DNA from: Clostridium sp.
GTDB lineage: Bacteria; Bacillota; Clostridia; TANB77; CAG-508
Assembly: GCA_052174015.1 (NCBI GenBank)
Contig: JBQMXM010000004.1
Coordinates: 10 to 64,009 of the forward strand
DNA length: 64,000 nucleotides
Reading direction: 5' to 3'
Shown here one piece after another: positions 1 to 64,000 of the stretch. A model generated the notes under the pieces. The model made no database searches and was not told where the DNA came from. It saw only the letters and a program-made list of their open reading frames with translations. Positions within the stretch are counted from its first letter, which is position 1. Every line of letters begins with the position of its first letter. A program made the position numbers and the translations under genes.

Positions 1-1391
1 CTTTAAAATATATAAAATATGCATAAATTTTAACTATATCTATAAGTGTTAATTTACCATCTTCTATATCATTTAAGATTTCTTCAATTATTTTAGGAAA
101 TTCATCATCAGAAATTTTCCAATATTCTTCTGTAAGTAATCTCTTATATCCAGGTAATTTTTTAGTATCTATTGTCATAATTATTTCTTCCATATCTTTC
201 TTAAATACTTTCATATCAAAAATTCTAGTTCTAATATATATTTCAATAAATTTAAAAAACTTATATTCTGATTTAAAATTATAATAATAATTATTATCAA
301 ATTCTTTAATATAGAATTGTTTATTATCTTTAAGTACTCTTGATGATACTAATAATTGCCTATATTCTTCATTATTTTTTATACTCTCAAACTTATATCT
401 AATTATTTTACCCGATTTTATTTCAAATGATGTTGCTATTGTAAATATTAACATTGTTTGAATAACTCTAAATGATGTATCTGGATATGCAAGATTTACT
501 ATATTAAATATCTTTTCAAAATCATTTAATGCGTGTTTTAAAATTCTTAGATTTCTAGTACCACTTCTCATAAACGTGTTTGTAATAATTCCGGTATTAC
601 TTCTTAAAAATCTAATTAATTCTTGATTTTTTTCATATCTTAATAATATACCATTAATAATATAATTGAATTTAGGTGCATATTCAAAAGTCTCACCTAT
701 TAATTTTTCTTTAATTCTTTCATAATCATTTGCTTTATCAAAAACTAATTCTGTTTTTTCTTTAATTTTTTCAACAAGTGGTATATCTTTCTTATTTAAT
801 TGTCCTTCTTTATCTAATATATATGTAGAGATAAATGTTTTAAACTCTATATTAGTATTTTTTAGTTTTGTTGCAAGTTCTTTTTCGTTACAGATTATAA
901 TTGTTTTAATATGGTCATGTTCTACAAACTTATTAATATATCCTAATATATCAATTACATCTACATTTGCTCTTTCTAAATCATCAAAACATAGCACCTT
1001 GTCTTCTGCTGAAAAAAATGTTTCATAATCTATTCTTTCTCCACCTTGTTTTAGTCCAAATATACTTGCCATATCCATACTAGTTTTAGCATATTCTGGT
1101 ATTTTTGAAATCTCTTTTTCTTGCATATATCTTTTTAAATGACGATCCATAAGTTGTGTTGTTTCTAAAAATATTTTTTTAGAAATTTCTTCTAAATTAG
1201 ATATTCCATATAGCGACATATATATCGGCTTATAGTTTTTACCATTTAATGTTAGGCTTTCAATCTTATTTTTAACCTTATTATTCCAAAAATGTGTTTT
1301 ACCACTTCCGCCATTCTCCATTTATCATTATTGCATAATCTGTATAATCTGCTCTTAAATAATCTAATATGCTTTCAATTAAATCTTCCAT
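1..1391 (-). pseudogene. KAP-family P-loop NTPase, frameshifted in the Walker A motif; 3' part runs off the window start
   Basis: Minus-strand ATG at 1389-1391 with an AGGAGAG RBS. The N-terminal fragment reads MEDLIESILDYLRADYTDYAIMINGEWRKW* and stops at 1299-1301. The next frame continues ...ENGGSGKTHFWNNKVKNKIESL... and stays open to position 1. Joining the two frames restores GEWGSGKT, the diagnostic KAP NTPase Walker A. Not in the ORF track because it runs off the window edge. Confidence 0.6.
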
Positions 1392-1399
1392 AACTCTCC

Positions 1400-2338
1400 T
1401 TACTTAGGTTTAAATATCTCATAAAAATTTTTAAATACATATCCTTCTTTTTTTAGTTTTTGTATTATTTTTTTAGTAGTTTCAGGTGTACTCTCTTTAT
1501 TACCTAAATCATGTAATAATACAATAAGTCCTATATCTTCTTTTCTTGTTTCTTCAAATTGTTCTAATTGTGATTCAACACTATTATATCCTTCAGCGTC
1601 TCCAGTCAAACAGTTCCAATTTAAAGAATATATTTTCTTTTCTTTTAATTTTTGTTTTGCTTTTGTCTTTACTTCTTGATAATATCCTCCATATGAACCA
1701 CCTGGAAATCTAAACAAATGTGTATTATATTCTGTTCCAAGCACTTTTTTTAGTTCTTTTTCTGTATTCTCAACTTCTTTTAAAACTGAATCTACACTAT
1801 CATATACTTTTGAATATTCATGTGTATAACTATGATTTGCTATATAATGACCTCTTTTGTGTATCTCCTTTATAATTTCAGGATATTTCTTTACATTTTT
1901 ACCAAGCACAAAAAATGTTGCAGGAACCTGTTCTTCTTTTAATACTTTTAAAACTTCTGGTGTTACACTTTTGGACGGACCATCATCAAATGTTAAATAT
2001 GCAACTTTTTGTTCTCCATAATATATTTTGTCTATTTCTTGTTCAAAATTCATACTATATTGTGGATATTTCCCTGGACTTAATCTTCTTTGTTTATCTT
2101 CATTTATTATATTTTTTGAACTATTATTTGTATTTTGACTTTCACTACCTATATTAGTATTTTCTTTTTGCATATTCACTAATTTCATATTTTGTTTATT
2201 AACACCTATAATTATAATTATTGATATTATTGAAATTATTATACAAGCACAAATTATATAGATATATTTTTTAGTATCAAAAACATTTCTTGTAATTTTT
2301 TCATATTCAAAAAATATCTCATTATTGTCTTCTAACAT
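1400..2338 (-). CDS. Polysaccharide/peptidoglycan deacetylase (NodB homology domain), N-terminal membrane anchor
   Basis: YLTFDDGPS...TFFVLGKNV...HSYTHE NodB motifs; hydrophobic segment near the N-terminus. Confidence 0.8.
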   Translation of the reverse strand: MLEDNNEIFFEYEKITRNVFDTKKYIYIICACIIISIISIIIIIGVNKQNMKLVNMQKENTNIGSESQNTNNSSKNIINEDKQRRLSPGKYPQYSMNFEQEIDKIYYGEQKVAYLTFDDGPSKSVTPEVLKVLKEEQVPATFFVLGKNVKKYPEIIKEIHKRGHYIANHSYTHEYSKVYDSVDSVLKEVENTEKELKKVLGTEYNTHLFRFPGGSYGGYYQEVKTKAKQKLKEKKIYSLNWNCLTGDAEGYNSVESQLEQFEETRKEDIGLIVLLHDLGNKESTPETTKKIIQKLKKEGYVFKNFYEIFKPK

Positions 2339-2350
2339 ATATCTTCCTAC

Positions 2351-3103
2351 CTAATAATCTATTGCTGTTAATTTAAAATCTACATAATCTGAAGATATTA
2401 AATGTAATTTTACTCCCATATATTCTCCATTTATTGCTTCTTTATGTCCTTTTTCGTGTAAATGTCCATAGTAACATACTGGTATTTTAGCTTTAGTAAT
2501 AGTCTTCATAAAATTAACTTCATCTGATTCTTTAATATCTTCTCTCTCTATATTTTGTCTATCATTTGATTTTAAATATGGTGGATAATGCATAACACAT
2601 ATTTTAACTATTTTATTTTTCTCTTCATCACTCAAATTATTAATCTGTTTTTCCATATCTTCAATTGAATTTTGAAGACGGATATTTTCTCTTCTAATAT
2701 TTTTGTAATTTTCAATATCTTTTCTATCCCAACCTTTTGTTCCACATATAGCGTAATTTTCAATAATATATGCATTATTTTGCATAAATGAGATATTTTT
2801 AATATTATGCTTTTTTAAGAATTCTAAATTTTTAGTTACACTTACCCACCAATAATCATGATTACCTTTTAAAAATATTTTTTTACCAGGAAGAGAATCA
2901 ATATATTTAAAATCTTCTAATGCTTCATCAAGTGTCATAGCCCATGAAAAATCTCCTGCAAGTATTACAGTGTCTTCCATTTTAACTTTTTCTTTCCAAT
3001 CTTTTAATATTTTTGTTTCATGATTATTCCATTTTTCACCAAATATATTCATCGGCTTATTTACTCCAAACGATAAATGTAAATCTCCAATTATATATAC
3101 CAT
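2351..3103 (-). CDS. Calcineurin-like metallophosphoesterase
   Basis: N-terminal GDLH(L) motif, GNHDYWW and GHLH motifs of the metallophosphoesterase fold. Confidence 0.7.
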   Translation of the reverse strand: MVYIIGDLHLSFGVNKPMNIFGEKWNNHETKILKDWKEKVKMEDTVILAGDFSWAMTLDEALEDFKYIDSLPGKKIFLKGNHDYWWVSVTKNLEFLKKHNIKNISFMQNNAYIIENYAICGTKGWDRKDIENYKNIRRENIRLQNSIEDMEKQINNLSDEEKNKIVKICVMHYPPYLKSNDRQNIEREDIKESDEVNFMKTITKAKIPVCYYGHLHEKGHKEAINGEYMGVKLHLISSDYVDFKLTAIDY

Positions 3104-3118
3104 TTTTCCTCTTTCTAA

Positions 3119-4123
3119 CTAAATACCTATTGGTAAATTAGGTTTTGCGTCTATATCATATTTGCTAAACATATTATTAATATAGTAATAATATGCTTGT
3201 GCTCCTATCATTGCTGCATTATCTGTACATAATACTAATGATGGATAATATATATTAATATTCTCTGTTTTTAACTTATCAAATTCACTTCTAATATATG
3301 AGTTTGCAGAAACTCCTCCTGCTAATACTAACTTATTTAAATTTAAATCTGTTAATGCTTTTTTTGCTTTGTTTACTAATATTTCTGTTACTCTATGTTG
3401 AAAACTTGCACTTAAATCTGCTATATCAAGTTTTTCTTTACTATTATGATTTAAATTAATTATAGCTGTTTTTATTCCACTAAAACTAAAATCGTATCCA
3501 TCCACTTTAGGTATTGGTATTTTATCAATATATGTAGTTTTACCTTGTTTAGCAGCTTTATCTATTTTAGGCCCTCCTGGATATCCAAGACCTACAACGC
3601 GTGCTACTTTATCAAAAGCTTCACCTATTGCATCATCTTTTGTCCTACCTATAATATCAAATTTTGTATAATCTTTAACATGTACTAAATGTGTATGTCC
3701 ACCTGATACTATTAATGCTAAAAATGGTGGAGTAAGTTCTTTATACTCTATATAGTTTGCTGCAATATGCCCTTCTAAATGATGTACTCCAAGTAGTGGA
3801 ATATTATTCATATATGCAAATGTTTTAGCAAATGATACTCCAACAAGTAATGCTCCAACAAGACCAGGACCTTTTGTTACAGCTACTGCTGATATATCTT
3901 TAATAGTAATTCCTGCATCTTTAATTGCTTTATCAACTACATTTGAAATAGCTTCTATATGCATTCTTGAAGCTATTTCTGGTACAACTCCACCATATTT
4001 TTCATGTTCTGAAATTTGTGATGATATTATATTTGATAATACTTTTCTTCCATTTAAAACTATAGCACAAGATGTTTCATCACAACTTGATTCTATAGCT
4101 AATATATAGATGTTTTTCTCCAT
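3119..4123 (-). CDS. tsaD: tRNA N6-adenosine threonylcarbamoyltransferase TsaD
   Basis: ILAIESSCDETSCAIV N-terminus, GVHHLEGH metal-binding motif, Kae1/TsaD family length. Confidence 0.9.
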   Translation of the reverse strand: MEKNIYILAIESSCDETSCAIVLNGRKVLSNIISSQISEHEKYGGVVPEIASRMHIEAISNVVDKAIKDAGITIKDISAVAVTKGPGLVGALLVGVSFAKTFAYMNNIPLLGVHHLEGHIAANYIEYKELTPPFLALIVSGGHTHLVHVKDYTKFDIIGRTKDDAIGEAFDKVARVVGLGYPGGPKIDKAAKQGKTTYIDKIPIPKVDGYDFSFSGIKTAIINLNHNSKEKLDIADLSASFQHRVTEILVNKAKKALTDLNLNKLVLAGGVSANSYIRSEFDKLKTENINIYYPSLVLCTDNAAMIGAQAYYYYINNMFSKYDIDAKPNLPIGI

Positions 4124-4248
4124 ATTTTTCTCCTTATTACTATTATATAATATTATTATTTTTTTTAAAAGTCTTTTAAAATTATTATTATACTAAATAG
4201 TTTAAAATAATAAAAATATAAGAAAAATACAAATAGTATAAATAGATA

Positions 4249-4524
4249 CTACTTGCATTTTATTTTTATAGATTTTCTTTTTTTCTTACCAAAGCATATA
4301 AGTTTGATTAATTTTTCTGTTGACTTTGGAATCTTTCCTTTAATAATTAAGCAATTGATTTTTCTTTTCATTTTAACTGTTGCTTGAATTTTAATATCAC
4401 AACAATCACATAATAGGAAAAATTCTAGTTCTTCTAATAATTTTTCCTTTTGTTTAATATCATTATTTTTTTTGATTTCTTTAAGTAAATCAATTACTTT
4501 TAAAATAATTACTTCCGAATCCAC
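4249..4524 (-). CDS. Small lysine-rich hypothetical protein (91 aa), GTG start
   Basis: ORF preceded by AGGAGGG 7 nt upstream of a GTG start. CDCCD cysteine cluster and a very basic C-terminus. No recognisable family. Confidence 0.35.
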   Translation of the reverse strand: MDSEVIILKVIDLLKEIKKNNDIKQKEKLLEELEFFLLCDCCDIKIQATVKMKRKINCLIIKGKIPKSTEKLIKLICFGKKKRKSIKIKCK

Positions 4525-4652
4525 TTAAAATCCCTCCTAACAACTATATCTATAGTTATTATTACATATTGTATATATTATTTATTATCAATTAACATAT
4601 ATATATTAACATATATTTCATATTATATCAAATTATATCAACTAAGGTTACT

Positions 4653-5954
4653 TTAATTTTTTATACATAATAGTATATCTATTTCTTTATATTTTCTTTC
4701 AGCCTCTTTTATTTCATCTATTTTTTTAATGTTTAAGTCTGATATATTTAATATTTCATTAAATATTTTTTGTAATTGCTTTTGTTTATTAAGTATATCT
4801 TTTATATAGATTTTTGGTTTTTCATAATCTAATACTGTTATTTTTATATTTGTTTTATCACTTATTTTATTGTTTGTTTTATTATTTATTTGAATATTAC
4901 ATATTGGTCTAATCTTATTTTCTAATTTTTTAGATATTTTTTTATCTACATCTAATATATTTAATATACTTTTATCTATATTAGATATAGTATTTATATC
5001 ATCTATACCTCTATCTTTTTGTACATTATTAATATAGTTTAATAATATATTTTTAAAGTTATTTTTAAAATGATTAGTATTTGCATAATTACAATAATTA
5101 ATTTCTTTATCATTATATTCACCATAATGATATCCACTATATATAGCTATATCATCTGTAAATATTATTGGATATTCTTTTATTTCTACACTATTTTCTA
5201 ATTTACAATTAATTATATCATCATAATTTTTAAAATAATAATACATTTCTATTATATCTAAATTATACCAAATATTATCAACTAAAATTAAATTCCAAGC
5301 ATGCATTCCTTCTCCATTTTCATCTTTGTTATATCCTGTAATTATTGCAGAATCTAAATTTAAATATTTTGAAAGTACATAAAATATTATTGATATCCCT
5401 GAACATACAGCTTTTTTAATAATTATACTACCAAAAAGTGATAATTCAAATTCTCTAACATATTTTTCTGTATATTCATTAGTTAAGTATTTACTCATAT
5501 ATAGTCTATCTAAAGTATAATTAAATGATATATTTTCTATCATGTATTTTAATATATATCTTAGTTTTAATTTATCATTTATTTCTTTTTCATCTTTTAA
5601 TATTTGATTTTTAATATCTTCACCTACTTTAATATATTCTTTTAAAGATAATTTAAAATTTTTATAACTAATTGGCATTTTAAAAATTCCATCTATTTCA
5701 GTCAATATCACATTTATATCTATATTTAATTTATCTTGTATTTTATCTAATATTATAAAGTGTTTTTCTTGTATTTCAAAAATATCAAGTACAATAACCC
5801 TTATATTTAGTATATCATCATACTCTTTTTTTCTTTTACATATTTTTTCATATACTATATCATCTATTTTTTCTATATCTTCTTTAAACATCATTAATGT
5901 TTGTTTATCTACTTTTTTATCTACTTCTTCAATTATATCTTTTAATATTATCAT
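4653..5954 (-). CDS. Transglutaminase-like (papain-fold) domain protein
   Basis: Central Cys...His...Asp triad in the transglutaminase-like arrangement (AVCSGISIIF ... GMHAWNLILVD ... WYNLD). Flanked by low-complexity K/N/I-rich regions. Confidence 0.55.
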   Translation of the reverse strand: MIILKDIIEEVDKKVDKQTLMMFKEDIEKIDDIVYEKICKRKKEYDDILNIRVIVLDIFEIQEKHFIILDKIQDKLNIDINVILTEIDGIFKMPISYKNFKLSLKEYIKVGEDIKNQILKDEKEINDKLKLRYILKYMIENISFNYTLDRLYMSKYLTNEYTEKYVREFELSLFGSIIIKKAVCSGISIIFYVLSKYLNLDSAIITGYNKDENGEGMHAWNLILVDNIWYNLDIIEMYYYFKNYDDIINCKLENSVEIKEYPIIFTDDIAIYSGYHYGEYNDKEINYCNYANTNHFKNNFKNILLNYINNVQKDRGIDDINTISNIDKSILNILDVDKKISKKLENKIRPICNIQINNKTNNKISDKTNIKITVLDYEKPKIYIKDILNKQKQLQKIFNEILNISDLNIKKIDEIKEAERKYKEIDILLCIKN

Positions 5955-6053
5955 TAAATTCTCCTTTTAAAGATATTACTTTAATATATTAAATATATTA
6001 CTTGTACATATTACAAAAGAGGTTAATATTAACCTCTTCCTATTATATACAAC

Positions 6054-6359
6054 TTAGTTAAATAAATCTAATATATTTTGTTTTGATTGTACTCCAGATA
6101 TTCTGTTTAATTCTTTTCCGTCTTCATATGCTATAAATGTTGGAACAGATACTATTCCATTTTCTATTGCTAATTTATCAAATTTGTCTATATCTATTCT
6201 AATTACTTTGATATCTGTGTTGTTACCTATTTCTTCAATAACTGGAGTTACCATTTTACAAGGCATACACCATGTTGCAAAAAAGTTTAATATTACTTTT
6301 CCCTCTTTTTTTAATTCTTCTACTTGTTCTAATTCTTGTTCTTCTAATATTTTTAACAT
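6054..6359 (-). CDS. Thioredoxin with non-canonical WCMPC active site
   Basis: FFATWCMPCKM in a 101-aa thioredoxin-fold protein. Hairpin terminator GAGGTTAATATTAACCTC downstream. Confidence 0.8.
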   Translation of the reverse strand: MLKILEEQELEQVEELKKEGKVILNFFATWCMPCKMVTPVIEEIGNNTDIKVIRIDIDKFDKLAIENGIVSVPTFIAYEDGKELNRISGVQSKQNILDLFN

Positions 6360-6367
6360 AATCCCCC

Positions 6368-6892
6368 CTATTTTTCTAATGATTCATAAAATTCTTTTAT
6401 CTGATTTGCTTCTTTATATCCTACAGAATATTTAATAGCTTTTCCTTTTTTTATAGCAACTATTGTAGGCATTGCACGAATATTAAGTTTAGATGCAAGT
6501 TCTCTTTCTTTATCTACATCTATCTTATATATTGGTACACCTAGCTTTTTTGCTTTTGTAACTTCTGGTGTCATTCTAATACATGGACCACACCATGTTG
6601 CATAAAAATCTATTAATACTGTTTTATCTTCTTTAATTAAGTTCTCATATTTAGCTTTATCTAATTCTTCTACTATTGTATCTTCTTCTGCTTGTTCTGT
6701 TTGATTACTCTCTTCCTTTATATTTCTATCTAAATAACTTTTTGCGTTTTTTTGTGTTGTTACTTCTTGTTTTTTAGCAAAGATTTTTTCAGATAGATTT
6801 AATTTATTATATATTAATACTAAAATTAGTATTAGAGCAATAATTAATAATAATATAATTATTGTATTAAGTTTTTTGTTTTTTAATTTCAT
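6368..6892 (-). CDS. Membrane-anchored thioredoxin-domain protein (WCGPC)
   Basis: N-terminal TM helix, then FYATWCGPCIRM thioredoxin motif. Extracytoplasmic thiol-disulfide oxidoreductase type. Confidence 0.75.
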   Translation of the reverse strand: MKLKNKKLNTIIILLLIIALILILVLIYNKLNLSEKIFAKKQEVTTQKNAKSYLDRNIKEESNQTEQAEEDTIVEELDKAKYENLIKEDKTVLIDFYATWCGPCIRMTPEVTKAKKLGVPIYKIDVDKERELASKLNIRAMPTIVAIKKGKAIKYSVGYKEANQIKEFYESLEK

Positions 6893-6899
6893 ATTCCTC

Positions 6900-7559
6900 C
6901 TAATATATTGTAAGTAATACTTGTATTAATGAATATAGTCCACTTAATATTAATAATAATCCTGATAATATGTTGATTATATTATAATTTTGTTTAATTA
7001 TTTTAAATAATTTTTGTAACTTGCTAATAAATAATCCACTAAGTAACATAGGAATACCTATTCCAAGTGAAAACATAATTAAAAGAACTACTCCTTCTAT
7101 TAATGTTTTTGCTTCTGAAGCTTTTCCAAGTGCTGAAGCTAAATATGCTCCTGTACATGGTGAATATACTGCTCCAAAACCTAATCCAAATACAAGTGAT
7201 TCTAAATATGATAAATTTTCTTTTTGTTTTTTAGATGCCCTAAAATCTTTATTTAATATACCTATTCTAATTATTCCTGTATAATTTATACCTAATAATA
7301 TTATAAATATTGCAAAAAATATTTTTAAATATATTTGATATGCTCCAAATACCATAGTAAGTACATTTACAAGTACTCCTAGTATTACAAATACTATTGT
7401 AAATCCTAATATAAATAATAGGAGTTTTTTAATAAGTACTTTCATCTCTTGATTACCTTGTTTTGTAAAATACCCTAAAAGTATTGGTAACATAGGTAAT
7501 ATACATGGGGATATAAAACTAAGTATCCCCTCTAAAAAAACATATATGTAATTTAACAT
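6900..7559 (-). CDS. ccdA: Cytochrome c-type biogenesis/thiol-disulfide interchange membrane protein CcdA (DsbD family)
   Basis: Multi-TM protein with the two conserved Cys motifs (ISPCILPMLP and YSPCTGAYL) typical of CcdA. Confidence 0.85.
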   Translation of the reverse strand: MLNYIYVFLEGILSFISPCILPMLPILLGYFTKQGNQEMKVLIKKLLLFILGFTIVFVILGVLVNVLTMVFGAYQIYLKIFFAIFIILLGINYTGIIRIGILNKDFRASKKQKENLSYLESLVFGLGFGAVYSPCTGAYLASALGKASEAKTLIEGVVLLIMFSLGIGIPMLLSGLFISKLQKLFKIIKQNYNIINILSGLLLILSGLYSLIQVLLTIY

Positions 7560-7567
7560 ATTACTCC

Positions 7568-8107
7568 TTAATAATTTTCAGCCATTATTTCAAAATATGC
7601 TTTTGGATGTGAGCATACAGGGCATAAGTTTGGTGCTTCTTGTCCATAGTGAATGTGTCCACAATTTCTACATATCCAAACTAATTCTTCTCCTCTTTTA
7701 AACACCATATCATCTTCTATATTTTTTAAGAATTTTAAATATCTTTTTTCATGAGCTGATTCTACTTTTGCAACTCCATCAAATAATTTAGCTATATCTT
7801 CAAATCCTTCTTCTCTAGCTGTTTTAGCAAATTCATCATACATTATATTTACTTCATAATTTTCTCCATTTGCTGCATCTTTTAAATTTTCTGTTGTTGT
7901 TGGTATTGTACCACCATGTAATAATTTAAACCATAATTTAGCATGTTCTTTTTCATTTCTTGATGTTTCTTCAAACACACCTTTTATTTGTTCGTATCCT
8001 TCTTTTTTTGCTTTACTTGCATAGTATAAATATTTTACTGATGCTTGTGATTCTCCTGCAAATGCAGTCATTAAATTTTTCTCTGTTTTACTACCTTTTA
8101 ATTCCAT
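7568..8107 (-). CDS. rbr: Rubrerythrin
   Basis: N-terminal ferritin-like diiron domain (KTEKNLMTAFAGESQA) plus C-terminal rubredoxin-like CRNCG...CPVC. Confidence 0.9.
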   Translation of the reverse strand: MELKGSKTEKNLMTAFAGESQASVKYLYYASKAKKEGYEQIKGVFEETSRNEKEHAKLWFKLLHGGTIPTTTENLKDAANGENYEVNIMYDEFAKTAREEGFEDIAKLFDGVAKVESAHEKRYLKFLKNIEDDMVFKRGEELVWICRNCGHIHYGQEAPNLCPVCSHPKAYFEIMAENY

Positions 8108-8196
8108 AATTTTCTCCTTTTTAATTGATTTACTAAACTATAACAAAAAAAGTTACAGAAGTCAAGTACTGTAACTTTTATTTTTTATATTTTATT

Positions 8197-9561
8197 TTAA
8201 TCTTTTATCTTCCATATACCTTCACTTTGTTTTTCAAGCATTTTTCCATCTAAGTATACTACAGGTCTTAAAAATTGGGCACTCGTTGAAAAACTCACAA
8301 GAGGACGATGACTAACGAGAGTATCACCCCAGACAGAACTAGAACGCACATAACGAACATTAAATTCTGGATCACTCATATTAACAAAAATACAAGGAGA
8401 AGCAAGAAAATATGAATTATCTTTGAATATATAATTCTTTAACTTGGTCTTGTTTTCTTTTACATCTATATCTGGTACTAATTCTTCACTGTATCCTGAA
8501 TTAGAAGTTATAGAATAAAATTCATTATCAAATTTTTTTATATCTTTACCAGTTCCATATTCGACATAATAACCATTTATTGTTGGATATCTTTCTTCTC
8601 TACTTTTTACACCAGGTTTATAAAATATATCCAATAATTTCTTTTCTGCATCCGTAAAGTCTGTATATGCTTCACCTTTCATTATCTTAACAATGTCTTC
8701 CATTGTCATACTTCTTGCACCAGACCCTATTAATATTCTTGTTTGTGCTTCACCGGGCACTTGATAATTTCCTATTTGATAGGTCGTAACAACTTGTTTA
8801 GCACCTTTCCCATATCCATATATACTACATGCTTTATGCAACTCTTCTTCTGCATATAACCAACCTATACCACCTTTTAATGTAAATTTGTTTGCTTCTT
8901 CTCCTCCTGTTACTTCTTTCACTGGTTCTTTTGACATTACCTTTATTTGATTATTATGAATTGATATTACAACCCATTCTTTAGCAGTTTGGTCTATTGT
9001 TACTGTTTGTGTACCATATCCATTACCACTTGTTTTTGCAGTTCCTTTTTGTGAAGTATATGTCAGTTTAGATGTATCTGTAACACCTTTTGTTGGGTTA
9101 TAAATTATTGTATCTCCTACCTTTAAATCCTTTGGTATTGTTGGTGGTGGAGTCGGTGGAGTTGGTGGTGTTGATGGTGGTTGGTACTTAAACCAATCAT
9201 CATATTGTGCTTTAGTTATATTTGTTTTTTGATTATTATAGTATAATATATTGTTTTTAAACTCAAATGTTCCACCAACTTTTTGTTCAAACTCTGTAGC
9301 ATTTGGAGGAGTATTATCTTGTGTATTTAAATCACTTGATAATTTTTTACCATCTAAATAGTGTTCTTTTTCTTCTCTTAACTGTTCTGTTATTGTTGCA
9401 ACTTTTGTATTTTTAGTTAAGTCTATAAATTGATTATTAACCACTAATACTGTTATTATTGTTGCAAGTATCATTAATATCACTATTGTTAAAACTAATG
9501 ATATTAATGTTATTGCATTTCTATTATTTTTTTGTTTTATTATATATTCTTTTGTAATCAT
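8197..9561 (-). CDS. Secreted/surface protein, paralog 1 of a three-member family (prepilin-leader-like N-terminus, conserved core domain, WKIKD C-terminus)
   Basis: N-terminal basic leader then a 25-aa hydrophobic segment (NAITLISLVLTIVILMILA). PT-rich linker (PPSTPPTPPTPPPT). Core GDTIIYNPTKGV...SKLTYTSQKGTAKTSGNGYG...NNQIKVMSKEP...GGIGWLYAEEELHKACSIYGYGKG...SGARSMTMEDIVKIMKGE...TDFTD and C-terminal FLRPVVYLDGKMLEK...WKIKD, shared with ORFs at 56208 and 57800. Hairpin terminator at 8149-8178. Confidence 0.6.
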   Translation of the reverse strand: MITKEYIIKQKNNRNAITLISLVLTIVILMILATIITVLVVNNQFIDLTKNTKVATITEQLREEKEHYLDGKKLSSDLNTQDNTPPNATEFEQKVGGTFEFKNNILYYNNQKTNITKAQYDDWFKYQPPSTPPTPPTPPPTIPKDLKVGDTIIYNPTKGVTDTSKLTYTSQKGTAKTSGNGYGTQTVTIDQTAKEWVVISIHNNQIKVMSKEPVKEVTGGEEANKFTLKGGIGWLYAEEELHKACSIYGYGKGAKQVVTTYQIGNYQVPGEAQTRILIGSGARSMTMEDIVKIMKGEAYTDFTDAEKKLLDIFYKPGVKSREERYPTINGYYVEYGTGKDIKKFDNEFYSITSNSGYSEELVPDIDVKENKTKLKNYIFKDNSYFLASPCIFVNMSDPEFNVRYVRSSSVWGDTLVSHRPLVSFSTSAQFLRPVVYLDGKMLEKQSEGIWKIKD

Positions 9562-9581
9562 ATTTACCTACTTTATATATA

Positions 9582-10571
9582 TTATTCTTCTCTTAGTGTT
9601 CTATTCATTAATTTACTAATTGCATATTCTACTTGTACATTTTCAAATACTACTGAATATACTGCATTTAATATTGGCATTTCTACACCTATTTTGTCTG
9701 CTATTTTTTTAGCTATTTCTAAGTTTTGGATTGACTCTACTACCATACCTATTTCTGTTTCTATTTCGTCTTTTTTTAATCCTTTTGCAAGTAACATACC
9801 TGCTCGTCTATTCCTACTATGCATACTTGAACAAGTAACTATTAAGTCTCCAAGTCCTGAAAGTCCATATATTGTTTTTTCTTTTCCACCTAACTTTACT
9901 GCAAATCTTGATATTTCCACAAGTCCTCTTGTACATAATGCTGCAAATGTATTATCTCCTTGTTTTAACTCTACACATATTCCTGCACAAAATGCAATTA
10001 TATTTTTTAATGCTCCACCTATTTCTGCTCCTATTATATCATTACTTTCATATACTCTAACAATATTTGTATCAAATAATTTAACAATTTGTTTCCTTAA
10101 TTTATCATTTTCTGATGCAATAATTATTGCTGACTTAATATCTTGTGATATTTCTTCTGCATGTGTAGGACCAGTTAGCACCCCTATATTGTTAGGATTC
10201 ATATGTTTTTTAAATACATTATATAGTATTGTTTCTTCTGTTTTATCAAATCCTTTTGAACATATTACTACATATGCATCTTCTTTTAAATATTTACTAT
10301 ATTGTATATGTATATCTTTTGCAAATGCAGATGGTGTTACATGTATGATTATATCTTTATCTTCTACTGCTTCTTTTAATGAATTTGTTGCATATATATT
10401 ATTTGGGAATACTATATTTTTTAAATATTTTGTTTGTTTATTTGTATTAAACATTTCTACTTCATCTATACTATATCCCCAGACAGTTATTGTTTCTTCT
10501 GGATTTTTCAGTGCAAAATGTCTTGAAAGTGATAATCCAAAACTTCCGAGTCCTATTATTCCTATTTTCAT
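9582..10571 (-). CDS. gpsA: NAD(P)H-dependent glycerol-3-phosphate dehydrogenase
   Basis: MKIGIIGLGSFG Rossmann N-terminus and GpsA family architecture and length. Confidence 0.9.
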   Translation of the reverse strand: MKIGIIGLGSFGLSLSRHFALKNPEETITVWGYSIDEVEMFNTNKQTKYLKNIVFPNNIYATNSLKEAVEDKDIIIHVTPSAFAKDIHIQYSKYLKEDAYVVICSKGFDKTEETILYNVFKKHMNPNNIGVLTGPTHAEEISQDIKSAIIIASENDKLRKQIVKLFDTNIVRVYESNDIIGAEIGGALKNIIAFCAGICVELKQGDNTFAALCTRGLVEISRFAVKLGGKEKTIYGLSGLGDLIVTCSSMHSRNRRAGMLLAKGLKKDEIETEIGMVVESIQNLEIAKKIADKIGVEMPILNAVYSVVFENVQVEYAISKLMNRTLREE

Positions 10572-10572
10572 A

Positions 10573-11388
10573 CTATCTTCCTACCCCCTTATAATCTAGA
10601 TAGATTACTTTCATTTGTTTTGTTGATTGTATATTTTTTGAGTTTGTTACTGTATATGTAATTGTATATGTTTTTCCTTTTTCCCATTTATCTATTGATA
10701 CATCTAATTCATATTTAATTTTTGAACTTATCTTTTTATCTTCCTTATCATATGCTTCTACTAATTTTAATGGTTCAAGTACAATTTTACCTTCACTACT
10801 TATTTTAGGTATAATTTCTCCTTTTGCTGTTAAAAATATATCTTCTTTAAGCCAAATAACTGGAGCATTGCCTAGTTTTTCTTCTTCTATATCTTTTCTT
10901 TTTAACTCTCCATTAGATAATGTATATTCATATATCCTCTCACTCCCACCATTATATTTAATCATATATATAAATGGGGCAGAAGTGTTATCTATCTCCA
11001 CTTTTTCATTTTTTAATTCATCTATTTTTTTAAGTTCTTTATTAATATTTAGTACTAATTCTTTTGTCTTTAATTCTGCATGTACATTATTTGTACTTTG
11101 AGTTGCTTTTAAAAGTTCTGTTCCTTTTAATTTATGTAAGTTTTCTTCTCTTTTTTGTATATATGTACTAATATATTGTTTAAGCTCTTCTTTTCTTAAT
11201 TCTTCTTCCTGAGATTTAGTTATTATACCTATTTTTTTAAATATTCTATACTTTTTTTGAGTTGGTACAGTAACATTAAATATATATATACATACTACTA
11301 ATATTAATAATATTATTATACATATATTAACTATCCCTATTTTCTTTTGTTTTTTGTTTGTATCTATTATTGTTTTTTGTTTTTCCAT
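10573..11388 (-). CDS. Membrane-anchored hypothetical protein
   Basis: N-terminal TM helix then a K/E-rich soluble domain. No recognisable motif. Confidence 0.4.
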   Translation of the reverse strand: MEKQKTIIDTNKKQKKIGIVNICIIILLILVVCIYIFNVTVPTQKKYRIFKKIGIITKSQEEELRKEELKQYISTYIQKREENLHKLKGTELLKATQSTNNVHAELKTKELVLNINKELKKIDELKNEKVEIDNTSAPFIYMIKYNGGSERIYEYTLSNGELKRKDIEEEKLGNAPVIWLKEDIFLTAKGEIIPKISSEGKIVLEPLKLVEAYDKEDKKISSKIKYELDVSIDKWEKGKTYTITYTVTNSKNIQSTKQMKVIYLDYKGVGR

Positions 11389-11410
11389 TTATACCTCTTA
11401 ATATTTACTA

Positions 11411-14400
11411 TTACATTCCCATCATATCAAAAATACTTGTTTGTGCTGTTTCTTGTATTCCATCTAGTGTTCCAAATTTATCTAATAATTCCATAGTAGA
11501 CTTACCTATCCTGCATTTATCTTTTACTTCTTCGCGTGTAAAAAATGAACCAAATTCTTCTTTTTCTGTTTTTGCAGCTAACGCTATTTGCTCTGCTGCT
11601 ACCGTTCCAAGTCCTGGTATTGAGTTTAATGGTGGTAAGATTGTATTTTCGTCTATCATTTTAAATTTCTTTGCATCTGATTCGTATAAGTCTATTGGTG
11701 CAAATTTAATTCCTCTTTTATACATTTCAAGTACTATTTCACAAATTGAATATACTCCCTTTTCTTTTACCCCCATTTTTGGTAATGCTTCTAATTCTTT
11801 CATTTTTTCTATTACTTTATCTTCTCCATAAATTAGAAAACTTGCGTCAAAATCTCCACCTGCTCTTACAGAAAAATATGCTGTATAATATGCAACTGGT
11901 TGATGTACTTTAAACCATGCAATCCTAAATGCGTTTGTAACATATGCAACTGCGTGTGCTTTTGGAAACATATATTTAATCTTGTTACATGAATCTATAT
12001 ACCATTGTGGAACATTATGTTTTGCCATTAATTCTTCCCATTCTGGTTTAAGTCCCTTACCTTTCCTTACTTTTTCCATTATATTAAAAGCTTCTTCTGG
12101 TGGTAATCCCATTGAAATTAAATATATCATTATATCATCTCTTGTACATATAGCTTCTGATAATGTTGCAATATTATTATTTACTAAATCTTGTGCATTA
12201 TTTAACCATACATCTGTCCCATGTGATAATCCAGATATTCTAATTAATTCTTCAAATGTTGTTGGTTTTGTATCAACTAACATCTCTCGTACAAAATGTG
12301 TACCAAATTCAGGTACTCCATATGTTCCAACTTGACTATTAATGTCTTCAGGTTTTAATCCAAGTGCTTCTGTTCCTGAAAATATTGACATTGTTTTTTT
12401 ATCATCTAATGCTATTTTAACTGGATTTATTCCTGTTAAATCTTGTAAATGTCTAATCATTGTAGGGTCTAAATGTCCTAATATATCTAATTTTAATAGA
12501 TTATGGTCTATTTTATGATAATCAAAGTGTGTTGTAATTATATCTGAATCTGATTTATCTGCTGGTTTTTGAATTGGACAAAATTCAAATATTGTTCTTC
12601 CTGCTGGTACTACAATAATTCCACCTGGATGTTGTCCTGTTGTTTTTTTGACTCCTTCAAATCCTTTTGCAAGTCTTGCAATCTCTACATTTGGTTTTTG
12701 AATTTCTTTATCATCAAAATATCCCTTTACATATCCAAATGCTGTTTTTTCTGCAATTGTTCCTATTGTACCGGCTTTAAATGTTGTACCATCACCTATT
12801 ATTTCTTCTGTATATTTATGTGCTTTTGATTGATATTCATCTGAAAAGTTAAGGTCAATATCTGGCTCTTTGTTTCCTGTAAATCCTAAGAATGTTTCAA
12901 AAGGTATATCCATACCATCTTTTACTAATTTTTCTCCACATACAGGACATGTTTTGTCTGGTAAATCAAATCCATTTAATATTCCAAAATCTGAAAAGTC
13001 TGAATATTTACATTTTTCACACCTATAATGTGGTTTAAGTGAGTTTACTTCTGTAATTCCTGTCATATATGCAACTAAACTTGAACCTACAGAACCTCTT
13101 GAACCTACTATATATCCGTCTTCATTTGATTTTTTAACTAATTTCTGAGCTATAATATACATTACCGAAAATCCATTATTGATTATTGAATCTAATTCTT
13201 TTTTTAGTCTTTTTTCAACTATTTCTGGTAATGGATTACCATATAGTTCATATGCTTTTGTATATGTTATGTCTCTAATTGTATCTTCACAACCTTCAAT
13301 ATATGGTGTTGCTTTATCTTTTGATATTGGATAAATTTCATCATCTATCATATCTGTAATTATATTTGTATTTGTAACAACTATTTCATATGCTTTGTCT
13401 TTCCCTAAAAATTCAAATTCTTCTAGCATTTCTTCTGTTGTTTTAAAAGATAAATCTGGTTGTATACTTGCATTTTTCTTTTTTTGTCCTACATGTAATA
13501 TTTCTCTATATATCTTATCTTCAGGGTCTAAAAAATATACATCTCCAATTGCAACCACTTTCTTTTCTAATTTTTCACCTAATTCTACTATTTTTTTAAT
13601 AATATTTTTAGCATCTTCTAAACTCTTATATGTTCCTAATTCAACCTTACTTTTTAAACTTATAGGTGTTGGAACTTCTAAATAATCATAATATTTTGCG
13701 ATTTCCAATAATTCTTCTTCTGTTTTTCCACCTTCAATTGCACTAAATAGTTCTCCATTTGAATTACCACTTCCAATAATAAGGCCATCCTTATATTTAT
13801 TAAATAATGTTTTAAGTATTCTTGGTCTCATATAGTAATGATATATATGTGAGTATGATATAAGTTTATATAGGTTTGTGATTCCCACTTGTTTTGTTAC
13901 AAGTATTGTTGCATTTGCTGTTGGATATTTTTTGTATGCATCCTTATTATCTGCCCATTTTTCATCAAATTCATTCCATTTAATAATTCCTTTGGCAGAT
14001 ATTCTTTTAATCATATCTTCAAACACTTTAATTAATGTTTTAACGTCATCTAAGGCTCTATGTGCAACTTCTACTTTAATATTTAAATATTCTGCAATCT
14101 TACCTAACCTATATCTTGATAATTCAGGATATATTTGTTTTGCAAGTCTTAATGTATCAATATACATATTATCAAATGTATATCCTAATAATTTTGCATT
14201 ATGTCTAATAAACCCTATATCAAAATCTGCATTATGTGCAACAAGTATTGTTCCCTTAATAAATTCCATAACTTTAGGCATTACTTCATCTATTTTAGGT
14301 GCATCTTTTACCATTTCATCTGTAATGTGAGTTACTTCAACAACTTCTTTTGGTATTGGCATTTCTGGATTTACAAATGTTTCAAATGTATCAATTATTT

Positions 14401-16099
14401 CTCCATTTTTGTATTTAATAATACCAAATTCAGTTATTTTATCTGTTCTAAAAGAAAATCCTGTTGTCTCTATATCTAAAACGCAATATGTATCAGATAT
14501 ATTTTCATCATTCATAAATGAAAATGCTGAAACATCATCTAATGCTAAGTTTGCATCTACTCCATATATTGCTTTAATTTCATTATCTTTTGCTGCATTC
14601 ATTGCATCTGGAAATGATTGTACAACTCCTGTATCTGTTATACTTATTGCTCTCATTCCATATTGTTTTGCTCTTTTAAATAGATTTTTTACACTAACTA
14701 TACCATCTAACTGACTCATTTGTGTATGTGCTTTAAGTTCTACTCTTTTAACTTCTGCATTATCTAATTTCACCTTTTTTTCAATAAATCCATTTTCTTT
14801 TATACAATATATTTTAAGTGCTAATTCTTTTTGATACTTATTATCTTCTGTTTTTCCATATATTAAAAATTTACCATTTTCTTTTTGATGTTTACTAACT
14901 CTTTCTTCTGCTTTTTCTAAATATCTTTCATTTATAAATTTTGTACAATTAATAGTTGAAGTTCCGTCATATACAGCACAAGTAAATAATATTAAATCAT
15001 CTCTAATTTTTCTAAATTCATATGAAAGTATTGTTCCATCTATAATTACTTCCATATCTGGTTTTGTTAAATTTTCTACTGTATTTGCTATACATTCTAC
15101 ATCATTTGGTTTTCTTCCAACAATATTACCTTTTTCTCCTACATTTTCTTCAACTTTTATTTCTATATTATTATTATTTTTTTTATTTTCATTTTTAGCT
15201 ACAACATTATTTTTAGCTACTGTTACTTCTACTTTTTTCTCTTCTACTTTTTTTACTGTATTATTAACATCAATAGTATTATCTGTATTTCCACTTACTT
15301 GCATTTGTATATCTTCTTGTAATAATTTAAGTTCGTCTAGTGGACTTTCAAATACTATATCACTCTTTACTATATCACTATTTTTTTTCATTTCATTTTG
15401 AATTGTATTAACAGTATTTTTAGGAAGTACTTCTTCTACTTTAAATGTTTCATTATTTGAATCTGCATTATACATCATATTATACATATCTAAATCATTA
15501 TTGCTATCTACATTTTTTTTATCAGCATATTTTGAATTATTCATATCTATCTTGTATTCAACTCCAAAAATATTATTTAAATTCATCTCTATTTTTTTAT
15601 CTAGTTGTTTTCTTTCTAAAAATGATATGCTTTTTTTAGGTATATCCCACTTAATTGTATTTTGATTTTCTATACCCAAAGATATATTACTCTTTGATAA
15701 AAAAGCGTATGTTAATGGTTCATTTACACATATATATGATATAAATTTATTCCAATTTGAAAAAATATATTTTTCAAATTCTTCTTTAGCTATATCTAAC
15801 TTGTTTGAATTATCATTTTTTAAAAAGTATACATCAAGAAAAACCCCATCATATAATGAGTGTGATTTTAAAAAATATTGCTTTATTTCTTTTAATAAAT
15901 CTATATTAATATTTTGAAACATAGTATTATCAAAATATAATTTAATTTTAGGTATGTCTTTAAATCCTTTTCCAAATGTTGGATTAAATCCTTTTTTATT
16001 ATATTCTGATATTATTGAATAAACATTATCTTCAACATATATTCCATTATATTTATTTGTATTAAATTTACTAAACATTTCCCCTAATAATTTCATCAT
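11411..16099 (-). CDS. polC: DNA polymerase III PolC-type
   Basis: 1562 aa. 3'-5' exonuclease motif VLDIETTGFS, PHP and polymerase core motifs, Zn-finger CEKCKY...CPVCG. About 150-aa N/K/D/V-rich low-complexity insertion in the N-terminal region. The second ATG (16096) has better spacing to the AGGGG RBS. Confidence 0.95.
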   Translation of the reverse strand: MMKLLGEMFSKFNTNKYNGIYVEDNVYSIISEYNKKGFNPTFGKGFKDIPKIKLYFDNTMFQNINIDLLKEIKQYFLKSHSLYDGVFLDVYFLKNDNSNKLDIAKEEFEKYIFSNWNKFISYICVNEPLTYAFLSKSNISLGIENQNTIKWDIPKKSISFLERKQLDKKIEMNLNNIFGVEYKIDMNNSKYADKKNVDSNNDLDMYNMMYNADSNNETFKVEEVLPKNTVNTIQNEMKKNSDIVKSDIVFESPLDELKLLQEDIQMQVSGNTDNTIDVNNTVKKVEEKKVEVTVAKNNVVAKNENKKNNNNIEIKVEENVGEKGNIVGRKPNDVECIANTVENLTKPDMEVIIDGTILSYEFRKIRDDLILFTCAVYDGTSTINCTKFINERYLEKAEERVSKHQKENGKFLIYGKTEDNKYQKELALKIYCIKENGFIEKKVKLDNAEVKRVELKAHTQMSQLDGIVSVKNLFKRAKQYGMRAISITDTGVVQSFPDAMNAAKDNEIKAIYGVDANLALDDVSAFSFMNDENISDTYCVLDIETTGFSFRTDKITEFGIIKYKNGEIIDTFETFVNPEMPIPKEVVEVTHITDEMVKDAPKIDEVMPKVMEFIKGTILVAHNADFDIGFIRHNAKLLGYTFDNMYIDTLRLAKQIYPELSRYRLGKIAEYLNIKVEVAHRALDDVKTLIKVFEDMIKRISAKGIIKWNEFDEKWADNKDAYKKYPTANATILVTKQVGITNLYKLISYSHIYHYYMRPRILKTLFNKYKDGLIIGSGNSNGELFSAIEGGKTEEELLEIAKYYDYLEVPTPISLKSKVELGTYKSLEDAKNIIKKIVELGEKLEKKVVAIGDVYFLDPEDKIYREILHVGQKKKNASIQPDLSFKTTEEMLEEFEFLGKDKAYEIVVTNTNIITDMIDDEIYPISKDKATPYIEGCEDTIRDITYTKAYELYGNPLPEIVEKRLKKELDSIINNGFSVMYIIAQKLVKKSNEDGYIVGSRGSVGSSLVAYMTGITEVNSLKPHYRCEKCKYSDFSDFGILNGFDLPDKTCPVCGEKLVKDGMDIPFETFLGFTGNKEPDIDLNFSDEYQSKAHKYTEEIIGDGTTFKAGTIGTIAEKTAFGYVKGYFDDKEIQKPNVEIARLAKGFEGVKKTTGQHPGGIIVVPAGRTIFEFCPIQKPADKSDSDIITTHFDYHKIDHNLLKLDILGHLDPTMIRHLQDLTGINPVKIALDDKKTMSIFSGTEALGLKPEDINSQVGTYGVPEFGTHFVREMLVDTKPTTFEELIRISGLSHGTDVWLNNAQDLVNNNIATLSEAICTRDDIMIYLISMGLPPEEAFNIMEKVRKGKGLKPEWEELMAKHNVPQWYIDSCNKIKYMFPKAHAVAYVTNAFRIAWFKVHQPVAYYTAYFSVRAGGDFDASFLIYGEDKVIEKMKELEALPKMGVKEKGVYSICEIVLEMYKRGIKFAPIDLYESDAKKFKMIDENTILPPLNSIPGLGTVAAEQIALAAKTEKEEFGSFFTREEVKDKCRIGKSTMELLDKFGTLDGIQETAQTSIFDMMGM

Positions 16100-16135
16100 T
16101 GCCCCTAGTAATTTAAATTTTAAATATTCAATTTA

Positions 16136-16975
16136 TTATCTTTTGTTATTTTTATCTTTATTTATTTTATTTTGTTTTCCTTTTCCTTTTTCATTACTAT
16201 TATGACCATTATTAATAATAGTATCTTTTACATTATTATATGTATCTTTTAATATATTCTTGTACATAATTTCAGATTCTTTTGGTGCTATATATCCTGT
16301 AATACCAATAACTAATGGTGCTATATCATCAAGTCCTTTTAAATCTTCTATTTCTATATCATAATTATTCAACCCTTTTGTTTTTACTGATTGAAAAATT
16401 AAATTAACCCTTTTATATATCCTATATTTTTTGTATTCTTTTAAATCTTTTAAATCTTCATACTTTAATGTTTTAATTCTTAAAAATGGAAATACTTTTT
16501 TAAGTACTACTTTGTTTTCATAAAAATATACTCTTAATGTTTCTCTTTTTTGTTTTAAATATATATGTTTTAAATATATCATAAGCCCATAAAGTATTAT
16601 TGCAATTGGTGAATAATATACATTTGGTAAAATTGATAATACTGCTAAAAATATTAATAATGTTATTAATACATAATCAAAATATTTAATTAAATTATCT
16701 TTTAAATAATTATATTTAAATCTAAATTGTATATATGTTAGTTTAGTTTCTGAATCTATTTTTTTCTCTATAATAACTTCATCATTAGATACTTCATCTA
16801 ATTGACTTTGTTTGACATTTTTTAGCAATTCATTTTCTATATTTTTTTCCCTATATTCTTTTAAATCTTTAAAACATACATGGCATATATTTCCCTTTTT
16901 TTGTAATATTTTACCACATATTTTACATCTATATTCTTTTTCTGTTTTTATCTTTTGTTTTTCTACTTTTTTCAT
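16136..16975 (-). CDS. Zinc-ribbon membrane protein, possibly with a bacterial PH-like domain
   Basis: N-terminal CKICG...CHVCF zinc ribbon, two TM helices, then a soluble domain with a basic lysine-rich tail. Confidence 0.4.
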   Translation of the reverse strand: MKKVEKQKIKTEKEYRCKICGKILQKKGNICHVCFKDLKEYREKNIENELLKNVKQSQLDEVSNDEVIIEKKIDSETKLTYIQFRFKYNYLKDNLIKYFDYVLITLLIFLAVLSILPNVYYSPIAIILYGLMIYLKHIYLKQKRETLRVYFYENKVVLKKVFPFLRIKTLKYEDLKDLKEYKKYRIYKRVNLIFQSVKTKGLNNYDIEIEDLKGLDDIAPLVIGITGYIAPKESEIMYKNILKDTYNNVKDTIINNGHNSNEKGKGKQNKINKDKNNKR

Positions 16976-17109
16976 ATTTTAAACATCCTCACAGTATTCC
17001 ATTATTATATTTTTAAGTATATCATAAATAAATATAAAAAAATATATTAAAAGTTAAATTGTTAAAATATATTTAAAATAAAATATATTTAAAATTTTAC
17101 AATAAAAAA

Positions 17110-17130
17110 GAAGGCAATATAATTACCTTC
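17110..17130 (-). terminator. Rho-independent terminator of ORF 17148-18164
   Basis: GAAGGCAATATAATTACCTTC hairpin followed by a T-run on the minus strand. Confidence 0.7.
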
Positions 17131-17147
17131 TTTTTTTATTAACATTT

Positions 17148-18164
17148 CTAGCTTTCTACATTTATACTAGCAATTTTTACATTGCTAATATAAGTATAAG
17201 AATCAAATAATTGCTCAAAGTGCATCAAACTATGTATTTTTTTAATTTCTTCCAAAATACTAGTTCCCCGAATAAGAACTTCTATTTCAGAACTATTATT
17301 ATATGGTAATTCCATCTCATGATTTCCTACCATACTTTTAAATACACTAATTGGCATAATTATTTCTGAATTACCTATTTCACTTTTATCTGTTCCTGCT
17401 TCTTCAAGTACATAATTATAATTTATTTTTACCTTGTCTTTCATTTTAGAGTTTTCTAACATATATTCTTCTAATAATTCTAAGCTCCAATCTACATTAG
17501 ATATTCGATTGAACAAATAAATATTTCTATCATATTTTTCTTGAGTTTCTGTATTATATTCATATTCTATTAAATATGAAGATAACATATACAGTAAATA
17601 TTCTTTTGTAGGGGATGGATTCCTTATTTCTAGAAGTTGCCTAGATAATTCTAAATTTTCCAAATTGAATTTTGGATAATAAATTATATTTGATATAGTT
17701 AAAATCTCAAAATAATTAATTTTGTCTTTTTTAAATATGTCTTTTAATATTTTTAAAATATCATTAATAACACATCTAAAAGTTACACTATTATACATGT
17801 TTTTTATATCTAAATTGAGCAACTGAACTTTTTCTTCATTATCAAAGATTTCTAAAATAAGATCCATAGGAATATAGATATCCTTAAATTTTTTACCTTT
17901 ACATTTTTCAACATTAAAAGCAACTTTTACACAAAATAAATTGTTTCTAAAGATATAATCAATAAATTCATTCAAATACTGCTCAGAAGTTTTTCTATTC
18001 CATTCATAAATGTTTATGTCTGCAAATAGTCTACGAGTATTATTATACAAGTTTTGTGTTTTTCTGTTCCAATAAATTGCTAAATCATTTTCAAACTCAA
18101 GCAATTCTTTGGCAATATTAAATTTTGCGATTTCTCTTGCTACATGTCCTAATTTTTTGTTCAT
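17148..18164 (-). CDS. Hypothetical protein, member A1 of a three-paralog cassette family (WNRKT...Y repeats)
   Basis: Repeated W-N/S-K-T/D-x4-Y-L/F-N-E-F/L motif (IYWNRKTQNLY / YEWNRKTSEQYLNEF), shared with ORFs 24048 and 25060. Own promoter, 5'UTR hairpin and terminator. Confidence 0.5.
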   Translation of the reverse strand: MNKKLGHVAREIAKFNIAKELLEFENDLAIYWNRKTQNLYNNTRRLFADINIYEWNRKTSEQYLNEFIDYIFRNNLFCVKVAFNVEKCKGKKFKDIYIPMDLILEIFDNEEKVQLLNLDIKNMYNSVTFRCVINDILKILKDIFKKDKINYFEILTISNIIYYPKFNLENLELSRQLLEIRNPSPTKEYLLYMLSSYLIEYEYNTETQEKYDRNIYLFNRISNVDWSLELLEEYMLENSKMKDKVKINYNYVLEEAGTDKSEIGNSEIIMPISVFKSMVGNHEMELPYNNSSEIEVLIRGTSILEEIKKIHSLMHFEQLFDSYTYISNVKIASINVES

Positions 18165-18180
18165 TTTTTTCTCCTGTTTG

Positions 18181-18211
18181 CAATACTGAGTTGTGCCGCC
18201 ACAACCTAAGC
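18181..18211 (-). promoter_or_regulatory. Conserved 5'UTR hairpin element (GTTGTG-CCGC-CACAAC), copy 1
   Basis: 31-nt block caatactgagttgtgccgccacaacctaagc. GC-rich 6-bp stem, 4-nt loop, 15-45 nt upstream of the AGGAG RBS. Near-identical block at 25551-25581. Confidence 0.6.
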
Positions 18212-18243
18212 AAACATATAATATATTTATTTGGTATATAATA

Positions 18244-18272
18244 ATTATAACTCTTTTTCTGTATTATGTCAA
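18244..18272 (-). promoter_or_regulatory. Sigma-A-type promoter of ORF 17148-18164
   Basis: Minus strand TTGACA-N17-TATAAT (TTGACAtaatacagaaaaagagtTATAAT). Confidence 0.65.
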
Positions 18273-18396
18273 CTTTAGTAAAGCTATAAAAAATATAGAA
18301 TATAGTCTTATAATAAACTGTATTCTACATTTTTTATTTTATATTTTATATTTATATTTATTTTTATCTTATTTTTATCTTTATATAATTATACTT

Positions 18397-19236
18397 TTAA
18401 ATTAAATACCCTAAAGACATTAAAAAATATGCAAATGGTGCTGTATATATTAAGCTATCTATTCTATCTAATATTCCGCCATGCTCTTTTAATAATGTAC
18501 CATAATCTTTCTTTTTAAAACTACGTTTAATACTTGATGCAAATAAGTCTCCAAGTTGTGATATAGCACTTAAAAATACTATTATTGGTATTAATCTAAT
18601 ATAGTCTATTGAGATTTGTGTATTTAAATAATATGCTATAACAAATTTGTATAATATACTAAATATTACTGCAAATACTATTCCTGCAATACTTCCTTCT
18701 ACTGTCTTTTTAGGACTAATTTTTGTTAATTTATGTTTTCCAAATTTTGAACCTATTAAATATGCAAATGTATCTGTTGAACTTACAATTACAAATAGTA
18801 ATCCTAATTTAAAGTTTCCATTTTGTAAGTTGGATATTTTTAATAAGTATAATGGTAATGCTCCAATATATATATATCCAAGTATTGACATTGCTATTTG
18901 CTGTATATTATATTTCATTTCTTTTATAATATTTATAATCGTAACTATACTCATTTGTAATATTATTATTGTTGATAAATATAGGTATAGTAAGTTTTTT
19001 TCAAGCTTATTATATGATATATACATAAATATTATTGATATTATTTGAAATATATATGAAATGTATTTTAAATATGTTTTATCTAAATCAATACATTTAA
19101 AATATTCATCTGTTGCTAAAAACATTATTAATGCTGTAAATATATATACAATTATATTATTTGGTATTATTACCATTGCAATTAGTAATATTAAATATAA
19201 TAGCCCTATTTTACTTCTACTTAATAAATTTTTCAT
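18397..19236 (-). CDS. cdsA: Phosphatidate cytidylyltransferase
   Basis: Multi-TM CTP-transferase family. Position directly downstream of uppS, as in the conserved frr-uppS-cdsA block. Confidence 0.8.
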   Translation of the reverse strand: MKNLLSRSKIGLLYLILLIAMVIIPNNIIVYIFTALIMFLATDEYFKCIDLDKTYLKYISYIFQIISIIFMYISYNKLEKNLLYLYLSTIIILQMSIVTIINIIKEMKYNIQQIAMSILGYIYIGALPLYLLKISNLQNGNFKLGLLFVIVSSTDTFAYLIGSKFGKHKLTKISPKKTVEGSIAGIVFAVIFSILYKFVIAYYLNTQISIDYIRLIPIIVFLSAISQLGDLFASSIKRSFKKKDYGTLLKEHGGILDRIDSLIYTAPFAYFLMSLGYLI

Positions 19237-19934
19237 TATCCTGCTCCAAATCTTCTATTTCTTTTACTAAATTCTTCATCTATTCTTTCTAAATCTTCTA
19301 TATTAAAGTCTGGCCAATCTTTTTGTATAAAGAAAAATTCTGTATATGTTAATTGCCAAGGTAAGAAATTACTTAATCTTTGTTCTCCACTTGTCCTAAT
19401 TAATATATCTGGATCTGGTATATCTTTTGAATATAGATTATCTTCTACTATTTTTTCGTCTATTTGTTCTAATGATAATTCTCCTTTTTTAACTTTATCA
19501 GCTATTTTTTTGACTGCTTCTGTTATTTCTTTTCTTCCACCATAATTAAAACATAAGTTTAATTGCATACCATCTTTATCTTTTGTTTTGTTTTCAGACT
19601 CAATTTCTAATTTTTTTAATTCTTCTGATAAATTATCTTTTGTTCCTAAAAATTTAACTCGTATATTATGTTTTGCACTATTTTTTATTAATTTTGCAAA
19701 ATAAATTCTAAATAATCTCATTAAATAATCTACTTCTTCTTTTGACCTTTTCCAATTTTCAGTTGAAAAAATATATACTGTTAAATATTTAAGTCCCTTT
19801 TTTGCTGCTTGTTTTGCAACATTTTCAAGTGTTTGAGCTCCTTGTTTATGTCCAAGTTGTGGAGCCATCCCTTTTTTCTTTGCCCATCTTCTATTTCCAT
19901 CTAATATAATAGCTATGTGATTTGCTTCTATCAT
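19236..19934 (-). CDS. uppS: Undecaprenyl diphosphate synthase
   Basis: HIAIILDGNRRWAKKKG and other cis-prenyltransferase motifs. Confidence 0.92.
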   Translation of the reverse strand: MIEANHIAIILDGNRRWAKKKGMAPQLGHKQGAQTLENVAKQAAKKGLKYLTVYIFSTENWKRSKEEVDYLMRLFRIYFAKLIKNSAKHNIRVKFLGTKDNLSEELKKLEIESENKTKDKDGMQLNLCFNYGGRKEITEAVKKIADKVKKGELSLEQIDEKIVEDNLYSKDIPDPDILIRTSGEQRLSNFLPWQLTYTEFFFIQKDWPDFNIEDLERIDEEFSKRNRRFGAG

Positions 19935-20476
19935 ACTGTTTTTATCTCCTTTTCTTTTACTGAGAATTTTTCTTCAATTATATTAATATATTTATCTGTA
20001 AGTTTTTGAATTTGTTCTTCTTCTCTTTCTAAGTCATCTTGAGATATTTCCTTATTTTTTTCTTGCATTTTAGCTTCATCTATTGCTTCACGTCTTACAT
20101 TTCTAATTGCTACTTTTGATTTTTCTGTTAATTCTTTAATATTTTTAACGATTTCTAATCTTCTTTCTTGTGTTAATTCTGGAAATGCTAATCTAATTAC
20201 TTTTCCATCATTTTGTGGAGTTATTCCAATATTTGCTTCTATGATTGCTTTTTCTACTTGTTTTAATAATGTTACATCCCATGGTTGTACAACTATTAAT
20301 CTTGCTTCAGGTACTGATATTCCTGCAACTTGATTAATTGGTGTTAATACTCCATAATACTCTACGTTTATCCTATTTAGTATTGTAGGATTTGCTCTTC
20401 CTGTTCTAATTTCTGAAAATTCTTGTACTAAATGATCTACAATATTTTTCATTTTATCTTCAAATTTACTATCCAT
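19931..20476 (-). CDS. frr: Ribosome recycling factor
   Basis: 181 aa, RRF signature ...GISVPEARLIVVQPWD.... ATGA overlap with uppS. Confidence 0.92.
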   Translation of the reverse strand: MDSKFEDKMKNIVDHLVQEFSEIRTGRANPTILNRINVEYYGVLTPINQVAGISVPEARLIVVQPWDVTLLKQVEKAIIEANIGITPQNDGKVIRLAFPELTQERRLEIVKNIKELTEKSKVAIRNVRREAIDEAKMQEKNKEISQDDLEREEEQIQKLTDKYINIIEEKFSVKEKEIKTV

Positions 20477-20571
20477 AAATTATACTTTCTCCTTTACTTT
20501 TTACTATACTTATTTTATATTTTTTTAACCAATATGTCCATACTTTAACACATTTTTTAGATTTATTTGTA

Positions 20572-21111
20572 TTAAAATATATTAATAATTCTAGGTATTA
20601 TCCTATTAACATTATTACAATATTCTATATATTCTTCACCAAATTTTTTAATTAACCATTTTTCTTCTGTTAGTTTAAGTAATATTGTTAAAAATATATA
20701 AAATACTATTGGTAATATATATAGTAACAAGTTATTTATAGTTATTAATATTCCTGTAAATATAAATAGGAATGCTGAATATATTGGATTTCTAACTATT
20801 CCATATACTCCTGTTGTAACTAATTTTCCATTAGTTATTTCTTTACTTACATTTTGAACTATAACTGCATAAATCCAAAAAATTATTCCTATTAAAATAG
20901 TAATTATTCCTAAACAAACTAAGATTTCTTTTAATATTGGTATAGTTATATATATACTTATATTTTTAAAAAACTCTACATATTTTACTAAATATATTCC
21001 AAATACTGTTAAACTTAAACAAATTATAACATATACTGGACCTATTCCAAACATTGGTAAAGTATCATTTTTGGATACTTTTTTTAACTCTTCTTTTAGT
21101 TCTTTTCCCAT
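20572..21111 (-). CDS. Isoprenylcysteine carboxyl methyltransferase/phospholipid methyltransferase-family membrane protein
   Basis: Multi-TM protein with the ICMT-family motif GVYGIVRNPIYSAF. Confidence 0.6.
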   Translation of the reverse strand: MGKELKEELKKVSKNDTLPMFGIGPVYVIICLSLTVFGIYLVKYVEFFKNISIYITIPILKEILVCLGIITILIGIIFWIYAVIVQNVSKEITNGKLVTTGVYGIVRNPIYSAFLFIFTGILITINNLLLYILPIVFYIFLTILLKLTEEKWLIKKFGEEYIEYCNNVNRIIPRIINIF

Positions 21112-23798
21112 TTTTTATCCTTTATTCTAACTATAAATTTAATTAATTCTACTAATATATTTGGTATGATTATTAATATTATTAATGGTAATATTAATGT
21201 TTTTGGTATTAATACTAGATTAAATATTCTTCTAAGTATTGGTATAAATATTACACTAAGCATTAATACTGTATTTAAAACTATACTTAATATTAGCAAC
21301 CTATTTTTGAACATCCCTCTATATATAAATGAGTTTGTGTTATCTCTTACATTAAATGTATGTAATAATTCGCAAAGTCCTAATGTCAAAAATGCCATTG
21401 TTTGTGCTGTTTGTACTTTTTCATTTTCATTTCCATACACAAGTCCTAATATGAATGATATATATGCTAATATTCCTATTAATACACCTTGATATATAAT
21501 TATTCTTGCAATTTTTTTATCAAATATCTTTTTACTCCTATTTGGTAATCTTTGCATAATACCTTGTTTTGCCTCATCTTCTGCAAGTGCAAGTGCAGGC
21601 AAGCTATCTGTTACTAAATTTATCCATAATATATGTATTGGTAATAATGGGATTAATACACTACTATTTATTGGTATATTTAATATTTTAATAATCATAT
21701 TTGTTGTTAATAGACAAATTAGTATCAATATTAATTCTCCAATATTTGATGATAATAAATATTGAATTGATTTTAATATATTATCAGAAATTCTTCTTCC
21801 TTCTTTTACTGCATTAACTATTGTTGCAAAGTTATCATCTGTAATAATTACATCTGCTGCTTCTTTAGATACATCTGTACCTGTAATTCCCATTGCACAA
21901 CCTATTTGTGCATTTTTTAGTGCTGGTGCATCATTTACTCCATCACCTGTCATTGCAACTACATTATCTAAGTTTTGTAATACTTTTACTATTCTAACCT
22001 TATGTTCTGGCGAAACTCTTGCAAATACTGCTATTGTATCAATTTCTTTTTCTAATTGTTCATCTGTCATTTGATTTAATTCACTACCTAGAATAACTCT
22101 ATATTTACCATATACAATTCCAAGTTCACGACCTATTGCATTTGCAGTTAATGCATGATCTCCTGTAATCATAATTGTTCTAATTCCTGCACTTTTACAC
22201 ACCTCTATTGCTTTTTTTGCTTCTTCTCTTGGTGGATCAATCATCCCAATTAAGCCCATAAATTCAAATTGATTATTATTTAATTTTTCTGATACTTTTT
22301 TATCAATTTCTAATTCTCTTGATATTATTTCAGCTTTTCCAAAAGCTAATACTCTTAATGAATTTTTAGCCATCTCTGTATTTGTATCTAATATATCTAT
22401 ATATTCTTTTTTAGATTTATCTAAAGTTGTTTTAGTTATTAATTCGTCTATTCCACCTTTTATATATGCAATATATTTTTTATCTTTATTATCTTTATCA
22501 TTTTTATCATTCTCATTTACATTTGTATTATCTTCAATTACAGTTACCATATATTTTTTGTCCGAATCAAATGGTATTTCATATATTCTTCTATTATTTA
22601 ATATTTCTAAATATTTTTCTTTTCCTAAACATTTTAACACATAATCCAATAATGCTATTTCTGTAGGGTCCCCTATTTTTTCGTTTTTCTTTTCTAATGA
22701 TATATTTGCATTATTACATAATATTAAGGAATTAAAGAAATCTTGTGTGTATTTTTGATCAATAAGTGCATGCCTTACAACAGTCATTTCATTTTTAGTT
22801 AATGTTCCTGTTTTATCAGAACAAATAACTGTTGCATTTCCTAATGATTCTACTGCATGCAATTTTTTAACAATTGCATTTTTCTTAACCATTTTTTGAA
22901 TTCCTAATGCTTGTACAATTGTTGCAATAGCTGGTAATCCTTCTGGTATTGCTGCAACTGCTAGTGATATACTAATTATTAACATATCAAAAATTGGAAT
23001 TCCTATCATTATACCTAATACAAAAATCATTATACAAATAATACCTGCAAATGTTGCTAAAGTTTTTCCTAAATGATTTAATTTTTGTTTAAGTGGTGTA
23101 ATTACTTCTCTACTGTCTTCAAGCATTGTTGCAATTTTTCCAACTTCTGTATCCATACCAATATTTACAACAATTGCTTTTGCTCTACCATATGTAACTA
23201 AACTTGATGAATATACCATATTTTTTCTGTCTGCAAGTTCTGTATCTTTGGAAAGCACCATATCTATTTTTTCTACAGGTACTGATTCTCCTGTTAGACT
23301 TGATTCTATAACTTTTAAATTAACCACTTCTAACAATCTCATATCTGCAGATATATAATCTCCATCAAATAATTCTACAATATCTCCACATACAAGATTA
23401 GATGAATCTATTTTTACCATCTTTCCATCTCTAAGTACATTTTGAGTATGTCCTACAAGTTTTTTTAATGCTTCTTGTGCTTTTTCTGCTCTTAATTCTT
23501 GAAACAATCCTATTAATGCATTTATAAATACAATTGCTAGAATTATATATGTATTTAATATAACTTTACCTTCAAATGTATCTATAATACCAGAAATTAT
23601 ACTTGCAACTATTAATATTAATACTGTTAAATCTTTAAATTGATTTAAAAATTTAACAATTACTTTTTCTTTTTTTGCAGTTACTAATATGTTTTTCCCA
23701 TATTTTTCTTGTCTTTTTTCTACCTCTTTACTACTTAATCCTAAAATACTACTATCTAATTTTTTAAATATTTGCTCTTTTTCTTCATCAAAATACAT
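21096..23798 (-). CDS. P-type cation-transporting ATPase (Ca2+/P2-type)
   Basis: CSDKTGTLT phosphorylation motif, TGDGVNDAPAL hinge and 10 TM segments. The ORF-track start at 23813 (MMRGNM) contains the GAGGT RBS, so the third ATG at 23798 (MYFDEE...) is the likelier start. Confidence 0.9.
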   Translation of the reverse strand: MYFDEEKEQIFKKLDSSILGLSSKEVEKRQEKYGKNILVTAKKEKVIVKFLNQFKDLTVLILIVASIISGIIDTFEGKVILNTYIILAIVFINALIGLFQELRAEKAQEALKKLVGHTQNVLRDGKMVKIDSSNLVCGDIVELFDGDYISADMRLLEVVNLKVIESSLTGESVPVEKIDMVLSKDTELADRKNMVYSSSLVTYGRAKAIVVNIGMDTEVGKIATMLEDSREVITPLKQKLNHLGKTLATFAGIICIMIFVLGIMIGIPIFDMLIISISLAVAAIPEGLPAIATIVQALGIQKMVKKNAIVKKLHAVESLGNATVICSDKTGTLTKNEMTVVRHALIDQKYTQDFFNSLILCNNANISLEKKNEKIGDPTEIALLDYVLKCLGKEKYLEILNNRRIYEIPFDSDKKYMVTVIEDNTNVNENDKNDKDNKDKKYIAYIKGGIDELITKTTLDKSKKEYIDILDTNTEMAKNSLRVLAFGKAEIISRELEIDKKVSEKLNNNQFEFMGLIGMIDPPREEAKKAIEVCKSAGIRTIMITGDHALTANAIGRELGIVYGKYRVILGSELNQMTDEQLEKEIDTIAVFARVSPEHKVRIVKVLQNLDNVVAMTGDGVNDAPALKNAQIGCAMGITGTDVSKEAADVIITDDNFATIVNAVKEGRRISDNILKSIQYLLSSNIGELILILICLLTTNMIIKILNIPINSSVLIPLLPIHILWINLVTDSLPALALAEDEAKQGIMQRLPNRSKKIFDKKIARIIIYQGVLIGILAYISFILGLVYGNENEKVQTAQTMAFLTLGLCELLHTFNVRDNTNSFIYRGMFKNRLLILSIVLNTVLMLSVIFIPILRRIFNLVLIPKTLILPLIILIIIPNILVELIKFIVRIKDKKWEKN

Positions 23799-23991
23799 AT
23801 TACCTCGCATCACATTAATAAATTATACATAAAATTATATAATTATTTATTCTAATTTACAACATAGATTACATTAAGGTTATAATTTAATTTTTAATGC
23901 AAATTATTACAAAAAAATACAATAAATATATAATAAATATACAAATAAATATTAAAACAATAGATTAAAATAATATATTAAAAATAAAAAA

Positions 23992-24012
23992 GCAAGCAAT
24001 AATATTGCTTGC
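23992..24012 (-). terminator. Rho-independent terminator of ORF 24048-24878
   Basis: GCAAGCAATAATATTGCTTGC hairpin plus T-run on the minus strand. The same hairpin sequence recurs at 25010-25033. Confidence 0.7.
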
Positions 24013-24047
24013 CTAATTAATTAAATATTTAATAATTCAAATAATTT

Positions 24048-24878
24048 TTAAGATTTATCTAGAATTTTTAAATTTAAAAACGCTATAATATTCTCTATTA
24101 AGCTTTTATCTAGTATATTAAATACATTATTTACTGAATATTTCTGTAAATATTTAATGTTATTCATGTTAATATACTTGATAGAATCTGAAGAAGTATT
24201 TTCAATATATTTTATATTTTCCTGTGCTTCTTGATATGTATTTAAACTCCAAATTTTACCTGAAACATCATTAAATATATATTTTAATTTTTTATACTTT
24301 TCTTCATCTTTAACAGACCATGAAACTAACTGTTTAGCACATTCTAAAGTTACTAATTCTTCTTGCAACATTGTTATTAATATATTACGTACATAATCAT
24401 TTTCATATTTCTTTTTTATTATATCAGTAAAAAATGAAATCTCTAAAATTTCTACTCCATTCCATTTAGACTTATTTTCATTATTAATGATTATTTCTGA
24501 ATCATATATATTTTTTTCTAAATCTCTTTTGAATTTTGTAAAATTCTCAGTATTTACAGTATAACCCAAACTCTTTTTTAAATATTCATAACGAATTATT
24601 AATCTTTTATCCATAAATTCCATATAACCTTCAGGTTTTTTAAAATAGAACCGATATAATATATTTAAAAAATGATTCTTTCTTTTCATTAATTTTCTAA
24701 AATATAAAGAAACATCTTTACTCCATTCTTCATCAAAATATTGATTAAATGTTTTGATGTTCTTTTCATAATTCTTTTCTGCATTTTTAGAAAATGAATA
24801 TATATCATCTTCATAATCAATCAATTCATATGCTAACATATATATAGCTAACTTCTCAGTCAAATTTTTCCCGTTCAT
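24048..24878 (-). CDS. Hypothetical protein, member A2 of the three-paralog cassette family
   Basis: ELIDYEDD...DEEWSKDVSLYFRKL and a second internal copy LVSWSVKDEEKYKKL. Parallel motifs in ORFs 17148 and 25060. Confidence 0.5.
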   Translation of the reverse strand: MNGKNLTEKLAIYMLAYELIDYEDDIYSFSKNAEKNYEKNIKTFNQYFDEEWSKDVSLYFRKLMKRKNHFLNILYRFYFKKPEGYMEFMDKRLIIRYEYLKKSLGYTVNTENFTKFKRDLEKNIYDSEIIINNENKSKWNGVEILEISFFTDIIKKKYENDYVRNILITMLQEELVTLECAKQLVSWSVKDEEKYKKLKYIFNDVSGKIWSLNTYQEAQENIKYIENTSSDSIKYINMNNIKYLQKYSVNNVFNILDKSLIENIIAFLNLKILDKS

Positions 24879-24909
24879 TTTTCCTCCTATCAGAAAACAA
24901 TATTAATTA

Positions 24910-24921
24910 GTATCCGCATAC
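24910..24921 (-). promoter_or_regulatory. 5'UTR hairpin with GCGG loop (shorter-stem variant of the 18181/25551 element)
   Basis: gtatccgcatac (RNA GUAU-GCGG-AUAC) about 30 nt upstream of the TAGGAGGA RBS of ORF 24048-24878. Confidence 0.4.
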
Positions 24922-24968
24922 CATTGTTTACTTTAATATATATTTATAGAAATTTTATTTATATAATT

Positions 24969-24997
24969 ACTATACTACTTTTCATATATTATGTCAA
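24969..24997 (-). promoter_or_regulatory. Sigma-A-type promoter of ORF 24048-24878
   Basis: Minus strand TTGACAtaatatatgaaaagtagTATAGT (17-nt spacer). Starts with the same TTGACATAATA as the other two family promoters. Confidence 0.55.
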
Positions 24998-25009
24998 TCT
25001 TTTAAAAAA

Positions 25010-25033
25010 GGCAAGCAATAATATTGCTTACCT
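25010..25033 (-). terminator. Rho-independent terminator of ORF 25060-25572
   Basis: GGCAAGCAATAATATTGCTTACC hairpin plus T-run on the minus strand. Confidence 0.7.
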
Positions 25034-25059
25034 TAACAAAAATAAAAGATAGTTTAGCT

Positions 25060-25572
25060 TTAATTTTCTCTCCTTATATTAGAAATAAATACAATATTTG
25101 TAATTATTATATTTTCTAATTTATCATCTGGATCAACTTTCATAATTAAGGCTCCATCAAAATTTGATTTTATTAAGAGTTTTTTTAGCTTTGGAATATA
25201 TTCTGCCTTTATAGTATATCCTAGTGTTTCTTCTATATACTTAGCAGGGAGTAATACACTTTTATTTTCAAACTCTAATTCTCCATTTGGTTTTTCTCCC
25301 AAAATGCTACAATTTATCTTTAATAAGTTCTTCTTTTCCTTCATTAATTCATTAAAATATTGATATTCATCTTTGTTCCAAGTTTTTTTAGAATATTCTC
25401 TAAATTTTTTAACTTTTTCTCTGTACCTTTTCTCTTCTTGTTGTGAAAAATTTCCCTTAATATCTTCATACATAATCAACTCTTCAGCTATAATATATAT
25501 AATTAAAGCTTGTTTTATCTGATTTATTTTCATAATTTTTCTCCAACTAACAATACTAAGTTGTGCCTCCAC
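25060..25572 (-). CDS. Hypothetical protein, member A3 of the three-paralog cassette family
   Basis: 170 aa; EELIMYED...KTWNKDEYQYFNELM...LGYTIKAEY aligns with ORFs 24048 and 17148. Confidence 0.5.
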   Translation of the reverse strand: MEAQLSIVSWRKIMKINQIKQALIIYIIAEELIMYEDIKGNFSQQEEKRYREKVKKFREYSKKTWNKDEYQYFNELMKEKKNLLKINCSILGEKPNGELEFENKSVLLPAKYIEETLGYTIKAEYIPKLKKLLIKSNFDGALIMKVDPDDKLENIIITNIVFISNIRREN

Positions 25573-25581
25573 AACCTAAGC
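25551..25581 (-). promoter_or_regulatory. Conserved 5'UTR hairpin element (GTTGTG-CCTC-CACAAC), copy 2
   Basis: caatactaagttgtgcctccacaacctaagc. Differs from copy 1 only in the loop and one flank base. Lies 20-50 nt upstream of the GGAGA RBS. Confidence 0.6.
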
Positions 25582-25612
25582 TAGCTTAACATCATATTAT
25601 ACTTTAATATAT

Positions 25613-25642
25613 ACTATTATATTAGTTTCAATATTATGTCAA
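25613..25642 (-). promoter_or_regulatory. Putative sigma-A-type promoter of ORF 25060-25572
   Basis: Minus strand TTGACAtaatattgaaactaaTATAAT (15-nt spacer; alternative -10 TAATAG at 17-18 nt). Confidence 0.45.
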
Positions 25643-25782
25643 CATAACATTTAAATGACAAAAAGATATAATGTAGAAAACACAAACAAAAAACAAAACT
25701 ATACCATTAGATAATATATTGTTTTATATTATTAATAGTATAGTTAATTATATTTATATATTTAAATAGTTATATATATTTT

Positions 25783-28700
25783 TTATTCATCATAGAAATT
25801 ATTTTTTTTCATCTTATATAATTGGTTCATTTCTATTTGCATTTTTTGTTGTTCTTCAGAATTTACTGTATTTAATATATATCCATAATCATCTAAATTA
25901 AAGAATGGTTTTCTTTCTTGATTATAGTATGCATCTATTGTTCTTGAAAATTCTTCTGTCTGTGTATAATTTTGTGGTTGTAATTGTGGCTTTATATTAT
26001 TTTGTTTAGGATAGTTTTGATATTGTTCTGACATATTTGATATTAATTGTTGTACACTATTTGAATTTTGAAGATTATCTATATTTTGTTGCATATTTGT
26101 ACTTATTTCTTCTAAATTAATATTTGGTACACTTTTTTGTCTATAATATTTTTCTAAATCGTCTTCTTCCTCTTCTAATTTTTTCCTATATTTTTCTTCT
26201 TGTTCTTGTCTAATTTGCATTTCTTGTAATAGTTGTCTTTTAAGCTCATTTTCTTTTTGTAATGCAATTTTTTTAGCTTCTTGTTCTATTCTTTTAGCTA
26301 TCTCTTGTTCTTGCCTAATTTTATCAATCTCTATTTGTGCTATTCTTTCTGCTTCTGCTTTGATTTTTAAATTAATAGCTTCTTGTTCTTCTTGTTTTTT
26401 TCTTGCTTCAGCTTCTAATTTTTGTCTTAGTAATTCTTCTTGTTCCTTTTGTTTTAATCTTTCTTCTTCTAACTTTTGTCTTAACTTTTCTTCTTCTTCA
26501 AGTCTTTTTGCTTCTTCATTAGCTATTTTAATTCTTAATTCTTCTTCTTTTGCAATTCTTAATTTTTCAAGTTCTGCATTTTTTCTTCTTAATTCTTCTA
26601 ATTCTTTTTCTTGTCTTCTTTGCCTAATTTTAGAAAGTTTTTCTTCTTCTTCTCTTTTCTTTCTTAATTCTTCATCTATTTTTCTTCTATGAATTGTTTC
26701 TGTATATTCTTTTAATGAATTACTTAAATTATCTAAATCAAATTCAAAATTTTGTTCTTCTTGTTCTTTTACATTATCTAAAATATTATTAAACTTGTTT
26801 ATTTTATTTATTTTCTTTTCTTCTTGTATTTGCTTTTCTTTTAATTCTTCTACTAATACTTTTATTTTTTCTTGTTCTACTTCTTCGGTTTCTTCTGTTT
26901 CTTCTATTTCTAAAGCTTCTTCTTTAATTTCTATATTATCTTCATTAATGTCTTTTATTTTTGTATTTTCTGGATTTTCTATATTATCTACATTTTCTAT
27001 ACTTAAACCATATATATTATTTAGATTATCTGAATCATTTTTATTATCTGCTTCTGATACTTCTTCGTCTATATTATCATCACTAAGCCCTAGTTCTTCT
27101 AAATCTTTTTTGTATTCTTCATCTTTGTATTCATATTTTGGTTCTACTACTTCATTTTGTAATTCTTGATTTTTTTCTTCTATTTTTTCTTTTGGTTCTA
27201 TTTCTTCTGTTTCTATTATTATTTTATGCTTATATTTTTCATTTACTTCTATCTCTTTTTCTTGTCTAATTACACTTCTACATACTTTTTCTGCTTCTTC
27301 TTCTGATACTTTTTTGTTTCCAAGTATTGATAATACTTGTATATATATGTAGTCTTTTTTATCTAATGTTTGTAAGTCTTTTTCTAATGATGTATTATAT
27401 AGTATTTTTTTAAGATTTTCTTTTATCTTAATTAAACTATAATTATAGTCTGCTTTTATATATATTAATTCTTTTTTTACTATACCATATTCTAAAATTT
27501 CTTCTAATATATTGTTATATATTTCTTTTGTTTCATCATCAAAAATCCCATATTCTTTTTCTAAATATTTTGAATATTCACTACTTATAATTACTTGTGC
27601 TAAATATTCTTTAGGTACTTTTGACATATCACTTTCATTTGTATTATATTTTTCAAAAAACTTATCTTGTGTTAATTTTAATATTTGTACTGTAATTTCT
27701 TCATTATTGTATTTTAAGAATTTTAATCTTTTTTCTAATGTTTCTGGACTAAGTCCAAGTACTGATATATTTTGAATTACAGAGTCTAACATATCATATT
27801 CTATTAGTAAATCTAAGTTTGTCTGTATATTTGAAACAGGCTTTATAAATAGAGACAATGAATTTTTAAGTTCATTTATTAACCCTACACTTTCAAGAAA
27901 TGTATAAATTTGTTCCATATTATCTGCTTTTCCTTTAGCAAATATTATACCTGGTATTTCTACTTCTGGATTATCTAATAGATTTTTGCTCTTTAAAAAT
28001 TCTTTTACTTCATCTATTGATTCTACATTTCCTGTTGTTAATATTGTACTACTTTTTTCTAATATTTCTTTACCAATTCCATTATCTTGTTGTTCTTCTT
28101 TTTCTAATTTGTCTAAAATTTGTGTGATATTTTCTGGATTTCCTTTAATTAGTATAAATGCATTATTTAATATATTTCTTGATAATCCTCTATCATCTAT
28201 TTCTTGTACTATTTCTTCTATATTTTTAGCATTTCCATTTAAATATACATTAACATTTTCTAATATTTCTTTATTTAAACCATATTTTACAAATACTGTT
28301 TGAATTTTTAATATATTATTAGGTTCTTGTATTGTTAGTATTTGTGGATTTCTTTCTATATAATTACTATCTTCTATTTTTTCAAATATATCTATTACAT
28401 TAATCACATTATTTGGTGTATTTTTTAATACATATTGTGGATATTTATATATATATTCTTTATCTATTTTTTCTTTTTCTACAGCTTCTATATATTCAAT
28501 GATTGTATTTAAATCTATACTAATTACTAATTTAAAATTATCTTCTAATACGTTTTTGAATATATCTTCAAATTCTTCTAAGTATCTTATTTTTTTGATT
28601 AATTTACTTAATTCTATTGTATCATACATTAATACTTCTGAATTTTTTGATATTTCTTCTTTTGATATATTTAATTGTTTTAATATTGCAATTATATTTT

Positions 28701-29463
28701 CTATATCTTTTGTCTCATTTTCATATACTATTTCAGGGCTTTTTTGTAATATATTTTTTTCTATACCATTTCTATCAAACATATTTAATATTGCTTGCAC
28801 CCTTATTTTTGTAGTATATGCAAGTATTTGTGGATTTTTCTTAATAATTTGTAATCCTAGTTTTTCTTTTGGATTAGTATATAGTAATAATAATTCTTTT
28901 ACTACATTTGCTGTATTTAAATAGAATACTTTTGGACATTTTTTAAGTATCACTTTTTCAATCTCGTATTCTTCTAATACTTTAAATATTTTAGAGATTT
29001 CTGTTGCATCTCCATATGCTAAAATATCCCCATTATTTTTAAAATATTCTAATCCTAATCCTTTTTCTTTAAAAATTTTTAGTATTTTTAATATATTTTC
29101 ATCTTTCCCAACACCTATTACTTCTGGAAATTTTTCTAATATCTGTAATGTTATATCTTTGTTTTTAACTAATGCAGATATTTTTTGTATCCTTACCCTA
29201 TTTGTTCTTTCAAAAATTTCAGGATTTTTTTCTAATAATGATATTGGTAATTCTGATTCTTTAAATTGCTCTATTACATTTTTAACTTTACTAGACTTTA
29301 TATTTAATACTTGTGGATAATTACTAATTAAACTAATTGTTAGCTTTTTTTGTTTAATTATTTCAATTATATCTAAAGCATTTTGTCTATCTTCTAATTC
29401 AATCCCTAACTTTATAATTATTTTATCTAATATATTTTCATATTGATTGACTTTTTTAGTCAT
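25783..29463 (-). CDS. Giant cytoplasmic repeat protein: about 15 mTERF-like Pro-containing helical repeats, E/R/K-rich predicted single helix, Q/N-rich C-terminus
   Basis: No signal peptide. About 33-aa repeats with a conserved Pro (…KNPQILAYTTKIRVQAILNMF…, …KFPEVIGVGKDENILKILKIF…). About 160 aa of EEEKLRQKLEEERLKQKEQEELLRQKLEAEARKK-type sequence, then NLQNSNSVQQ...QLQPQNYTQ. Antisense plus-strand ORFs here are low-complexity artefacts. Confidence 0.6.
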   Translation of the reverse strand: MTKKVNQYENILDKIIIKLGIELEDRQNALDIIEIIKQKKLTISLISNYPQVLNIKSSKVKNVIEQFKESELPISLLEKNPEIFERTNRVRIQKISALVKNKDITLQILEKFPEVIGVGKDENILKILKIFKEKGLGLEYFKNNGDILAYGDATEISKIFKVLEEYEIEKVILKKCPKVFYLNTANVVKELLLLYTNPKEKLGLQIIKKNPQILAYTTKIRVQAILNMFDRNGIEKNILQKSPEIVYENETKDIENIIAILKQLNISKEEISKNSEVLMYDTIELSKLIKKIRYLEEFEDIFKNVLEDNFKLVISIDLNTIIEYIEAVEKEKIDKEYIYKYPQYVLKNTPNNVINVIDIFEKIEDSNYIERNPQILTIQEPNNILKIQTVFVKYGLNKEILENVNVYLNGNAKNIEEIVQEIDDRGLSRNILNNAFILIKGNPENITQILDKLEKEEQQDNGIGKEILEKSSTILTTGNVESIDEVKEFLKSKNLLDNPEVEIPGIIFAKGKADNMEQIYTFLESVGLINELKNSLSLFIKPVSNIQTNLDLLIEYDMLDSVIQNISVLGLSPETLEKRLKFLKYNNEEITVQILKLTQDKFFEKYNTNESDMSKVPKEYLAQVIISSEYSKYLEKEYGIFDDETKEIYNNILEEILEYGIVKKELIYIKADYNYSLIKIKENLKKILYNTSLEKDLQTLDKKDYIYIQVLSILGNKKVSEEEAEKVCRSVIRQEKEIEVNEKYKHKIIIETEEIEPKEKIEEKNQELQNEVVEPKYEYKDEEYKKDLEELGLSDDNIDEEVSEADNKNDSDNLNNIYGLSIENVDNIENPENTKIKDINEDNIEIKEEALEIEETEETEEVEQEKIKVLVEELKEKQIQEEKKINKINKFNNILDNVKEQEEQNFEFDLDNLSNSLKEYTETIHRRKIDEELRKKREEEEKLSKIRQRRQEKELEELRRKNAELEKLRIAKEEELRIKIANEEAKRLEEEEKLRQKLEEERLKQKEQEELLRQKLEAEARKKQEEQEAINLKIKAEAERIAQIEIDKIRQEQEIAKRIEQEAKKIALQKENELKRQLLQEMQIRQEQEEKYRKKLEEEEDDLEKYYRQKSVPNINLEEISTNMQQNIDNLQNSNSVQQLISNMSEQYQNYPKQNNIKPQLQPQNYTQTEEFSRTIDAYYNQERKPFFNLDDYGYILNTVNSEEQQKMQIEMNQLYKMKKNNFYDE

Positions 29464-29580
29464 ATTTATTCTCCCTAATATCTAATAATTTATATACCTG
29501 ATTAATTTTCTTTTGTATTTTGTATTTTTTGTACTTTGTATACTTTTTAAATTTTAGTTTTTATCTTTTATATTTTATCT

Positions 29581-30234
29581 TTAGTCTTCATATGTTATTT
29601 TAGTATATGCACCTACTACTTTACCTAATATATTAGTAGTATCTTCTCCTCTTGTATATGTTGCAACTCTAATTTGATTTGTTGCACGACTATATTTTGC
29701 AACTATATCTAAATGTATATATCTTTGTTCTACATCAAATACTACAATTGAATCTTTTAAGATTCCCTGTTTCTTATATAGATTATTGGTAGATATAAAT
29801 GCGTATAAATTATCTTGTTTGCTGTATTCTATTGGTACTGAAATATATTGTTCAAAATTTCTTTCATGATAGATGTTTTCTTTAAATTGTATTTTACCTA
29901 ATAATGGTATTTTAGCAACAAGTACTGTAAGCACCCTATATTTTCTTGCTTCTTCTAATCTTTTTTGCTTTCGTGCCTCATCATCTTCTCTTATTATCTC
30001 ATACTTATTACTTGCATTTGGTCTTTCTATTTTTCTTAAAAATCCTTTTTGCTCTAATTTCTTAAACAGCCCTGCAATTGTTCCAAGTGCTCCAATATCT
30101 GTTCTTCTTACAATTTCTCTTACAGATGGCATATATCCTGTTTTTGTAAATTCTAATTTCAAAAATTTTAAAAGTTTTTTTTCTTTTTCTGATAATTCTT
30201 CTTCATATATTGGTTTATCACCATTTCTTTTCAT
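29581..30234 (-). CDS. LexA-like repressor homolog (winged-helix N-domain; S24-like C-domain without obvious Ser/Lys dyad)
   Basis: TGYMPSVREI...KGFL matches the LexA DNA-binding domain (B. subtilis KGYPPSVREI). IPLLGKI and C-terminal ILGKVVGAY match LexA. At the expected GDSM position the sequence reads ISTNNLY, and the expected Lys aligns to Arg (alignment by eye). Confidence 0.55.
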   Translation of the reverse strand: MKRNGDKPIYEEELSEKEKKLLKFLKLEFTKTGYMPSVREIVRRTDIGALGTIAGLFKKLEQKGFLRKIERPNASNKYEIIREDDEARKQKRLEEARKYRVLTVLVAKIPLLGKIQFKENIYHERNFEQYISVPIEYSKQDNLYAFISTNNLYKKQGILKDSIVVFDVEQRYIHLDIVAKYSRATNQIRVATYTRGEDTTNILGKVVGAYTKITYED

Positions 30235-30248
30235 TTACTACTCCTAAA

Positions 30249-31553
<1,305 letters not shown>

Positions 31554-31657
31554 TTACTAATTTAATATTAACATATAATATATTTAAAGTAAATATATCA
31601 CAGTATATATTAGCTATATATATTTATAAAACACTAACATATTTAACAAAAATATAT

Positions 31658-31702
31658 AAAAACTATTATTTGCTAATTCTACTTAACATAATAATAGTTT
31701 TT
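31658..31702 (-). terminator. Hairpin terminator downstream of GlyRS copy 1 (part of a conserved 75-80-nt element)
   Basis: AAAAACTATTAT...ATAATAGTTTTT stem with the loop ACTTAACATAAT. About 85% identical to the element at 33372-33452. Confidence 0.55.
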
Positions 31703-31744
31703 ATCTTCTTATATATTACTTATTTTATTTTAAATTATTTTAAA

Positions 31745-33118
31745 CTATTTTAACTTATTTAAAATATATTCTTCTATTTCACTTATTTTAATTGTTTCTT
31801 GTTGCATACTATCTCTATCTCTAATAGTTACTTCATTATTTTTTAAAGTATTGTCGTCTACTGTAACTACATATGGAGTACCATTTATATCTTGTCTCCT
31901 ATATCTTTTTCCAATACTACCACTTTCGTCATAATCAACTGTAACTATTTTTGCAAGTTCTAAATATAGTTTTTTAGCATATTCTGAATGCTTATTTTTT
32001 AATAATGGTAATACTGCCAACTTATATGGTGCAATTTTAGGATTGAATTTCATAACTATTCTAGTAGTTCCGTCTTCTAATTCTTCTTCATTATATGCTT
32101 CATAAAGTAATGCTAAAGTTGCTCTATCTGCTCCAACTGTTGATTCAACAATATATGGTATGAATTTTTCTTTAGTTTCTTCATCTAAATATTCCATACT
32201 TTTACCAGAATATTCTTGATGTTGTGTTAAATCATAATCTGTTCTATCATGTGTACCATTTATTTCTCCATATCCAAATGGGAATAAATATTCTATATCA
32301 CATGCTGCTTTTGCATAAAAAACTAATTTGGCATGGTCCATAAATCTTAATTTTTCAGTAGGTAAACCAATGTCATTAAAAAACTTTAATGCATAATCTT
32401 TATAAAATTCATAAAGTTTTAAATCTTCTCCCGGTTTACAAAATGTTTGAAATTCCATTTGTTCAAATTCTATTGTTCTAAATGTTAAATTTCCAGGTGT
32501 AACTTCATTTCTAAAAGCTTTACCAATTTGCCCTATACTAAATGGTAATTTTGCTCTTGAACTTCTTAAAACATTTAAATAATTTACATATTCTCCTTGT
32601 GCATTTTCTGGACGTAAATATATAATATTTTTATTTTCTTCAAGAGTACCTCTATATGTTTCAAACATTTGACTAAATTTTCTAACTTTAGTAAAGTCTT
32701 GTCCTCCACAATGTGGACACTTTCCATTATTCTCTTTTATATATTCTTCCATTTCATCATAACTAAGTGCTTCCCCATTTACTGTACCATTAGATAATTT
32801 ATCTATATATTTATCTACTCTTATTCTTGCCTTACATTTCTTACAATCCATTTTAGGGTCATAAAATGATGCGACATGTCCTGATGCTTTCCAAACTCTA
32901 GGATGCATTAATATATTTGCATCTATTTCATATGAATTCATTTGTTCTTGAATAAATCTTTTTCTCCAAGCGTCTTTTAAATTATTTTTTATTCTACTTC
33001 CTAAAGGTCCATAATCCCATGTATTTGCTAATCCTCCATAAATATCTGACCCTGGATAAATATATCCATATTGTTTACAAAAAATTGCCATTTGTTCTAT
33101 ATTTAATTTCTTTTCCAT
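31745..33118 (-). CDS. glyQS: Glycine--tRNA ligase (alpha2 dimeric class II type), copy 1
   Basis: [25 protein letters not shown]-terminus, motif 2 FRNEVTPGNLTFRTIEFEQME, motif 3 VGADRATLALL. Confidence 0.93.
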   Translation of the reverse strand: MEKKLNIEQMAIFCKQYGYIYPGSDIYGGLANTWDYGPLGSRIKNNLKDAWRKRFIQEQMNSYEIDANILMHPRVWKASGHVASFYDPKMDCKKCKARIRVDKYIDKLSNGTVNGEALSYDEMEEYIKENNGKCPHCGGQDFTKVRKFSQMFETYRGTLEENKNIIYLRPENAQGEYVNYLNVLRSSRAKLPFSIGQIGKAFRNEVTPGNLTFRTIEFEQMEFQTFCKPGEDLKLYEFYKDYALKFFNDIGLPTEKLRFMDHAKLVFYAKAACDIEYLFPFGYGEINGTHDRTDYDLTQHQEYSGKSMEYLDEETKEKFIPYIVESTVGADRATLALLYEAYNEEELEDGTTRIVMKFNPKIAPYKLAVLPLLKNKHSEYAKKLYLELAKIVTVDYDESGSIGKRYRRQDINGTPYVVTVDDNTLKNNEVTIRDRDSMQQETIKISEIEEYILNKLK

Positions 33119-33367
33119 AAAATTCTCCTAATTACTGTATTTATATTTTAAATATTTATTATATTATTATATTATTATCTTATTATTTTGTTTTAAAATT
33201 TTTATACATAAATGCCGAGAATTTTTTCCCAATGATATATTAATATTTTTTTAATTTTAACTTTAACTTTTTCTTTCATAAATTTCTCACTTAATTACTT
33301 AATTATATACATGATACTATAATATGAGTTAAAAAGCAACTTATATAAAATTAAATATATTGGAAAG

Positions 33368-33382
33368 TTGTAGAAAACACAA
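33368..33382. repeat. Dispersed palindromic intergenic motif TTGTAGAAAA(C/T)ACAA (copies also at 25671-25685, 39215-39229, 41050-41064)
   Basis: Inverted repeat TTGTA-N5-TACAA (perfect at 39215 and 41050, CACAA variant at 33368 and 25671). Always intergenic, 85-130 nt downstream of a minus-strand stop. Two copies flank metG. Confidence 0.5.
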
Positions 33383-33404
33383 ACATATTTGACAGAAATA
33401 TATA

Positions 33405-33452
33405 AAAAGCTATTATTAGTTAATATTACTTAACATAATGATAGCTTTTTTT
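33405..33452 (-). terminator. Hairpin terminator downstream of GlyRS copy 2 (conserved element, second copy)
   Basis: AAAAGCTAT...ATAGCTTTT stem with the same ACTTAACATAAT loop, flanked by T-runs. Confidence 0.55.
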
Positions 33453-33470
33453 CTTATTTTCTTTTATTTT

Positions 33471-34847
33471 TTATTGTTTTAAATTATTATTTAAATATTC
33501 TACTAAATTTTTAATTTCTACTCTTTCTTGCTCCATAGTATCTCTATCTCTTACAGTTACTTTTCCATCTTTTTCAGTATCAAAATCTACAGTTACACAA
33601 TATACTGTACCTATTTCATCTTGTCTTCTATATCTTTTTCCAATACTTCCTGTTTCATCATATGTAGTCATAAATTCTTTTTGTAATAAAGTATATACAT
33701 CATCTGCTTGTTCACTTAATTGTTTTGAAAGTGGTAATACAGCAACTTTGTATGGTGCAAGTCTTTTATCTAATTTTAATACGACTCTTGTATCTTCTCC
33801 AACTTTTTCTTCATTATATGCATCTGCTAAAAATGCTAAAAATACTCTGTCACATCCAACTGATGGCTCTATAACATGTGGTATAAATTCTGTACCATCT
33901 AATCTTTTAACTGCCATTGATACTTTTGAATAATTTTGGTGTTGTGTTAAATCATAGTTTGTTCTATTTGCAATTCCCCATAATTCTCCCCAACCAAATG
34001 GAAATAGGTATTCTATATCAATAGTACCTGCACTATAATGTGATAATTCTTCTTTTTCATGTGGTCTTTTTCTAATATTTTTTTCTGTCATACCATGATT
34101 TAATAACCAATCAAAACAATAGTTATGCCAATATTCAAACCAATCTTCTTTAGTTTCTGGATCAAAGAAAAATTCTAATTCCATTTGTTCAAATTCTCTA
34201 GTTCTAAAAATAAAGTTACCTGGTGTTATCTCATTTCTAAAACTTTTACCTATTTGTGCAATACCAAATGGTAATTTTCTTCTTGTTGTTCTTAAAGCAT
34301 TTTTAAAGTTTGTAAAAATACCTTGTGCTGTTTCTGGTCTTAAATATACTTCTGATTTTTTATCTTCTGTTACTCCTTGAAATGTTTTAAACATTAAATT
34401 AAATTTACGTATATTTGTATAGTTTAAAGCTCCACATTTTGGACACACTATATTATTTTCTACTATATAATTATACATTTTTTCATCTGACCAACCATCT
34501 GCAATTCCATTAATTCCATTTTGAAACATCCATTCTTCAATAAGTTTGTCTGCTCTATGTCTTGTTTTACATTCTTTACAATCCATTAATGGGTCTGTAA
34601 AATTTGCTAAATGTCCTGACGCTTCCCATGTTTTAGGATTCATTAATATTGCTGCATCTAAGCCTACATTATATTTACTTTCTTGTACAAACGCTTTTTT
34701 CCATTCAGCTTTTACATTATTTTTTAATTCTAATCCTAGAGGTCCATAATCCCATGTATTTGCAAGCCCACCATAAATATCTGAGCCTGGATATACAAAT
34801 CCTTTTTCTTTTGCAAATATCATTAATTTTTCCATATTTTCTATCAT
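33471..34847 (-). CDS. glyQS: Glycine--tRNA ligase (alpha2 dimeric class II type), copy 2 (divergent paralog)
   Basis: [24 protein letters not shown], motif 2 [21 protein letters not shown], motif 3 [11 protein letters not shown]. Full-length, roughly 55-60% identical to copy 1 by eye. Confidence 0.93.
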
Positions 34848-34976
34848 ATCTTACCTCTCTTATTTAAAAATTTATCTAAAACAACTTATTGTATGTTATA
34901 ATTATATATATATAATATACAAACAAATTAAAAACATAATCAACAAGTAATAGACACTAATTTAATATTAACATAA

Positions 34977-35005
34977 AGTATAGATGTTGTAAAGACATCT
35001 ATACT
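34977..35005 (-). terminator. Hairpin terminator downstream of rlmH
   Basis: AGTATAGATG-ttgtaaaga-CATCTATACT 10-bp stem, followed by a modest U-run on the minus strand. Confidence 0.5.
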
Positions 35006-35065
35006 TTAATTTACAGTTATTTATTATATATTATTTATTTTGTTTTTAAATTTTTATTTTAAAAA

Positions 35066-35545
35066 TCATTTATGATATGTTTCATTATTTAATATTTTGA
35101 ATCCCCTATAAATTTGTTCTAGTAATACTACTCTCATTAATTGATGTGGTAATGTTATTCTACCAAAAGATATCATCTTATTAGATTCTTTTTTTAATCT
35201 TTCCATTATTCCTAGTGAACCACCAATTATATAGACTATTTCTGAATATCCATTTATAGATATATCATTAATGTCTTTGGCTATTTCTTCAGATGTTACA
35301 AGCTTTCCTTCTATTGCTAATGAAATTATATATTCTTTTCCTTTTATGTGTTTTAAAATTTTACTCGCTTCTTTTTTAAGTATTTGTTCTTTTTCTTTTT
35401 GTTTTGCATTTTCTGGTATTTTTTCATCTTGCACTTCTATTATTTCTACCTTAGAATATTTGTTAATTCTTTTAGTATATTCTTTAATTGCACTTTTCAA
35501 ATATTCTTCTTTTAGTTTACCAACTGTAATTATTTTAATTTTCAA
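35066..35545 (-). CDS. rlmH: 23S rRNA (pseudouridine1915-N3)-methyltransferase RlmH
   Basis: 159 aa SPOUT-fold; MKIKIITVGKLKE...IIGGSLGI...ISFGRITLPHQLMRVVLLEQIYR, characteristic of RlmH/YbeA. Confidence 0.9.
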   Translation of the reverse strand: MKIKIITVGKLKEEYLKSAIKEYTKRINKYSKVEIIEVQDEKIPENAKQKEKEQILKKEASKILKHIKGKEYIISLAIEGKLVTSEEIAKDINDISINGYSEIVYIIGGSLGIMERLKKESNKMISFGRITLPHQLMRVVLLEQIYRGFKILNNETYHK

Positions 35546-35566
35546 TTATTACCTCTATATAGCTAT

Positions 35567-36844
35567 TTATAGTTTAATATTATCTATGTTTTCTTCTATA
35601 AACTTATTTGTTTTTTCAAACTTAGTTTCCATTTCTTCAATGCTCTTGTTTTCATCATTAACTCTAATTATTTCTTGCATTATTAATTGAGTTTTATGTT
35701 TTTTATCATTTTCGTCTAATGATAATGATAATTCTAGTACATCTTCTAAGCTATTTATCATTTCTGATACTTTTGCACTTAATTCTACTCTTTGTTTTTT
35801 TACTAATTGTACTTTAACGACTAAATCTTCTTTTAAGTCTTTAAATAATTCGTTTTGATTTATTTTATCTAACATTTCTGGATTTATTTCTAATGCATTA
35901 TTTAAAGATTCTATAGCTTCTTCTTTCTTATCATTAACTATATATATTTTAGCTAACTGATAATATGCTACATCTGAGATTTCTTTACATTTTGTTGCTT
36001 TTTCTAAATATTTTGTTGCAGTCTTATATTCTTTAAATATCATTAAAAGTTGACCTAAATTCAATAATGCTGCATATCCTCTAACATTTAATGAATATGC
36101 TTTTTCTAAATATTCTTTAACTCTTGAATAATCATTAAGCAATACTAAATTATATGCAATATTATAGTAATATTCATAATTATCTTTGATATATTTTTCG
36201 CCTTCTAAATAGTATTTTAATGCTTCTTTAGGTTGTCCAAGTAGTATCAAATTATCACATAGCATAAAATATGCTTTTGTAAAGTCTGGTTTTAATTTTA
36301 TTAATCTTTTAAGTAAGTCTACTACTTCTTCTTTCTTATTTATTTCTTGCATTAATATTGTTAATTTAAAAAATGTTTCATAATCTGCTTCATCTATTTC
36401 AAGTACTTTTACATATTCATTAATAGCTTTCCTTATTCCACCTTCTGCTTCATAAATTTCTCCCATTTTTTTATGTAATATATATGATGAATCATTTTTT
36501 TCTAAATATCTTTTAATGATATCTTTAGCTTCCTTATTATTTCCAAGCATCTTATTTAAATTATATATATTTATTATAATAAACTCACTAAAATGTAAAT
36601 TACTTGCATATTCTACAATTGCAATTATTAATGGGAATATTATTCCAAATATCACAGTAAACACTATAACCCATATAGGTGTTTGTTCAAAAATTATTGT
36701 ATATGTTGGTAATAATAATACTCCCACCATATTTATAATTAATGATGTAATATTTATAACATTTTTTCTACCAATTACTTTTTTTAAGTTTAAATAGAAT
36801 AATATTATTCCAACTATACTAAATAATAATAATATTAATATCAT
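35567..36844 (-). CDS. TPR-repeat membrane protein
   Basis: Three N-terminal TM helices then multiple 34-aa TPR-like repeats (…AYFMLCDNLILLGQPKEALKYY…, …YYNIAYNLVLLNDYSRVKEYLEKA…). Confidence 0.6.
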   Translation of the reverse strand: MILILLLFSIVGIILFYLNLKKVIGRKNVINITSLIINMVGVLLLPTYTIIFEQTPIWVIVFTVIFGIIFPLIIAIVEYASNLHFSEFIIINIYNLNKMLGNNKEAKDIIKRYLEKNDSSYILHKKMGEIYEAEGGIRKAINEYVKVLEIDEADYETFFKLTILMQEINKKEEVVDLLKRLIKLKPDFTKAYFMLCDNLILLGQPKEALKYYLEGEKYIKDNYEYYYNIAYNLVLLNDYSRVKEYLEKAYSLNVRGYAALLNLGQLLMIFKEYKTATKYLEKATKCKEISDVAYYQLAKIYIVNDKKEEAIESLNNALEINPEMLDKINQNELFKDLKEDLVVKVQLVKKQRVELSAKVSEMINSLEDVLELSLSLDENDKKHKTQLIMQEIIRVNDENKSIEEMETKFEKTNKFIEENIDNIKL

Positions 36845-36868
36845 ATTTTTCCTTTCTATACATTTTAT

Positions 36869-37954
36869 CTATACATTGAATTTAAAGTCTACAATATCTC
36901 CTTCTTGCATAATATATTCTTTTCCTTCTAATCTAACTAACCCTTTTTCTCTTGCTTTTTGTATACTTCCATATTTTACTAAATCATCATATGATACTAT
37001 TTCTGCTTTAATAAATCCTCTTTGTATATCTGAATGTATCTTTCCTGCTGCAACTGGTGCTTTAGTTCCTTTTTTAATTGTCCATGCTCTAACTTCTACT
37101 TCTCCAGCTGTTAAGAATGACATTAATCCTAAAATATCATAGCTTTTGATTATTAATGTATCAAGCCCTGATTCTTTAAGTCCCATTGCTTCAAGCATTT
37201 CTTTCTTTTCATCTTCTTCTAACATAGATATTTCTTCTTCTATTTTAACAGATAATGTAATTACTTCTGCATTTTGTTCTTTTGCATATTCTTTTACTTT
37301 AAGTACATATTCATTTTCTGTTCCTATTTCTGATTCTGATATATTAGCTACATACATTATTGGTTTCATTGTTAGAAATTGTATTTGATTTATTAGTTCT
37401 AATTCTTCATTACTTAATTCTAAACTTCTAATACTTTTTCCGTTATCTAATGCTAATTCTAATTTTTCTAATACTTTATCTGTTTCTATATAGCTTTTAT
37501 CTGCTTTAATTTGTTTTTTAGCTTTTTCTCTTAATTTTAAAACTGTTTCTAAATCCTTATATATCAATTCTAATTCTATTGTCTCAATATCTCTAATTGG
37601 ATCTATTTTACCATCAACGTGTACTATATTATCATCTTCAAAGCATCTTACAACTTCTACAATACTATCTACTTCTCTAATATGTGATAAAAACTTATTT
37701 CCAAGTCCTTCTCCTTTGCTAGCTCCACGTACAAGTCCAGCTATATCTACAAATTCAATATATGTTGGTACTATTTTTTTTGCATTATTTATTTTTTGTA
37801 ATACATTTAATCTTTCATCTGGCACAGCTACAACCCCTACATTTGGTTCTATTGTACAAAATGGATAATTTGCACTTTCTGCTCCTGCTTTTGTTATTGA
37901 ATTAAATAATGTTGATTTACCTACATTTGGTAATCCTACTATCCCTATTTTCAT
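36869..37954 (-). CDS. ychF: Ribosome-binding ATPase YchF
   Basis: MKIGIVGLPNVGKSTLFN...NYPFCTIEPNVG G-domain and C-terminal TGS domain. Confidence 0.93.
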   Translation of the reverse strand: MKIGIVGLPNVGKSTLFNSITKAGAESANYPFCTIEPNVGVVAVPDERLNVLQKINNAKKIVPTYIEFVDIAGLVRGASKGEGLGNKFLSHIREVDSIVEVVRCFEDDNIVHVDGKIDPIRDIETIELELIYKDLETVLKLREKAKKQIKADKSYIETDKVLEKLELALDNGKSIRSLELSNEELELINQIQFLTMKPIMYVANISESEIGTENEYVLKVKEYAKEQNAEVITLSVKIEEEISMLEEDEKKEMLEAMGLKESGLDTLIIKSYDILGLMSFLTAGEVEVRAWTIKKGTKAPVAAGKIHSDIQRGFIKAEIVSYDDLVKYGSIQKAREKGLVRLEGKEYIMQEGDIVDFKFNV

Positions 37955-37964
37955 GTTTTCCCCT

Positions 37965-38996
37965 TTATTCTACTACATTATATTTTTCTTCTAATACATT
38001 TTCTAAATATTCTATACTTTCATATGCTTTATTCATTCCAAGTGCTACTCCAATTAAAGGTTCTTTTGCTAAGTTGAATTTTAATTCTACCTTTTCACTT
38101 AAATATTCATCTATTCCTGAAAGTAATGACATTCCACCTGTTAATAATACTCCATTATTAACTATATCTGTTAATAGGTCTGGTGGGGTTTGACTTAATA
38201 CATTTTGAATTTCCTCTGCTAATTCTTCCATTTTAGGTAATATTGCTTTTTGAATTTCTTCACTACTTAATAATACTTTTTTAGGTAATCCTGTTAATAT
38301 TTCGCGACCCCTTATTTCCATTGTTTCATTTACATATGCTTTTTTTAATGTTGCTATACTTTTTTTAATTTCTTCTGCTTTCTTTTCAGTTATAATTAAA
38401 TTATGTGTTTTTCTTACATATTTTACAATAATTTGATCTATTGTACTTCCAGATATATGTATACTTTTTGAAATAACTGAACCTCCTAGTGAAATTACAC
38501 AAACATCTGTAATACCTTCACCTATATCTACTACTGCATTTCCTTCTGCTTTAAATATATCTATATCATTTCCAAGTGCTGCCGCTATAGGACTTTTAAT
38601 TAAAAACATTTTGCGTGGTCCTACATTAATAATTACATCTATTATTGCTTTTCTTTCTACTTCTGTAATTTGAGCAGGTATTGATACCATAATTTTAGGT
38701 GAAAATATTCTAGCATTAGATATTTTACGTATATATGTTTTTAATAATTTTTCAGTGATTGTATAATTTGAAACTACTCCTTTTTCAATTGGATGTATAG
38801 TTATAAATTCTTGGGGTGTTTTACCATTCATTTTTTCCGATTCAAATCCAACTGCTAATGTTGTTTGTCTTTTCTTATCTATAGTTATACTTGTTGGTTC
38901 ATTAATAATTATTCCTTTTCTTTTAACATATGCTACTAAAGTTTTTGTTCCTAAATCTATCGCTATTTTTTGTCCTACCATCTTTTTTCCTTTCAT
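37965..38996 (-). CDS. mreB: MreB/Mbl-family actin-like protein
   Basis: IAIDLGTKTLVAYVK...NEP phosphate-1 motif, VVDIGEGITDV, LTGGMSLL. No mreCD nearby, so possibly an Mbl-like paralog. Confidence 0.85.
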   Translation of the reverse strand: MKGKKMVGQKIAIDLGTKTLVAYVKRKGIIINEPTSITIDKKRQTTLAVGFESEKMNGKTPQEFITIHPIEKGVVSNYTITEKLLKTYIRKISNARIFSPKIMVSIPAQITEVERKAIIDVIINVGPRKMFLIKSPIAAALGNDIDIFKAEGNAVVDIGEGITDVCVISLGGSVISKSIHISGSTIDQIIVKYVRKTHNLIITEKKAEEIKKSIATLKKAYVNETMEIRGREILTGLPKKVLLSSEEIQKAILPKMEELAEEIQNVLSQTPPDLLTDIVNNGVLLTGGMSLLSGIDEYLSEKVELKFNLAKEPLIGVALGMNKAYESIEYLENVLEEKYNVVE

Positions 38997-39272
38997 TTAT
39001 TATTAATTATCATCTTCTATTCTTTTGTAATACATTTGTTAAAGTTTTAAGTTAATCTAAAATTTAAAAAATTAATTAAGAAATTAAATATGTTATTAAA
39101 ACAAGTACATAAAAAAATTAAAAATATATTGTAGATTTAACTATTATTTACAATATACATTATACCATTTTTACAACTAATTGTAAATTTTAAAATGTGT
39201 ATTTTTCTCTATATTTGTAGAAAATACAAACAAGAATTTATATATTAGAATATTAAAATATTAAATATAAAA

Positions 39273-39287
39273 AAGGCTAAAAGCCTT
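39273..39287 (-). terminator. Hairpin terminator downstream of metG
   Basis: AAGGCTaaaAGCCTT flanked by A- and T-runs (bidirectional form). Confidence 0.55.
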
Positions 39288-39344
39288 TTTTATATTTTCA
39301 TTTTTAGTTCTTTTATTTTTTCTTCTGTCATCTATAATCTCCAA

Positions 39345-40922
39345 TTACATTCTTTGAAATAATGGTTCTATTTTTTCTAATTTTATCTTATCTTGTAGTA
39401 TTATATATTTCCATATATTCTTGTCTATATTTAAATAAGTATTTAATTTTTGACTAGTTTTTGGCATAAATGGTTCTATTAAATTTGAAATATTAGCTAT
39501 TATTACTGTACAAGTATAAATAGTATTATTAAATTCATCTATATCTTCTTTATATTGTATCCATGGCTTTCTTTCATCATAAAATTTATTAGCATAATCT
39601 AATAATTCAATTATACTTAATGTAGCTTTTCTAAATTCTATGTTTTCTATATAATCTGATATTTCTTTATATTTATCTTTTATATAAGTCTCTGCTTTTT
39701 CATTCATAACTCCTACTGGTATTTCTATTAACCCTTTATAATTTAATGTTCTATTAACAAAATTTCCTAATTTATTTGTTATTTCATTATGTGTATTTTT
39801 ATAATCTTCTTCTGAAAAATTTGAGTCTCTATTTTCTGGTCCATTTTTTATTAAATGAAATCTTATAGTTTCTGTATCATAAAGGTCCAAGGCTTCTAAT
39901 ATTGTTAATCCTATTCCCTTACTTTTTGAAAATTTTTGATCATTAAAATTTAAATATTCTGTTGATACTATTGAATCTGGTAAGTGCATATCTTCATTTA
40001 ATCCTATTAATAATCCTGGAAATATTAAGGTATGAAATACTATATTATCTTTTCCATGTACCATATACATTTTTGTTTTTTTGTTTTGCCACCATTCTTT
40101 CCAATCAAGATTATTTTTTTCACAATATTTCATTGTAGCAGTTACATATCCAAAAACTGCATCTATCCATACATACATTTTTTTATCTTCAAATCCTTTA
40201 ATTGGAATATCAACTCCCCATTCTAAATTTCTTGTAACTGCTCTTTCTTTTAATCCTTCTTTTAAATATTTACTAGTTTCATTTTGAGCATTTTTTCTCC
40301 AATTTTTAATGTTTTTTTCTACATATGTCTCTACAGCATTTTGCAATTTAGGTAAGTCTAAATATAAGTTTTTATTTGCTTTAGTAATTGTATTACTATC
40401 ACAATCGTTACATATTGCATTCTTTAAATCTTCCTTTGTTGGAACATATCCACAATCACATTGATCGCCTTTTGTTTCATTGCCACAATTTGTACATATT
40501 AATTTTAATTCTCTATCAGCTACAAATTTATTACATTTTGGACAATAGTTATCTTCATCAATTTTTTCAAATATATATCCATTATCATATATTTTTTTAA
40601 ATAGTTCTTTTACTTTTTCTTTATGATATTCATCTTTAGTTTTGGTATATAAGTTATAAGAAAAATTCATATTATTAAAAACTTCTACAAACTCTTTATG
40701 ATATTTTTCTGCTATTTCTTCTGGACTTATTTTTTCTATCTTTGCTCTTTCTGTTATTGGGGTTCCATGACAATCAGTTCCAGATATATATATAACTTCA
40801 TCATTATTCAATCTATGATATCTAGCTAATACATCTCCTGAAATTAATCCTGCTAAATGTCCTAAATGCAATGAGCTATTTGCATACGGCCACGCTCCTC
40901 CTATAAGAATTTTTCTATTCAT
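39345..40922 (-). CDS. metG: Methionine--tRNA ligase (short form, no C-terminal tRNA-binding domain)
   Basis: HLGH (LHLGHLAG), Zn knuckles CPKCN...CTNCG...CDCG...CNDCD, KFSKSKG KMSKS-type motif. Confidence 0.95.
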   Translation of the reverse strand: MNRKILIGGAWPYANSSLHLGHLAGLISGDVLARYHRLNNDEVIYISGTDCHGTPITERAKIEKISPEEIAEKYHKEFVEVFNNMNFSYNLYTKTKDEYHKEKVKELFKKIYDNGYIFEKIDEDNYCPKCNKFVADRELKLICTNCGNETKGDQCDCGYVPTKEDLKNAICNDCDSNTITKANKNLYLDLPKLQNAVETYVEKNIKNWRKNAQNETSKYLKEGLKERAVTRNLEWGVDIPIKGFEDKKMYVWIDAVFGYVTATMKYCEKNNLDWKEWWQNKKTKMYMVHGKDNIVFHTLIFPGLLIGLNEDMHLPDSIVSTEYLNFNDQKFSKSKGIGLTILEALDLYDTETIRFHLIKNGPENRDSNFSEEDYKNTHNEITNKLGNFVNRTLNYKGLIEIPVGVMNEKAETYIKDKYKEISDYIENIEFRKATLSIIELLDYANKFYDERKPWIQYKEDIDEFNNTIYTCTVIIANISNLIEPFMPKTSQKLNTYLNIDKNIWKYIILQDKIKLEKIEPLFQRM

Positions 40923-41135
40923 ACTTTCTCCTTTATATATTTAAATTATATAGTAGATTTAATGTTAAATAACAAATACTAATTATAATTTATATTATCA
41001 TAATTTTTTTCTGAACACAACTTTACAACTTAAAATAATATACTTTTAATTGTAGAAAATACAAATAATAATTTATAGATTAAAATATACTTTTAGTTTT
41101 ATTAATTTATACATTTATACATATATATATTTAAT

Positions 41136-41675
41136 TTATCTTGTTAGTTTGTCTAAAACATGATACATAACTACACTTGCTGCTGTTGATACATTTATAG
41201 AGTTGCACATACCATATATTGGTAGATGTATACTATAATCTGATGATGCTATAACTTCTTTTTGTACTCCATCATATTCTCTTCCTAATACTAAACATAC
41301 TCCTTTACTACTATTTGGTATATATTTAGTATATGGTATACTTTTGTCAGTTATTTCTACAGATACAATCTCAACTCCTTCTTGTTTAAGTTTATTAATA
41401 ATTGTCATTGTATCTTCTACATATTCATATGGTACCCACTTTTCAGCTCCCCTACTACTTTTTTTAATTTTTGCATTTGGTGGAACTTTTGTTGTACCAC
41501 ACAAATATACTTTTTTAGCTAATATTGCATCTGCAAGTCTAAGTACTGTACCTACATTATGATGTACTTTAAAATTATCTAATACCACATATATATTATT
41601 TCTAGGTATATTATTAAATTCTTTTCTATCATATTTTAATGTCCTTAATTCTTTTTTACTCAATTGATGTTCCAT
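41136..41675 (-). CDS. SpoU/TrmH-family RNA 2'-O-methyltransferase
   Basis: SPOUT motifs VLDNFKVHHNVGTVLRLADA and LVLGREYDGV...IPIYGMCNSINVSTAAS. Confidence 0.75.
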   Translation of the reverse strand: MEHQLSKKELRTLKYDRKEFNNIPRNNIYVVLDNFKVHHNVGTVLRLADAILAKKVYLCGTTKVPPNAKIKKSSRGAEKWVPYEYVEDTMTIINKLKQEGVEIVSVEITDKSIPYTKYIPNSSKGVCLVLGREYDGVQKEVIASSDYSIHLPIYGMCNSINVSTAASVVMYHVLDKLTR

Positions 41676-41744
41676 TACTTCTCCTTTTAAGGTTGCCTGT
41701 TATATTTATTATAATAGCTTAACATTATTTAAGCAAATAATATA

Positions 41745-42785
41745 TTAATTAATATATATTATTTCTCCTTCTCTATCTGTTCTAGATATTTCAGGTAATA
41801 ACTGCATTTGTTTTTTCCTTTTTTTATTATTTGTATTTTTAATTATTTCTTCATATCTTTTAAGCACAATCTTACTTGGATGTGAAAAATTATTATTTTT
41901 TCCACATGATATTACAAACGCAGTTATATTAAATTGTTCTAAAAATTGTATTGTACTAGATGAATTTGAACCATGATGTGCAGATTTTAATATATCTATA
42001 TTTCTATTATTATTTTGTTGTTTAATATTCTCTACTATTTTATCTTCTGCTATTTTTTCAATATCTCCTGTATATAATATTTTTAAATTTTTTGATATGT
42101 ATTTTATTTTAGATTTATACATCATCTTATTAAAATTATCTGTTTGTATAACGTCTTTATTCTTAACTTCATTATATTTATACATATTATTATATCTATA
42201 TCTATATCTATTAATATTAAAATAATTATTACTTTTTAATACTTCTACTAATGCTACAACTGAATTATTATTTAATGAATTTTCTGCTATCTGTTGTATT
42301 TCTGGAAACATTATATCTATCTTAACATATTTGCCAATTTTAAACTTATCACCTTTTTTTACATATATTATTTTAACATTTTTCTTTTTTGCACTCTCAA
42401 TTATATTATTGTATTGTTTTGACATCTTTAGCTGTCTTCCAATTATTAAATTTTTAACTTCTAGTTTTTCAATTATATTTTTAGCTCCACCTGAATGGTC
42501 ACTATCAAAATGTGATAACATTAAATAGTCTATTTTAGTAATACCTTTTTTTAATAAGTATGGATAAAGTATTTTTTTACCAGCAGGATATCTAGGACTT
42601 TCTCCTTCTCCACAATCTATAACTATATTCATATTATCTTTTGTAGTTATAACGCTTGAGTCTCCCTGACCTATATCTACAAAAGAAATTGTATTTCTTT
42701 TTAAGTTAAATACTATACTAAATATTTTTAAAACACTGTATATTATTAAAAATATTATTATTATTTTTTTAAATATTTTAAACAA
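41745..42785 (-). CDS. comEC: ComEC-type metallo-beta-lactamase domain protein (C-terminal part of ComEC as a separate ORF)
   Basis: N-terminal TM helix then the MBL motif LMLSHFDSDHSGG and ...VIDCGEG.... Begins 23 nt after, and in a different frame from, the stop of the ComEC N-domain ORF. Confidence 0.75.
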   Translation of the reverse strand: MFKIFKKIIIIFLIIYSVLKIFSIVFNLKRNTISFVDIGQGDSSVITTKDNMNIVIDCGEGESPRYPAGKKILYPYLLKKGITKIDYLMLSHFDSDHSGGAKNIIEKLEVKNLIIGRQLKMSKQYNNIIESAKKKNVKIIYVKKGDKFKIGKYVKIDIMFPEIQQIAENSLNNNSVVALVEVLKSNNYFNINRYRYRYNNMYKYNEVKNKDVIQTDNFNKMMYKSKIKYISKNLKILYTGDIEKIAEDKIVENIKQQNNNRNIDILKSAHHGSNSSSTIQFLEQFNITAFVISCGKNNNFSHPSKIVLKRYEEIIKNTNNKKRKKQMQLLPEISRTDREGEIIYIN

Positions 42786-42808
42786 TTCTAAATTTAATAT
42801 ATTTAAAT

Positions 42809-45031
42809 TTAATATATTTTTTGTATTTTTTCTATATAATTCTCTGAGGTATTTTGTATATAATTTTGTATATTTCTTTGTATTTTTAAATATACATATA
42901 TCAAAAATATATAATATATAACTATTATTAATATATTTGGTGTAGATACAGTTAAATTTAAAAAATTTAATTTTTGTAATTTTGAGATTATATTTAATAG
43001 TAATGATATACTCTTATCTATAATCATACATATAACTGTCAAAAAAGCTTCTTTAAATATATATTTATTAACTATACTAAGTATAGGAAAAAACATTAGA
43101 TACATTAATCCAACCACTATAATTATTCCGAAAATTGGTAATAATAATATATTTGCAAATATGAAATTTAAGTTGATTGTTCCAAAATTATACCACATTA
43201 CAGGAAGAATAATTATTGATACTGCTATAGAGTTTAAGATTGCAACAATTGTAATACTAATTATTTTTTCTAATATATATATATTAATTTTTTGTATTTG
43301 AAAAAATATATCTTTCATTCTAACTTTACTATATCTATTAAAATGTTGTATATTACTTCTACTTGTTTCTTTTAATTGATATCTCATTTTTAATCCATTT
43401 AATTTTTCTGTATATATATAGTAATAGTTATATATTTTAATAATGCTATTAATAATATTATTAATGATGTTATTCTTATTCTTCTTGTTTGTGTTATTCT
43501 TAGTGTTAGTATATGTTAATCTAAATAACTTTTTAATATCTATTATTAATATATTTGTATAAATTATACTTATAGCTCCTAAAAATGATAAATACAATCC
43601 TATATCTATAATCTTATATGGTCTTAATATTAAAATTATACATAATATACAAGATAAATAATATTTAAAGTCTGCTTTAATATTTAATAGTTCTAATATA
43701 CTTTTTAAAATCACTATACCACCTGCTCTTAAGACAGATGATGAAAATCCAACTATAACTATAAATGGAGAGATTATTAATATATATATTAAATTTTTAA
43801 TTATTTTACCAACTTTAATCTTGTTTGAAATTGTATCAAGTATCAATATTAAATATGCTAAATGTGTTCCAGATACTGCCAGTATATGATAAATGTTAAC
43901 ATTTTTAAATTCTTCTTTAACCTCTTCATCTATATTATTAGTATCTGCAATTATTAATCCTTGTATTATTGCACTATTTTTAAATCTTTTAGCTATTTCA
44001 CTTTTAAAATCCTCCCTATATCTTAATATTTTTTGTATTATTTTGTGTTTAAACAATATTAATTTTAAAAAAATATTATCAATACTAGAATTATTTTGTT
44101 TATAAATATTATCATTATGATTAATAATCTTAAAATATATTTTTTTAGAATAATTTGCATATCTTAAATTATACCCCTTATAGTTTCTTTTAAAATCGTA
44201 TTTTTCAAGCCTTCCTTGTACTAAATATATTTTACCTAATTCATAATCTTTTTTAGTTTGTATTTCAGAAAATACTGTTGTATAACAATTTTCACCATTA
44301 CTTTTAAGTATCGCTACAATATATTTTTTATTATTTTTTTGTATCCTTTTATCTAAGAAATATACTATGTATTTTCCTTTACCAAGTGTATGGATTTCTT
44401 GTTTCTTATATTTTTGTTTCCATGCTTTAATATCATCTTTCAAATAATTTTGCTCTATATATTCTGTTTCTTCTATATATTGATTATCCTTAATATTATT
44501 ACTCTTGCTCTTACTATTTTTAGGAACAAATCTAATAACTTTTTCTGCTATCTTTTTTTCTTGCAATATATTATCATGTATATACATTTTTTCTATATAC
44601 ATATTGTTTAATGAAAAAATAATAAATGTTAATATACTTACAAAAATTATTATTTTTATTCTTTTCTTATATATTATTTTGTTATTATATTTGTTATTAT
44701 ATTTTAAACTATATTCTATACTTTTCTTACTATACATCACATAAATATATTGTATTAAAATGTGTATTAAAATATATATTAAAATTAAGAATATTATTAA
44801 TAAACATAACTTTATTATGATTAATGTATATTCTATTTTTAAATACTTACTTATTATCTGATTCAATATTTTTGTGTTGGAAGTTTTTAGATATATTTTC
44901 TGTAAGTTAGTTATTTCTGTTATGTATTTTTTACTATATATTTTATCTAATATTTGATTATTAAAAAAAGTTGGGAAATCCATTATTCCCCAACTTATAC
45001 CTAATATTATTCCAATTAATATATTATACAT
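42809..45031 (-). CDS. comEC: ComEC/Rec2 competence membrane channel, N-terminal part (DUF4131 plus competence domain), with extra N-terminal and internal insertions
   Basis: OB-fold region YIVAILKSNGENCYTTVF...LVQGRLEKY. Competence-domain motif HILAVSGTHLAYLIL...SSVLRAGG. Many TM helices. 740 aa with no MBL domain. Confidence 0.75.
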   Translation of the reverse strand: MYNILIGIILGISWGIMDFPTFFNNQILDKIYSKKYITEITNLQKIYLKTSNTKILNQIISKYLKIEYTLIIIKLCLLIIFLILIYILIHILIQYIYVMYSKKSIEYSLKYNNKYNNKIIYKKRIKIIIFVSILTFIIFSLNNMYIEKMYIHDNILQEKKIAEKVIRFVPKNSKSKSNNIKDNQYIEETEYIEQNYLKDDIKAWKQKYKKQEIHTLGKGKYIVYFLDKRIQKNNKKYIVAILKSNGENCYTTVFSEIQTKKDYELGKIYLVQGRLEKYDFKRNYKGYNLRYANYSKKIYFKIINHNDNIYKQNNSSIDNIFLKLILFKHKIIQKILRYREDFKSEIAKRFKNSAIIQGLIIADTNNIDEEVKEEFKNVNIYHILAVSGTHLAYLILILDTISNKIKVGKIIKNLIYILIISPFIVIVGFSSSVLRAGGIVILKSILELLNIKADFKYYLSCILCIILILRPYKIIDIGLYLSFLGAISIIYTNILIIDIKKLFRLTYTNTKNNTNKKNKNNIINNIINSIIKIYNYYYIYTEKLNGLKMRYQLKETSRSNIQHFNRYSKVRMKDIFFQIQKINIYILEKIISITIVAILNSIAVSIIILPVMWYNFGTINLNFIFANILLLPIFGIIIVVGLMYLMFFPILSIVNKYIFKEAFLTVICMIIDKSISLLLNIISKLQKLNFLNLTVSTPNILIIVIYYIFLIYVYLKIQRNIQNYIQNTSENYIEKIQKIY

Positions 45032-45068
45032 TTAATATTTTGATTGCCTACATTATATTATTGTATGA

Positions 45069-45731
45069 TTATATTTGTTTTGTAAAATCTTTTAATATCC
45101 ATGTTTCTGTGTCTTCTACTTCTATTTTTATCCATCTATTAATTTCTTCTACAACCTTATACTTATTTCCTTTTTTAAGCTTAGAATTTTCTAAAGCATA
45201 TATTACAGGAAATGTTCTTCCTACTGTATCTTCAGTAATTTCTATTTTTTCTGTTATTTTAGATATTTCTTCTATCTTTTTATCTTCTTTCTTATTTTCT
45301 TCTTTTTTCTTATCTGTATCTGCTTTTTTATCAGTAGTATTTTTTGAATCTTTTTTATTTTCTGTCTGATTATTATTTGTTGTGCTTTTTGTACTATTTG
45401 TACTATTTGTATTATTTCCATTATTTAATTTAGGTATGTCTTCTTTTTTACCAACTAAAGTTACAAATTCTTTTTTCATATATCCTTTAGTTCCTTCATA
45501 ATCTAAATGATACCACTCATCATTTTCACCTAATATTTCTACTACATCTGTTAGAAATAGGTTTTTAACTACTTCTGAATTTGTTGATGGTTCTTTTCTT
45601 AAACGAATATTACTTTCGTTTACCTTTCCTGTAACTGCATATGATTTTAAATTATACATACCAAACATAAATGTATTTAATATACTTAATATTATTATAC
45701 TCACTAATATTTTTCTTACTTTTTTACTCAT
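45069..45731 (-). CDS. Secreted protein with two bacterial SH3-like domains separated by an N/T/K-rich linker
   Basis: Signal peptide/TM at the N-terminus. SH3b-like segments (TGKVNESNIRLRKEPSTNSEVVKNLFLTDVVEILGENDEWYHLDYEG and GNKYKVVEEINRWIKIE). Confidence 0.5.
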   Translation of the reverse strand: MSKKVRKILVSIIILSILNTFMFGMYNLKSYAVTGKVNESNIRLRKEPSTNSEVVKNLFLTDVVEILGENDEWYHLDYEGTKGYMKKEFVTLVGKKEDIPKLNNGNNTNSTNSTKSTTNNNQTENKKDSKNTTDKKADTDKKKEENKKEDKKIEEISKITEKIEITEDTVGRTFPVIYALENSKLKKGNKYKVVEEINRWIKIEVEDTETWILKDFTKQI

Positions 45732-45775
45732 AATAACCTCTTTATTAACATCATAATTTTTATTGATATAGATAC

Positions 45776-47611
45776 CTATATTTTATCTTCTGTTTCGTCT
45801 AGTTGTAAATGTTCTTTAATTACTGAAATATGTAATTCTTCTAATTGTTCATCAGATATTTTTGAAGGTGCATCAATCATTTGGTCTCTTGCCTTCTTGT
45901 TTTTTGGAAAAGCTATAACTTCTCTTAAGTTTGTTTCTTCATTTAAAAGCATTACTATTCTATCTAATCCTGGTGCTGCTCCAGCATGTGGTGGTGCTCC
46001 ATACTGAAATGCTGTATACAGTGCTTTAAATCTTTTAAGTAATTCTTCTTTTGTATAACCAAGTACTCCAAAAACTTCTTCCATCATATTAATATCATGA
46101 TTTCTAACTGCTCCTGATGTTATTTCAAACCCATTACATACTACATCATATTGATATGCTAAAATATCTAAAGGATTTTTTGTCCTTATTTCTTCTAATG
46201 TGCATTGTGGCATTGAAAATGGATTATGTGCAAAATCTAATTTTGCATCATCTGTTTCTTCATACATTGGAAAGTCTGTTATGAAACAAAACCTATATTC
46301 ATTAGTATCTATTAATTCTGCTACTTCTGCTAATTCTATTCTTAAATTACCTGCAAGTGTTTGTGCAACCTTTTTGTCTTTATCTGAAATTACAAATAAT
46401 GAATAATTTGAATAATCAGATATTATTGTTTCTTTTGTTTCTGCAAGTTTTGTATAATTATTATCTATTGCTAATTGTTCTGTTTGTTTATGTTTATTTA
46501 TTAACTTAGTATATATATCATCAGTAATAAATTTTGAAATTCCTCCTGAGCGTTCATTGTTTTCAATTTTAACCCATCCAAGTCCTGTTGCTCCATAATC
46601 TTTTTTTAACTTTTCTGTTAATTTATCATATGTTTTTCTACTAAATGTTTTTGGTAATAAAATCATATAGCTTGTATTTTGACTATATATATCTACATCT
46701 TTTAATTCTTCTGTTACATTAACATTTATTAATGGATGTCTTAAATCTGGTTTATCTATACCATATAATTCCATTGATGTATTATATGGTATTTTTCTAA
46801 ATGGTATTTTATCTACTTTTTTTGTAGTATTTTTTGTAAATACATCATATAGTAATCCTTCTAAAACTTCAAAAACGTCTTCTTGAGTTGCAAAACTCAT
46901 TTCAAAGTCTAATTGATAAAATTCACAAGGTGATCTATCTGCTCTTGGATCTTCATCTCTAAAGCATGGTGCTATTTGATAATATTTATCAAATCCTGAT
47001 ACCATTAATAATTGTTTAAATTGTTGTGGAGCTTGTGGAAGTGCATAAAATTCTCCTGGGTGCAATCTACTTGGTATTAAATAGTCGCGCGCTCCTTCAG
47101 GTGATGAGTTTGCAAATATTGGTGTTTGAATTTCTAAAAATCCTGCATTATCCATATATGCTCTCATATCTTTCATTATTTTAGCTCTTCTTATAATATT
47201 TTGATGTATCTTATTATTTCTCAAATCTAAAAAACGATATTTTAATCTTAAATCTTCCTTATTATTTTTATATTCTTCATTAATTTCAAAAGGTAGATTT
47301 TTAACTGCTACTGATAAAACTTCAATATCATTAGCTATTACTTCTATATCTCCTGTATATATATTATTATTAACACTTTCTCTTTGTACAACTTCTCCCT
47401 TTATCTTAATTGTACTTTCTTTTATTAAATTACTAGCTATTTCTTTTAGATTTTCATCATGTACTACTATTTGTGTAATACCATAATGGTCTCTTAAATC
47501 AATAAATATCATTGAACCTAAATCACGAACTTTAGCAACAAATCCTGCTAGTGTTACATTTTCACCTATATTATTTTTTGTTAATTCATTACATGTATGT
47601 GTTCTATACAT
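45776..47611 (-). CDS. aspS: Aspartate--tRNA ligase
   Basis: N-terminal OB anticodon-binding domain. Class II motif 2 FRDEDPRADRSPCEFYQLD. C-terminal motif 3 GAAPGLDR. Confidence 0.95.
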   Translation of the reverse strand: MYRTHTCNELTKNNIGENVTLAGFVAKVRDLGSMIFIDLRDHYGITQIVVHDENLKEIASNLIKESTIKIKGEVVQRESVNNNIYTGDIEVIANDIEVLSVAVKNLPFEINEEYKNNKEDLRLKYRFLDLRNNKIHQNIIRRAKIMKDMRAYMDNAGFLEIQTPIFANSSPEGARDYLIPSRLHPGEFYALPQAPQQFKQLLMVSGFDKYYQIAPCFRDEDPRADRSPCEFYQLDFEMSFATQEDVFEVLEGLLYDVFTKNTTKKVDKIPFRKIPYNTSMELYGIDKPDLRHPLINVNVTEELKDVDIYSQNTSYMILLPKTFSRKTYDKLTEKLKKDYGATGLGWVKIENNERSGGISKFITDDIYTKLINKHKQTEQLAIDNNYTKLAETKETIISDYSNYSLFVISDKDKKVAQTLAGNLRIELAEVAELIDTNEYRFCFITDFPMYEETDDAKLDFAHNPFSMPQCTLEEIRTKNPLDILAYQYDVVCNGFEITSGAVRNHDINMMEEVFGVLGYTKEELLKRFKALYTAFQYGAPPHAGAAPGLDRIVMLLNEETNLREVIAFPKNKKARDQMIDAPSKISDEQLEELHISVIKEHLQLDETEDKI

Positions 47612-47689
47612 TTCTTACCTCTATCTATCTTTTATTATAATTATATCTTATCACATATATATTTTTTTTAAAATACTTTAATACAAAGT

Positions 47690-49123
47690 TTACATAGATT
47701 TTTCTAATATATCTACAAATAATATGTTTTGTATTCTTTCACTTCCTTCTTTTAAAATATATGTTACCATTTTTCCTTCTACTTTTTTTAAAATCTTATC
47801 ATACTTAATATATTTTTCTAATATATCTATTATTTCTTTAACTAAGTTATCTATGTCTATGTCTATATCTATATCTGTATTTTTATTTATATTTATATTT
47901 TCATCTATATTATTATATAACAAACTAATCTTATTTAAATATTCTTTTTTCCACTCTATTATAGTTTTATCTATATCTAAATTTTCTTTTAAATCTTGTT
48001 CTGAATCTTGTTTTAAATTATCTTTTAAAAAATATGATATTCCATATTTTGTTCTTAATCCTAATATATGTTTTTCAATAATATAGTCTTTTAAACTTTG
48101 TTTTTCTTCTATATTTAATATACTATTATTTAATAAATTATTACTTAATTTAGTGTTTAATTTGTTGTTTACAATATTAGTATTAGTATTACCATTAATA
48201 CTATCAATATATCTATTAATATCTCTTATTGTTGATATCCTTAAATTACCTAAATATGAAGCAGATGATACTCCATAACCTATATAGTTTTTTTGCATCC
48301 AGCAATTTAAATTATGCTTACATTCATAACCTTTTTTAGCATAATTTGAAACTTCATACATTAAATAATTATTTTGTTTTAATATTTTTTGTGCTAGCTC
48401 TATTTGTTTTTCTTCCTCATCTGTATCCAAATTATATTTGTTTTTTTGTATATCTTGATACATCTTTGTTTTTTCAGATAATATTAATGAATATAGTGAA
48501 ATATGTGTTGGATTTTTATCTATTACTTTTTTTAATGTATCTTCTAAATTTTTGGTAGTTTGTGTTGGCAATGCATACATTAAATCAACATTTATATTTT
48601 TAAAATATTTAGACACAATATCATATGCATATTCAAATTGCTGATATGTATGTATCCTACCTATTGATTTTAATAATCTATCATCTGCAGTTTGTAAACC
48701 TATACTCACTCTATTTATCCCAGTTTCCTTATATTTTTTAACTTTTTCTTCTGTTATACTTTCTGGATTACATTCTATAGTTATCTCTATATCTTTATCT
48801 AAAATGTATTTAGTTTGTATAGTTTTTAATATTTTTTGTATATCTACTATTTCTAATATACTTGGAGTTCCTCCTCCAAAAAATATTGTATCTATAGTAA
48901 TATTATTTTTAACTGTTTTATCATCTATTATATATTCATTTTGTATTTGATTTATCAATGCATCTATATATTTATTATATATTTCTGTATTAAATTTTTT
49001 TGAGTAAAAATCACAATATGTACATTTTTGTTTGCAAAATGGTATATGTATATATATTCCTACCTTTTCATTATGTTTTTTTTCATTATTTCTAATCATC
49101 CTACTTACTACTTTCACTATCAA
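47690..49123 (-). CDS. hemW: Radical SAM HemW/HemN-like protein with C-terminal extension
   Basis: GIYIHIPFCKQKCTYCDFYS radical-SAM CxxxCxxC motif and HemN-like core. About 100 extra N/D/I-rich C-terminal residues. Overlaps the whiA start by 23 nt. Confidence 0.75.
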   Translation of the reverse strand: MIVKVVSRMIRNNEKKHNEKVGIYIHIPFCKQKCTYCDFYSKKFNTEIYNKYIDALINQIQNEYIIDDKTVKNNITIDTIFFGGGTPSILEIVDIQKILKTIQTKYILDKDIEITIECNPESITEEKVKKYKETGINRVSIGLQTADDRLLKSIGRIHTYQQFEYAYDIVSKYFKNINVDLMYALPTQTTKNLEDTLKKVIDKNPTHISLYSLILSEKTKMYQDIQKNKYNLDTDEEEKQIELAQKILKQNNYLMYEVSNYAKKGYECKHNLNCWMQKNYIGYGVSSASYLGNLRISTIRDINRYIDSINGNTNTNIVNNKLNTKLSNNLLNNSILNIEEKQSLKDYIIEKHILGLRTKYGISYFLKDNLKQDSEQDLKENLDIDKTIIEWKKEYLNKISLLYNNIDENININKNTDIDIDIDIDNLVKEIIDILEKYIKYDKILKKVEGKMVTYILKEGSERIQNILFVDILEKSM

Positions 49124-50075
49124 TTTTATTCCTATGTTCTATATATATATCTTCAATTAACTTAAACCTATTTGTTGCTGAAGTTTTTGATATTTTTAAT
49201 ATATCAGCTATTTCTTTAAAACTTGCATCTACATTTTGTTTTCTAACTTTAATAAATTCTTTTTGTTTCTCAGATAGTCTATTAATTAGATTATTTTCTT
49301 CTAAATAATCTATAACTTTTAATTGATATGTACTTGTTTTCATTTTTTTAGCTAAGTTTGCAACTTCAAAATTAACACTCCTGTTAATATTACCATTAAT
49401 TTCTTTTGCTATCCTAATTTCTTCAAATTCTAACAGTTTTTTAGTTATACCTAAATTTGCAAGTAACATATATATATTTTCTCCTGTACTTAAAATATAC
49501 GTGTATATTTTTTGCTCATTATTTACTTTAACATTATTTGCTTTAAAACTATATTGCTCAGATATCTTTTTAAAGATATTATTTTTTAAAATTTCTATAG
49601 CATCTATACTTATACAATTTTCTAATATATTTAACGAATATTTAAAACTTGCTTTGTATTCTTGTTTTGGATCTGAAATTTTAAAATCATTTAAAAGCAC
49701 ACCTTGTATATATGCATTAATATCAACTGTATCTAACTTACTAATTATCTCAACTATTTTTAAAATTTCTACTTTTAAAATAGTTATACTATATCCATTT
49801 AGAAAAGTATTATCAGTACTTTTATAAATAACCTTATCTTGTATATTCAATAATTCTTTTAAGATATCACAATATATTTTTAAAACATTTTCATTTGAAT
49901 TAGTATATATATATTTATTAGTATCATACATTTTTAAATTTGTTGATGTTATCATAGATAATAGTATCAAAAGATTATTGTCTATTGTATTTTGTTTTGT
50001 CTTATATATTTTTTTTAAAATTTCTATTTGAATTTGTTTTTTAAAACTATTAACATCTTTAATATTATTTTTCAT
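49101..50075 (-). CDS. whiA: DNA-binding protein WhiA
   Basis: C-terminal LEFEEIRIAKEINGNINRSVNFEVANLAKKM matches B. subtilis WhiA [40 protein letters not shown]-like middle domain ...QGVLLNDFKISDP.... HTH at the C-terminus. Confidence 0.8.
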   Translation of the reverse strand: MKNNIKDVNSFKKQIQIEILKKIYKTKQNTIDNNLLILLSMITSTNLKMYDTNKYIYTNSNENVLKIYCDILKELLNIQDKVIYKSTDNTFLNGYSITILKVEILKIVEIISKLDTVDINAYIQGVLLNDFKISDPKQEYKASFKYSLNILENCISIDAIEILKNNIFKKISEQYSFKANNVKVNNEQKIYTYILSTGENIYMLLANLGITKKLLEFEEIRIAKEINGNINRSVNFEVANLAKKMKTSTYQLKVIDYLEENNLINRLSEKQKEFIKVRKQNVDASFKEIADILKISKTSATNRFKLIEDIYIEHRNKIDSESSK

Positions 50076-50143
50076 TTATCACCTTATCTATTTAGTTACA
50101 TTTTACTTTTAAATTTTTATTTCTATTTTCTATTTATGTTTAT

Positions 50144-52120
50144 CTATTTTAAAGTTATTATACATACTCTATCTCTACCTGCTAAATCTTGAATAGTTTC
50201 CACATTCAGATTATTTTTATTACATATATTTTCTATCTCTTTTCTTTGTTTGTACCCTATCTCAAGTAATATATATTTTGACATATCTTTATCTATATCA
50301 TCTTTGTTTACATCTGTATTTTTTAAATACCTATTACCTTTTTCTAAAATTTCTATATAATATTTTAATCCATCTTTTCCACCAAATAGTGCAATATGTG
50401 GTTCTTTTAGAGTATCTAATTCTAAGATTTCATCTTCTCTAATATATGGTGGATTTGCAAATATTATATCAAAATAGTTATAGTATTCTTTTGACAGATT
50501 TTTAAACATATCTGAACATATTAAATGTATATTATTATCCAAACTATATTTAGATATATTTTTTTTAGCTATTTCTAATGCTTTTTTTGATATATCTAAT
50601 GCATATATATTAACATATTCTAATATTTTATCACCATATTTTTTTTCTAATTCTTTTAATACACATATACTAAGTGCTGCACTTCCTGTACATAATTCTA
50701 GTATCTCTATTTTTTCTGTTGTATTTTTATCTATATTTTTTTGAATCTTTTCACATATTTTTTTAATTGTACTATGTATTAATATTTCACTATCATATCT
50801 CGGAATAAGTACATTTTCATCTACATAAAATGAATATCCATATATATATGCTGTGTTTGTAATGTATGCAAGTGGAATATTTGATGCAAATTTCAATAAC
50901 ATTTTTTTAATTTTTTGATAATCTTCTTCTGATATAATTATCTTTTCTGCTACATTTTTTAAATATTCTGTTTTTGAAATACCAGTTACATTTTGTATAA
51001 TTTCCCAAATAGCTTGATATATATATTCTGTGTCTTCCATATCTTCTATATCTTCTATATCTTCTGTATTAAAATTATTAGTTATATTATGCATTTTCGC
51101 TATTGTAAATTTATATAATTCTTCTACTATTTCAAGAATTGTTTTTTGTAATCTTTCAAGTATAATATATTTTCTTTTAACTTTCATATTATTTATACTA
51201 CAAACTCCATATAGTTTTGATGATATATATATTAAATACTCTCCATCTATAAAGTCTGGTATATCTTTTCCATTTAATTTTTGTATATCTTTTTTTAAAA
51301 ATTCTAAATTTGTATCAAGTCCTTTTAAATATGCATCTTTTCTAAATTCTGGTAAATATATTTTAGGCATTTTAGTATTTTCTAATATTTCTGTTTCTGT
51401 AAATATACATCTTTTATTTTCTTGATTTAATACATCTTGATTTAGTTCTTCTAGCTTTATACTATTTTCTTTACTCATATTTGATACAGCTATTCTTTCT
51501 AAATCTGTCATTACAGCTACTGTACCTAATTTTTCTGCAATATCTGAAATTACTTGCCTAATATATGTTCCTGAACTTACATGTAATTCAAATTCTAACT
51601 CATACTTATCTACAAACTTAATATTACATATATCATATATATAGATTTCTTTTTGTTTTTGCTTTGCTTTTTCTTTAGCTAATGAGATATCTTTTCTAGC
51701 TATTTCATATAGTTTTTGCCCATCAATTTTTCTAGATGAAAATATTGGAGTTTTTTGTAATTGTTTTCCTTTCATATTTTCAATTACATTAAATATTTCT
51801 TTTTTAATTTCTGATATATTTTTAACTTTTTTAAAAAAATCTTTATCTTCAAAAATCACTTTCCCTTCTAAATCTAAAGTATCTGTAGTTACTCCTAATT
51901 TCATTCTAGTAATATATTTTTTGTCTTTTTCTATTAAATAGTTTGCAAGTTTGCAACTTTGTCCTAGCAATATTGGTAACACTCCTCGTGCTTTAGGGTC
52001 TAATGTTCCAATATGTCCAGCTTTTGCATTTAATTTTTTAGAAACTATATTAACTGCGTCTCTTGAAGTAACTCCTTCTTCCTTATATATTACTATTATT
52101 CCTGAATTAATCTTTTTCAC
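50144..52120 (-). CDS. truB: Fusion protein: tRNA pseudouridine(55) synthase TruB (N-terminal, about 330 aa) plus HemK/PrmC-family N5-glutamine methyltransferase (C-terminal, about 300 aa)
   Basis: N-terminal AGHIGTLDPKARGVLPILLGQ TruB catalytic motif and PUA-like region. Acidic linker DIEDIEDMEDTEY. C-terminal PLAYITNTAYIYGYSFYVDENVLIPRYDSE, SAM motif ILELCTGSAALS and FANPPYI (NPPY). One uninterrupted 658-aa ORF. Confidence 0.8.
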   Translation of the reverse strand: MKKINSGIIVIYKEEGVTSRDAVNIVSKKLNAKAGHIGTLDPKARGVLPILLGQSCKLANYLIEKDKKYITRMKLGVTTDTLDLEGKVIFEDKDFFKKVKNISEIKKEIFNVIENMKGKQLQKTPIFSSRKIDGQKLYEIARKDISLAKEKAKQKQKEIYIYDICNIKFVDKYELEFELHVSSGTYIRQVISDIAEKLGTVAVMTDLERIAVSNMSKENSIKLEELNQDVLNQENKRCIFTETEILENTKMPKIYLPEFRKDAYLKGLDTNLEFLKKDIQKLNGKDIPDFIDGEYLIYISSKLYGVCSINNMKVKRKYIILERLQKTILEIVEELYKFTIAKMHNITNNFNTEDIEDIEDMEDTEYIYQAIWEIIQNVTGISKTEYLKNVAEKIIISEEDYQKIKKMLLKFASNIPLAYITNTAYIYGYSFYVDENVLIPRYDSEILIHSTIKKICEKIQKNIDKNTTEKIEILELCTGSAALSICVLKELEKKYGDKILEYVNIYALDISKKALEIAKKNISKYSLDNNIHLICSDMFKNLSKEYYNYFDIIFANPPYIREDEILELDTLKEPHIALFGGKDGLKYYIEILEKGNRYLKNTDVNKDDIDKDMSKYILLEIGYKQRKEIENICNKNNLNVETIQDLAGRDRVCIITLK

Positions 52121-52154
52121 TACTCACCTTCCTAATCTGTATAATTATATATAT

Positions 52155-53135
52155 TTAATCTAATATTGTTTTTATGTCATTAATTATATTTTCTAAAATT
52201 TCATCTATTGATTGTGTTGGATTTTTTACAGTTATTCCACTTGCAGACACATGTCCTCCACCACCATATATTTTAGCAATTTCATTTAATTTAATCTTAC
52301 ATTTTGATGTTTTTCTAAGTGAAAACTTATACCCATCTTCTATTTCTCTTGCAAATATAGCAACTTCTACTCCTTTAATATTTCTAACTTGTGCAACTAT
52401 TCTTTCTGTTTCACCAACTTTTGTATCACATGCTTTTTCTTCTTCAAGTGTTATTATTGTACTTGCTATTTTCCCATTATTTGAATATTTAATTTTACCA
52501 AATGCAATATTCTCTATTTTTAATTGTGAAATAGGTATCTCTCCTTCTATTTTTTCAAATATTTCTGCAATATCTACTCCTTTTAAATATGCATTTTTAG
52601 CAAAAGTAAAACTATCTGCATTTGTACTACTATATTTAAATCCACCTGTATCTGTAATAAGTCCTGTTATTAATGATTGCATAACTTTTGTGTCTAGTGC
52701 GTCTTTAGATACTTCCTTTAATATCTTATATATTATTTGTGTAGCAGATGGAGAATCTTCTTCTACATACATGTTATCCACAAATTGTCCACATCTTACA
52801 TGATGATCTATACATATTTTTTCTGCATTGCTTGATAACAATATATCTACATTTGGAAACCTACTTGCTTCTCCTCCATCTACAAATATTATTTGATTAA
52901 ATTCAGATATTTTTTTTAACATTTCTTCACCATTTAATACAACTACATCTGTTAAAAGAAAATTGAATGTTTCTGGTATATCTTCTAAATATACATATGC
53001 TTCTTTTCCAATTTTTTTTAAAAATTTAGCTATACCTACAGAACTTCCAATTGCATCTCCGTCTGGTGATATATGTCCAACTACTAAAATTTTTCTCATA
53101 TTTTCATTTTTTAATTTACTAACTATATTTTCCAT
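52155..53135 (-). CDS. nrnA: DHH-family oligoribonuclease/pAp phosphatase NrnA
   Basis: VVGHISPDGDAIGSS DHH motif and DHHA1 GGGGH motif (YGGGGHVSASG). Confidence 0.88.
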   Translation of the reverse strand: MENIVSKLKNENMRKILVVGHISPDGDAIGSSVGIAKFLKKIGKEAYVYLEDIPETFNFLLTDVVVLNGEEMLKKISEFNQIIFVDGGEASRFPNVDILLSSNAEKICIDHHVRCGQFVDNMYVEEDSPSATQIIYKILKEVSKDALDTKVMQSLITGLITDTGGFKYSSTNADSFTFAKNAYLKGVDIAEIFEKIEGEIPISQLKIENIAFGKIKYSNNGKIASTIITLEEEKACDTKVGETERIVAQVRNIKGVEVAIFAREIEDGYKFSLRKTSKCKIKLNEIAKIYGGGGHVSASGITVKNPTQSIDEILENIINDIKTILD

Positions 53136-53185
53136 ATATTTTTACTCCCTTTTATATAATTTAAATTTAAATTCAAAAATTCAAT

Positions 53186-53707
53186 TTAAAAATATTTACT
53201 TTTTCCTTCAAGTCCTTTAAAATTATTTTGTCTTAATATCTCATATATAATTATATTAACACTGTTTGCTAAATTAAGTGAACGCAATGTTTTTTTCATA
53301 GGTATTCTAATTGTGTTTTCTAAGTTTTCTTTTAATAACCATTCTGGTAATCCTTTTGTTTCTTTACCAAATAATATGTATATATCTTCTTTAATATTAT
53401 TATCAGATAAATTATCATTTTCTATATTTTCAAAATATTCTATATCTGAATAAATATTTTTTGCTTTTGTAGTTGCATAATATGTCCTACAATTACCATA
53501 TTTTTTTAAATATTCTTCTAATGATTCATGATATTCAATATCTAATTTATCCCAATAATCAAGTCCTGCTCTTTTTAACATTTTATCATCTGTATTAAAT
53601 CCAAGTGGTTTAACTAAATGTAATTTACAACCTGTTACTGCACAAGTTCTTGATATATTACCTGTATTTGATGGTATTTCTGGTTCTACCATTACAATAT
53701 TTATCAT
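53186..53707 (-). CDS. trmL: tRNA (cytidine/uridine-2'-O)-methyltransferase TrmL-like SpoU protein
   Basis: MINIVMVEPEIPSNTGNISRTCAVTGCKLHLVKPLGF... SPOUT fold. Start moved to the internal ATG (53705-53707), which has a GGAAGG RBS. The ORF-track extension MHILFAF... reads through that RBS. Confidence 0.8.
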   Translation of the reverse strand: MINIVMVEPEIPSNTGNISRTCAVTGCKLHLVKPLGFNTDDKMLKRAGLDYWDKLDIEYHESLEEYLKKYGNCRTYYATTKAKNIYSDIEYFENIENDNLSDNNIKEDIYILFGKETKGLPEWLLKENLENTIRIPMKKTLRSLNLANSVNIIIYEILRQNNFKGLEGKSKYF

Positions 53708-53779
53708 ATTTACCTTCCATTTCTTAAAAAATATTTTATTTAAAAAAGCAAACAAAATATGCAATCTGTTTGCTTTTAA

Positions 53780-54550
53780 TTATGTATTCATATTTTGCCT
53801 TATAGTTTCATATATTAATATTCCTGCAGATACTGAAGCATTTAATGATTGTACTTTTCCAATCATAGGTATTTTAACTAAAAAATCACAATTTTTTAAA
53901 ACTAATGGTGATATTCCTTTTTCTTCATTACCTATTACTATACAAATATCTCCTTTTAAATCACATTTATTATATGTTATACTACCTTCTAAACTTGTTC
54001 CAACTACCCACATTCCATATTTTTTACATGTATTTACTGCATCTTTAATATTAGATACTCGTATGATTGGTATATGTGCAACTGCTCCTGCAGATGTCTT
54101 ATATACAATTTTAGTAACTTGTGCTGCGTTTCTTTTTGGAATAACAACACCTATAAATCCTGCTGCTTCTGCTGTCCTAATAATTGCTCCTAAATTATGT
54201 ACATCTTCTATTTTATCTAAAATTACTATATGCTTATTTTTTTTATATTTAGAATTTTGTAATACTTCTTCTAAATCATAATACTTATATTCTGAAATAT
54301 TTGCAATTATACCTTGGTGTCCTAATGTAATTTTATCTAATCTTTGTTTATCTACTAAATCAAACATTATATTATTTGTTTTTAATATTCTAATATATTT
54401 ATCTAAATCTGATTTTTTTAAATCTTTTTGTAATAACACCCTATTTACTTCAACATTACTATCTAATAGTTCTTCTATAGTATTTTTACCATATACATAA
54501 TTTGATAAATCTATTTTATTATTTATACTATTCATATTGTTTTTACCCAT
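53780..54550 (-). CDS. rlmB: 23S rRNA (guanosine-2'-O)-methyltransferase RlmB-like (SpoU with N-terminal substrate-binding domain)
   Basis: N-terminal L30e-like domain (YGKNTIEELL...) and SPOUT catalytic domain (VILDKIEDVHNLGAIIRTAEAAG..., IGNEEKGIS..., IPMIGKVQSLNASVSAGILIYE). Confidence 0.85.
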   Translation of the reverse strand: MGKNNMNSINNKIDLSNYVYGKNTIEELLDSNVEVNRVLLQKDLKKSDLDKYIRILKTNNIMFDLVDKQRLDKITLGHQGIIANISEYKYYDLEEVLQNSKYKKNKHIVILDKIEDVHNLGAIIRTAEAAGFIGVVIPKRNAAQVTKIVYKTSAGAVAHIPIIRVSNIKDAVNTCKKYGMWVVGTSLEGSITYNKCDLKGDICIVIGNEEKGISPLVLKNCDFLVKIPMIGKVQSLNASVSAGILIYETIRQNMNT

Positions 54551-54553
54551 ATT

Positions 54554-55549
54554 TTATCTTGTAAGCCCCATTTTCTTTTTCATATCTTCAAATTTTGCTT
54601 TAGCTATTTTTTGAGTATGTATTCTTCCTTTTTCTAATATCTCATCTAATTCTTCACTATTAATTAATTCATAATATCTTTTTTGTATTCTACTTAGTTC
54701 TATAGAAACAACTTCTGCTACCGCTTCTTTAAACTCCTTATATGTACTGTCTTTAAAAGTTTCTTCTGCTTCTTGCATACTTACACCTTTTAATGCAATA
54801 TATATATTTAATAGATTAGATATTCCTGGTTTGTTTTCTTCATCAAAATATACTTTCATCTCTGAATCTGTTTCTGCTTTAAGTATTTTTTTCTTAACTG
54901 TATCTATATCATCTAATATCCTAATAACACTATTTGGATTATCACTTGATTTACTCATTTTCTTAGTTGGATTTTGTAAATCCATAATTTTAGTTCCTTC
55001 TTTAGTTATTAATACATCAGGAATATTAAATGTATTTCCATACAACTTATTAAATCTTAATGCAATATCACGTGTTAATTCAACATGTTGTTTTTGATCT
55101 ACTCCTACTGGAATAATATCTGCATCATATATTAAAATATCTGAAGCCATTAATACTGGATATGTGAATAATCCTGCAGAAAAGTTAGCATTTTTTTGAC
55201 TTTTTTCTTTAAATTGTATCATACGTGATAATTCACCAAAATATGTTGTACATTCAAGTAACCATGAAACATTTGTGTGATATTCATTTTCTGATTGAAG
55301 GAAAATAATATTCTTAGTTGAATCTACTCCTGCTGCTAAATATATTGCAAGTAATTTACGAATATTTTCCTTTAATACTTTTGGATCTTGCTTTATAGTT
55401 ATTGCATGCATATCTGCAATAAATAGGTATGAATTTTCATATTTATCTTGATTTTCAATAACCTGTTTTATAGCTCCTACATAATTTCCAAGAGTTATTT
55501 CTCCTGTTGGTTGTAATCCTGTTAATATTGTCTTGTTTATTTTTTCCAT
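54554..55549 (-). CDS. trpS: Tryptophan--tRNA ligase
   Basis: TGLQPTGEITLGNYVG (HIGH-region equivalent), KMSKS, 331 aa. Confidence 0.95.
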   Translation of the reverse strand: MEKINKTILTGLQPTGEITLGNYVGAIKQVIENQDKYENSYLFIADMHAITIKQDPKVLKENIRKLLAIYLAAGVDSTKNIIFLQSENEYHTNVSWLLECTTYFGELSRMIQFKEKSQKNANFSAGLFTYPVLMASDILIYDADIIPVGVDQKQHVELTRDIALRFNKLYGNTFNIPDVLITKEGTKIMDLQNPTKKMSKSSDNPNSVIRILDDIDTVKKKILKAETDSEMKVYFDEENKPGISNLLNIYIALKGVSMQEAEETFKDSTYKEFKEAVAEVVSIELSRIQKRYYELINSEELDEILEKGRIHTQKIAKAKFEDMKKKMGLTR

Positions 55550-55652
55550 GTTTCACCTCTTACTTTTAATATATAATTATTATACATTTTTTATGTGTAT
55601 TTTACAATAAAAATCAATAAAGTTATACAATTTTTTAACTATTACAAAACTT

Positions 55653-55681
55653 GATATAATTTACATAATATTGTATAATAT
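55653..55681 (+). promoter_or_regulatory. Sigma-A-type promoter for the only plus-strand gene
   Basis: TTGATAtaatttacataatattgTATAAT (17-nt spacer), about 60 nt upstream of the GGAGG RBS of ORF 55739-56086. Confidence 0.6.
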
Positions 55682-55738
55682 TAATAGTTTAAAAATTAGA
55701 TAATACAATAAATAATTATTTTTTGTAGGAGGTTTAAC

Positions 55739-56086
55739 ATGAGTAATAAAGTTGGGGTTATTGGTAGTAATAATTGTAAAAATGACTTACTAATGTATTT
55801 AATCAATGAAAAGGGAGTTCAAGATCTTGTACTATTTGGATATCAAGATTTTGAACACAATTCAATATCATTTCTTAAATTAGATGATAGCTTATTATCA
55901 AATGATATTGATACAGCATTATCATATTTAAGACATTGCAAACAAATCTATCTTATTGCAGGAGAATATCCTTTAGAGATAATATGCAAAATCATAGAGT
56001 TTGCAAATACTAATGATGATATTCATTCATTCATTCTAAACAAGGTAAGATACAATAACAATGAATATGTAATGATATCTAAATAA
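55739..56086 (+). CDS. Hypothetical protein (115 aa), the only plus-strand gene in the window
   Basis: Strong RBS taGGAGGtttaacATG, its own promoter, and a GGAGCAATATGCTCC plus T6 terminator. No recognisable family. Confidence 0.6.
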   Translation: MSNKVGVIGSNNCKNDLLMYLINEKGVQDLVLFGYQDFEHNSISFLKLDDSLLSNDIDTALSYLRHCKQIYLIAGEYPLEIICKIIEFANTNDDIHSFILNKVRYNNNEYVMISK

Positions 56087-56089
56087 AAA

Positions 56090-56110
56090 GGAGCATATTG
56101 CTCCTTTTTT
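56090..56110 (+). terminator. Rho-independent terminator of ORF 55739-56086
   Basis: GGAGCATATTGCTCC hairpin followed by TTTTTT. Confidence 0.75.
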
Positions 56111-56207
56111 CATTTACTTTTGTTTTTTACTTTTATTTTTTAACTTTTTTATATACTTTCTTATTTTAGTATTTATTCATTTTATATTATATTATCCTAA
56201 TATTATA

Positions 56208-57572
56208 CTAGTCTTTTATCTTCCACTCTCCATCACTTACTTTTTCTAGCATACTTCCGTCTAAATATACTACAGGTCTTAAGAATCGTGCGACACGTAT
56301 GTCCTGAAAAAGAGAATTAGCATAAGTACTAAATATAGTACTATTATTGATATTTCTTCCACCAACAGCATAAAGATTAAAAAACGCAGTATTAGAGTTT
56401 GCACCTACAAAGCGAGAACAAATCCAATACCAATCACTTTTAAATATATGATTTTTTAATTTTTCCTTATTTGCTTTTACCTTTGAATCTACTACTAATT
56501 CTTTATCATATTCTCCATTTGTATCTGCATGTATGTCATAATGTTCATTATCAAAACTTCGTTTAGTTATACTAATAGCATTTTCAATAAAACTATTTAT
56601 TGTTGGATAATACACTTTTTTACTTGTATATGCCGGGTCTTTGTAATGGTGTTCATCATCAAAATAATTCTTTTCATCATCTGTAAAATCTGTATGTTCT
56701 TCCCCTTTCATTATTTTAACTACATCTTCCATTATAATACTTCTTGCCCCAGAATTATTTAATGTTCTTGTTTTAGCTTCTCCTATATACTTATTACCTA
56801 CTTGATATGTTGTATTAGTAGGTACTGCTCCTTTACCATGTCCATATATACTACAAGCTTTATGTAATTCTTCTTCTGCATATAACCAACCTATTCCACC
56901 ATGTAATGTAAAAATATTATTATCTCCACCTACTACATCACCTAATGGTTCTTTACTCATTACTTTTATTTGATTATTTGCAGTAGATATAACTACCCAC
57001 TTGTTATTATTCGCTTTTGCAGTTACTGTTTGCACGCCATATCCATTACCACATATTTTAGCAGTTCCTTTTTGTGAAGTATATGTCAGTTTAGATTGTT
57101 CACTTACTCCTTTTGTTGGGTCATAAGTTATTATGTCTCCAACTTGTATTCCTGATTCTGATGATTGATTTTGCACTATTAATTTTCTTTCTATTCTACC
57201 ATCATCTATTTCATACTCTACTGTATATCCATTGTTTTTTGTTTTAAATTTTAGTAATTTTCCATTTTCTTCTACATTTATTTCTCCTTCTAAACCTATA
57301 CCTTGTTTATCTAATTCATCTTTAAAAGTAACTTTATTAAATTTTCCATCTTTATTTGTAAAACTTGCACTATATGCTGTCATTATTCTGTCTTTTTCTT
57401 GTGCTATTTCTTGCTCTTGCTTACTTTCTCTTGACTTAAATATTAATCCATTTTGCCCAAGTGCTAAACTAAGTGCTACTCCTGCAAGTATTAGTAATAC
57501 TATTATTGTAAGTACTAATGCAATTAATGTTATACCATTATTTTTGTTTGTATTTTTCTTACATTTTTTCAT
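56208..57572 (-). CDS. Secreted/surface protein paralog 2 (prepilin-like leader MKKCKKNTNKNNG|ITLIALV..., conserved core, WKIKD C-terminus)
   Basis: Start moved to the ATG preceded by the AAAGGGGA RBS; the ORF-track extension MISKKYIDTINYIERGLQ is a translation of the RBS region. Short basic leader ending in Gly, then a 21-aa hydrophobic stretch ITLIALVLTIIVLLILAGVAL. Core GDIITYDPTKGV...SKLTYTSQKGTAKICGNGYG...NNQIKVMSKEP...GGIGWLYAEEELHKACSIYGHGKG...SGARSIIMEDVVKIMKGEEHTDFTD. C-terminus FLRPVVYLDGSMLEK...WKIKD. Confidence 0.65.
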   Translation of the reverse strand: MKKCKKNTNKNNGITLIALVLTIIVLLILAGVALSLALGQNGLIFKSRESKQEQEIAQEKDRIMTAYSASFTNKDGKFNKVTFKDELDKQGIGLEGEINVEENGKLLKFKTKNNGYTVEYEIDDGRIERKLIVQNQSSESGIQVGDIITYDPTKGVSEQSKLTYTSQKGTAKICGNGYGVQTVTAKANNNKWVVISTANNQIKVMSKEPLGDVVGGDNNIFTLHGGIGWLYAEEELHKACSIYGHGKGAVPTNTTYQVGNKYIGEAKTRTLNNSGARSIIMEDVVKIMKGEEHTDFTDDEKNYFDDEHHYKDPAYTSKKVYYPTINSFIENAISITKRSFDNEHYDIHADTNGEYDKELVVDSKVKANKEKLKNHIFKSDWYWICSRFVGANSNTAFFNLYAVGGRNINNSTIFSTYANSLFQDIRVARFLRPVVYLDGSMLEKVSDGEWKIKD

Positions 57573-57799
57573 TTGTAATCCCCTTTCAATATAATTAATG
57601 GTATCAATATATTTTTTAGATATCAATATTTATATTATATATTATTATCTTTTTAGAAAAATGTAACACAAATATAATAATAACAGAAACATAATAAAAC
57701 TCATATCAATTATTAAATTGTTATGAGTTTTTACCTTTTATTTTAATTTTTTATATACTTTTTTATTTTAATATTTATTCATTTTATTATTATATTATA

Positions 57800-59164
57800 C
57801 TAGTCTTTTATCTTCCATTTTCCTTCACCTGTTTTTTCTAGCATACTTGGATTTAAATATACTACTGGTCTCAATAATGCATTAGCAGATGCTATTGGAG
57901 AATCAGAACCATAATCACCAATATAAACCATATTGCCATTGATATAGCTTGAATTCACAGCACGTATATAAAAATATACATCACCTGTGTTATAATTAAG
58001 CGGAGTACGAGAACTAATATAATAATTATACATATTATATATATGATTCTTTAACTTTTCCTTATTTTGTTTAATTTTTGAATCTGTTACCAATTCTTTA
58101 TCATAATTTGCTAGATCTATATGATACCATTTATTATCAAATATTTTCTTAATTCTACTACTTCCAACTAGTTCCGTGCTACTTACTGTTGGATAAAATA
58201 CCTCTCGGCTTTTTTTAGCTGGATCCATATATTCAGAATAGAATCCTTTCTTTTCTTCATCTGTAAAGTCTGTATGTTCTTCCCCCTTCATTATTTTAAC
58301 TATATCTTCCATTGTCATACTTCTTGCACCAGAACCTGTTAATGTTCTTGATTGTGCTTCTCCTGTTTCCTCATTACCTACTTTATATGTTGTGTTTGTT
58401 TTTATTGTTCCTTTTCCATGTCCATATACGCTACACGCTTTATGTAATTCTTCTTCTGCATATAACCACCCTATTCCTCCTTTAAATGAGAATTGATTAT
58501 TATTTCCACCTGAGACTTCACCTATAGGTTCTTTTATCATTACTTTTATTTGATTATTTGCAGTAGATAATACTATCCATTCATTTTGATTTTCTTTAGC
58601 TTTTACTGTTTGTTCTCCATATCCATTACCACCTGTACTTGGTGTTCCTAATTGGCTTTTGTATGTAAGCTTAGATTGGTCAGTAACACCTTTTGTCGGG
58701 TCATAAGTTATTATGTCTCCAACTTGTATTCCTAATTCTGCCGAATGATTTTGCCCTATTGATTTTCTTTTTAGTATACCCTTATCTATTTCATATTCTA
58801 CTGTATATCCTGTGTGGTTTGTTACAAGTTCTATTTTAAGTGGATTATCAGATATTGTTTTTAATTTATCCTTATCAAAATTTACTCCCGATTTTCTTAA
58901 TTCTTGTTCAAAGGTACCTTTTTCAAATTTTCCTTTATCTTTTGCAAAACTTGCTCCATATGCTGTCATTATTCTGTCTTTTTCTTGTGCTATCTCTTGC
59001 TCTTGCTGACTTTCTCTTGACTTAAAAATTAATCCATTTTGCCCAAGTGCTAAACTAAGTGCTACTCCTGCAAGTATAAGTAGTACTATTATAGTAAGTA
59101 CTAACGCAATTAATGTTATACCATTATTTTTATTATTATTTTGCTTTTTATTACATTTTTTCAT
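57800..59164 (-). CDS. Secreted/surface protein paralog 3 (tandem duplicate of paralog 2)
   Basis: First ~60 aa, the 5'UTR and the 3' flank are nearly identical to paralog 2. Leader MKKCNKKQNNNKNNG|ITLIALV.... Divergent middle. Same core and C-terminus (LLRPVVYLNPSMLEK...WKIKD). Confidence 0.65.
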   Translation of the reverse strand: MKKCNKKQNNNKNNGITLIALVLTIIVLLILAGVALSLALGQNGLIFKSRESQQEQEIAQEKDRIMTAYGASFAKDKGKFEKGTFEQELRKSGVNFDKDKLKTISDNPLKIELVTNHTGYTVEYEIDKGILKRKSIGQNHSAELGIQVGDIITYDPTKGVTDQSKLTYKSQLGTPSTGGNGYGEQTVKAKENQNEWIVLSTANNQIKVMIKEPIGEVSGGNNNQFSFKGGIGWLYAEEELHKACSVYGHGKGTIKTNTTYKVGNEETGEAQSRTLTGSGARSMTMEDIVKIMKGEEHTDFTDEEKKGFYSEYMDPAKKSREVFYPTVSSTELVGSSRIKKIFDNKWYHIDLANYDKELVTDSKIKQNKEKLKNHIYNMYNYYISSRTPLNYNTGDVYFYIRAVNSSYINGNMVYIGDYGSDSPIASANALLRPVVYLNPSMLEKTGEGKWKIKD

Positions 59165-59356
59165 TTGTAATCCCCTTTCAATATAATTAATGGTATCAAT
59201 ATATTTTTTAGATATCAATATTTGTATTATATATTATTATTTTTTTAGAAAATTGTAATAGAAATATAATAAAACTCATAACAATTATTAAATTGTTATG
59301 AGTTTTTACTTTTTATTTAATTTTTTAATTTTATAATATATTTCATATTTTAATAT

Positions 59357-60514
59357 CTATTTAACTAAATTAGTTACTTCTTTGTATAAGCTTGTATTTT
59401 GTAATCTTTTTCCTACTACATCTAATAATATTGATAAATCTTGTGGTTTACTTATTTTTTTAGCTTTTGATTTATCTGCAGTTATTTCTGCTACATTTCC
59501 TTTAACATTATATTTTGTTTTTGACTCTATTACTATATTTATAAAATCTGAATTAAGGTTTATATTTAATCCTTTAATCCTATTTTTAAAGTCTAATTTT
59601 GCTTTCATTTCTATATCTACTGTAGGTAATGTATCTACTTTTTTATCTATTTTTTCTTTGTCTTTTTTCTTTTGTTCTGCAGTTCTTGGTTTTACATTTA
59701 TTTCATTAACTCTTTTTTTAGCGTCTTCAATTCCTTTTTTAACTTGAGCTTCATTTAATTCAAAGAAATCATAATCCTTATTTGCTTGTACTTTTTCTAA
59801 TAGTCGTATATATGTTCTTATAACATCTTTTTGTAATTCATTATTATCTTTAGCTTCGTTTTCTAAATCTAATCCTATTTTCATTAAATCTCTTAAACTT
59901 GAATTAAATTTAATTTCATTTAATGTTGAACCTTTAAATTTCTTTTCTAATTCTAATGATATTTTTTTAATTTCTTTATGTTTTTTTGACATCTTGTTAA
60001 TATCTTGATTGATTATATCAATATATGGTACTATTTTTTGTATATCTTGTTTTTGAAGTACTTTTGAAATATCTGTAATATATGTTAAATTACTATCTCC
60101 ATATAGTCTTAATAATCCTTCTTTTTCTTTTAAATTAGCATAATGTTCTACTTTTAATAATTGTTCATTTTCTTTTTTTACATCTAAACTAACACTATTT
60201 TTATCATTTTTTTGCATTATTTTAGTATTTATAGTAAGTTTGTTAATTATATCATCAATTGGTTTTGCTTGTGTTTCTGGTAACCCTAAAACTTTTTCAA
60301 TTTTAGCATCATATACTTTTAATGTTGTTTCTGTTTCTAATGTTTCTGACTTTCCTGTTTCAACTAAGATAGTTGATATTTTTTTGATAGGTGACATAAA
60401 TAATAGTTTTGTTTTTCTATATGTTAAAGCAAATGCCGCTATTAATATAACTAATATTATTGTTACTATAGTTATTATTTTCTTATTATTTTTTAATTTT
60501 TCTTTTAATGCCAT
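59357..60514 (-). CDS. Membrane-anchored hypothetical protein
   Basis: N-terminal TM helix, K/E-rich soluble domain, no recognisable motif. Confidence 0.4.
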   Translation of the reverse strand: MALKEKLKNNKKIITIVTIILVILIAAFALTYRKTKLLFMSPIKKISTILVETGKSETLETETTLKVYDAKIEKVLGLPETQAKPIDDIINKLTINTKIMQKNDKNSVSLDVKKENEQLLKVEHYANLKEKEGLLRLYGDSNLTYITDISKVLQKQDIQKIVPYIDIINQDINKMSKKHKEIKKISLELEKKFKGSTLNEIKFNSSLRDLMKIGLDLENEAKDNNELQKDVIRTYIRLLEKVQANKDYDFFELNEAQVKKGIEDAKKRVNEINVKPRTAEQKKKDKEKIDKKVDTLPTVDIEMKAKLDFKNRIKGLNINLNSDFINIVIESKTKYNVKGNVAEITADKSKAKKISKPQDLSILLDVVGKRLQNTSLYKEVTNLVK

Positions 60515-60629
60515 ATTACACCTCCTAATTTATTGTATATTTTAATTATATATTTTAATTATTAATATATCAATCTTTTAACTCAATATTTCATACAAAT
60601 AATATTTAATGCTTTTATCTATTATTATT

Positions 60630-62843
60630 TTATTCTGTAATTTCTTTCATTGATAATCCTAATTTTCCGTCTTCGTCTTTCTTTATAATCTTAACTGTAA
60701 CTAATTGTTCTTCTTTAAGTACATCTTCTACATTTTCTATTCTAATCTTTGATATTTGTGATTTATGTAATAATCCTTCTTTTCCTCCACCTAAATCTAC
60801 AAATGCTCCAAATGTTGTTATCTTAGTTACTAATCCTTTTGTAATATCTCCAACTTCATATTCTTTTGTTAATATTTCTATCATTTGAATTGCTCTATTT
60901 TGTTGTTCTTGATCTATTCCATAAATTAATATTGTTCCATCTTCTTGAATATCAATTTCTACACCTGTATCTTCAATAATTTTTGTAATAGTTTTTCCAC
61001 CTGTTCCAATTACATCACGAATTTTATCTACTGGTATTTTAAATTGTGATATTTTTGGTGCATATTTAGATAATTCTTTTCTTGGTTCTGCTATTGCTTT
61101 TTTCATTACATCTTCTATTATCATTTTTCTAGCTGTATATGTTCTATCTAAAGCTTCTTCAATAACTTCTAAACTTAATCCATCATTTTTTATATCTACT
61201 TGTATTGCAGTTATTCCATCTAATGTTCCTGCTACTTTAAAGTCCATTTCTCCAAAAAAGTCTTCTATACCTTGAATATCTGTTACCATTTGATATGTTC
61301 CATCTTTTCTTGTAAATAATCCTGTAGATATTCCAGCTACCATTTTTTTAATAGGTACTCCTGCATCCATTAATGCAAGTGTACTTGCACATATTGCTCC
61401 TTGTGATGTAGAACCATTAGAACCTAAAACTTCTGATACTAATCTCATTGTATATGGGAATTCTTCTTTACTTGGTAATACTGGTATTAATGCTTTTTCT
61501 GCTAATGCTCCATGACCAATTTCACGTCTTCCTGCTCCTCTTGATGGTTTTGCTTCTCCTACACTAAATCCTGGAAAATTATATTGATGCATATATCTTT
61601 TTGTTTCTTCTAAATCTAAACCATCTAATCTTTGTTCTTCACTTAATTTTCCTAATGTTGCAATTGTTAATACTTGCGTTTCTCCTCTATTAAATAATCC
61701 TGTACCATGTACTCTTGGTATTAATCCTACTTCTGATGATAATTCTCTTACTTCATTATCAAGTCTTCCGTCTACTCTAGTATTTTTTTCTGTTATTAAA
61801 GTTTTAACTATTTTTTTCTCTACTTGTGTTACTGCTTCTTTTATACATTTTATATATTCTTTTGTTTTTAAAATATTATCTATATAGTATTTATCATTTA
61901 ATCCATTTTCTTTTAAATAATTAATCTTTTTATCTATTATCTCCTTATTTATTTCAATATCACTTATTTCAAAATCAAAGTTTTCTAAATATATTTTTTC
62001 TACAATATTTTGAATTTCTTCATCTAACTTTTGCTTATTTTTTCCATTTTCTAATAATATATCTTGTATTTGTTGTGCATATTTTGAATATACAAATTCT
62101 TCCATTTCTTCATATTTTTTAAATTGTTCTGTAGGTATTTCAAATTTTTCTTTCCCTATTTCTGATGCAATCTCATTAAACCAATTACATATTTTAATGA
62201 TTTCTTCATGTCCCTTTTTTATACATTTTAACATTATATCATTTGGAATTTCATATGCTAATGATTCAATCATAGTAATTTTTGATGTATTACCTGCTAA
62301 AGTTAAATGTAGTTTTGATTTTTGCTTTTCTTCTTCTGTTGGATTTAATATTATCTCATCATCTATATAACCTACTTCAACTGCTCCAAGTGGTCCATTA
62401 AACGGAACATTAGATACCATAGAAACAATCATACTTGCAAGCATTCCTGCAACTAATGGTGAATGATTATAGTCTGATGATAATACTAATAATGATATTA
62501 CAACATCATTTCTTAAATTTTTAGGGAAAAATGGTCTTAATGGTCTATCTATTGCCCTTGCATTTAAAATTGCTTTATCTGTTGGTCTTCCTTCCCTTTT
62601 ATTATATCCTCCAGGTATTTTTCCAACTGCATATAATCTTTCTTGATAATCTACTGATAATGGGAAAAAATCTAAATCTGTTTTAGCTTCTTTTGATGCT
62701 ACAATTGTTGCTAAAACTTGTGTTTCTCCAAACTTTAGCATTACAGAAGAATTAGTTTGATTTGCATATTTTCCAAATTCTAATTCTAATTTTCTTCCAG
62801 TATATTCCATTTCATATTTTTTATACATTTTTACCTCTTTCAT
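60630..62843 (-). CDS. pnp: Polyribonucleotide nucleotidyltransferase (PNPase)
   Basis: Two RNase PH domains, KH and S1 domain (GDITKGLVTKITTFGAFVDLGGGKEGLLHKSQIS); 737 aa. Confidence 0.95.
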   Translation of the reverse strand: MKEVKMYKKYEMEYTGRKLELEFGKYANQTNSSVMLKFGETQVLATIVASKEAKTDLDFFPLSVDYQERLYAVGKIPGGYNKREGRPTDKAILNARAIDRPLRPFFPKNLRNDVVISLLVLSSDYNHSPLVAGMLASMIVSMVSNVPFNGPLGAVEVGYIDDEIILNPTEEEKQKSKLHLTLAGNTSKITMIESLAYEIPNDIMLKCIKKGHEEIIKICNWFNEIASEIGKEKFEIPTEQFKKYEEMEEFVYSKYAQQIQDILLENGKNKQKLDEEIQNIVEKIYLENFDFEISDIEINKEIIDKKINYLKENGLNDKYYIDNILKTKEYIKCIKEAVTQVEKKIVKTLITEKNTRVDGRLDNEVRELSSEVGLIPRVHGTGLFNRGETQVLTIATLGKLSEEQRLDGLDLEETKRYMHQYNFPGFSVGEAKPSRGAGRREIGHGALAEKALIPVLPSKEEFPYTMRLVSEVLGSNGSTSQGAICASTLALMDAGVPIKKMVAGISTGLFTRKDGTYQMVTDIQGIEDFFGEMDFKVAGTLDGITAIQVDIKNDGLSLEVIEEALDRTYTARKMIIEDVMKKAIAEPRKELSKYAPKISQFKIPVDKIRDVIGTGGKTITKIIEDTGVEIDIQEDGTILIYGIDQEQQNRAIQMIEILTKEYEVGDITKGLVTKITTFGAFVDLGGGKEGLLHKSQISKIRIENVEDVLKEEQLVTVKIIKKDEDGKLGLSMKEITE

Positions 62844-63900
62844 TATTATAGTTTCTATTACTTTTTGTAAGTAATATATGATTTGTCTGTGTTATTTGTA
62901 TTGTATCTTGAATTAATAATCCATATTCATCATCTACATATATTATTGGTTCTAATATTAATACCATATTTTCTTTAAATGTATTGATTATTCCATCTTT
63001 TTTAATCTCTATCTCATCATTATCCAAACCTATACTTCTAAATGTTTGGTAACTAATATTCCAATTAATTCTTTCAAGTTCAAAATACATCTGCATATAT
63101 TTATCATATATATTGTTGCCATTTTTAATTTCTCTAAGCATCTCATCATGTAAATTATATAGTTTTAAATATTGTTCTTTCATTTTAGGATTTTTATCTA
63201 ATATATTGCCAAAAAATATAGTTCTTCCTATTGTTGATAAATATCCAGTATTTTTGTCTTTAGCTGTAATTGATATAATTATTATATCATCTTTTTTAAG
63301 CCTATTATTTGTTGGTTTTAGATATTGTTTAGATGTATTTTTACCAAATGATATTTTAGGAACCTCATATAGTTCTAACATATTAATTTTTAATAATTTT
63401 TGTACTTCTAAATAGATATCTTTTTCTGAAATTCCTACCTTTAACCCTTTAACTATTAAACTATATATGTCATCTAATTTTTTAGATACATTTGATATAC
63501 TAGCTATTTCTTCATTATCTTTAACGCTTCTCATACTGATTATACTATTACCAAAAGGTACTAATTCTGATTTAAATAACTGCTTATATTTAGTATATTC
63601 TTTAAAAGTTATACTCTGCTCTTCTATACCAAGCACAGAATCAGCTTCAAAAAAAACAGAATAATCAAATATTTTTTCTATCACCTTAACTATAACTTGC
63701 TTATCTATTGTAAGTAGACTATTAACATGCATAACATATCTCTGATATGTTATATATATATTATCTTCTTTAGTTATAAGTAATATACCTTTAACATCTA
63801 TTCCAGTTAAATAATAAATACTTATAGGGTCTGTAATTATCATTCCATCTAGATTATTATTTGCTATTTCTTGTCTTAATTTTTGTATTCTTGAAATCAT
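62821..63900 (-). CDS. M24-family (Xaa-Pro aminopeptidase/prolidase-like) protein; metal-ligand set not obviously complete
   Basis: Creatinase-N-like N-domain (LDGMIITDPISIYYLTG) and pita-bread C-domain. Expected His/Glu ligand positions not clearly conserved by eye. Overlaps pnp by 23 nt. Confidence 0.55.
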   Translation of the reverse strand: MISRIQKLRQEIANNNLDGMIITDPISIYYLTGIDVKGILLITKEDNIYITYQRYVMHVNSLLTIDKQVIVKVIEKIFDYSVFFEADSVLGIEEQSITFKEYTKYKQLFKSELVPFGNSIISMRSVKDNEEIASISNVSKKLDDIYSLIVKGLKVGISEKDIYLEVQKLLKINMLELYEVPKISFGKNTSKQYLKPTNNRLKKDDIIIISITAKDKNTGYLSTIGRTIFFGNILDKNPKMKEQYLKLYNLHDEMLREIKNGNNIYDKYMQMYFELERINWNISYQTFRSIGLDNDEIEIKKDGIINTFKENMVLILEPIIYVDDEYGLLIQDTIQITQTNHILLTKSNRNYNNERGKNV

Positions 63901-64000
63901 ATATACTCCAATATACTATATAGTTTTAAATATTTATATAATATTATTAATATAATATCATAAATATATATTTTTTTAAATACTTATTAATTTAATCTAT

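Follow-up and report, generated by a model that had tools for sequence, protein, structure and literature searches.

Small hairpins beside the SD sequence are well known as translational operators, for example the MS2/PP7 coat-protein operator, the T4 RegA targets, the L20 and S15 leaders and the ThrRS operator. In Firmicutes, mRNAs are stabilised by 5' stem-loops and by strong ribosome-binding sites, as described for the aprE leader, ermC and the cryIIIA STAB-SD. Paralog families whose upstream modules are homogenised by recombination are known from Borrelia, with the 'upstream homology box' of erp and mlp, and from Mycoplasma, with the 5' regions of its variable-protein genes. Here, we describe gene cassettes from an uncultured low-GC Clostridium, which we regard with high confidence as the expression units of a lineage-restricted, fast-evolving orphan protein family. 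With equally high confidence, we assign four parts to such a cassette: a sigma-A promoter close to consensus, a 5'UTR of ~75 nt that is AU-rich and harbors a 47-nt two-helix RNA, an ORF and a conserved intrinsic terminator.

The window, i.e. the whole stretch of 64 kb that was analysed, contains three paralogous genes of diverged sequence on the minus strand, c1 (17148-18164), c2 (24048-24878) and c3 (25060-25533), each with its own TTGACATAATA promoter, GC-containing leader hairpin and own terminator. A sequence-only reading of this DNA had proposed three self-contained promoter-leader-ORF-terminator units with promoter spacers of 15-17 nt and a TATAAT or TATAGT hexamer, a block common to two of the copies and a third hairpin with a GCGG loop, and all of these features were recovered where it had placed them: the spacers are 17 nt (c1, TATAAT), 17 nt (c2, TATAGT) and 15 nt (c3, TATAAT), the common block GGTTGTGGNGGCACAAC occurs twice in the window (18190-18206 and 25560-25576; expected by chance 0), and the third hairpin is GGUAU-GCGG-AUACU at 24909-24922. 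Some of its details had to be corrected. The paralogy was confirmed, but the family has at least four members in the genome instead of three, since the source MAG ('Clostridium sp.' at NCBI) carries a fourth paralog on a different contig. The terminators are present and homologous, but the stems of c2 and c3, which had been called identical, are one base apart. The third ORF, given as 25060-25572, starts at the ATG at 25533, which has a GGAG 8 nt upstream and is in line with orthologues that are likewise called at 157 aa; with this start instead of the GTG at 25572, the c3 hairpin lies in the 5'UTR and outside the ORF. The features of the three cassettes are as follows.

c1 promoter, 18244-18272, minus strand: -35 TTGACA (18272-18267), 17-nt spacer, -10 TATAAT (18249-18244); 12/12 consensus match
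c1 leader RNA element, 18171-18217, minus strand: covariance-model score 75.7 bits; MFE fold of the same architecture; covariation
c1 leader P1, 18216-18210 with 18181-18175, minus strand: outer stem
c1 leader P2, 18206-18200 with 18195-18189, minus strand: inner stem, GCGG loop at 18199-18196
c1 leader 3' internal loop, minus strand: CAGUAUU; SD GGAG at 18174-18171
c1 CDS, 17148-18164, minus strand: 338 aa, long (two-domain) type, acidic (pI 5.35); NCBI MGP1608548.1, hypothetical protein
c1 intrinsic terminator, 17104-17131, minus strand: GAAGGUAAUUAUAUUGCCUUC with a U-tract after it; homologous to those of the other cassettes
c3 promoter, 25616-25642, minus strand: TTGACA (25642-25637), 15-nt spacer, TATAAT (25621-25616)
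c3 leader RNA element, 25541-25587, minus strand: covariance-model score 73.9 bits; fold z-score -2.56
c3 leader stems, minus strand: outer AGCUAGC/GUUAGUU (G-U pairs present), inner GGUUGUG/CACAACU
c3 leader loop, 25569-25566, minus strand: GAGG; SD GGAG at 25544-25541
c3 CDS, 25060-25533, minus strand: 157 aa, single-domain short type, pI 8.9; NCBI MGP1608555.1
c3 terminator, 25003-25034, minus strand: GGUAAGCAAUA-U-UAUUGCUUGCC and U-tract; also forms the upstream copy of the direct repeat found on either side of the c2 cassette
c2 promoter, 24969-24997, minus strand: TTGACA, 17-nt spacer, TATAGT; 11/12 consensus match
c2 leader element (degenerate relative), 24895-24929, minus strand: outer pairing of AAACAAU (24929-24923) with AUUGUUU (24901-24895); 7 nt upstream of the SD-containing stretch
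c2 inner hairpin, 24922-24909, minus strand: loop at 24917-24914
c2 CDS, 24048-24878, minus strand: 276 aa; NCBI MGP1608554.1
c2 terminator, 23980-24014, minus strand: AGGCAAGCAAUAUUAUUGCUUGCUU and U-tract; downstream copy of the terminator repeat

The exact sequence TTGACATAATA occurs three times in the 64 kb, each time at one of the promoters (18262-18272, 24987-24997 and 25632-25642). Only the exact 11-mer is specific, because with one mismatch allowed the count equals chance. The c1 promoter module is also present in the related loci L002, L003, L007 and L001, and the c3 spacer, 15 nt in the window, has 17 nt in strains L004 and L008 due to a TA insertion or deletion. The cassette terminators consist of about 10-11 bp plus at least 6 U. 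That of c1 shares the loop AATTATATT with the other cassettes and differs from them in its stem arms, where the changes compensate each other.

The family ORFs encode one or two copies of a ~160-aa module that comprises three helices and a small beta-sheet. BLASTP relates c2 and c3 at E=1e-25 (35% identity over the N-terminal domain) and gives only marginal matches of c1 to c2 or c3; in a profile comparison the short and the long type match at E=1.8e-5. The internal repeat that had been suspected in the ORFs is borne out by a match of the N to the C halves of the long type at E=3e-9 with hhalign; the duplication became visible only in this way, since the N-domain profile matched none of the C halves in hmmsearch. 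Paralog proteins have diverged to about 23% identity, and the family comprises 7 representatives among 1.84 billion proteins. The first reading had recognised no family, and Pfam, NCBIfam, PADLOC and PHROGs contained none at E<0.01 for c1, c2, c3 and P0006, the best hit of a PDB sequence-profile search had an E of 0.28, and Foldseek against PDB and BFVD returned nothing at E<=0.001. Thus, this is an orphan family, with a predicted fold that has no match in the libraries searched, known RNA-binding folds included. The proteins look cytosolic, with neither a signal peptide nor a lipobox. Long-type members have a pI of 5.2-6.3, and such acidity is uncommon among RNA binders; only c2 and c3 are mildly basic. 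The dN/dS ratio within the family is 0.18-1.25 (0.42 for c1 against L002, about 1.2 for c2) compared to 0.08-0.29 for most neighbours.

The leader hairpin that had been noted earlier turned out to form just one part, the inner helix, of a larger element with two helices. This 47-nt RNA consists of a 7-bp outer stem P1 and a 7-bp inner stem P2 with a G(C/A)GG tetraloop, as well as a 3-nt 5' bulge and a 3' internal loop containing AGUAUU, and single-sequence folds gave the same two-helix architecture in four independent cases. Between the 3' arm of P1 and the SD there are 0-1 nt in c1, c3, L013 and L010 and 7 nt in c2, so that the element adjoins the ribosome-binding region as translational operators and autoregulatory leaders do. 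It starts ~18-23 nt downstream of the predicted transcription start; in c2 it begins 39 nt after the -10 hexamer.

Across five distinct leader versions, 68/68 pair cells pair and 8 of the 14 pairs have changed on both sides, counts that come from an alignment fitted to the model. The leaders compared amount to 5-6 distinct sequences, drawn from one species-level lineage or two closely related ones. In shuffle controls the observed value was reached in 0-1 of 500 cases for four of five measures and in 4/500 for the count of further pair types, and slid controls gave a covariation of 0.02-0.14 against the observed 0.63; the compensatory substitutions thus exceed the controls, as is generally expected of structured RNA. 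With only c1 and c3 as input, a covariance model recovers the diverged leader of L010 at E=1e-4. Between the window and L004 the c3 element differs at 7 positions, all of them compatible with the fold, with compensatory changes present in L004, the leaders of L010 and L013 add further compensated pairs, and L013 shows an additional G-C to U-A swap in P1. The c1 element has 0 changes in 47 nt relative to L002, where the adjacent CDS has a synonymous divergence of 0.17. In all six leader versions the sense strand has a better folding energy than the antisense strand, and this consistency, together with the G-U pairs, indicates that the conserved structure is formed by RNA. Thus, the leader is a real RNA structure that is maintained by compensatory changes and confined to one lineage. 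The hairpin is thus retained in related genomes, and the noncoding architecture is conserved across the paralogs despite their protein divergence, as had been claimed.

The unpaired bases of the leader are conserved better than its stems, which would favour recognition over a role in stability alone. Five of the six versions have the GCGG loop, c2 and L010 among them with leaders that share 59-64% identity with c1 overall, and the loop is composed entirely of G and C at a genomic GC content of 24%. The window's minus strand (64 kb) contains GCGG 7 times, two of which are the c1 and c2 hairpin loops. In a search for an RNA partner that would pair in trans with the loop, the complement CCGC was found once on the transcribed strand of the window. 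A literature search for GCGG/GNGG tetraloops led only to unrelated papers that mention a GAGG tetraloop. The c2 leader is the weak version, yet it has kept the full promoter and SD. It scores 11.9 bits in the covariance model (E=2.2), which is not significant alone, and the covariance models R1 and R2 likewise gave no significant recovery of it. We treat it as a degenerate relative because of its position, its alignment, the rarity of GCGG and the fold of the isolated element, which takes the same two-helix shape at -5.1 kcal/mol. Over the whole window Rfam 15 gave 0 matches at gathering thresholds, and a search of the leaders at E up to 10 returned only sub-threshold chance matches (U6, 20.6 of 44 bits; freshwater-2, 18.8 of 49.9 bits).

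Some further candidates were considered and set aside. Mini-ORFs that could encode a leader peptide overlap the 5' side of the element (e.g. AUG UUU GCU UAG in c1); lacking an SD and varying from copy to copy, they are probably incidental in such AT-rich sequence. The internal loop contains the AGUA strand of a K-turn or sarcin-ricin motif, with the opposite strand off consensus. For Rex and CRP-type operators, the half-site spacing of the palindrome does not fit.

Within about 150 kb (the 64-kb window and 87 kb of related loci), significant covariance-model matches are found only immediately in front of family genes, which answers the concern that the motif might occur randomly or inside coding regions. 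Neither a protein-pattern scan nor a leader-motif scan of the GTDB representatives gave a match. The leader-motif scan of JGI metagenomes gave two (L005 and L006), which lie in higher-GC DNA, one of them clearly in a coding region, and were judged to be chance; viral contigs contained one chance match, which seems to lie in a coding sequence, and no related proteins. The neighbours at every locus examined are housekeeping genes without a recombinase, as are the other large ORFs scanned in the window. Cassettes c3 and c2 follow a 1226-aa protein that has neither a toxin domain nor any other domain of Pfam, PADLOC or NCBIfam, and the genes preceding c1 and the fourth paralog are cdsA and a ROK gene, respectively. 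A co-occurrence with toxins, phage genes or the giant protein nearby had been suggested as a point to check, and no such link was found. With these neighbours, and with a promoter and a terminator for each gene, the arrangement resembles neither an integron-like or insertion-element gene cassette nor a polymorphic-toxin immunity array.

The family shows presence/absence from strain to strain as well as pseudogenes. Cassette c2 is missing from two strains, L004 and L009, in which the c3 terminator is joined directly to the sequence after the c2 terminator; to judge from these junctions, the cassette was probably gained or lost by recombination between the terminator repeats. Direct repeats flank c2, in the form of the terminator copies, as well as the L010 gene, where the repeat is a 28-nt intergenic motif; both arrangements are compatible with homologous recombination. 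In L001, the module upstream of a P0006-type gene is 94-95% identical to the c1 modules and 79% identical to the orthologous L013 module. Its greater closeness to the c1 modules shows that one promoter-leader module was swapped between paralog loci. Gene conversion from leader to leader inflates apparent conservation.

Our leading, still tentative reading is that the leader acts as an mRNA operator for a sequence-specific trans factor, possibly the family's own proteins, in the cassettes of this orphan family. The SD is predicted to be mostly unpaired (probability unpaired 0.54-0.92), so the element alone does not hide it, and any switching would need a partner. For such a factor, the exposed GCGG loop and the internal loop would serve as recognition sites, and because the element adjoins the SD, it would gate 30S binding and hence translation when bound, with knock-on effects on mRNA stability. 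That a factor binds, which one it might be and in which direction it would regulate are points that we infer, and the same applies to a control shared among the cassettes through the leader. The most economical candidate would be one or more of the family proteins, acting on their own and each other's mRNAs, because the element is found only before family genes. The acidity of the long forms and the lack of a known RNA-binding fold count against a family protein in this role. Co-duplication alone would also place the element upstream of every paralog, which counts against inferring an operator.

It might also be, though we consider this rather doubtful, that the element is a passive cis structure, whose role would be to stabilise the mRNA or to display the SD in open, AU-rich surroundings within a constitutive high-expression cassette that has no dedicated trans factor. 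The perfect or near-perfect consensus promoters would agree with such a role, as would the SD and its A-rich 8-nt spacer, which are predicted to be open beside a stable helix, and the compensatory changes, since keeping the stems is sufficient for a structural function. However, 5' stabilisers are known to be effective only a few nt from the 5' end, and the element lies further downstream of the predicted transcription start. A passive role also does not account for a GC-only, non-canonical tetraloop and an AGUAUU loop that are conserved above the stems at 24% GC.

An extension of the operator reading, which we hold to be unlikely, is that the ~160-aa module represents a new RNA-binding fold and that the paralogs form a cross-regulating network, in which gene conversion keeps the promoter-leader modules interchangeable, while the coding sequences diversify and strains gain or lose cassettes. 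Each protein would then bind the GCGG-loop hairpin on its own and on sibling mRNAs.

A transcription attenuator or small riboswitch, with transcription ending at the inner hairpin and the U-rich stretch after it unless an alternative state forms, or with a metabolite bound by the internal loop, seems quite improbable. Two helices flanking an asymmetric conserved internal loop are a common layout of small aptamers, and the leader has a conserved internal loop between its helices; the SD is predicted to be open, and no expression platform is visible. A terminator scan flags the c3 leader hairpin (25556-25579), which is followed by UAUUGUUAGU, and c3 alone passes; c1, L013 and L010 have a poor U-tract (CAGUAUUG, AAGUAUAU), and the leader hairpins are short with 5-7 bp compared to the real cassette terminators. 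P1 encloses the hairpin without competing with it, and no antiterminator fold or other alternative pairing and no sequestration of the SD are predicted. Further, Rfam offers no match even at the permissive threshold, and the downstream genes belong to an orphan, dispensable family instead of a metabolic or transport function.

It is very unlikely that the leader has no function of its own, its similarity merely reflecting recent duplication and gene conversion of promoter-leader modules with the structure hitch-hiking. The module exchange at L001 and the gain or loss of c2 through its terminator repeats would be in line with this. Conversion, however, cannot create compensatory double substitutions, and the uniformly fold-compatible differences of the c3 element between the window and L004, the compensated pairs added by L010 and L013, as well as the unchanged c1 element next to a diverged CDS in L002 all speak against it. 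Finally, the first reading had held that GTTGTG-N4-CACAAC could equally be a double-stranded DNA operator at about +30 for a dimeric repressor, which we consider highly improbable: an inverted repeat does lie downstream of a strong promoter in all copies, but instead of conserved half-sites with dyad symmetry these vary (GTTGTG, GTTATG, GTGTT, GTAT) with complementarity kept even at G-T positions that break the symmetry, the conserved centre GCGG is asymmetric, the outer helix of unrelated sequence covaries too, and the sense strand folds better in every version.

These data add two new items, a structured motif of the 5'UTR and an orphan family of proteins, and since the two are tied one-to-one, each provides a handle on the function of the other. 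The noncoding control modules stay near-identical through selection and gene conversion, while the genes diverge. If a family protein binds the hairpin, this would give a new RNA-binding module with a compact operator, a possible genetic part for low-GC Firmicutes, and if the network reading holds, the cassettes would constitute a self-contained, rapidly evolving, autoregulated 'contingency' gene family in gut or environmental Clostridium. The reach of the finding is limited to one uncultured lineage in which the genes are dispensable in some strains, with no pointer to a widely important function.

Compared with the systems described above, the element resembles translational operators in being a small stem-loop with conserved unpaired bases that sits immediately before the SD, inside the ribosome footprint, is restricted to the mRNAs of the family and is maintained by compensatory changes, its binding partner being only putative; it differs from them in lacking an Rfam match and in its candidate proteins, which are acidic in their long forms and in which neither an RNA-binding domain nor an RNA-binding fold was recognised. 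With the Firmicutes 5' stabilisers of aprE, ermC and cryIIIA it shares the low-GC Gram-positive host, the strong promoter and the leader hairpin with a strong SD, whereas its predicted distance of ~20 nt or more from the 5' end and its conserved loop sequences, which a stabiliser would not need, set it apart. Like the Borrelia and Mycoplasma families, the cassettes have diverged coding regions behind near-identical promoters and 5' regions, and they show module exchange, presence/absence among strains and pseudogenes. Unlike these families, their proteins carry no signal peptide or lipobox, the cassettes stand singly among chromosomal housekeeping genes, and no switching mechanism is evident except for the 2-nt difference in a promoter spacer. 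From the 'Cis-reg' motifs of Rfam the element differs by its absence from release 15, by its occurrence, so far, in only one species-level cluster and one close relative, and by its association with a single orphan protein family; with the orphan motifs of this class, which have no known ligand or partner, it shares a conserved structured 5'UTR, covariation and a consistent gene association.

The window has a GC content of about 24%, carries nearly all of its genes on the minus strand and is core chromosome. The genes identified in it include PolC, frr-uppS-cdsA, a P-type ATPase, LexA, Obg, two GlyRS-like genes, MetRS, ComEC, TruB and PNPase. An exact-sequence look-up matched the products of the three cassette genes c1 (17148-18164), c2 (24048-24878) and c3 (25060-25533) with MGP1608548.1, MGP1608554.1 and MGP1608555.1, each annotated as "hypothetical protein", and a fourth family member, MGP1608892.1, lies on a different contig of the same MAG. 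All features that the sequence-only reading had described at the three cassettes were found, on the minus strand. Across 64 kb the promoters of c1, c2 and c3 are the only places with an exact match to the 11-mer TTGACATAATA, three in all, and the shared block GGTTGTGGNGGCACAAC is present twice, with none expected.

Promoters of the cassette genes
c1, minus strand: TTGACA-17-TATAAT
c2, minus strand: TTGACA-17-TATAGT
c3, 25616-25642, minus strand: TTGACA-15-TATAAT in the window

The c3 spacer of 15 nt compares with 17 nt in the sister strains L004 (7823-7853) and L008, owing to a TA dinucleotide insertion/deletion in a short (TA)n run, which may change promoter strength between strains. The start of c3, formerly placed at GTG 25572, was corrected to ATG 25533, yielding 157 aa as in the orthologues, and the c3 hairpin therefore falls within the 5'UTR. 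The cassette terminators are homologous, with a common core GCAAU(A/U)(U/A)UAUUGC, whereby the outer arms of c1 covary.

In the sequence-only reading each leader carried a short hairpin. This hairpin is present, but on folding it proved to be just one part, the inner helix P2, of a more extended element, which consists of an outer helix P1 of 7 bp, a 5' bulge of 3 nt, P2 of 5-7 bp, a G(C/A)GG tetraloop and a 3' internal loop of 7-9 nt including AGUAUU, and in which P1 ends 0-1 nt before the Shine-Dalgarno sequence (SD).

Leader versions in the window and in contigs of related assemblies (L numbers)
c1, identical in L001, L002, L003, L007 and L012: P1 GUUUGC/GCAAAC, P2 GGUUGUG/CACAACU, loop GCGG
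L013 and L014: P1 GUUUUC/GAAAAC, P2 as c1 (GGUUGUG/CACAACU), loop GCGG
c3, window: P1 AGCUAGC/GUUAGUU, P2 GGUUGUG/CACAACU, loop GAGG
c3, L004, L008 and L009: P1 AGCUAGC/GCUAGCU, P2 GGUUAUG/CAUAAUU, loop GCGG
L010: P1 AACUAAC/GUUAGUU, P2 GUGUU/AACAC, loop GCGG
c2: P1 AAACAAU/AUUGUUU, P2 GGUAU/AUACU, loop GCGG

The suggested folding and covariation check showed the hairpin to be kept in related genomes with compensated pair changes. Across five distinct leader sequences, which are few and closely related and whose alignment was fitted to the model, standard pairing is found in 68 of 68 pair cells and two-sided changes in 8 of 14 pairs. For four of five measures the observed value was reached by 0-1 of 500 shuffles, and sliding the partner by 1-3 columns abolished nearly all covariation signal. 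A covariance model built from c1 and two c3 versions alone recovered the L010 leader (24.5 bits, E=1e-4), and single-sequence MFE folds independently gave the same two-helix shape. In each of the six versions, G-U pairs give the sense strand a better fold than the antisense strand (c3: -16.8 vs -5.6 kcal/mol).

No Rfam family matches the element. Instead of occurring at random or within genes, an objection raised beforehand, matches of the second, improved covariance model R2 lie only directly upstream of family genes (window plus 87 kb of related loci). With R2 the c2 leader reaches no more than 11.9 bits (E=2.2); it is called a degenerate relative on account of where it lies, how the leaders align, how the isolated element folds, and the rarity of its loop, which is among just seven GCGG occurrences on that strand across 64 kb. 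Mini-ORFs overlap the 5' side of the element on the minus strand at 18208-18219 (c1, AUG UUU GCU UAG), 25582-25596 (c3, AUG AUG UUA AGC UAG) and 24906-24923 (c2, AUG GUA UGC GGA UAC UAA); they lack an SD and are unlike between copies, and are thus probably incidental in AT-rich sequence.

At the protein level, the proposed paralogy is clear for c2 and c3 (35% identity, E=1e-25). The long type comprises c1 and the lineages of P0006/P0015 and P0026 (proteins from related loci) with a mutual identity of 34-55%, and is joined to the short type via profile comparison (E=1.8e-5). Its N and C halves match each other (E=3e-9); judged by sequence, it is a tandem duplication of one module, which explains the repeated motif seen earlier. 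AlphaFold models (pLDDT ~76) predict a module of three helices, a beta-hairpin and short helices, closed by a strand; c3 has one such module and c1 has two. The proteins are hydrophilic, signal peptides are absent on reading of the sequences, and short forms are mildly basic and long forms acidic. As the sequence-only reading had recognised no family, so Pfam, NCBIfam, PADLOC and PHROGs gave no match. Among 1.84 billion representative proteins a profile search found seven, all of this lineage, and a word-indexed search of 5.8 billion clusters six family members; within reach of the scans, GTDB representative genomes, JGI metagenomes and IMG/VR lack the family.

Family cassettes occupy at least four distinct sites, singly amid housekeeping genes.

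Cassette sites
Site 1: cdsA, c1
Site 2: giant protein, c3-c2, ATPase
Site 3: ROK, fourth paralog, Fic
Site 4: MgsA, L010 gene

None of these neighbourhoods showed a recombinase, a phage gene or a toxin domain, and the suggested co-occurrence with toxins or phage genes was not found. The giant protein (25783-29463, minus strand, 1226 aa) has no Pfam, NCBIfam or PADLOC match; in its N-terminal ~600 aa, helical repeats of ~35 aa appear to form an array, marked by a recurring K-x-P-x-[IV]-[LF] signature and resembling mTERF repeats; a long E/K-rich coiled-coil region and a Q/N-rich tail come next. Sister strains keep the protein (dN/dS 0.19). Immediately downstream of c1 lies a gene (16136-16975, minus strand; dN/dS 0.51, fast for the region) whose 279-aa product starts with a double-zinc-ribbon-like CxxC...CxxC motif in its N-terminal part and also has apparent hydrophobic segments, possibly membrane-spanning, and a Lys/Asn-rich tail. 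The fourth paralog is followed downstream by an 88-aa ORF and a 182-aa ORF with a Fic domain (L001 9220-9486 and 9668-10216; L013 7238-8234), a split kept in three assemblies; SLAIEN in the former fits the Fic-antitoxin inhibitory-helix motif S/T-x-x-x-E-G/N, and the two ORFs represent a class-II Fic that has been split or else a class-I toxin-antitoxin pair. Elsewhere on the minus strand of the window, a second orphan paralog trio (8197-9561, 56208-57626, 57800-59218; 454-472 aa; 66-87% nucleotide identity in blocks) has two members in tandem and no Pfam domain at E<=1e-5 in the two members scanned. Tandem GlyRS-like class-II aminoacyl-tRNA synthetase paralogs (31745-33118 and 33471-34847; 457 and 458 aa) contain tRNA-synt_2b plus HGTP_anticodon and share ~69-77% DNA identity. 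A 658-aa ORF (50144-52120) with a TruB pseudouridine-synthase domain (residues 32-233) and a C-terminal SAM-methyltransferase domain (~467-565) is possibly a fusion of two RNA-modification enzymes.

Contigs of six other samples belong to the window's species (94-97% nucleotide identity). Against these, dN/dS of the family genes is 0.18-1.25 overall (c1 0.42 and 0.87; c3 0.18-0.44; c2 ~1.2; fourth paralog 0.68), compared with 0.08-0.29 for housekeeping neighbours. The c2 gene is absent from two of five strains (L004, L009) and present in the window, L008 and L015, whereby the junction (L004 8435-8465; L009 8335-8363) falls exactly within the terminator repeat bracketing the cassette. The c2 cassette (24014-25003, ~1 kb), with two terminator-hairpin copies at its ends, is a presence/absence polymorphism. 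In one strain c3 has a premature stop, and the L010 gene is broken by a frameshift. From the absence of c2, these two lesions and the dN/dS values it follows that the family is dispensable and that selection on it is relaxed or diversifying.

In L001, the 125 nt that precede the P0006-type gene, the fourth paralog, share 94-95% identity with the c1 upstream modules and 79% with the orthologous L013 module, whereas at the protein level L001 and L013 share 91% identity and each has only ~36% with c1 (regions compared: L001 7867-8000, L013 5880-6000, window 18165-18297). The upstream sequences of L001 and L013 stay identical as far as ~45 nt before the -35 hexamer and from there on diverge. Given this mismatch, a c1-type promoter-leader module has replaced the resident one, or the reverse, which indicates gene conversion between dispersed paralog loci. 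Part of the noncoding identity is thus concerted evolution, which cannot account for the compensated differences among the other leader versions. At several unrelated loci a dispersed intergenic motif, ATATTTCTGTCAAATATGTTTGTGTTTTCTACA, is found behind terminators and 50-90 nt ahead of promoters; its core TTTGTRTTTTCTACA occurs four times, with ~1 expected.

Copies of ATATTTCTGTCAAATATGTTTGTGTTTTCTACA
33369-33401, minus strand: copy
25672-25686, 39216-39230 and 41051-41065, minus strand: partial copies
L010 5050-5077 and 6315-6342, L009 1-19, L012 1-27: copies in other loci

The L010 family cassette has a 28-nt copy on either side, as a direct repeat. Two short-read contigs start inside the motif, a sign that the genome may hold many copies of it; a regulator site and a REP-like repeat are both conceivable.

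The feature is real and well delimited: a cis-acting leader RNA, new and private to the lineage, is coupled to an orphan protein family that is likewise new, the function of the pair being putative. Structured 5'UTR elements on paralog families are already known as a general kind, and the distribution of this pair is very narrow. In the predicted leader ensembles the SD is mostly unpaired, so that the element by itself would not mask it. Unpaired bases are conserved above the stems and the loop is held all-G/C despite strong AT pressure, which points to recognition by a trans factor and not to a mere hairpin; since the element adjoins the SD, this factor would act on translation initiation. 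A passive structure that stabilises the mRNA or presents the SD in a high-expression cassette, a reading that these conserved bases do not favour, is rather unlikely. It is improbable that the leader is an attenuator or riboswitch, and slightly more so that it is non-functional hitch-hiking. A DNA operator, once regarded as equally conceivable, is very unlikely because the half-sites vary between versions, the invariant GCGG centre lacks symmetry, and covariation extends to the outer helix. As for the trans factor, the family's own proteins would be the most economical candidates, since the element is confined to this family; against them stand the acidity of the long forms and the absence of a recognised RNA-binding fold. 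We therefore favour autogenous or cross-paralog repression by these proteins only tentatively. Phage coat-protein operators and ribosomal-protein leaders work by autogenous repression, and it is in such repression, here proposed only, that the present element would resemble them.

Follow-up and report, generated by a model that had tools for sequence, protein, structure and literature searches.

Probable insertion of a second glycine--tRNA ligase gene and local copying of a terminator-like repeat behind both glyS genes of an AT-rich mouth bacterium

The stretch of DNA analyzed here (the window, 64,000 nucleotides) comes from an uncultured, very AT-rich mouth bacterium (24% GC) and carries two genes for glycine--tRNA ligase (GlyRS) in tandem, each followed by a copy of a short element, R. 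We consider it probable that the second gene, glyS-B, was inserted next to the resident glyS-A and that the R terminator was copied locally, one copy from the other, long after the two enzymes had diverged. In this proposed history, a glyS-B of a different deep clade would have been installed with its own leader of ~250 nt between glyS-A and obg, giving the order glyS-A, R1, leader and glyS-B, R2, obg (Table 1). R would be the intrinsic terminator of glyS, now present as an ~82-nt direct repeat that brackets the glyS-B cassette, with R1 ending glyS-A and R2 ending glyS-B. Copying most likely took place during installation of the cassette, and we infer that the duplication of R and the insertion of glyS-B were a single event. 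R1 and R2 would thus be 87% identical because one was copied from the other within the lineage, not because they were conserved since the enzymes diverged. After copying, the hairpin would have been retained through selection for a stable stem while the block downstream of it drifted. The locus is ordinary, if tidy, genome history and does not represent a new regulatory element.

Table 1. Features of the tandem glyS locus (positions counted from the first nucleotide of the window)
Feature	Position	Strand	Description	Basis
glyS-A	34847..33471	minus	resident alpha2-type glycine--tRNA ligase, 458 aa, A clade	ORF
R1	33369..33450	minus	3' element of glyS-A; 47-nt putative terminator 33450..33404 and 35-nt block 33403..33369	
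glyS-B leader	33119..33368	minus	~250 nt, left part of the putative inserted cassette	read from sequence
glyS-B	33118..31745	minus	second alpha2-type glycine--tRNA ligase, 457 aa, B clade, between glyS-A and obg	ORF
R2	31623..31702	minus	3' element of glyS-B; 45-nt hairpin 31702..31658 and 35-nt block 31657..31623	
obg	30249..31526	minus	gene ancestrally next downstream of glyS-A; right-hand border of the putative insertion	synteny in relatives
Promoter-like site upstream of glyS-A	34956..34993	minus	TTTACA-N17-TGT-TAATAT	
Promoter-like site upstream of obg	31556..31593	minus	TTTACT-N17-TGT-TAATAT	

Both genes encode full-length alpha2-type enzymes, as a preliminary description of this DNA had stated; the open reading frames, family scores and conserved positions all agree. 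Against the NCBIfam equivalog model for glycine--tRNA ligase (NF003211, cutoff 312 bits), glyS-A scores 670 bits and glyS-B 583 bits, and in the PDB the best hit is a GlyRS (E = 4e-113). An alignment of 237 homologues has 151 columns with at least 97% conservation, of which glyS-A retains 148 and glyS-B 147, the only four departures in glyS-B being F211L, E263A, K375N and F392V. The glyS-B protein has the same sequence as P0121, recorded as ‘MAG: glycine--tRNA ligase [Clostridium sp.]’, although look-ups of the exact glyS-A and glyS-B proteins gave no entry. The tandem is present in independent assemblies, with a synonymous-site difference of 0.08–0.24, and pN/pS is 0.05 for glyS-A (against strain L001) and 0.11 for glyS-B. 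Both genes are under purifying selection. By these scores, columns and ratios both enzymes look functional, with glycylation of tRNA-Gly predicted for each and indirectly supported by the purifying selection. Their protein identity, first put at 55–60%, measures 51% by BLASTP and 52% by MAFFT. The coding DNA is 65.6% identical over 451 aligned codons, and the four-fold sites, at 62% identity where composition alone predicts 53%, are thus essentially saturated.

In the tree, glyS-A and glyS-B fall into two deep, well-populated GlyRS clades, each holding many relatives at 65–80% identity, so the two genes are not local duplicates. The closest relatives of glyS-A (78–80% identical) have a single glyS and then obg, which follows directly in two of them (L004 and L005) and after one small ORF in three others (L006–L008). 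Since the A-type relatives keep this arrangement, glyS-B reads as having been inserted between glyS-A and obg. The locus holds a divergent second copy of a foreign clade beside a housekeeping gene, among neighbours that are themselves housekeeping genes (mreB, ychF, rlmH and obg, plus a lexA-like gene). The repeat-flanked segment, running from R1 through the leader and glyS-B to R2, is missing at the syntenic site of relatives that are too distant for an empty-site alignment; with obg only 62% identical at the amino acid level even in the nearest of them, the empty site has no nucleotide-level counterpart to align.

The closest relative of glyS-B is 75% identical, in DNA of 24% GC, with no GlyRS gene ahead of it. 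No closer donor was found among 5.8 billion proteins, the best match in GTDB representative genomes is 69%, and no plasmid-borne relative exceeds 53% identity. A second GlyRS gene within 4–6 kb was found at none of 80 genome loci of B-clade relatives of glyS-B and at none of 80 metagenome loci of glyS-A relatives. The only other case of an A-type gene followed in tandem by a B-type gene is a second lineage (L009–L012), and in a further genome (L096) a B-type gene is flanked by two IS256-type copies. We propose that glyS-B was probably acquired horizontally, its donor being about as AT-rich as the host. A recent transfer visible in composition was considered and rejected, as the GC and GC3 of glyS-B equal those of glyS-A and the neighbouring genes (GC3 is 0.098 in both glyS genes).

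The two intergenic regions behind the glyS genes align with a score of 117, compared with a mean of 41.4 (sd 6.3, maximum 68) in 1000 dinucleotide shuffles, which excludes a chance resemblance of AT-rich DNA. R1 and R2 match in 67 of 77 columns (87%), or in 72 of 82 once the tail CTACA of strain L177 is counted in, and their longest common exact run is 13 nt. An element of ~75–80 nt and ~85% identity had been described first, and the present figures of ~82 nt and ~87% are close to it. R is also, as had been noted, more conserved than the coding sequence: 78-nt windows along the coding alignment have a maximum identity of 84.6%, and none reaches 85%. The repeat is in register with the genes, with spacings of 1729–1747 nt along the whole unit. 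Homology ends with R. A suspected shared promoter past it was rejected, the glyS-B leader being unrelated to the region past R2 (760 of 1000 shuffles reach the same score), and so was a gene-conversion tract extending into the coding 3' ends, where the last windows are 68–72% identical and not elevated.

Within the 64-kb window, R occurs only twice, each time directly after a glyS stop codon. The search for further copies that had been suggested, made as a pattern search with up to three mismatches and with nhmmer --max, returned none besides the same-species counterparts; nhmmer matches are restricted to the window and the same-species contigs L001 and L002. With nhmmer, R was not found in the relatives L003–L012, including the other tandem A-B lineage, and it was not seen by eye in the 3' flanks of L093 and L094. 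Being absent from every relative examined, R is lineage-specific and younger than the split between the A and B clades. The preliminary description had argued that, with proteins this far apart, neutral DNA would no longer be recognizable and that R had thus been selectively maintained since the genes diverged. That argument fails because it assumes R to be as old as the A/B split, and R is not detected downstream of the A- or B-type relatives. The spacers of an 80% identical A-type relative cannot be aligned with those of the window (883 and 545 of 1000 shuffles score equally well), which shows that neutral spacer loses its similarity at a far smaller distance than the one between A and B. 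A resemblance in these spacers suspected by eye (GTGTTTT...GCTAATAT) is not significant by the same shuffles. The likeness of R1 and R2 would then reflect later local copying, either a duplication at the insertion or one old conversion.

This age also bears on an ancient tandem duplication of glyS together with its flank, in which the flank would have been under selection ever since while the proteins fell to 51% identity. Such a duplication would place the repeats in register with the genes, as they are, and could have left the weak similarity Y upstream (2 of 1000 shuffles). It is already contradicted, and we regard it as barely credible: glyS-A and glyS-B are each far closer to genes of other organisms than to each other, R is not found downstream of relatives of either gene, and A-only relatives retain the adjacency of glyS and obg.

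A single conversion is harder to set apart from copying at insertion. Here glyS-B would be a long-standing resident that had a terminator of its own until one past conversion or patch replacement, unrelated to the insertion, overwrote one terminator with the other. glyS-B may indeed be an old resident with a later replaced terminator, given its host-like GC3 and the lack of a donor above 75%; its complete amelioration to host composition, the A-B tandem in a second lineage and the same register of R after both stop codons also agree with such a history. We nevertheless judge it rather unlikely, as the coding 3' ends next to R share only ~72% identity and a longest shared run of 13 nt is too short to start RecA-type conversion. 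Nor have the copies evolved in concert after the strains separated: all ten differences between R1 and R2 are shared by the window and strain L001, both of which have a complete R1 and R2. Since the ten differences are fixed, ongoing gene conversion is excluded; a conversion tract had been one of the options raised initially. The tandem in L009–L012 may also fit an A-B pair of older date from which the A-only relatives lost B.

Within R, an A-run, an AU-rich hairpin of 45–47 nt and a U-run are followed by ~35 nt of downstream sequence. The hairpins lie 20 and 42 nt past the glyS stop codons, have fold energies of -13.9 (R1) and -14.3 (R2) kcal/mol, and are followed by the U-rich UUUUUAUAUAUUU. 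Fold z-scores are -3.6 for R1 and -4.4 for R2, within an overall range of -3.6 to -6.3 (R1 has -3.6 on the minus and -5.9 on the plus strand). The stem comprises ~20 bp and is almost purely A-U, with only one or two G-C pairs. A hairpin with an identical loop had been noted earlier; the hairpin holds, while the supposed loop, ACTTAACATAAT, is mostly one arm of the stem and the actual loop has ~6 nt.

All seven differences between the R1 and R2 hairpins are neutral to the structure or compensatory, among them a G-C pair deleted from both arms in R2 relative to R1. Chimeras with swapped arms fold at -10.5 and -10.9 kcal/mol, 3–4 kcal/mol weaker than the natural hairpins, and only 0.9% of random mutants with an equal number of changes reach the stability of R2. 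Across strains, the stem is unchanged in six R copies (five complete, one partial). The hairpin is under selection for its structure. R1 and R2 both present a stem-loop and U-tract on the transcribed strand, located after a stop codon and with promoter-like sites (33339..33311 and 31593..31565) ahead of the next gene. Their stem is not G+C-rich, and a consensus terminator scan, which requires at least three G-C pairs, does not call R; the G+C-poor stem is plausibly an adaptation to a genome of 24% GC. Judged by these features, R is probably an intrinsic transcription terminator, with termination activity predicted. Termination at the two hairpins would insulate the transcription of glyS-A, glyS-B and obg from one another, and each of the three genes has a promoter-like site of its own.

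The block downstream of the hairpin could be given a more specific role. R might be a dedicated cis-regulatory module coordinating both GlyRS genes, acting as a terminator plus an operator at a palindrome, or through an antisense or small RNA. The R1 block holds an 8-5-8 palindrome, ATATATTT-CTGTC-AAATATGT (33403..33383), and R1 and R2 have the same arms, their two differences within the palindrome lying in the 5-nt spacer. A plus-strand site, TTGACA-N16-TATTAT (33389–33416), is the best promoter match of the region (11 of 12 positions), and the sequence of R1 is identical in the window, L001 and L002. Against such a module, the block varies between strains: the R2 block of L001 has two non-compensatory changes that hit both palindrome arms, and the R1 block of L177 has a cluster of three changes at its distal end, downstream of the palindrome. 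The R2 counterpart of the plus-strand site has TTAACA as -35 hexamer and a 15-nt spacer. Promoter-like sites are no commoner than in shuffled sequence (36 found, 32.4 expected), which makes the TTGACA-N16-TATTAT match, from which a short transcript had been proposed, unremarkable in DNA of 24% GC, and the window contains 16 AT palindromes of similar kind. With no Rfam match and no R in any relative examined, including the other A-B tandem, we find a dedicated module unlikely. Of the ‘terminator plus operator’ or small RNA originally suggested, the terminator-type hairpin stands; the operator and the small RNA are not supported, given the variable block and the unremarkable promoter match. The ~35-nt block appears to be drifting.

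The leader of glyS-B contains a promoter-like TTGCTT (33339..33334)-N17-TATCAT (33316..33311), a 25-codon small ORF (33279..33202) and the Shine–Dalgarno sequence AGGAG. Upstream of glyS-A, the terminator hairpin of rlmH (35008..34974) has the -35 hexamer of the promoter-like site in its loop. An exact 20-mer, TATGTTAATATTAAATTAGT, occurs both within this site (X1, 34975..34956) and within the promoter-like site of obg (X2, 31575..31556), and the regions upstream of obg and glyS-A align with a score of 50 that none of 1000 shuffles reaches. As a separate observation, positions 35011–35057 and 33159–33205 share the weak similarity Y. The 5' regions have no stable fold (z = +0.59 for glyS-B and -1.07 for glyS-A). 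No Rfam family, including the T-box (RF00230), was detected in the whole window at the gathering score or in 31400–35200 at E<=10, in agreement with the first reading that neither copy is preceded by a T-box, and none of 11 related loci has a T-box upstream of glyS.

A target duplication of ~80 nt is unusually long, and the cassette carries no mobility gene; both weigh against insertion with concurrent copying of R. Between R1 and R2 there are only glyS-B and the 25-codon small ORF, with no integrase, transposase, other mobility gene or element end. R could instead belong to a genome-wide family of terminator-bearing short repeats (REP-, MITE- or Correia-like) that landed behind both genes by chance. 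It is short, hairpin-bearing, sharply bounded and lineage-specific, and the site directly past R1 is structurally polymorphic between strains (L002). However, there are only two copies in 64 kb, both directly behind a glyS stop codon, no terminal inverted repeats or target duplications were seen on reading the sequence at the ends of R, and a pattern scan of viral contigs found no R. We therefore hold a dispersed repeat to be very unlikely and favour the inserted glyS-B with a locally copied terminator.

A bolder reading, to which we assign a low probability, places glyS-B in a mobile subclade of ‘auxiliary’ GlyRS that host-associated Firmicutes keep against a still-unknown natural inhibitor or for a role in stress. 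It would build on the changing contexts of these genes: two cases are tandems with an A-type gene in front, and in one the gene lies between two IS256-type copies. If it were true, the R repeats would permit loss or amplification of the cassette by recombination. Should glyS-B turn out to resist an inhibitor or to serve specifically in stress, this would suggest an unknown natural product that targets GlyRS, or a new conditional use of aminoacyl-tRNA synthetases (aaRS) in oral bacteria. For the interpretation of conservation, the locus illustrates that a flank can outdo its gene without special function when old genes have young copied flanks, and it is a caution for scans that work from sequence alone.

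R resembles the intrinsic terminators of AT-rich Firmicutes in its A-run, hairpin and immediate U-run (the ‘bidirectional’ shape), in its position 20–42 nt past the stop codon and in holding its stability through compensatory change; it differs in a long, nearly pure A-U stem that the consensus scan misses. T-box leaders precede aaRS genes of Firmicutes, with glyQS of Bacillus subtilis as the classic model (RF00230). The regions studied here share with them only the position, as noncoding DNA upstream of a Firmicute GlyRS gene, and have no T-box match. Like the direct repeats that flank inserts (target-site or junction duplications, Campbell-type integration), the R copies bracket a gene missing at the syntenic site of relatives, and recombination between R1 and R2 would restore glyS-A-R-obg. 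Unlike such repeats, R at ~82 nt is far longer than transposon target duplications, its copies have already diverged by 12–13%, and the cassette holds no recombinase or IS. Auxiliary or xenologous aaRS copies are known from IleRS2/mupM, from thrZ and tyrZ of B. subtilis and from the cyanobacterial ThrRS T2. glyS-B is like them a divergent, apparently functional copy of the same specificity beside a housekeeping gene, and unlike them it shows no inhibitor gene cluster at the locus and no T-box or other conditional control. Horizontal transfer is the main source of aaRS paralogues (PMC5388404), and the second GlyRS is most simply explained by it. The same study lists GlyRS with the most stable aaRS families and sets these apart from families in which paralogues are frequent (PMC5388404), and the only duplicated, still tRNA-charging GlyRS listed in a 2022 review is yeast GlyRS2 (PMC9437257). 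Against this background, the locus offers a clean example of an apparently functional second GlyRS, of a foreign clade and inserted beside the resident gene, in an aaRS family reported to be stable.

The window (G+C content 23.8%) carries two glycine--tRNA ligase (GlyRS) genes in tandem, glyS-A and glyS-B, within a series of minus-strand genes that runs mreB, ychF, a TPR protein, rlmH, glyS-A, glyS-B, obg, a LexA-like protein and a 1226-aa repeat protein. Both genes are real, as the preliminary description had proposed: they score well over the cutoff of 312 bits of the NCBIfam glycine--tRNA ligase equivalog model (670 bits for glyS-A, 583 bits for glyS-B) and keep 148/151 and 147/151, respectively, of the columns that are at least 97% conserved among 237 homologues. 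The best solved-structure match is a GlyRS (E = 4e-113). Protein identity between the two is 51% by BLASTP and 52% over 451 aligned codons, slightly less than the 55-60% originally estimated, with 65.6% identity in coding DNA. Four-fold sites are 62% identical versus 53% expected from composition alone, indicating that silent sites are saturated. The glyS-B protein is identical to the NCBI entry ‘MAG: glycine--tRNA ligase [Clostridium sp.]’, encoded on a contig of 64,072 nt, and the tandem is also present in independent assemblies of the same species, L001 (a 69-kb contig from a human oral metagenome) and L177. With this recurrence, and with synonymous differences of 0.08-0.24 between L001 and the window, the tandem is not an assembly artefact. 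Between strains, purifying selection acts on both genes (pN/pS of 0.05 for glyS-A and 0.11 for glyS-B), and GC3 is 0.098 for each, making the composition of glyS-B host-like.

Features of the GlyRS locus and of the related loci used for comparison
Feature	Position	Strand	Detail
rlmH	35545..35066	minus	
A-rich repeat	35011-35057 and 33159-33205		74% identity
Promoter-like site before glyS-A	34993..34965	minus	TTTACA-N17-TGT-TAATAT
TATGTTAATATTAAATTAGT	34956-34975 and 31556-31575	minus	two copies only in window
glyS-A	34847..33471	minus	458 aa
R1	33450..33369	minus (gene orientation)	after glyS-A
Promoter-like site before glyS-B	33339..33311	minus	TTGCTT-N17-TATCAT, read from sequence
25-codon ORF	33279..33202	minus	MKEKVKVKIKKILIYHWEKILGIYV
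glyS-B	33118..31745	minus	457 aa
R2	31702..31623	minus (gene orientation)	after glyS-B
Promoter-like site before obg	31593..31565	minus	TTTACT-N17-TGT-TAATAT
obg	31526..30249	minus	
1226-aa protein	25783-29463	minus	
L002, contig end	7490-7599		
L003, GlyRS ORF	6001-8109		702 aa
L009, leader	5779-6000		
L094, leader	5897-6000		
L094, aaRS-like paralogues	392-1426 and 4690-5682		344-aa tRNA-synt_2 protein; 330-aa tRNA-synt_2c-like protein
L096, IS256-type copies	2396-3583 and 11225-12412		flanked segment ~7.6 kb

Protein searches with glyS-A returned one match at 99% (same species), then 80%, 78% and many at 68-77%, while those with glyS-B returned 100% and 98% (same species), then 75%, 71-72% and hundreds at 62-69%. 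The few glyS-B relatives with a source name, together with the matched genome records, are Clostridia, Bacilli or ‘Tenericutes’ MAGs. A joint tree of both sets contains two deep clades, A and B, and glyS-A and glyS-B are not local duplicates. The nearest A-type relatives have a single glyS each. At 80% identity (L004/L005), glyS is directly followed by obg, a lexA-like gene and an mTERF-like gene, which is the window order minus glyS-B; at 78% (L006-L008), one small ORF separates glyS from obg. Therefore, glyS-A is the resident gene and glyS-B was inserted between it and obg. A second GlyRS within 4-6 kb was found in 0/80 genome loci of B-clade relatives of glyS-B and 0/80 metagenome loci of glyS-A relatives. 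The genomic context of B-subclade genes varies between organisms (L093, L094, L096 and L009-L012): the 75% identical gene of L093, from a 24% GC organism, is preceded by an unrelated gene, and in L009-L012 a B-type gene follows an A-type gene in another tandem, at another genomic position.

Several of these loci have further features. Two truncated aaRS-like paralogues lie just upstream of the B-type gene in L094. In L096, from a genome of ~50% GC, the setting of a B-type GlyRS gene (69% to glyS-B) is composite-transposon-like: two IS256-type (Transposase_mut) copies, 99.9% identical and directly repeated, enclose it along with genes for a Fic protein and for sugar-nucleotide enzymes. The A-clade GlyRS ORF of L003 is followed in frame by a second partial GlyRS segment of ~256 aa, through internal tandem duplication or because of an assembly artefact. 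Before B-type genes of another subclade, L009 and L094 both have a strong promoter, TTGACT-N17-TGGTAAAAT, and then a leader that contains two hairpins, has no Rfam match and could be a conserved, non-T-box 5' regulatory leader.

Each GlyRS gene in the window is followed by a copy of a ~82-nt element, R, starting 20 nt past the glyS-A stop (R1) and 42 nt past the glyS-B stop (R2). By our count from the alignment, 67/77 columns match (87%), or 72/82 once the CTACA tail, retained in strain L177, is included. The two downstream spacers have a local alignment score of 117, compared with a mean of 41.4 (sd 6.3) and a maximum of 68 in 1000 dinucleotide-preserving shuffles. Both the existence of an ~85% identical element and its higher conservation than the genes, noticed earlier, are thus upheld, with no 78-nt window of the coding alignment reaching 85% (the best, which covers the most conserved N-terminal motif, has 84.6%). 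The similarity ends abruptly with the 3' end of R; no relationship is seen past it (760/1000 shuffles score as well). The 64-kb window has only these two copies.

On the transcribed (minus) strand, R opens with an A-run, which is followed by a hairpin of ~20 bp, nearly all A-U, that closes a ~6-nt loop and leads into a U-run (UUUUUAUAUAUUU); fold z-scores are -3.6 to -6.3. The identical ACTTAACATAAT, initially taken as the loop, is mostly stem arm. The predicted hairpin has the shape of an intrinsic terminator of a very AT-rich genome, and is missed by a consensus terminator scan only because the scan demands at least three G-C pairs. All seven hairpin differences spare the structure: R2 lacks one G-C pair of R1 (both arms have lost a base), pairs U-A where R1 has a C·A mismatch, and has a G·U pair in place of one A-U pair; the remainder comprise two loop changes and one at a bulge. 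R1 and R2 have folding energies of -13.9 and -14.3 kcal/mol, while arm-swapped chimeras reach -10.5 and -10.9; R1 mutants with an equal number of random changes average -5.2, with only 0.9% as stable as R2. This shows that the hairpin is under selection for stability. Stem positions are unchanged across the six R copies seen (five complete, one partial). The hairpin is followed by a block of about 35 nt that contains an 8-5-8 palindrome (ATATATTT-N5-AAATATGT) and a T-rich end. This block shows no visible constraint: within the species, L001 R2 has non-compensatory changes in both palindrome arms, and three clustered changes in L177 R1 lie past the palindrome, at the distal end.

R was not detectable behind any A-type or B-type relative examined, and the window spacers cannot be aligned with those of the 80% A-type relative, indicating that spacers of this lineage decay far faster than the protein distance between A and B. 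Therefore, neither gene family has R as an anciently conserved part, and one copy was made from the other within the lineage, long after the A/B divergence. Selective maintenance, as first proposed, holds for the hairpin structure but not for the period since that divergence, and an operator or small-RNA function is not borne out as the reason for the identity, which is best explained by the young age of the copies together with selection on the structure of the hairpin. The window and L001, each with both copies complete, share all ten differences between R1 and R2, and L177 R2 and the R1 of L002, another contig of this species, agree; conversion is thus not ongoing and the copying predates the strain split. 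Of the aligned sites, ~11% differ between R1 and R2, and there are two indels; spacer mismatch between strains is ~2% (17/788 nt, three spacers summed). The copying is several times older than the strain split if R evolves like other spacers, and much younger than the split from A-only relatives.

The best account of R is an intrinsic-terminator module that was duplicated and brackets an inserted GlyRS gene of foreign clade. The arrangement glyS-A-R1-[250-nt leader + glyS-B]-R2-obg is the signature of an inserted cassette flanked by duplicated recipient sequence, namely the glyS-A terminator region, and R1 x R2 recombination would give back the glyS-A-R-obg order of relatives. The duplication of R and the insertion of glyS-B were probably one event. 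A single old patch conversion, although equally mechanical, is disfavoured as the source of the copies only because flanking homology is lacking (coding 3' ends 72% identical, longest common exact run 13 nt). L002 and L001 encode identical glyS-A proteins, and ~25 nt past R1 the L002 sequence departs completely from both L001 and the window. The remainder of the contig is unrelated and contains a -10-like motif, TGGTAAAAT, together with a Shine-Dalgarno sequence and two small hairpins. Strains may differ in structure at the site that follows the glyS-A terminator, or the L002 end may be chimeric.

Promoter-like sites precede glyS-A, glyS-B and obg, each 3' of the preceding terminator. In the simplest reading, R would insulate these genes as three separate transcription units. 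No T-box or other Rfam family was found at the locus, in agreement with the original reading of the leaders, and neither GlyRS leader folds better than shuffled sequence. A T-box was found upstream of glyS in 0 of 11 related loci scanned, so its lack is normal for these clades. Across the whole window (1-64000), no Rfam family reaches gathering score; such a lack of tRNA, rRNA, riboswitch and T-box matches is unusual for Firmicute DNA of this length. The exact 20-mer TATGTTAATATTAAATTAGT lies within the near-identical promoter-like sites before glyS-A and obg (TTTAC[A/T]-N17-TGT-TAATAT); local alignment around its copies scores above all 1000 shuffles, and the pair may represent a promoter module that is shared or was duplicated. 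Both GlyRS genes are also preceded by a weak A-rich repeat (ATAAAAATTT[T]AAAACAAAATAA...), which has a score reached by 2/1000 shuffles and may be just low-complexity sequence. The 25-codon ORF in the glyS-B leader, with one Gly codon, has two non-synonymous and no synonymous changes in L001, and is therefore probably not a conserved peptide. The 1226-aa protein, which adjoins the lexA-like gene in relatives too, combines helical repeats of ~35 residues in its N-terminal region with a long low-complexity tail rich in E, K and Q; its L004 orthologue has a faint mTERF Pfam match.

The second GlyRS may be a back-up, a stress-specific or an inhibitor-resistant enzyme, or it may mark a passing phase of xenologous replacement; nothing in the glyS-A/glyS-B neighbourhood suggests an inhibitor gene cluster. 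Paralogues of aaRSs arise mostly from horizontal transfer, and GlyRS ranks among the most stable aaRS families, unlike families that often have paralogues (PMC5388404). The only duplicated GlyRS still charging tRNA listed in a 2022 review is yeast GlyRS2 (PMC9437257). A second bacterial alpha2 GlyRS is thus uncommon, yet of a known kind, and the locus belongs with two such kinds, the auxiliary aaRS xenologue and the terminator repeat at an insertion junction.

Follow-up and report, generated by a model that had tools for sequence, protein, structure and literature searches.

The window analysed here, a 64,000-nt stretch of a Clostridium sp. MAG (assembly GCA_052174015.1, contig JBQMXM010000004.1), encodes three paralogous minus-strand ORFs, two in tandem and one dispersed (Table 1), as a preliminary description of this DNA had recorded. 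The ATG starts of all three have AAGAGGA upstream and give products of 454 residues each, in agreement with NCBI protein models P0001, P0004 and P0021, and NCBI names the product of copy 3 'type II secretion system protein'. Homology among the paralogs is far beyond chance (E-values of 5e-164 and 4e-96), the core being strongly conserved, and pairwise comparison of the three copies bears out the invariant C-terminus reported earlier, LRPVVYL..MLEK..G.WKIKD. Copy 1 is predicted to divide into a pilin-like module (residues 1-135) and a C-type-lectin-fold (CLec) domain (residues ~140-454).

Public protein data hold 2,752 homologs of the family at E<=1e-3. Fourteen of these are labelled 'MAG ... 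[Clostridium sp.]' by NCBI, ten of the fourteen with ACTTGJ locus tags, and the source MAG appears to carry about 14 genes of the family. By homology, the three window genes are members of a large unannotated family of putative cell-surface proteins, which occurs in uncultured low-GC Clostridia as well as in their relatives. A role as phage receptor-binding proteins was considered and rejected, since a search of 2.9 million viral contigs turned up no relative and the genomic contexts of the family genes are those of housekeeping genes.

Table 1. Features of the three family genes and their surroundings, in window coordinates
Feature	Position	Strand	Remarks
Copy 1	56208..57572	-	454-aa family gene; NCBI ACTTGJ_01880
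Copy 2	57800..59164	-	454-aa tandem paralog of copy 1; NCBI ACTTGJ_01885; 63% identical to copy 1
Copy 3	8197..9561	-	454-aa dispersed paralog; 47% identical to copy 1; Ala at position -1
Pilin-like module of copy 1 (predicted)	57168..57572	-	Basic leader MKKCKKNTNKNNG, hydrophobic alpha1N ITLIALVLTIIVLLILAGVALSLA, alpha1C, 4-stranded beta-sheet
VR-equivalent of copy 1 (residues 383-430)	56283..56426	-	Homologous to proven VR of P0060; 22-32% A vs 44% gene-wide
VR-equivalent of copy 2 (residues 383-430)	57875..58018	-	
VR-equivalent of copy 3	8272..8415	-	18-19% A, 38-43% GC; strongest adenine depletion of the three copies
Tandem duplication, two ~1,590 bp units	56136..59372	-	Direct-repeat families D1-D6, D8, D9; sliding identity 48-96%
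Homogenised 5' segment of copy 1 (5' UTR end, leader, alpha1)	57384..57617	-	95-96% identical to copy 2 counterpart at ~58976-59209
Intrinsic terminator hairpin	56085..56109	-	3' of copy 1
AT-rich hairpin between copy 2 and copy 1	57700..57735	-	Duplicate at 59271-59306, upstream of copy 2

The N-terminus of each copy resembles that of a type IV prepilin. Within the window, a [KN]-rich leader followed by Gly or Ala and ITLIALVLTIIVLLILAG is confined to the three family ORFs. As in class III signals, the leader is short, hydrophilic and basic and ends in Gly at position -1 (Ala in copy 3), and the predicted cleavage would fall between MKKCKKNTNKNNG and Ile in copy 1 and between ...NNKNNG and Ile in copy 2. 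Among 73 distinct N-termini, position -1 is Gly in 66, Ala in six and Gln in one, position +1 is Ile in 71 and Val in two, and position +5 is Ala in 69, Ser in three, Thr in one and Glu in none; the family departs here from class III, which has Glu at +5 together with Phe or Met at +1. Directly after the predicted cleavage site stands a hydrophobic stretch of ~21 residues, ITLIALVLTIIVLLILAGVAL, which hardly varies across the family and lies within helix 12-69 of the AF2 model. The near-invariant helix of the family reads ITLIALVITIIVLLILAG, with Ala replacing Glu at +5.

The predicted structure shows the arrangement of a pilin, a long N-terminal helix on an antiparallel beta-sheet, and a profile search of the PDB returned matches solely to type IV pilin N-termini. 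Scores for Pfam N_methyl (PF07963, IPR012902) in copies 1 to 3 are 14.2, 15.6 and 15.1 bits, all below the cut-off of 21.2 bits, and 32 of 52 family members match this model at E<=0.1, the best at 9.3e-5. The prepilin-like N-terminus with Ala at +5 that had been noticed from the sequence is thus upheld as a resemblance. A match to FliL in NCBIfam was a transmembrane-helix artefact. When a 51-aa N-terminal consensus was used as query, the matches listed were exclusively proteins of 49-89 aa, and the same N-terminus is common to dozens of genes per genome, including eight in tandem in locus L069. The motif string is not mentioned in the literature searched; a pilus cluster described in TANB77 (PMC11680825) is of the Tad type and has no link to the motif.

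The same N-termini could instead belong to uncleaved type II signal-anchor membrane proteins with a lectin-fold ectodomain, in which case the likeness to pilins would be superficial and neither a prepilin peptidase nor a filament would be involved. Such proteins would account for the missing Glu5, for Ile at +1, for the sub-threshold N_methyl scores of the window copies and for the number of genes sharing this N-terminus per genome, which far exceeds a normal pilin set. The lack of pilus assembly genes in the window, noted previously and borne out here, points the same way: Pfam scans found no T2SSE, T2SSF or Peptidase_A24 among 40 of the minus-strand window ORFs of at least 120 aa and the three family genes, a set that excludes a few ORFs such as those at 6900-7559, 7568-8107, 9582-10571 and 54554-55549. 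Pilus assembly genes are likewise absent from the Pfam-annotated related loci, and tblastn gave no match to a PilB-type ATPase in ~90 related loci, a weak negative given that the query was an approximate PilB/GspE consensus. However, the helix is near-invariant across orders in proteins that are less than 30% identical elsewhere, Gly or Ala occupies position -1 in 72 of 73 N-termini, the PDB matches are restricted to type IV pilins, and other signal-anchored proteins of the window (59357-60514 and 10573-11388) have unrelated hydrophobic segments. Plain signal anchors are regarded as a rather unlikely explanation. The window also encodes ComEC (42809-45031), which hints at competence machinery only.

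The core of the three proteins had been described as unassignable to any known domain. At the level of sequence this description stands, as neither Pfam nor NCBIfam gives a domain match for the core in any of 52 family members, and the CLec-type Pfam families FGE-sulfatase, DUF1566, Fib_succ_major and Lectin_C have no match in these members at E<=0.1. At the level of fold it does not: in the AF2 model (pLDDT of 87.4 overall and above 95 over residues 140-454), residues ~140-454, about 315 aa, are predicted to form an enlarged C-type-lectin-like domain, a relationship visible at fold level only. The core of the preliminary description would then be the scaffold half of this CLec domain, and the variable residues 383-430 are placed in its C-terminal strands.

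These variable residues connect the family to diversity-generating retroelements (DGRs). The proven variable region (VR) of the homolog P0060 aligns to residues 383-440 of copy 1, a segment that includes the least conserved part among the paralogs of the window clade. Between window copies, amino-acid identity is 20-22% in the VR-equivalent and reaches 69-75% for the core and 75-83% for the tail; for copies 1 and 2 the values are 21% in the VR-equivalent against 75% in the core. Adenine makes up 18-32% of the VR-equivalents against 43-44% gene-wide and amounts to 17-19% in proven VRs, a depletion that may come in part from the amino-acid composition of beta-strands. Within the VR, columns homologous to template codons with adenine are less conserved than columns homologous to adenine-free ones (0.25 vs 0.375, p=0.004).

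In three related loci (L002, L003 and L004), the cassette runs in the order target, MutS_I, bAvd, template repeat (TR), RT. Mismatches between VR and TR fall at TR adenines in 26 of 30 cases in L002-L004, 19 of 24 in L005, 16 of 18 in L034 and 26 of 26 in L088, the last a tandem array with one live target and one drifted paralog. In the AT-rich sequence, a relaxed scan for TR/VR pairs (at least 65% A or T mismatches, 40-nt minimum) was dominated by chance matches, and beyond the pairs of the strict scan only the 172-nt pair of L005 stood out. Among subgroups of gut homologs, strain-level identity is 47-53% in the VR and 82-86% outside it. On this evidence, homologs of the window genes are proven DGR variable proteins.

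The window itself is devoid of the corresponding parts. No match to RT, Avd or MutS-like proteins was obtained with tblastn in the 64 kb, and none of the three 3' ends has a TR-like second copy there. A search of the protein database for RTs gave more than 120 clusters at a minimum of 71% identity, which did not single out the source MAG. An independent ortholog of copy 2 from an ENA metagenome (P0241, 98% identical) differs at eight positions, only one of them in the 48-residue VR-equivalent; in this single ortholog pair, which concerns copy 2 only, the hypervariability between strains that marks DGR targets is not seen. Because RT, Avd and TR are missing from the window and the VR-equivalent of copy 2 is stable relative to P0241, the window genes are best read as fixed, germline-encoded variants rather than live DGR targets.

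It might be argued that at least one of the three genes is nevertheless a live target, mutagenised in trans by a retroelement elsewhere in the genome. DGR targeting is proven in family members. In L034 the TR adjoins the target, yet no RT was found within 6 kb by tblastn with the L002 RT as query, and in L001 and L065, where strains differ in a hypervariable VR, no cassette lies within 8-10 kb. Copy 3, moreover, combines adenine depletion with a rise in GC like that of proven VRs. Against this stand the empty 64 kb, the stability of copy 2 in its ortholog and the fact that the three VR-equivalents share just 51-56% DNA identity and therefore cannot share one template. Furthermore, the 3' flanks of the window genes contain plain AT-rich terminators without GC-rich IMH-like elements, and the closest relatives (L084-L087) likewise have no cassettes. 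Mutagenesis in trans thus appears improbable.

The tandem pair had been described as a near-perfect repeat. A direct tandem duplication that includes the 5' UTR and 3' flank is indeed present, each unit comprising an upstream hairpin, 5' UTR and RBS, gene and 3' flank, but it is far from near-perfect: identity of 95-96% extends over only ~230 nt (the end of the 5' UTR and ~60 codons), outside of which 60-nt windows give values between 48% and 93%, with 76-80% in the 3' flank. Nor is there a single divergent middle; two divergent blocks are found instead, one in the beta-sheet part of the pilin-like module and the other, the strongest, at residues ~383-430 before the conserved tail. Among codons for identical amino acids, 11% differ between copies 1 and 2 in the 5' segment and 22% in the core. 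An assembly duplication, the artefact against which the preliminary description had cautioned, is rejected, since copies 1 and 2 share no more than 63% identity and a 98% ortholog of copy 2 occurs independently in the ENA metagenome. The homogenised 5' end is the sole hint of gene conversion at the locus.

The preliminary description had taken this architecture as a sign of recombination-driven surface variation, an interpretation that is not retained, as the variable stretch is homologous to the DGR VR of relatives and is stable in the one strain comparison. That tandem and dispersed copies undergo antigenic variation by recombination or gene conversion, with conserved ends as anchors for swapping the interior, is very improbable: the sharp 5' block and the conserved 3' tail (76-83%) around divergent interiors, the roughly halved synonymous differences in the 5' block and the many paralogs in one genome would fit, but the conserved ends are the parts under strongest protein-level constraint, family-wide and across orders, so that their conservation needs no recombination, the ortholog of copy 2 bears no mosaic exchange, and neither invertase or recombinase genes nor inverted repeats were noticed at the locus.

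Taken together, the proteins are probably pilin-like carriers of a CLec binding domain whose DGR-derived variable face is, in this genome, frozen as a repertoire of diverged paralogs. Each protein would consist of two modules. The N-terminal carrier, resembling a type IV pilin, would comprise the short basic leader up to Gly or Ala, the hydrophobic helix and a small alpha/beta pilin fold, and the C-terminal module would be the enlarged CLec ligand-binding domain, with the hypervariable stretch at ~383-430, just ahead of the invariant tail, as its predicted binding face. In gut relatives, as the homologs show, a DGR cassette composed of RT, bAvd, small MutS_I-like ORFs and TR mutates this stretch at template adenines. 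In the source genome, the diversity of binding sites would be held as a germline repertoire of ~14 diverged paralogs, including the tandem pair, which would descend through duplication from an ancestral DGR-type target and would each form an independent transcription unit. This repertoire is proposed on account of the absence of retroelement parts from the window and of the stability that the variable stretch of copy 2 shows between strains. A function in adhesion or ligand binding, with display at the surface through the pilin-like module, is suggested by this architecture, and the proteins may possibly sit at the tip of a type IV filament as E5-less subunits.

Among known systems, one close likeness is to CLec DGR variable proteins such as Bordetella phage Mtd, Treponema denticola TvpA, Thermus TaqVP and Legionella LdtA of the DUF1566 type. 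These share with the family the CLec-fold ligand-binding domain, in which the variable residues lie at the extreme C-terminus ahead of a conserved tail, and homologs in the family likewise have adenine-specific VR/TR pairs with RT and bAvd cassettes. Unlike them, the window genes are accompanied by neither a cognate TR nor an RT in the 64 kb, and copy 2 remains stable from strain to strain. In addition, the CLec domain of the family is about twice the usual size and has no Pfam CLec-type match, and its N-terminal carrier resembles a pilin, not a lipoprotein signal or phage-tail module.

A second likeness is to the modular type IV pilins in the sense of PMC8179133, among them Streptococcus sanguinis PilB, with a vWA module, and PilC, with a lectin module, along with GspK and CofB. 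The small pilin module, the short linker and the bulky, predicted ligand-binding module are shared, and in this likeness the bulky module implies a position at the tip. However, the family has Ile at +1 and Ala at +5, the N_methyl scores of the window copies are sub-threshold, and its genes lie outside pilus operons in at least ten copies per genome. The effector module differs as well, being a DGR-type CLec domain. A "GspG-type pilin" domain has been named among rare DGR-target domains (PMC11661182), and this passing mention is the only one of a pilin combined with a DGR-type CLec domain in the literature searched.

Retroelement diversification of a ligand-binding pilus tip in gut bacteria has been described for the type V pilus tip adhesins of Bacteroides (bioRxiv 10.1101/2024.11.15.621889). 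The present family shares this concept and differs in its type IV-like N-terminus and in the phylum of its hosts; that study mentions neither Firmicutes nor type IV pili. A further system set beside the family is the N-terminal domain of the Thomasclavelia ramosa IgA peptidase (PDB 9qa6), which is fused to a metallopeptidase and binds structural zinc; it has no detectable sequence similarity to the family.

The analysis gives a predicted structural and evolutionary identity to a gut and oral metagenome family of more than 2,700 members that has had no Pfam or NCBIfam model beyond its N-terminal motif, and it would flag a conserved, abundant class of surface antigens in uncultured host-associated Clostridia. 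It also connects two known ideas, the modular type IV pilin and the DGR-diversified C-type-lectin binding domain, which the literature searched brings together only in passing. The family also offers a natural comparison on a single binding scaffold between diversification by retroelement, as in gut relatives, and diversification encoded by paralogs, as in the source genome. If the pilin-like module is processed, the family would add type IV filaments of Firmicutes to the type V pili of Bacteroides as structures with DGR-targeted adhesins. More tentatively, and as a rather unlikely reading, a type IV filament or pseudopilus could be a general display device in uncultured low-GC Clostridia for dozens of proteins with a Glu5-less pilin module, this family could provide the first case of a type IV pilin tip adhesin diversified by a DGR, and in the lineage of the window a germline array of ~14 frozen variable-region alleles could have taken the place of "somatic" diversification by a retroelement. 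If true, bacteria would here offer a parallel to the alternative of hypermutation or a multigene repertoire.

Lengths of the three paralogs (copies 1 to 3; Table) are counted from the ATG codons that follow an AAGAGGA ribosome-binding site; their proteins are identical to NCBI models that are labelled "MAG: Clostridium sp." and bear ACTTGJ locus tags. Copy 1 is 63% identical to copy 2 and 47% to copy 3; no other ORF in the window carries their pilin-like N-terminal motif. The tandem repeat holding copies 1 and 2 was called near-perfect in the preliminary description; the duplication is real (period ~1,590 bp), but only ~230 nt (57384-57617) reach 95-96% identity between the units, the remainder ranging from 48% to 93%. 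A separate hairpin terminator serves each copy. The divergence between the copies rules out an assembly artefact, and an ENA metagenome contains an independent ortholog of copy 2 at 98% identity.

Features of the window
Feature	Position	Strand	Size	Remark
Copy 1	56208-57572	-	454 aa	
Copy 2	57800-59164	-	454 aa	
Copy 3	8197-9561	-	454 aa	
Tandem duplication	56136-59372			contains copies 1 and 2
ORF	59357-60514	-	385 aa	no Pfam or NCBIfam match; ordinary N-terminal membrane anchor
ORF	25783-29463	-	1,226 aa	no Pfam or NCBIfam match
Glycine--tRNA ligase, two tandem paralogs	31745-33118 and 33471-34847	-		both far over NCBIfam equivalog cut-off
ComEC, seemingly split in two ORFs	41745-42785 and 42809-45031	-		
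TruB (tRNA pseudouridine synthase) + PrmC/MTS-type methyltransferase domain fusion	50144-52120	-	658 aa	

The window (GC content 23.8%) covers a housekeeping region of a Firmicute chromosome, with PolC, UppS, Frr, CdsA, Obg, LexA, MreB, PNPase, ComEC and several aminoacyl-tRNA synthetases annotated. Every family-matched ORF of at least 120 aa over positions 1-64000 lies on the minus strand, an extreme co-orientation over 64 kb. The two glycine--tRNA ligases share only 51% identity, and small, low-GC genomes do not usually retain two such genes. The 385-aa ORF adjoins the tandem pair directly upstream.

Database searches returned 2,752 family proteins at E<=1e-3, of which the same MAG contributes about 14. 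N_methyl, the Pfam type IV pilin N-terminal motif, scored 14-16 bits in copies 1 to 3, under its cut-off of 21.2, and matched at E<=0.1 in 32 of 52 diverse members, in which no other Pfam or NCBIfam domain was matched. The sole matches in a PDB sequence profile search, all weak, were type IV pilin N-termini. The ~180-aa core described earlier as unassignable thus stays so by sequence, but not by fold: in an AlphaFold2 model built on the 52-sequence alignment (mean pLDDT 87.4; >95 for residues 140-454), which comprises two modules, it is predicted to be the scaffold half of an enlarged C-type-lectin-fold (CLec) domain. Weaker fold matches include the Legionella Lcl C-terminal domain, PvdO, the variable proteins TvpA and TaqVP of diversity-generating retroelements (DGRs), and many canonical C-type lectin domains. 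This multigene family joins a pilin-like N-terminal module to a CLec-fold C-terminal domain.

The N-terminal module also heads many other proteins, among them eight tandem genes of 257-388 aa (related locus L069, 3827-12491) and, in a single MAG, four 88-aa ORFs (L020, L033, L036, L049 near 6025). Its 51-aa consensus gave 2,767 database matches, the best 120 of which are all 49-89 aa, some on contigs >100 kb; they could represent modules that stand alone or fragments of pseudogenes.

More speculatively, a prepilin peptidase might cleave the N-terminus, and the protein might occupy a type IV filament tip. This reading is supported by the retention of G or A at position -1, a helix almost invariant among proteins <30% identical elsewhere, a lack of Glu5 shared with GspK, and an architecture agreeing with the "modular pilins" of PMC8179133. 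It is opposed by the absence of both Glu5 and Phe1, by the lack of a PilB-type ATPase match at ~90 related loci (tblastn, approximate consensus query), and by the very many genes per genome with this N-terminus. On the same evidence, a plain signal-anchor protein is possible, if doubtful. ComEC, apparently split into a 740-aa competence channel part and a separate 346-aa metallo-beta-lactamase-fold ORF, hints at a possible competence (Com) type IV filament machinery elsewhere in the genome.

In relatives, the C-terminal face of the CLec domain is a substrate of DGR mutagenesis. The gene for P0060, a homolog 31% identical to copy 1, is followed in order by a 151-aa MutS_I-domain ORF, bAvd, a non-coding repeat and an RVT_1 reverse transcriptase (RT). 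The hallmark of a DGR is a concentration of mismatches between variable region (VR) and template repeat (TR) at TR adenines. Across a 172-nt alignment, the 3' end of the P0060 gene (VR) differs from the non-coding repeat (TR) at 30 positions, 26 of them TR adenines (L002/L003/L004); the corresponding counts are 19/24 at L005, 16/18 at L034 and 26/26 at L088. RTs of this clade are common (>120 clusters at 71% identity or above), and at several other loci only a MutS_I-like remnant is left after the family gene. Two gut subgroups with near-identical backbones show 47-53% identity inside the VR stretch versus 82-86% outside, with fixed and variable positions in a typical checkerboard. Three family genes stand in tandem at L088. 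Only the one adjoining the cassette acts as a live target, its neighbour having drifted to 64.6% identity with the TR and differing from it at all four bases; the locus shows an intermediate state, a live target beside a drifted paralog. In addition to bAvd and RT, the family-targeting cassettes (L002 11381-13460; L088 5583-8088; L091 5567-8087) hold one or two small MutS_I-domain ORFs of 135-151 aa. Family genes also lie between housekeeping mutS and mutL-miaA in several species (L085, L087, L001, L034).

Residues 383-440 of copy 1 are the counterpart of the proven VR in the alignment, and this stretch includes the least conserved part among window-clade paralogs: copies 1 to 3 share 69-75% identity in the CLec core, 20-22% in the VR-equivalent (residues ~383-430) and 75-83% in the C-terminal tail. 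Columns matching adenine-bearing template codons show lower conservation than adenine-free ones, and this holds inside the VR as well (0.25 versus 0.375; p=0.004); it may equally be explained by which residues are exposed. Coding-strand adenine in the VR-equivalent is 22-32% in copy 1, 29-31% in copy 2 and 18-19% in copy 3 (gene-wide, 43-44%); proven VRs have 17-19%. Copy 3 is the best candidate for a live target mutagenised in trans, a reading we consider unlikely. The 64-kb window yielded neither an RT, Avd or MutS-like ORF nor a duplicate of any of the three 3' ends; AT-rich terminators are all that the 3' flanks contain, and the VR-equivalents, only about 51-56% identical in DNA, are too different for one common template. 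Copy 2 and its 98% ortholog differ at 8 positions (7 substitutions and a one-residue insertion), one of them in the VR-equivalent. The nearest relatives, which come from oral and other metagenomes, likewise have housekeeping neighbours and lack cassettes, and they often form tandem arrays. Among them is P0017 (L087, ERR589697, human oral metagenome; 44% identical), and the lineage of the window may be oral rather than intestinal. Variation driven by gene conversion, as first proposed, is less likely still, the homogenised 5' block being the one feature in its favour. A phage origin is excluded: 2.9 million viral contigs contain no relative.

Neither CLec-fold DGR targets nor modular type IV pilins are new. 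A study of Bacteroides, which mentions neither type IV pili nor Firmicutes, has reported DGR-diversified tip adhesins of type V pili (bioRxiv 10.1101/2024.11.15.621889). Because both parts and such adhesins are already known, the combination of a pilin-like module with a DGR-type CLec domain is a variation on known themes. In the searchable literature, a GspG-type pilin domain receives one passing mention among rare DGR-target domains (PMC11661182), the only such, and no paper was found to contain the N-terminal motif string. The proteins would be displayed on the cell surface, contacting ligands through residues ~383-430, and diversity in the source genome would reside in paralogs descended from a DGR-type target rather than in ongoing mutagenesis. 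Interest in the window itself is moderate, its copies being static, and would be greater if pilin processing proves real.
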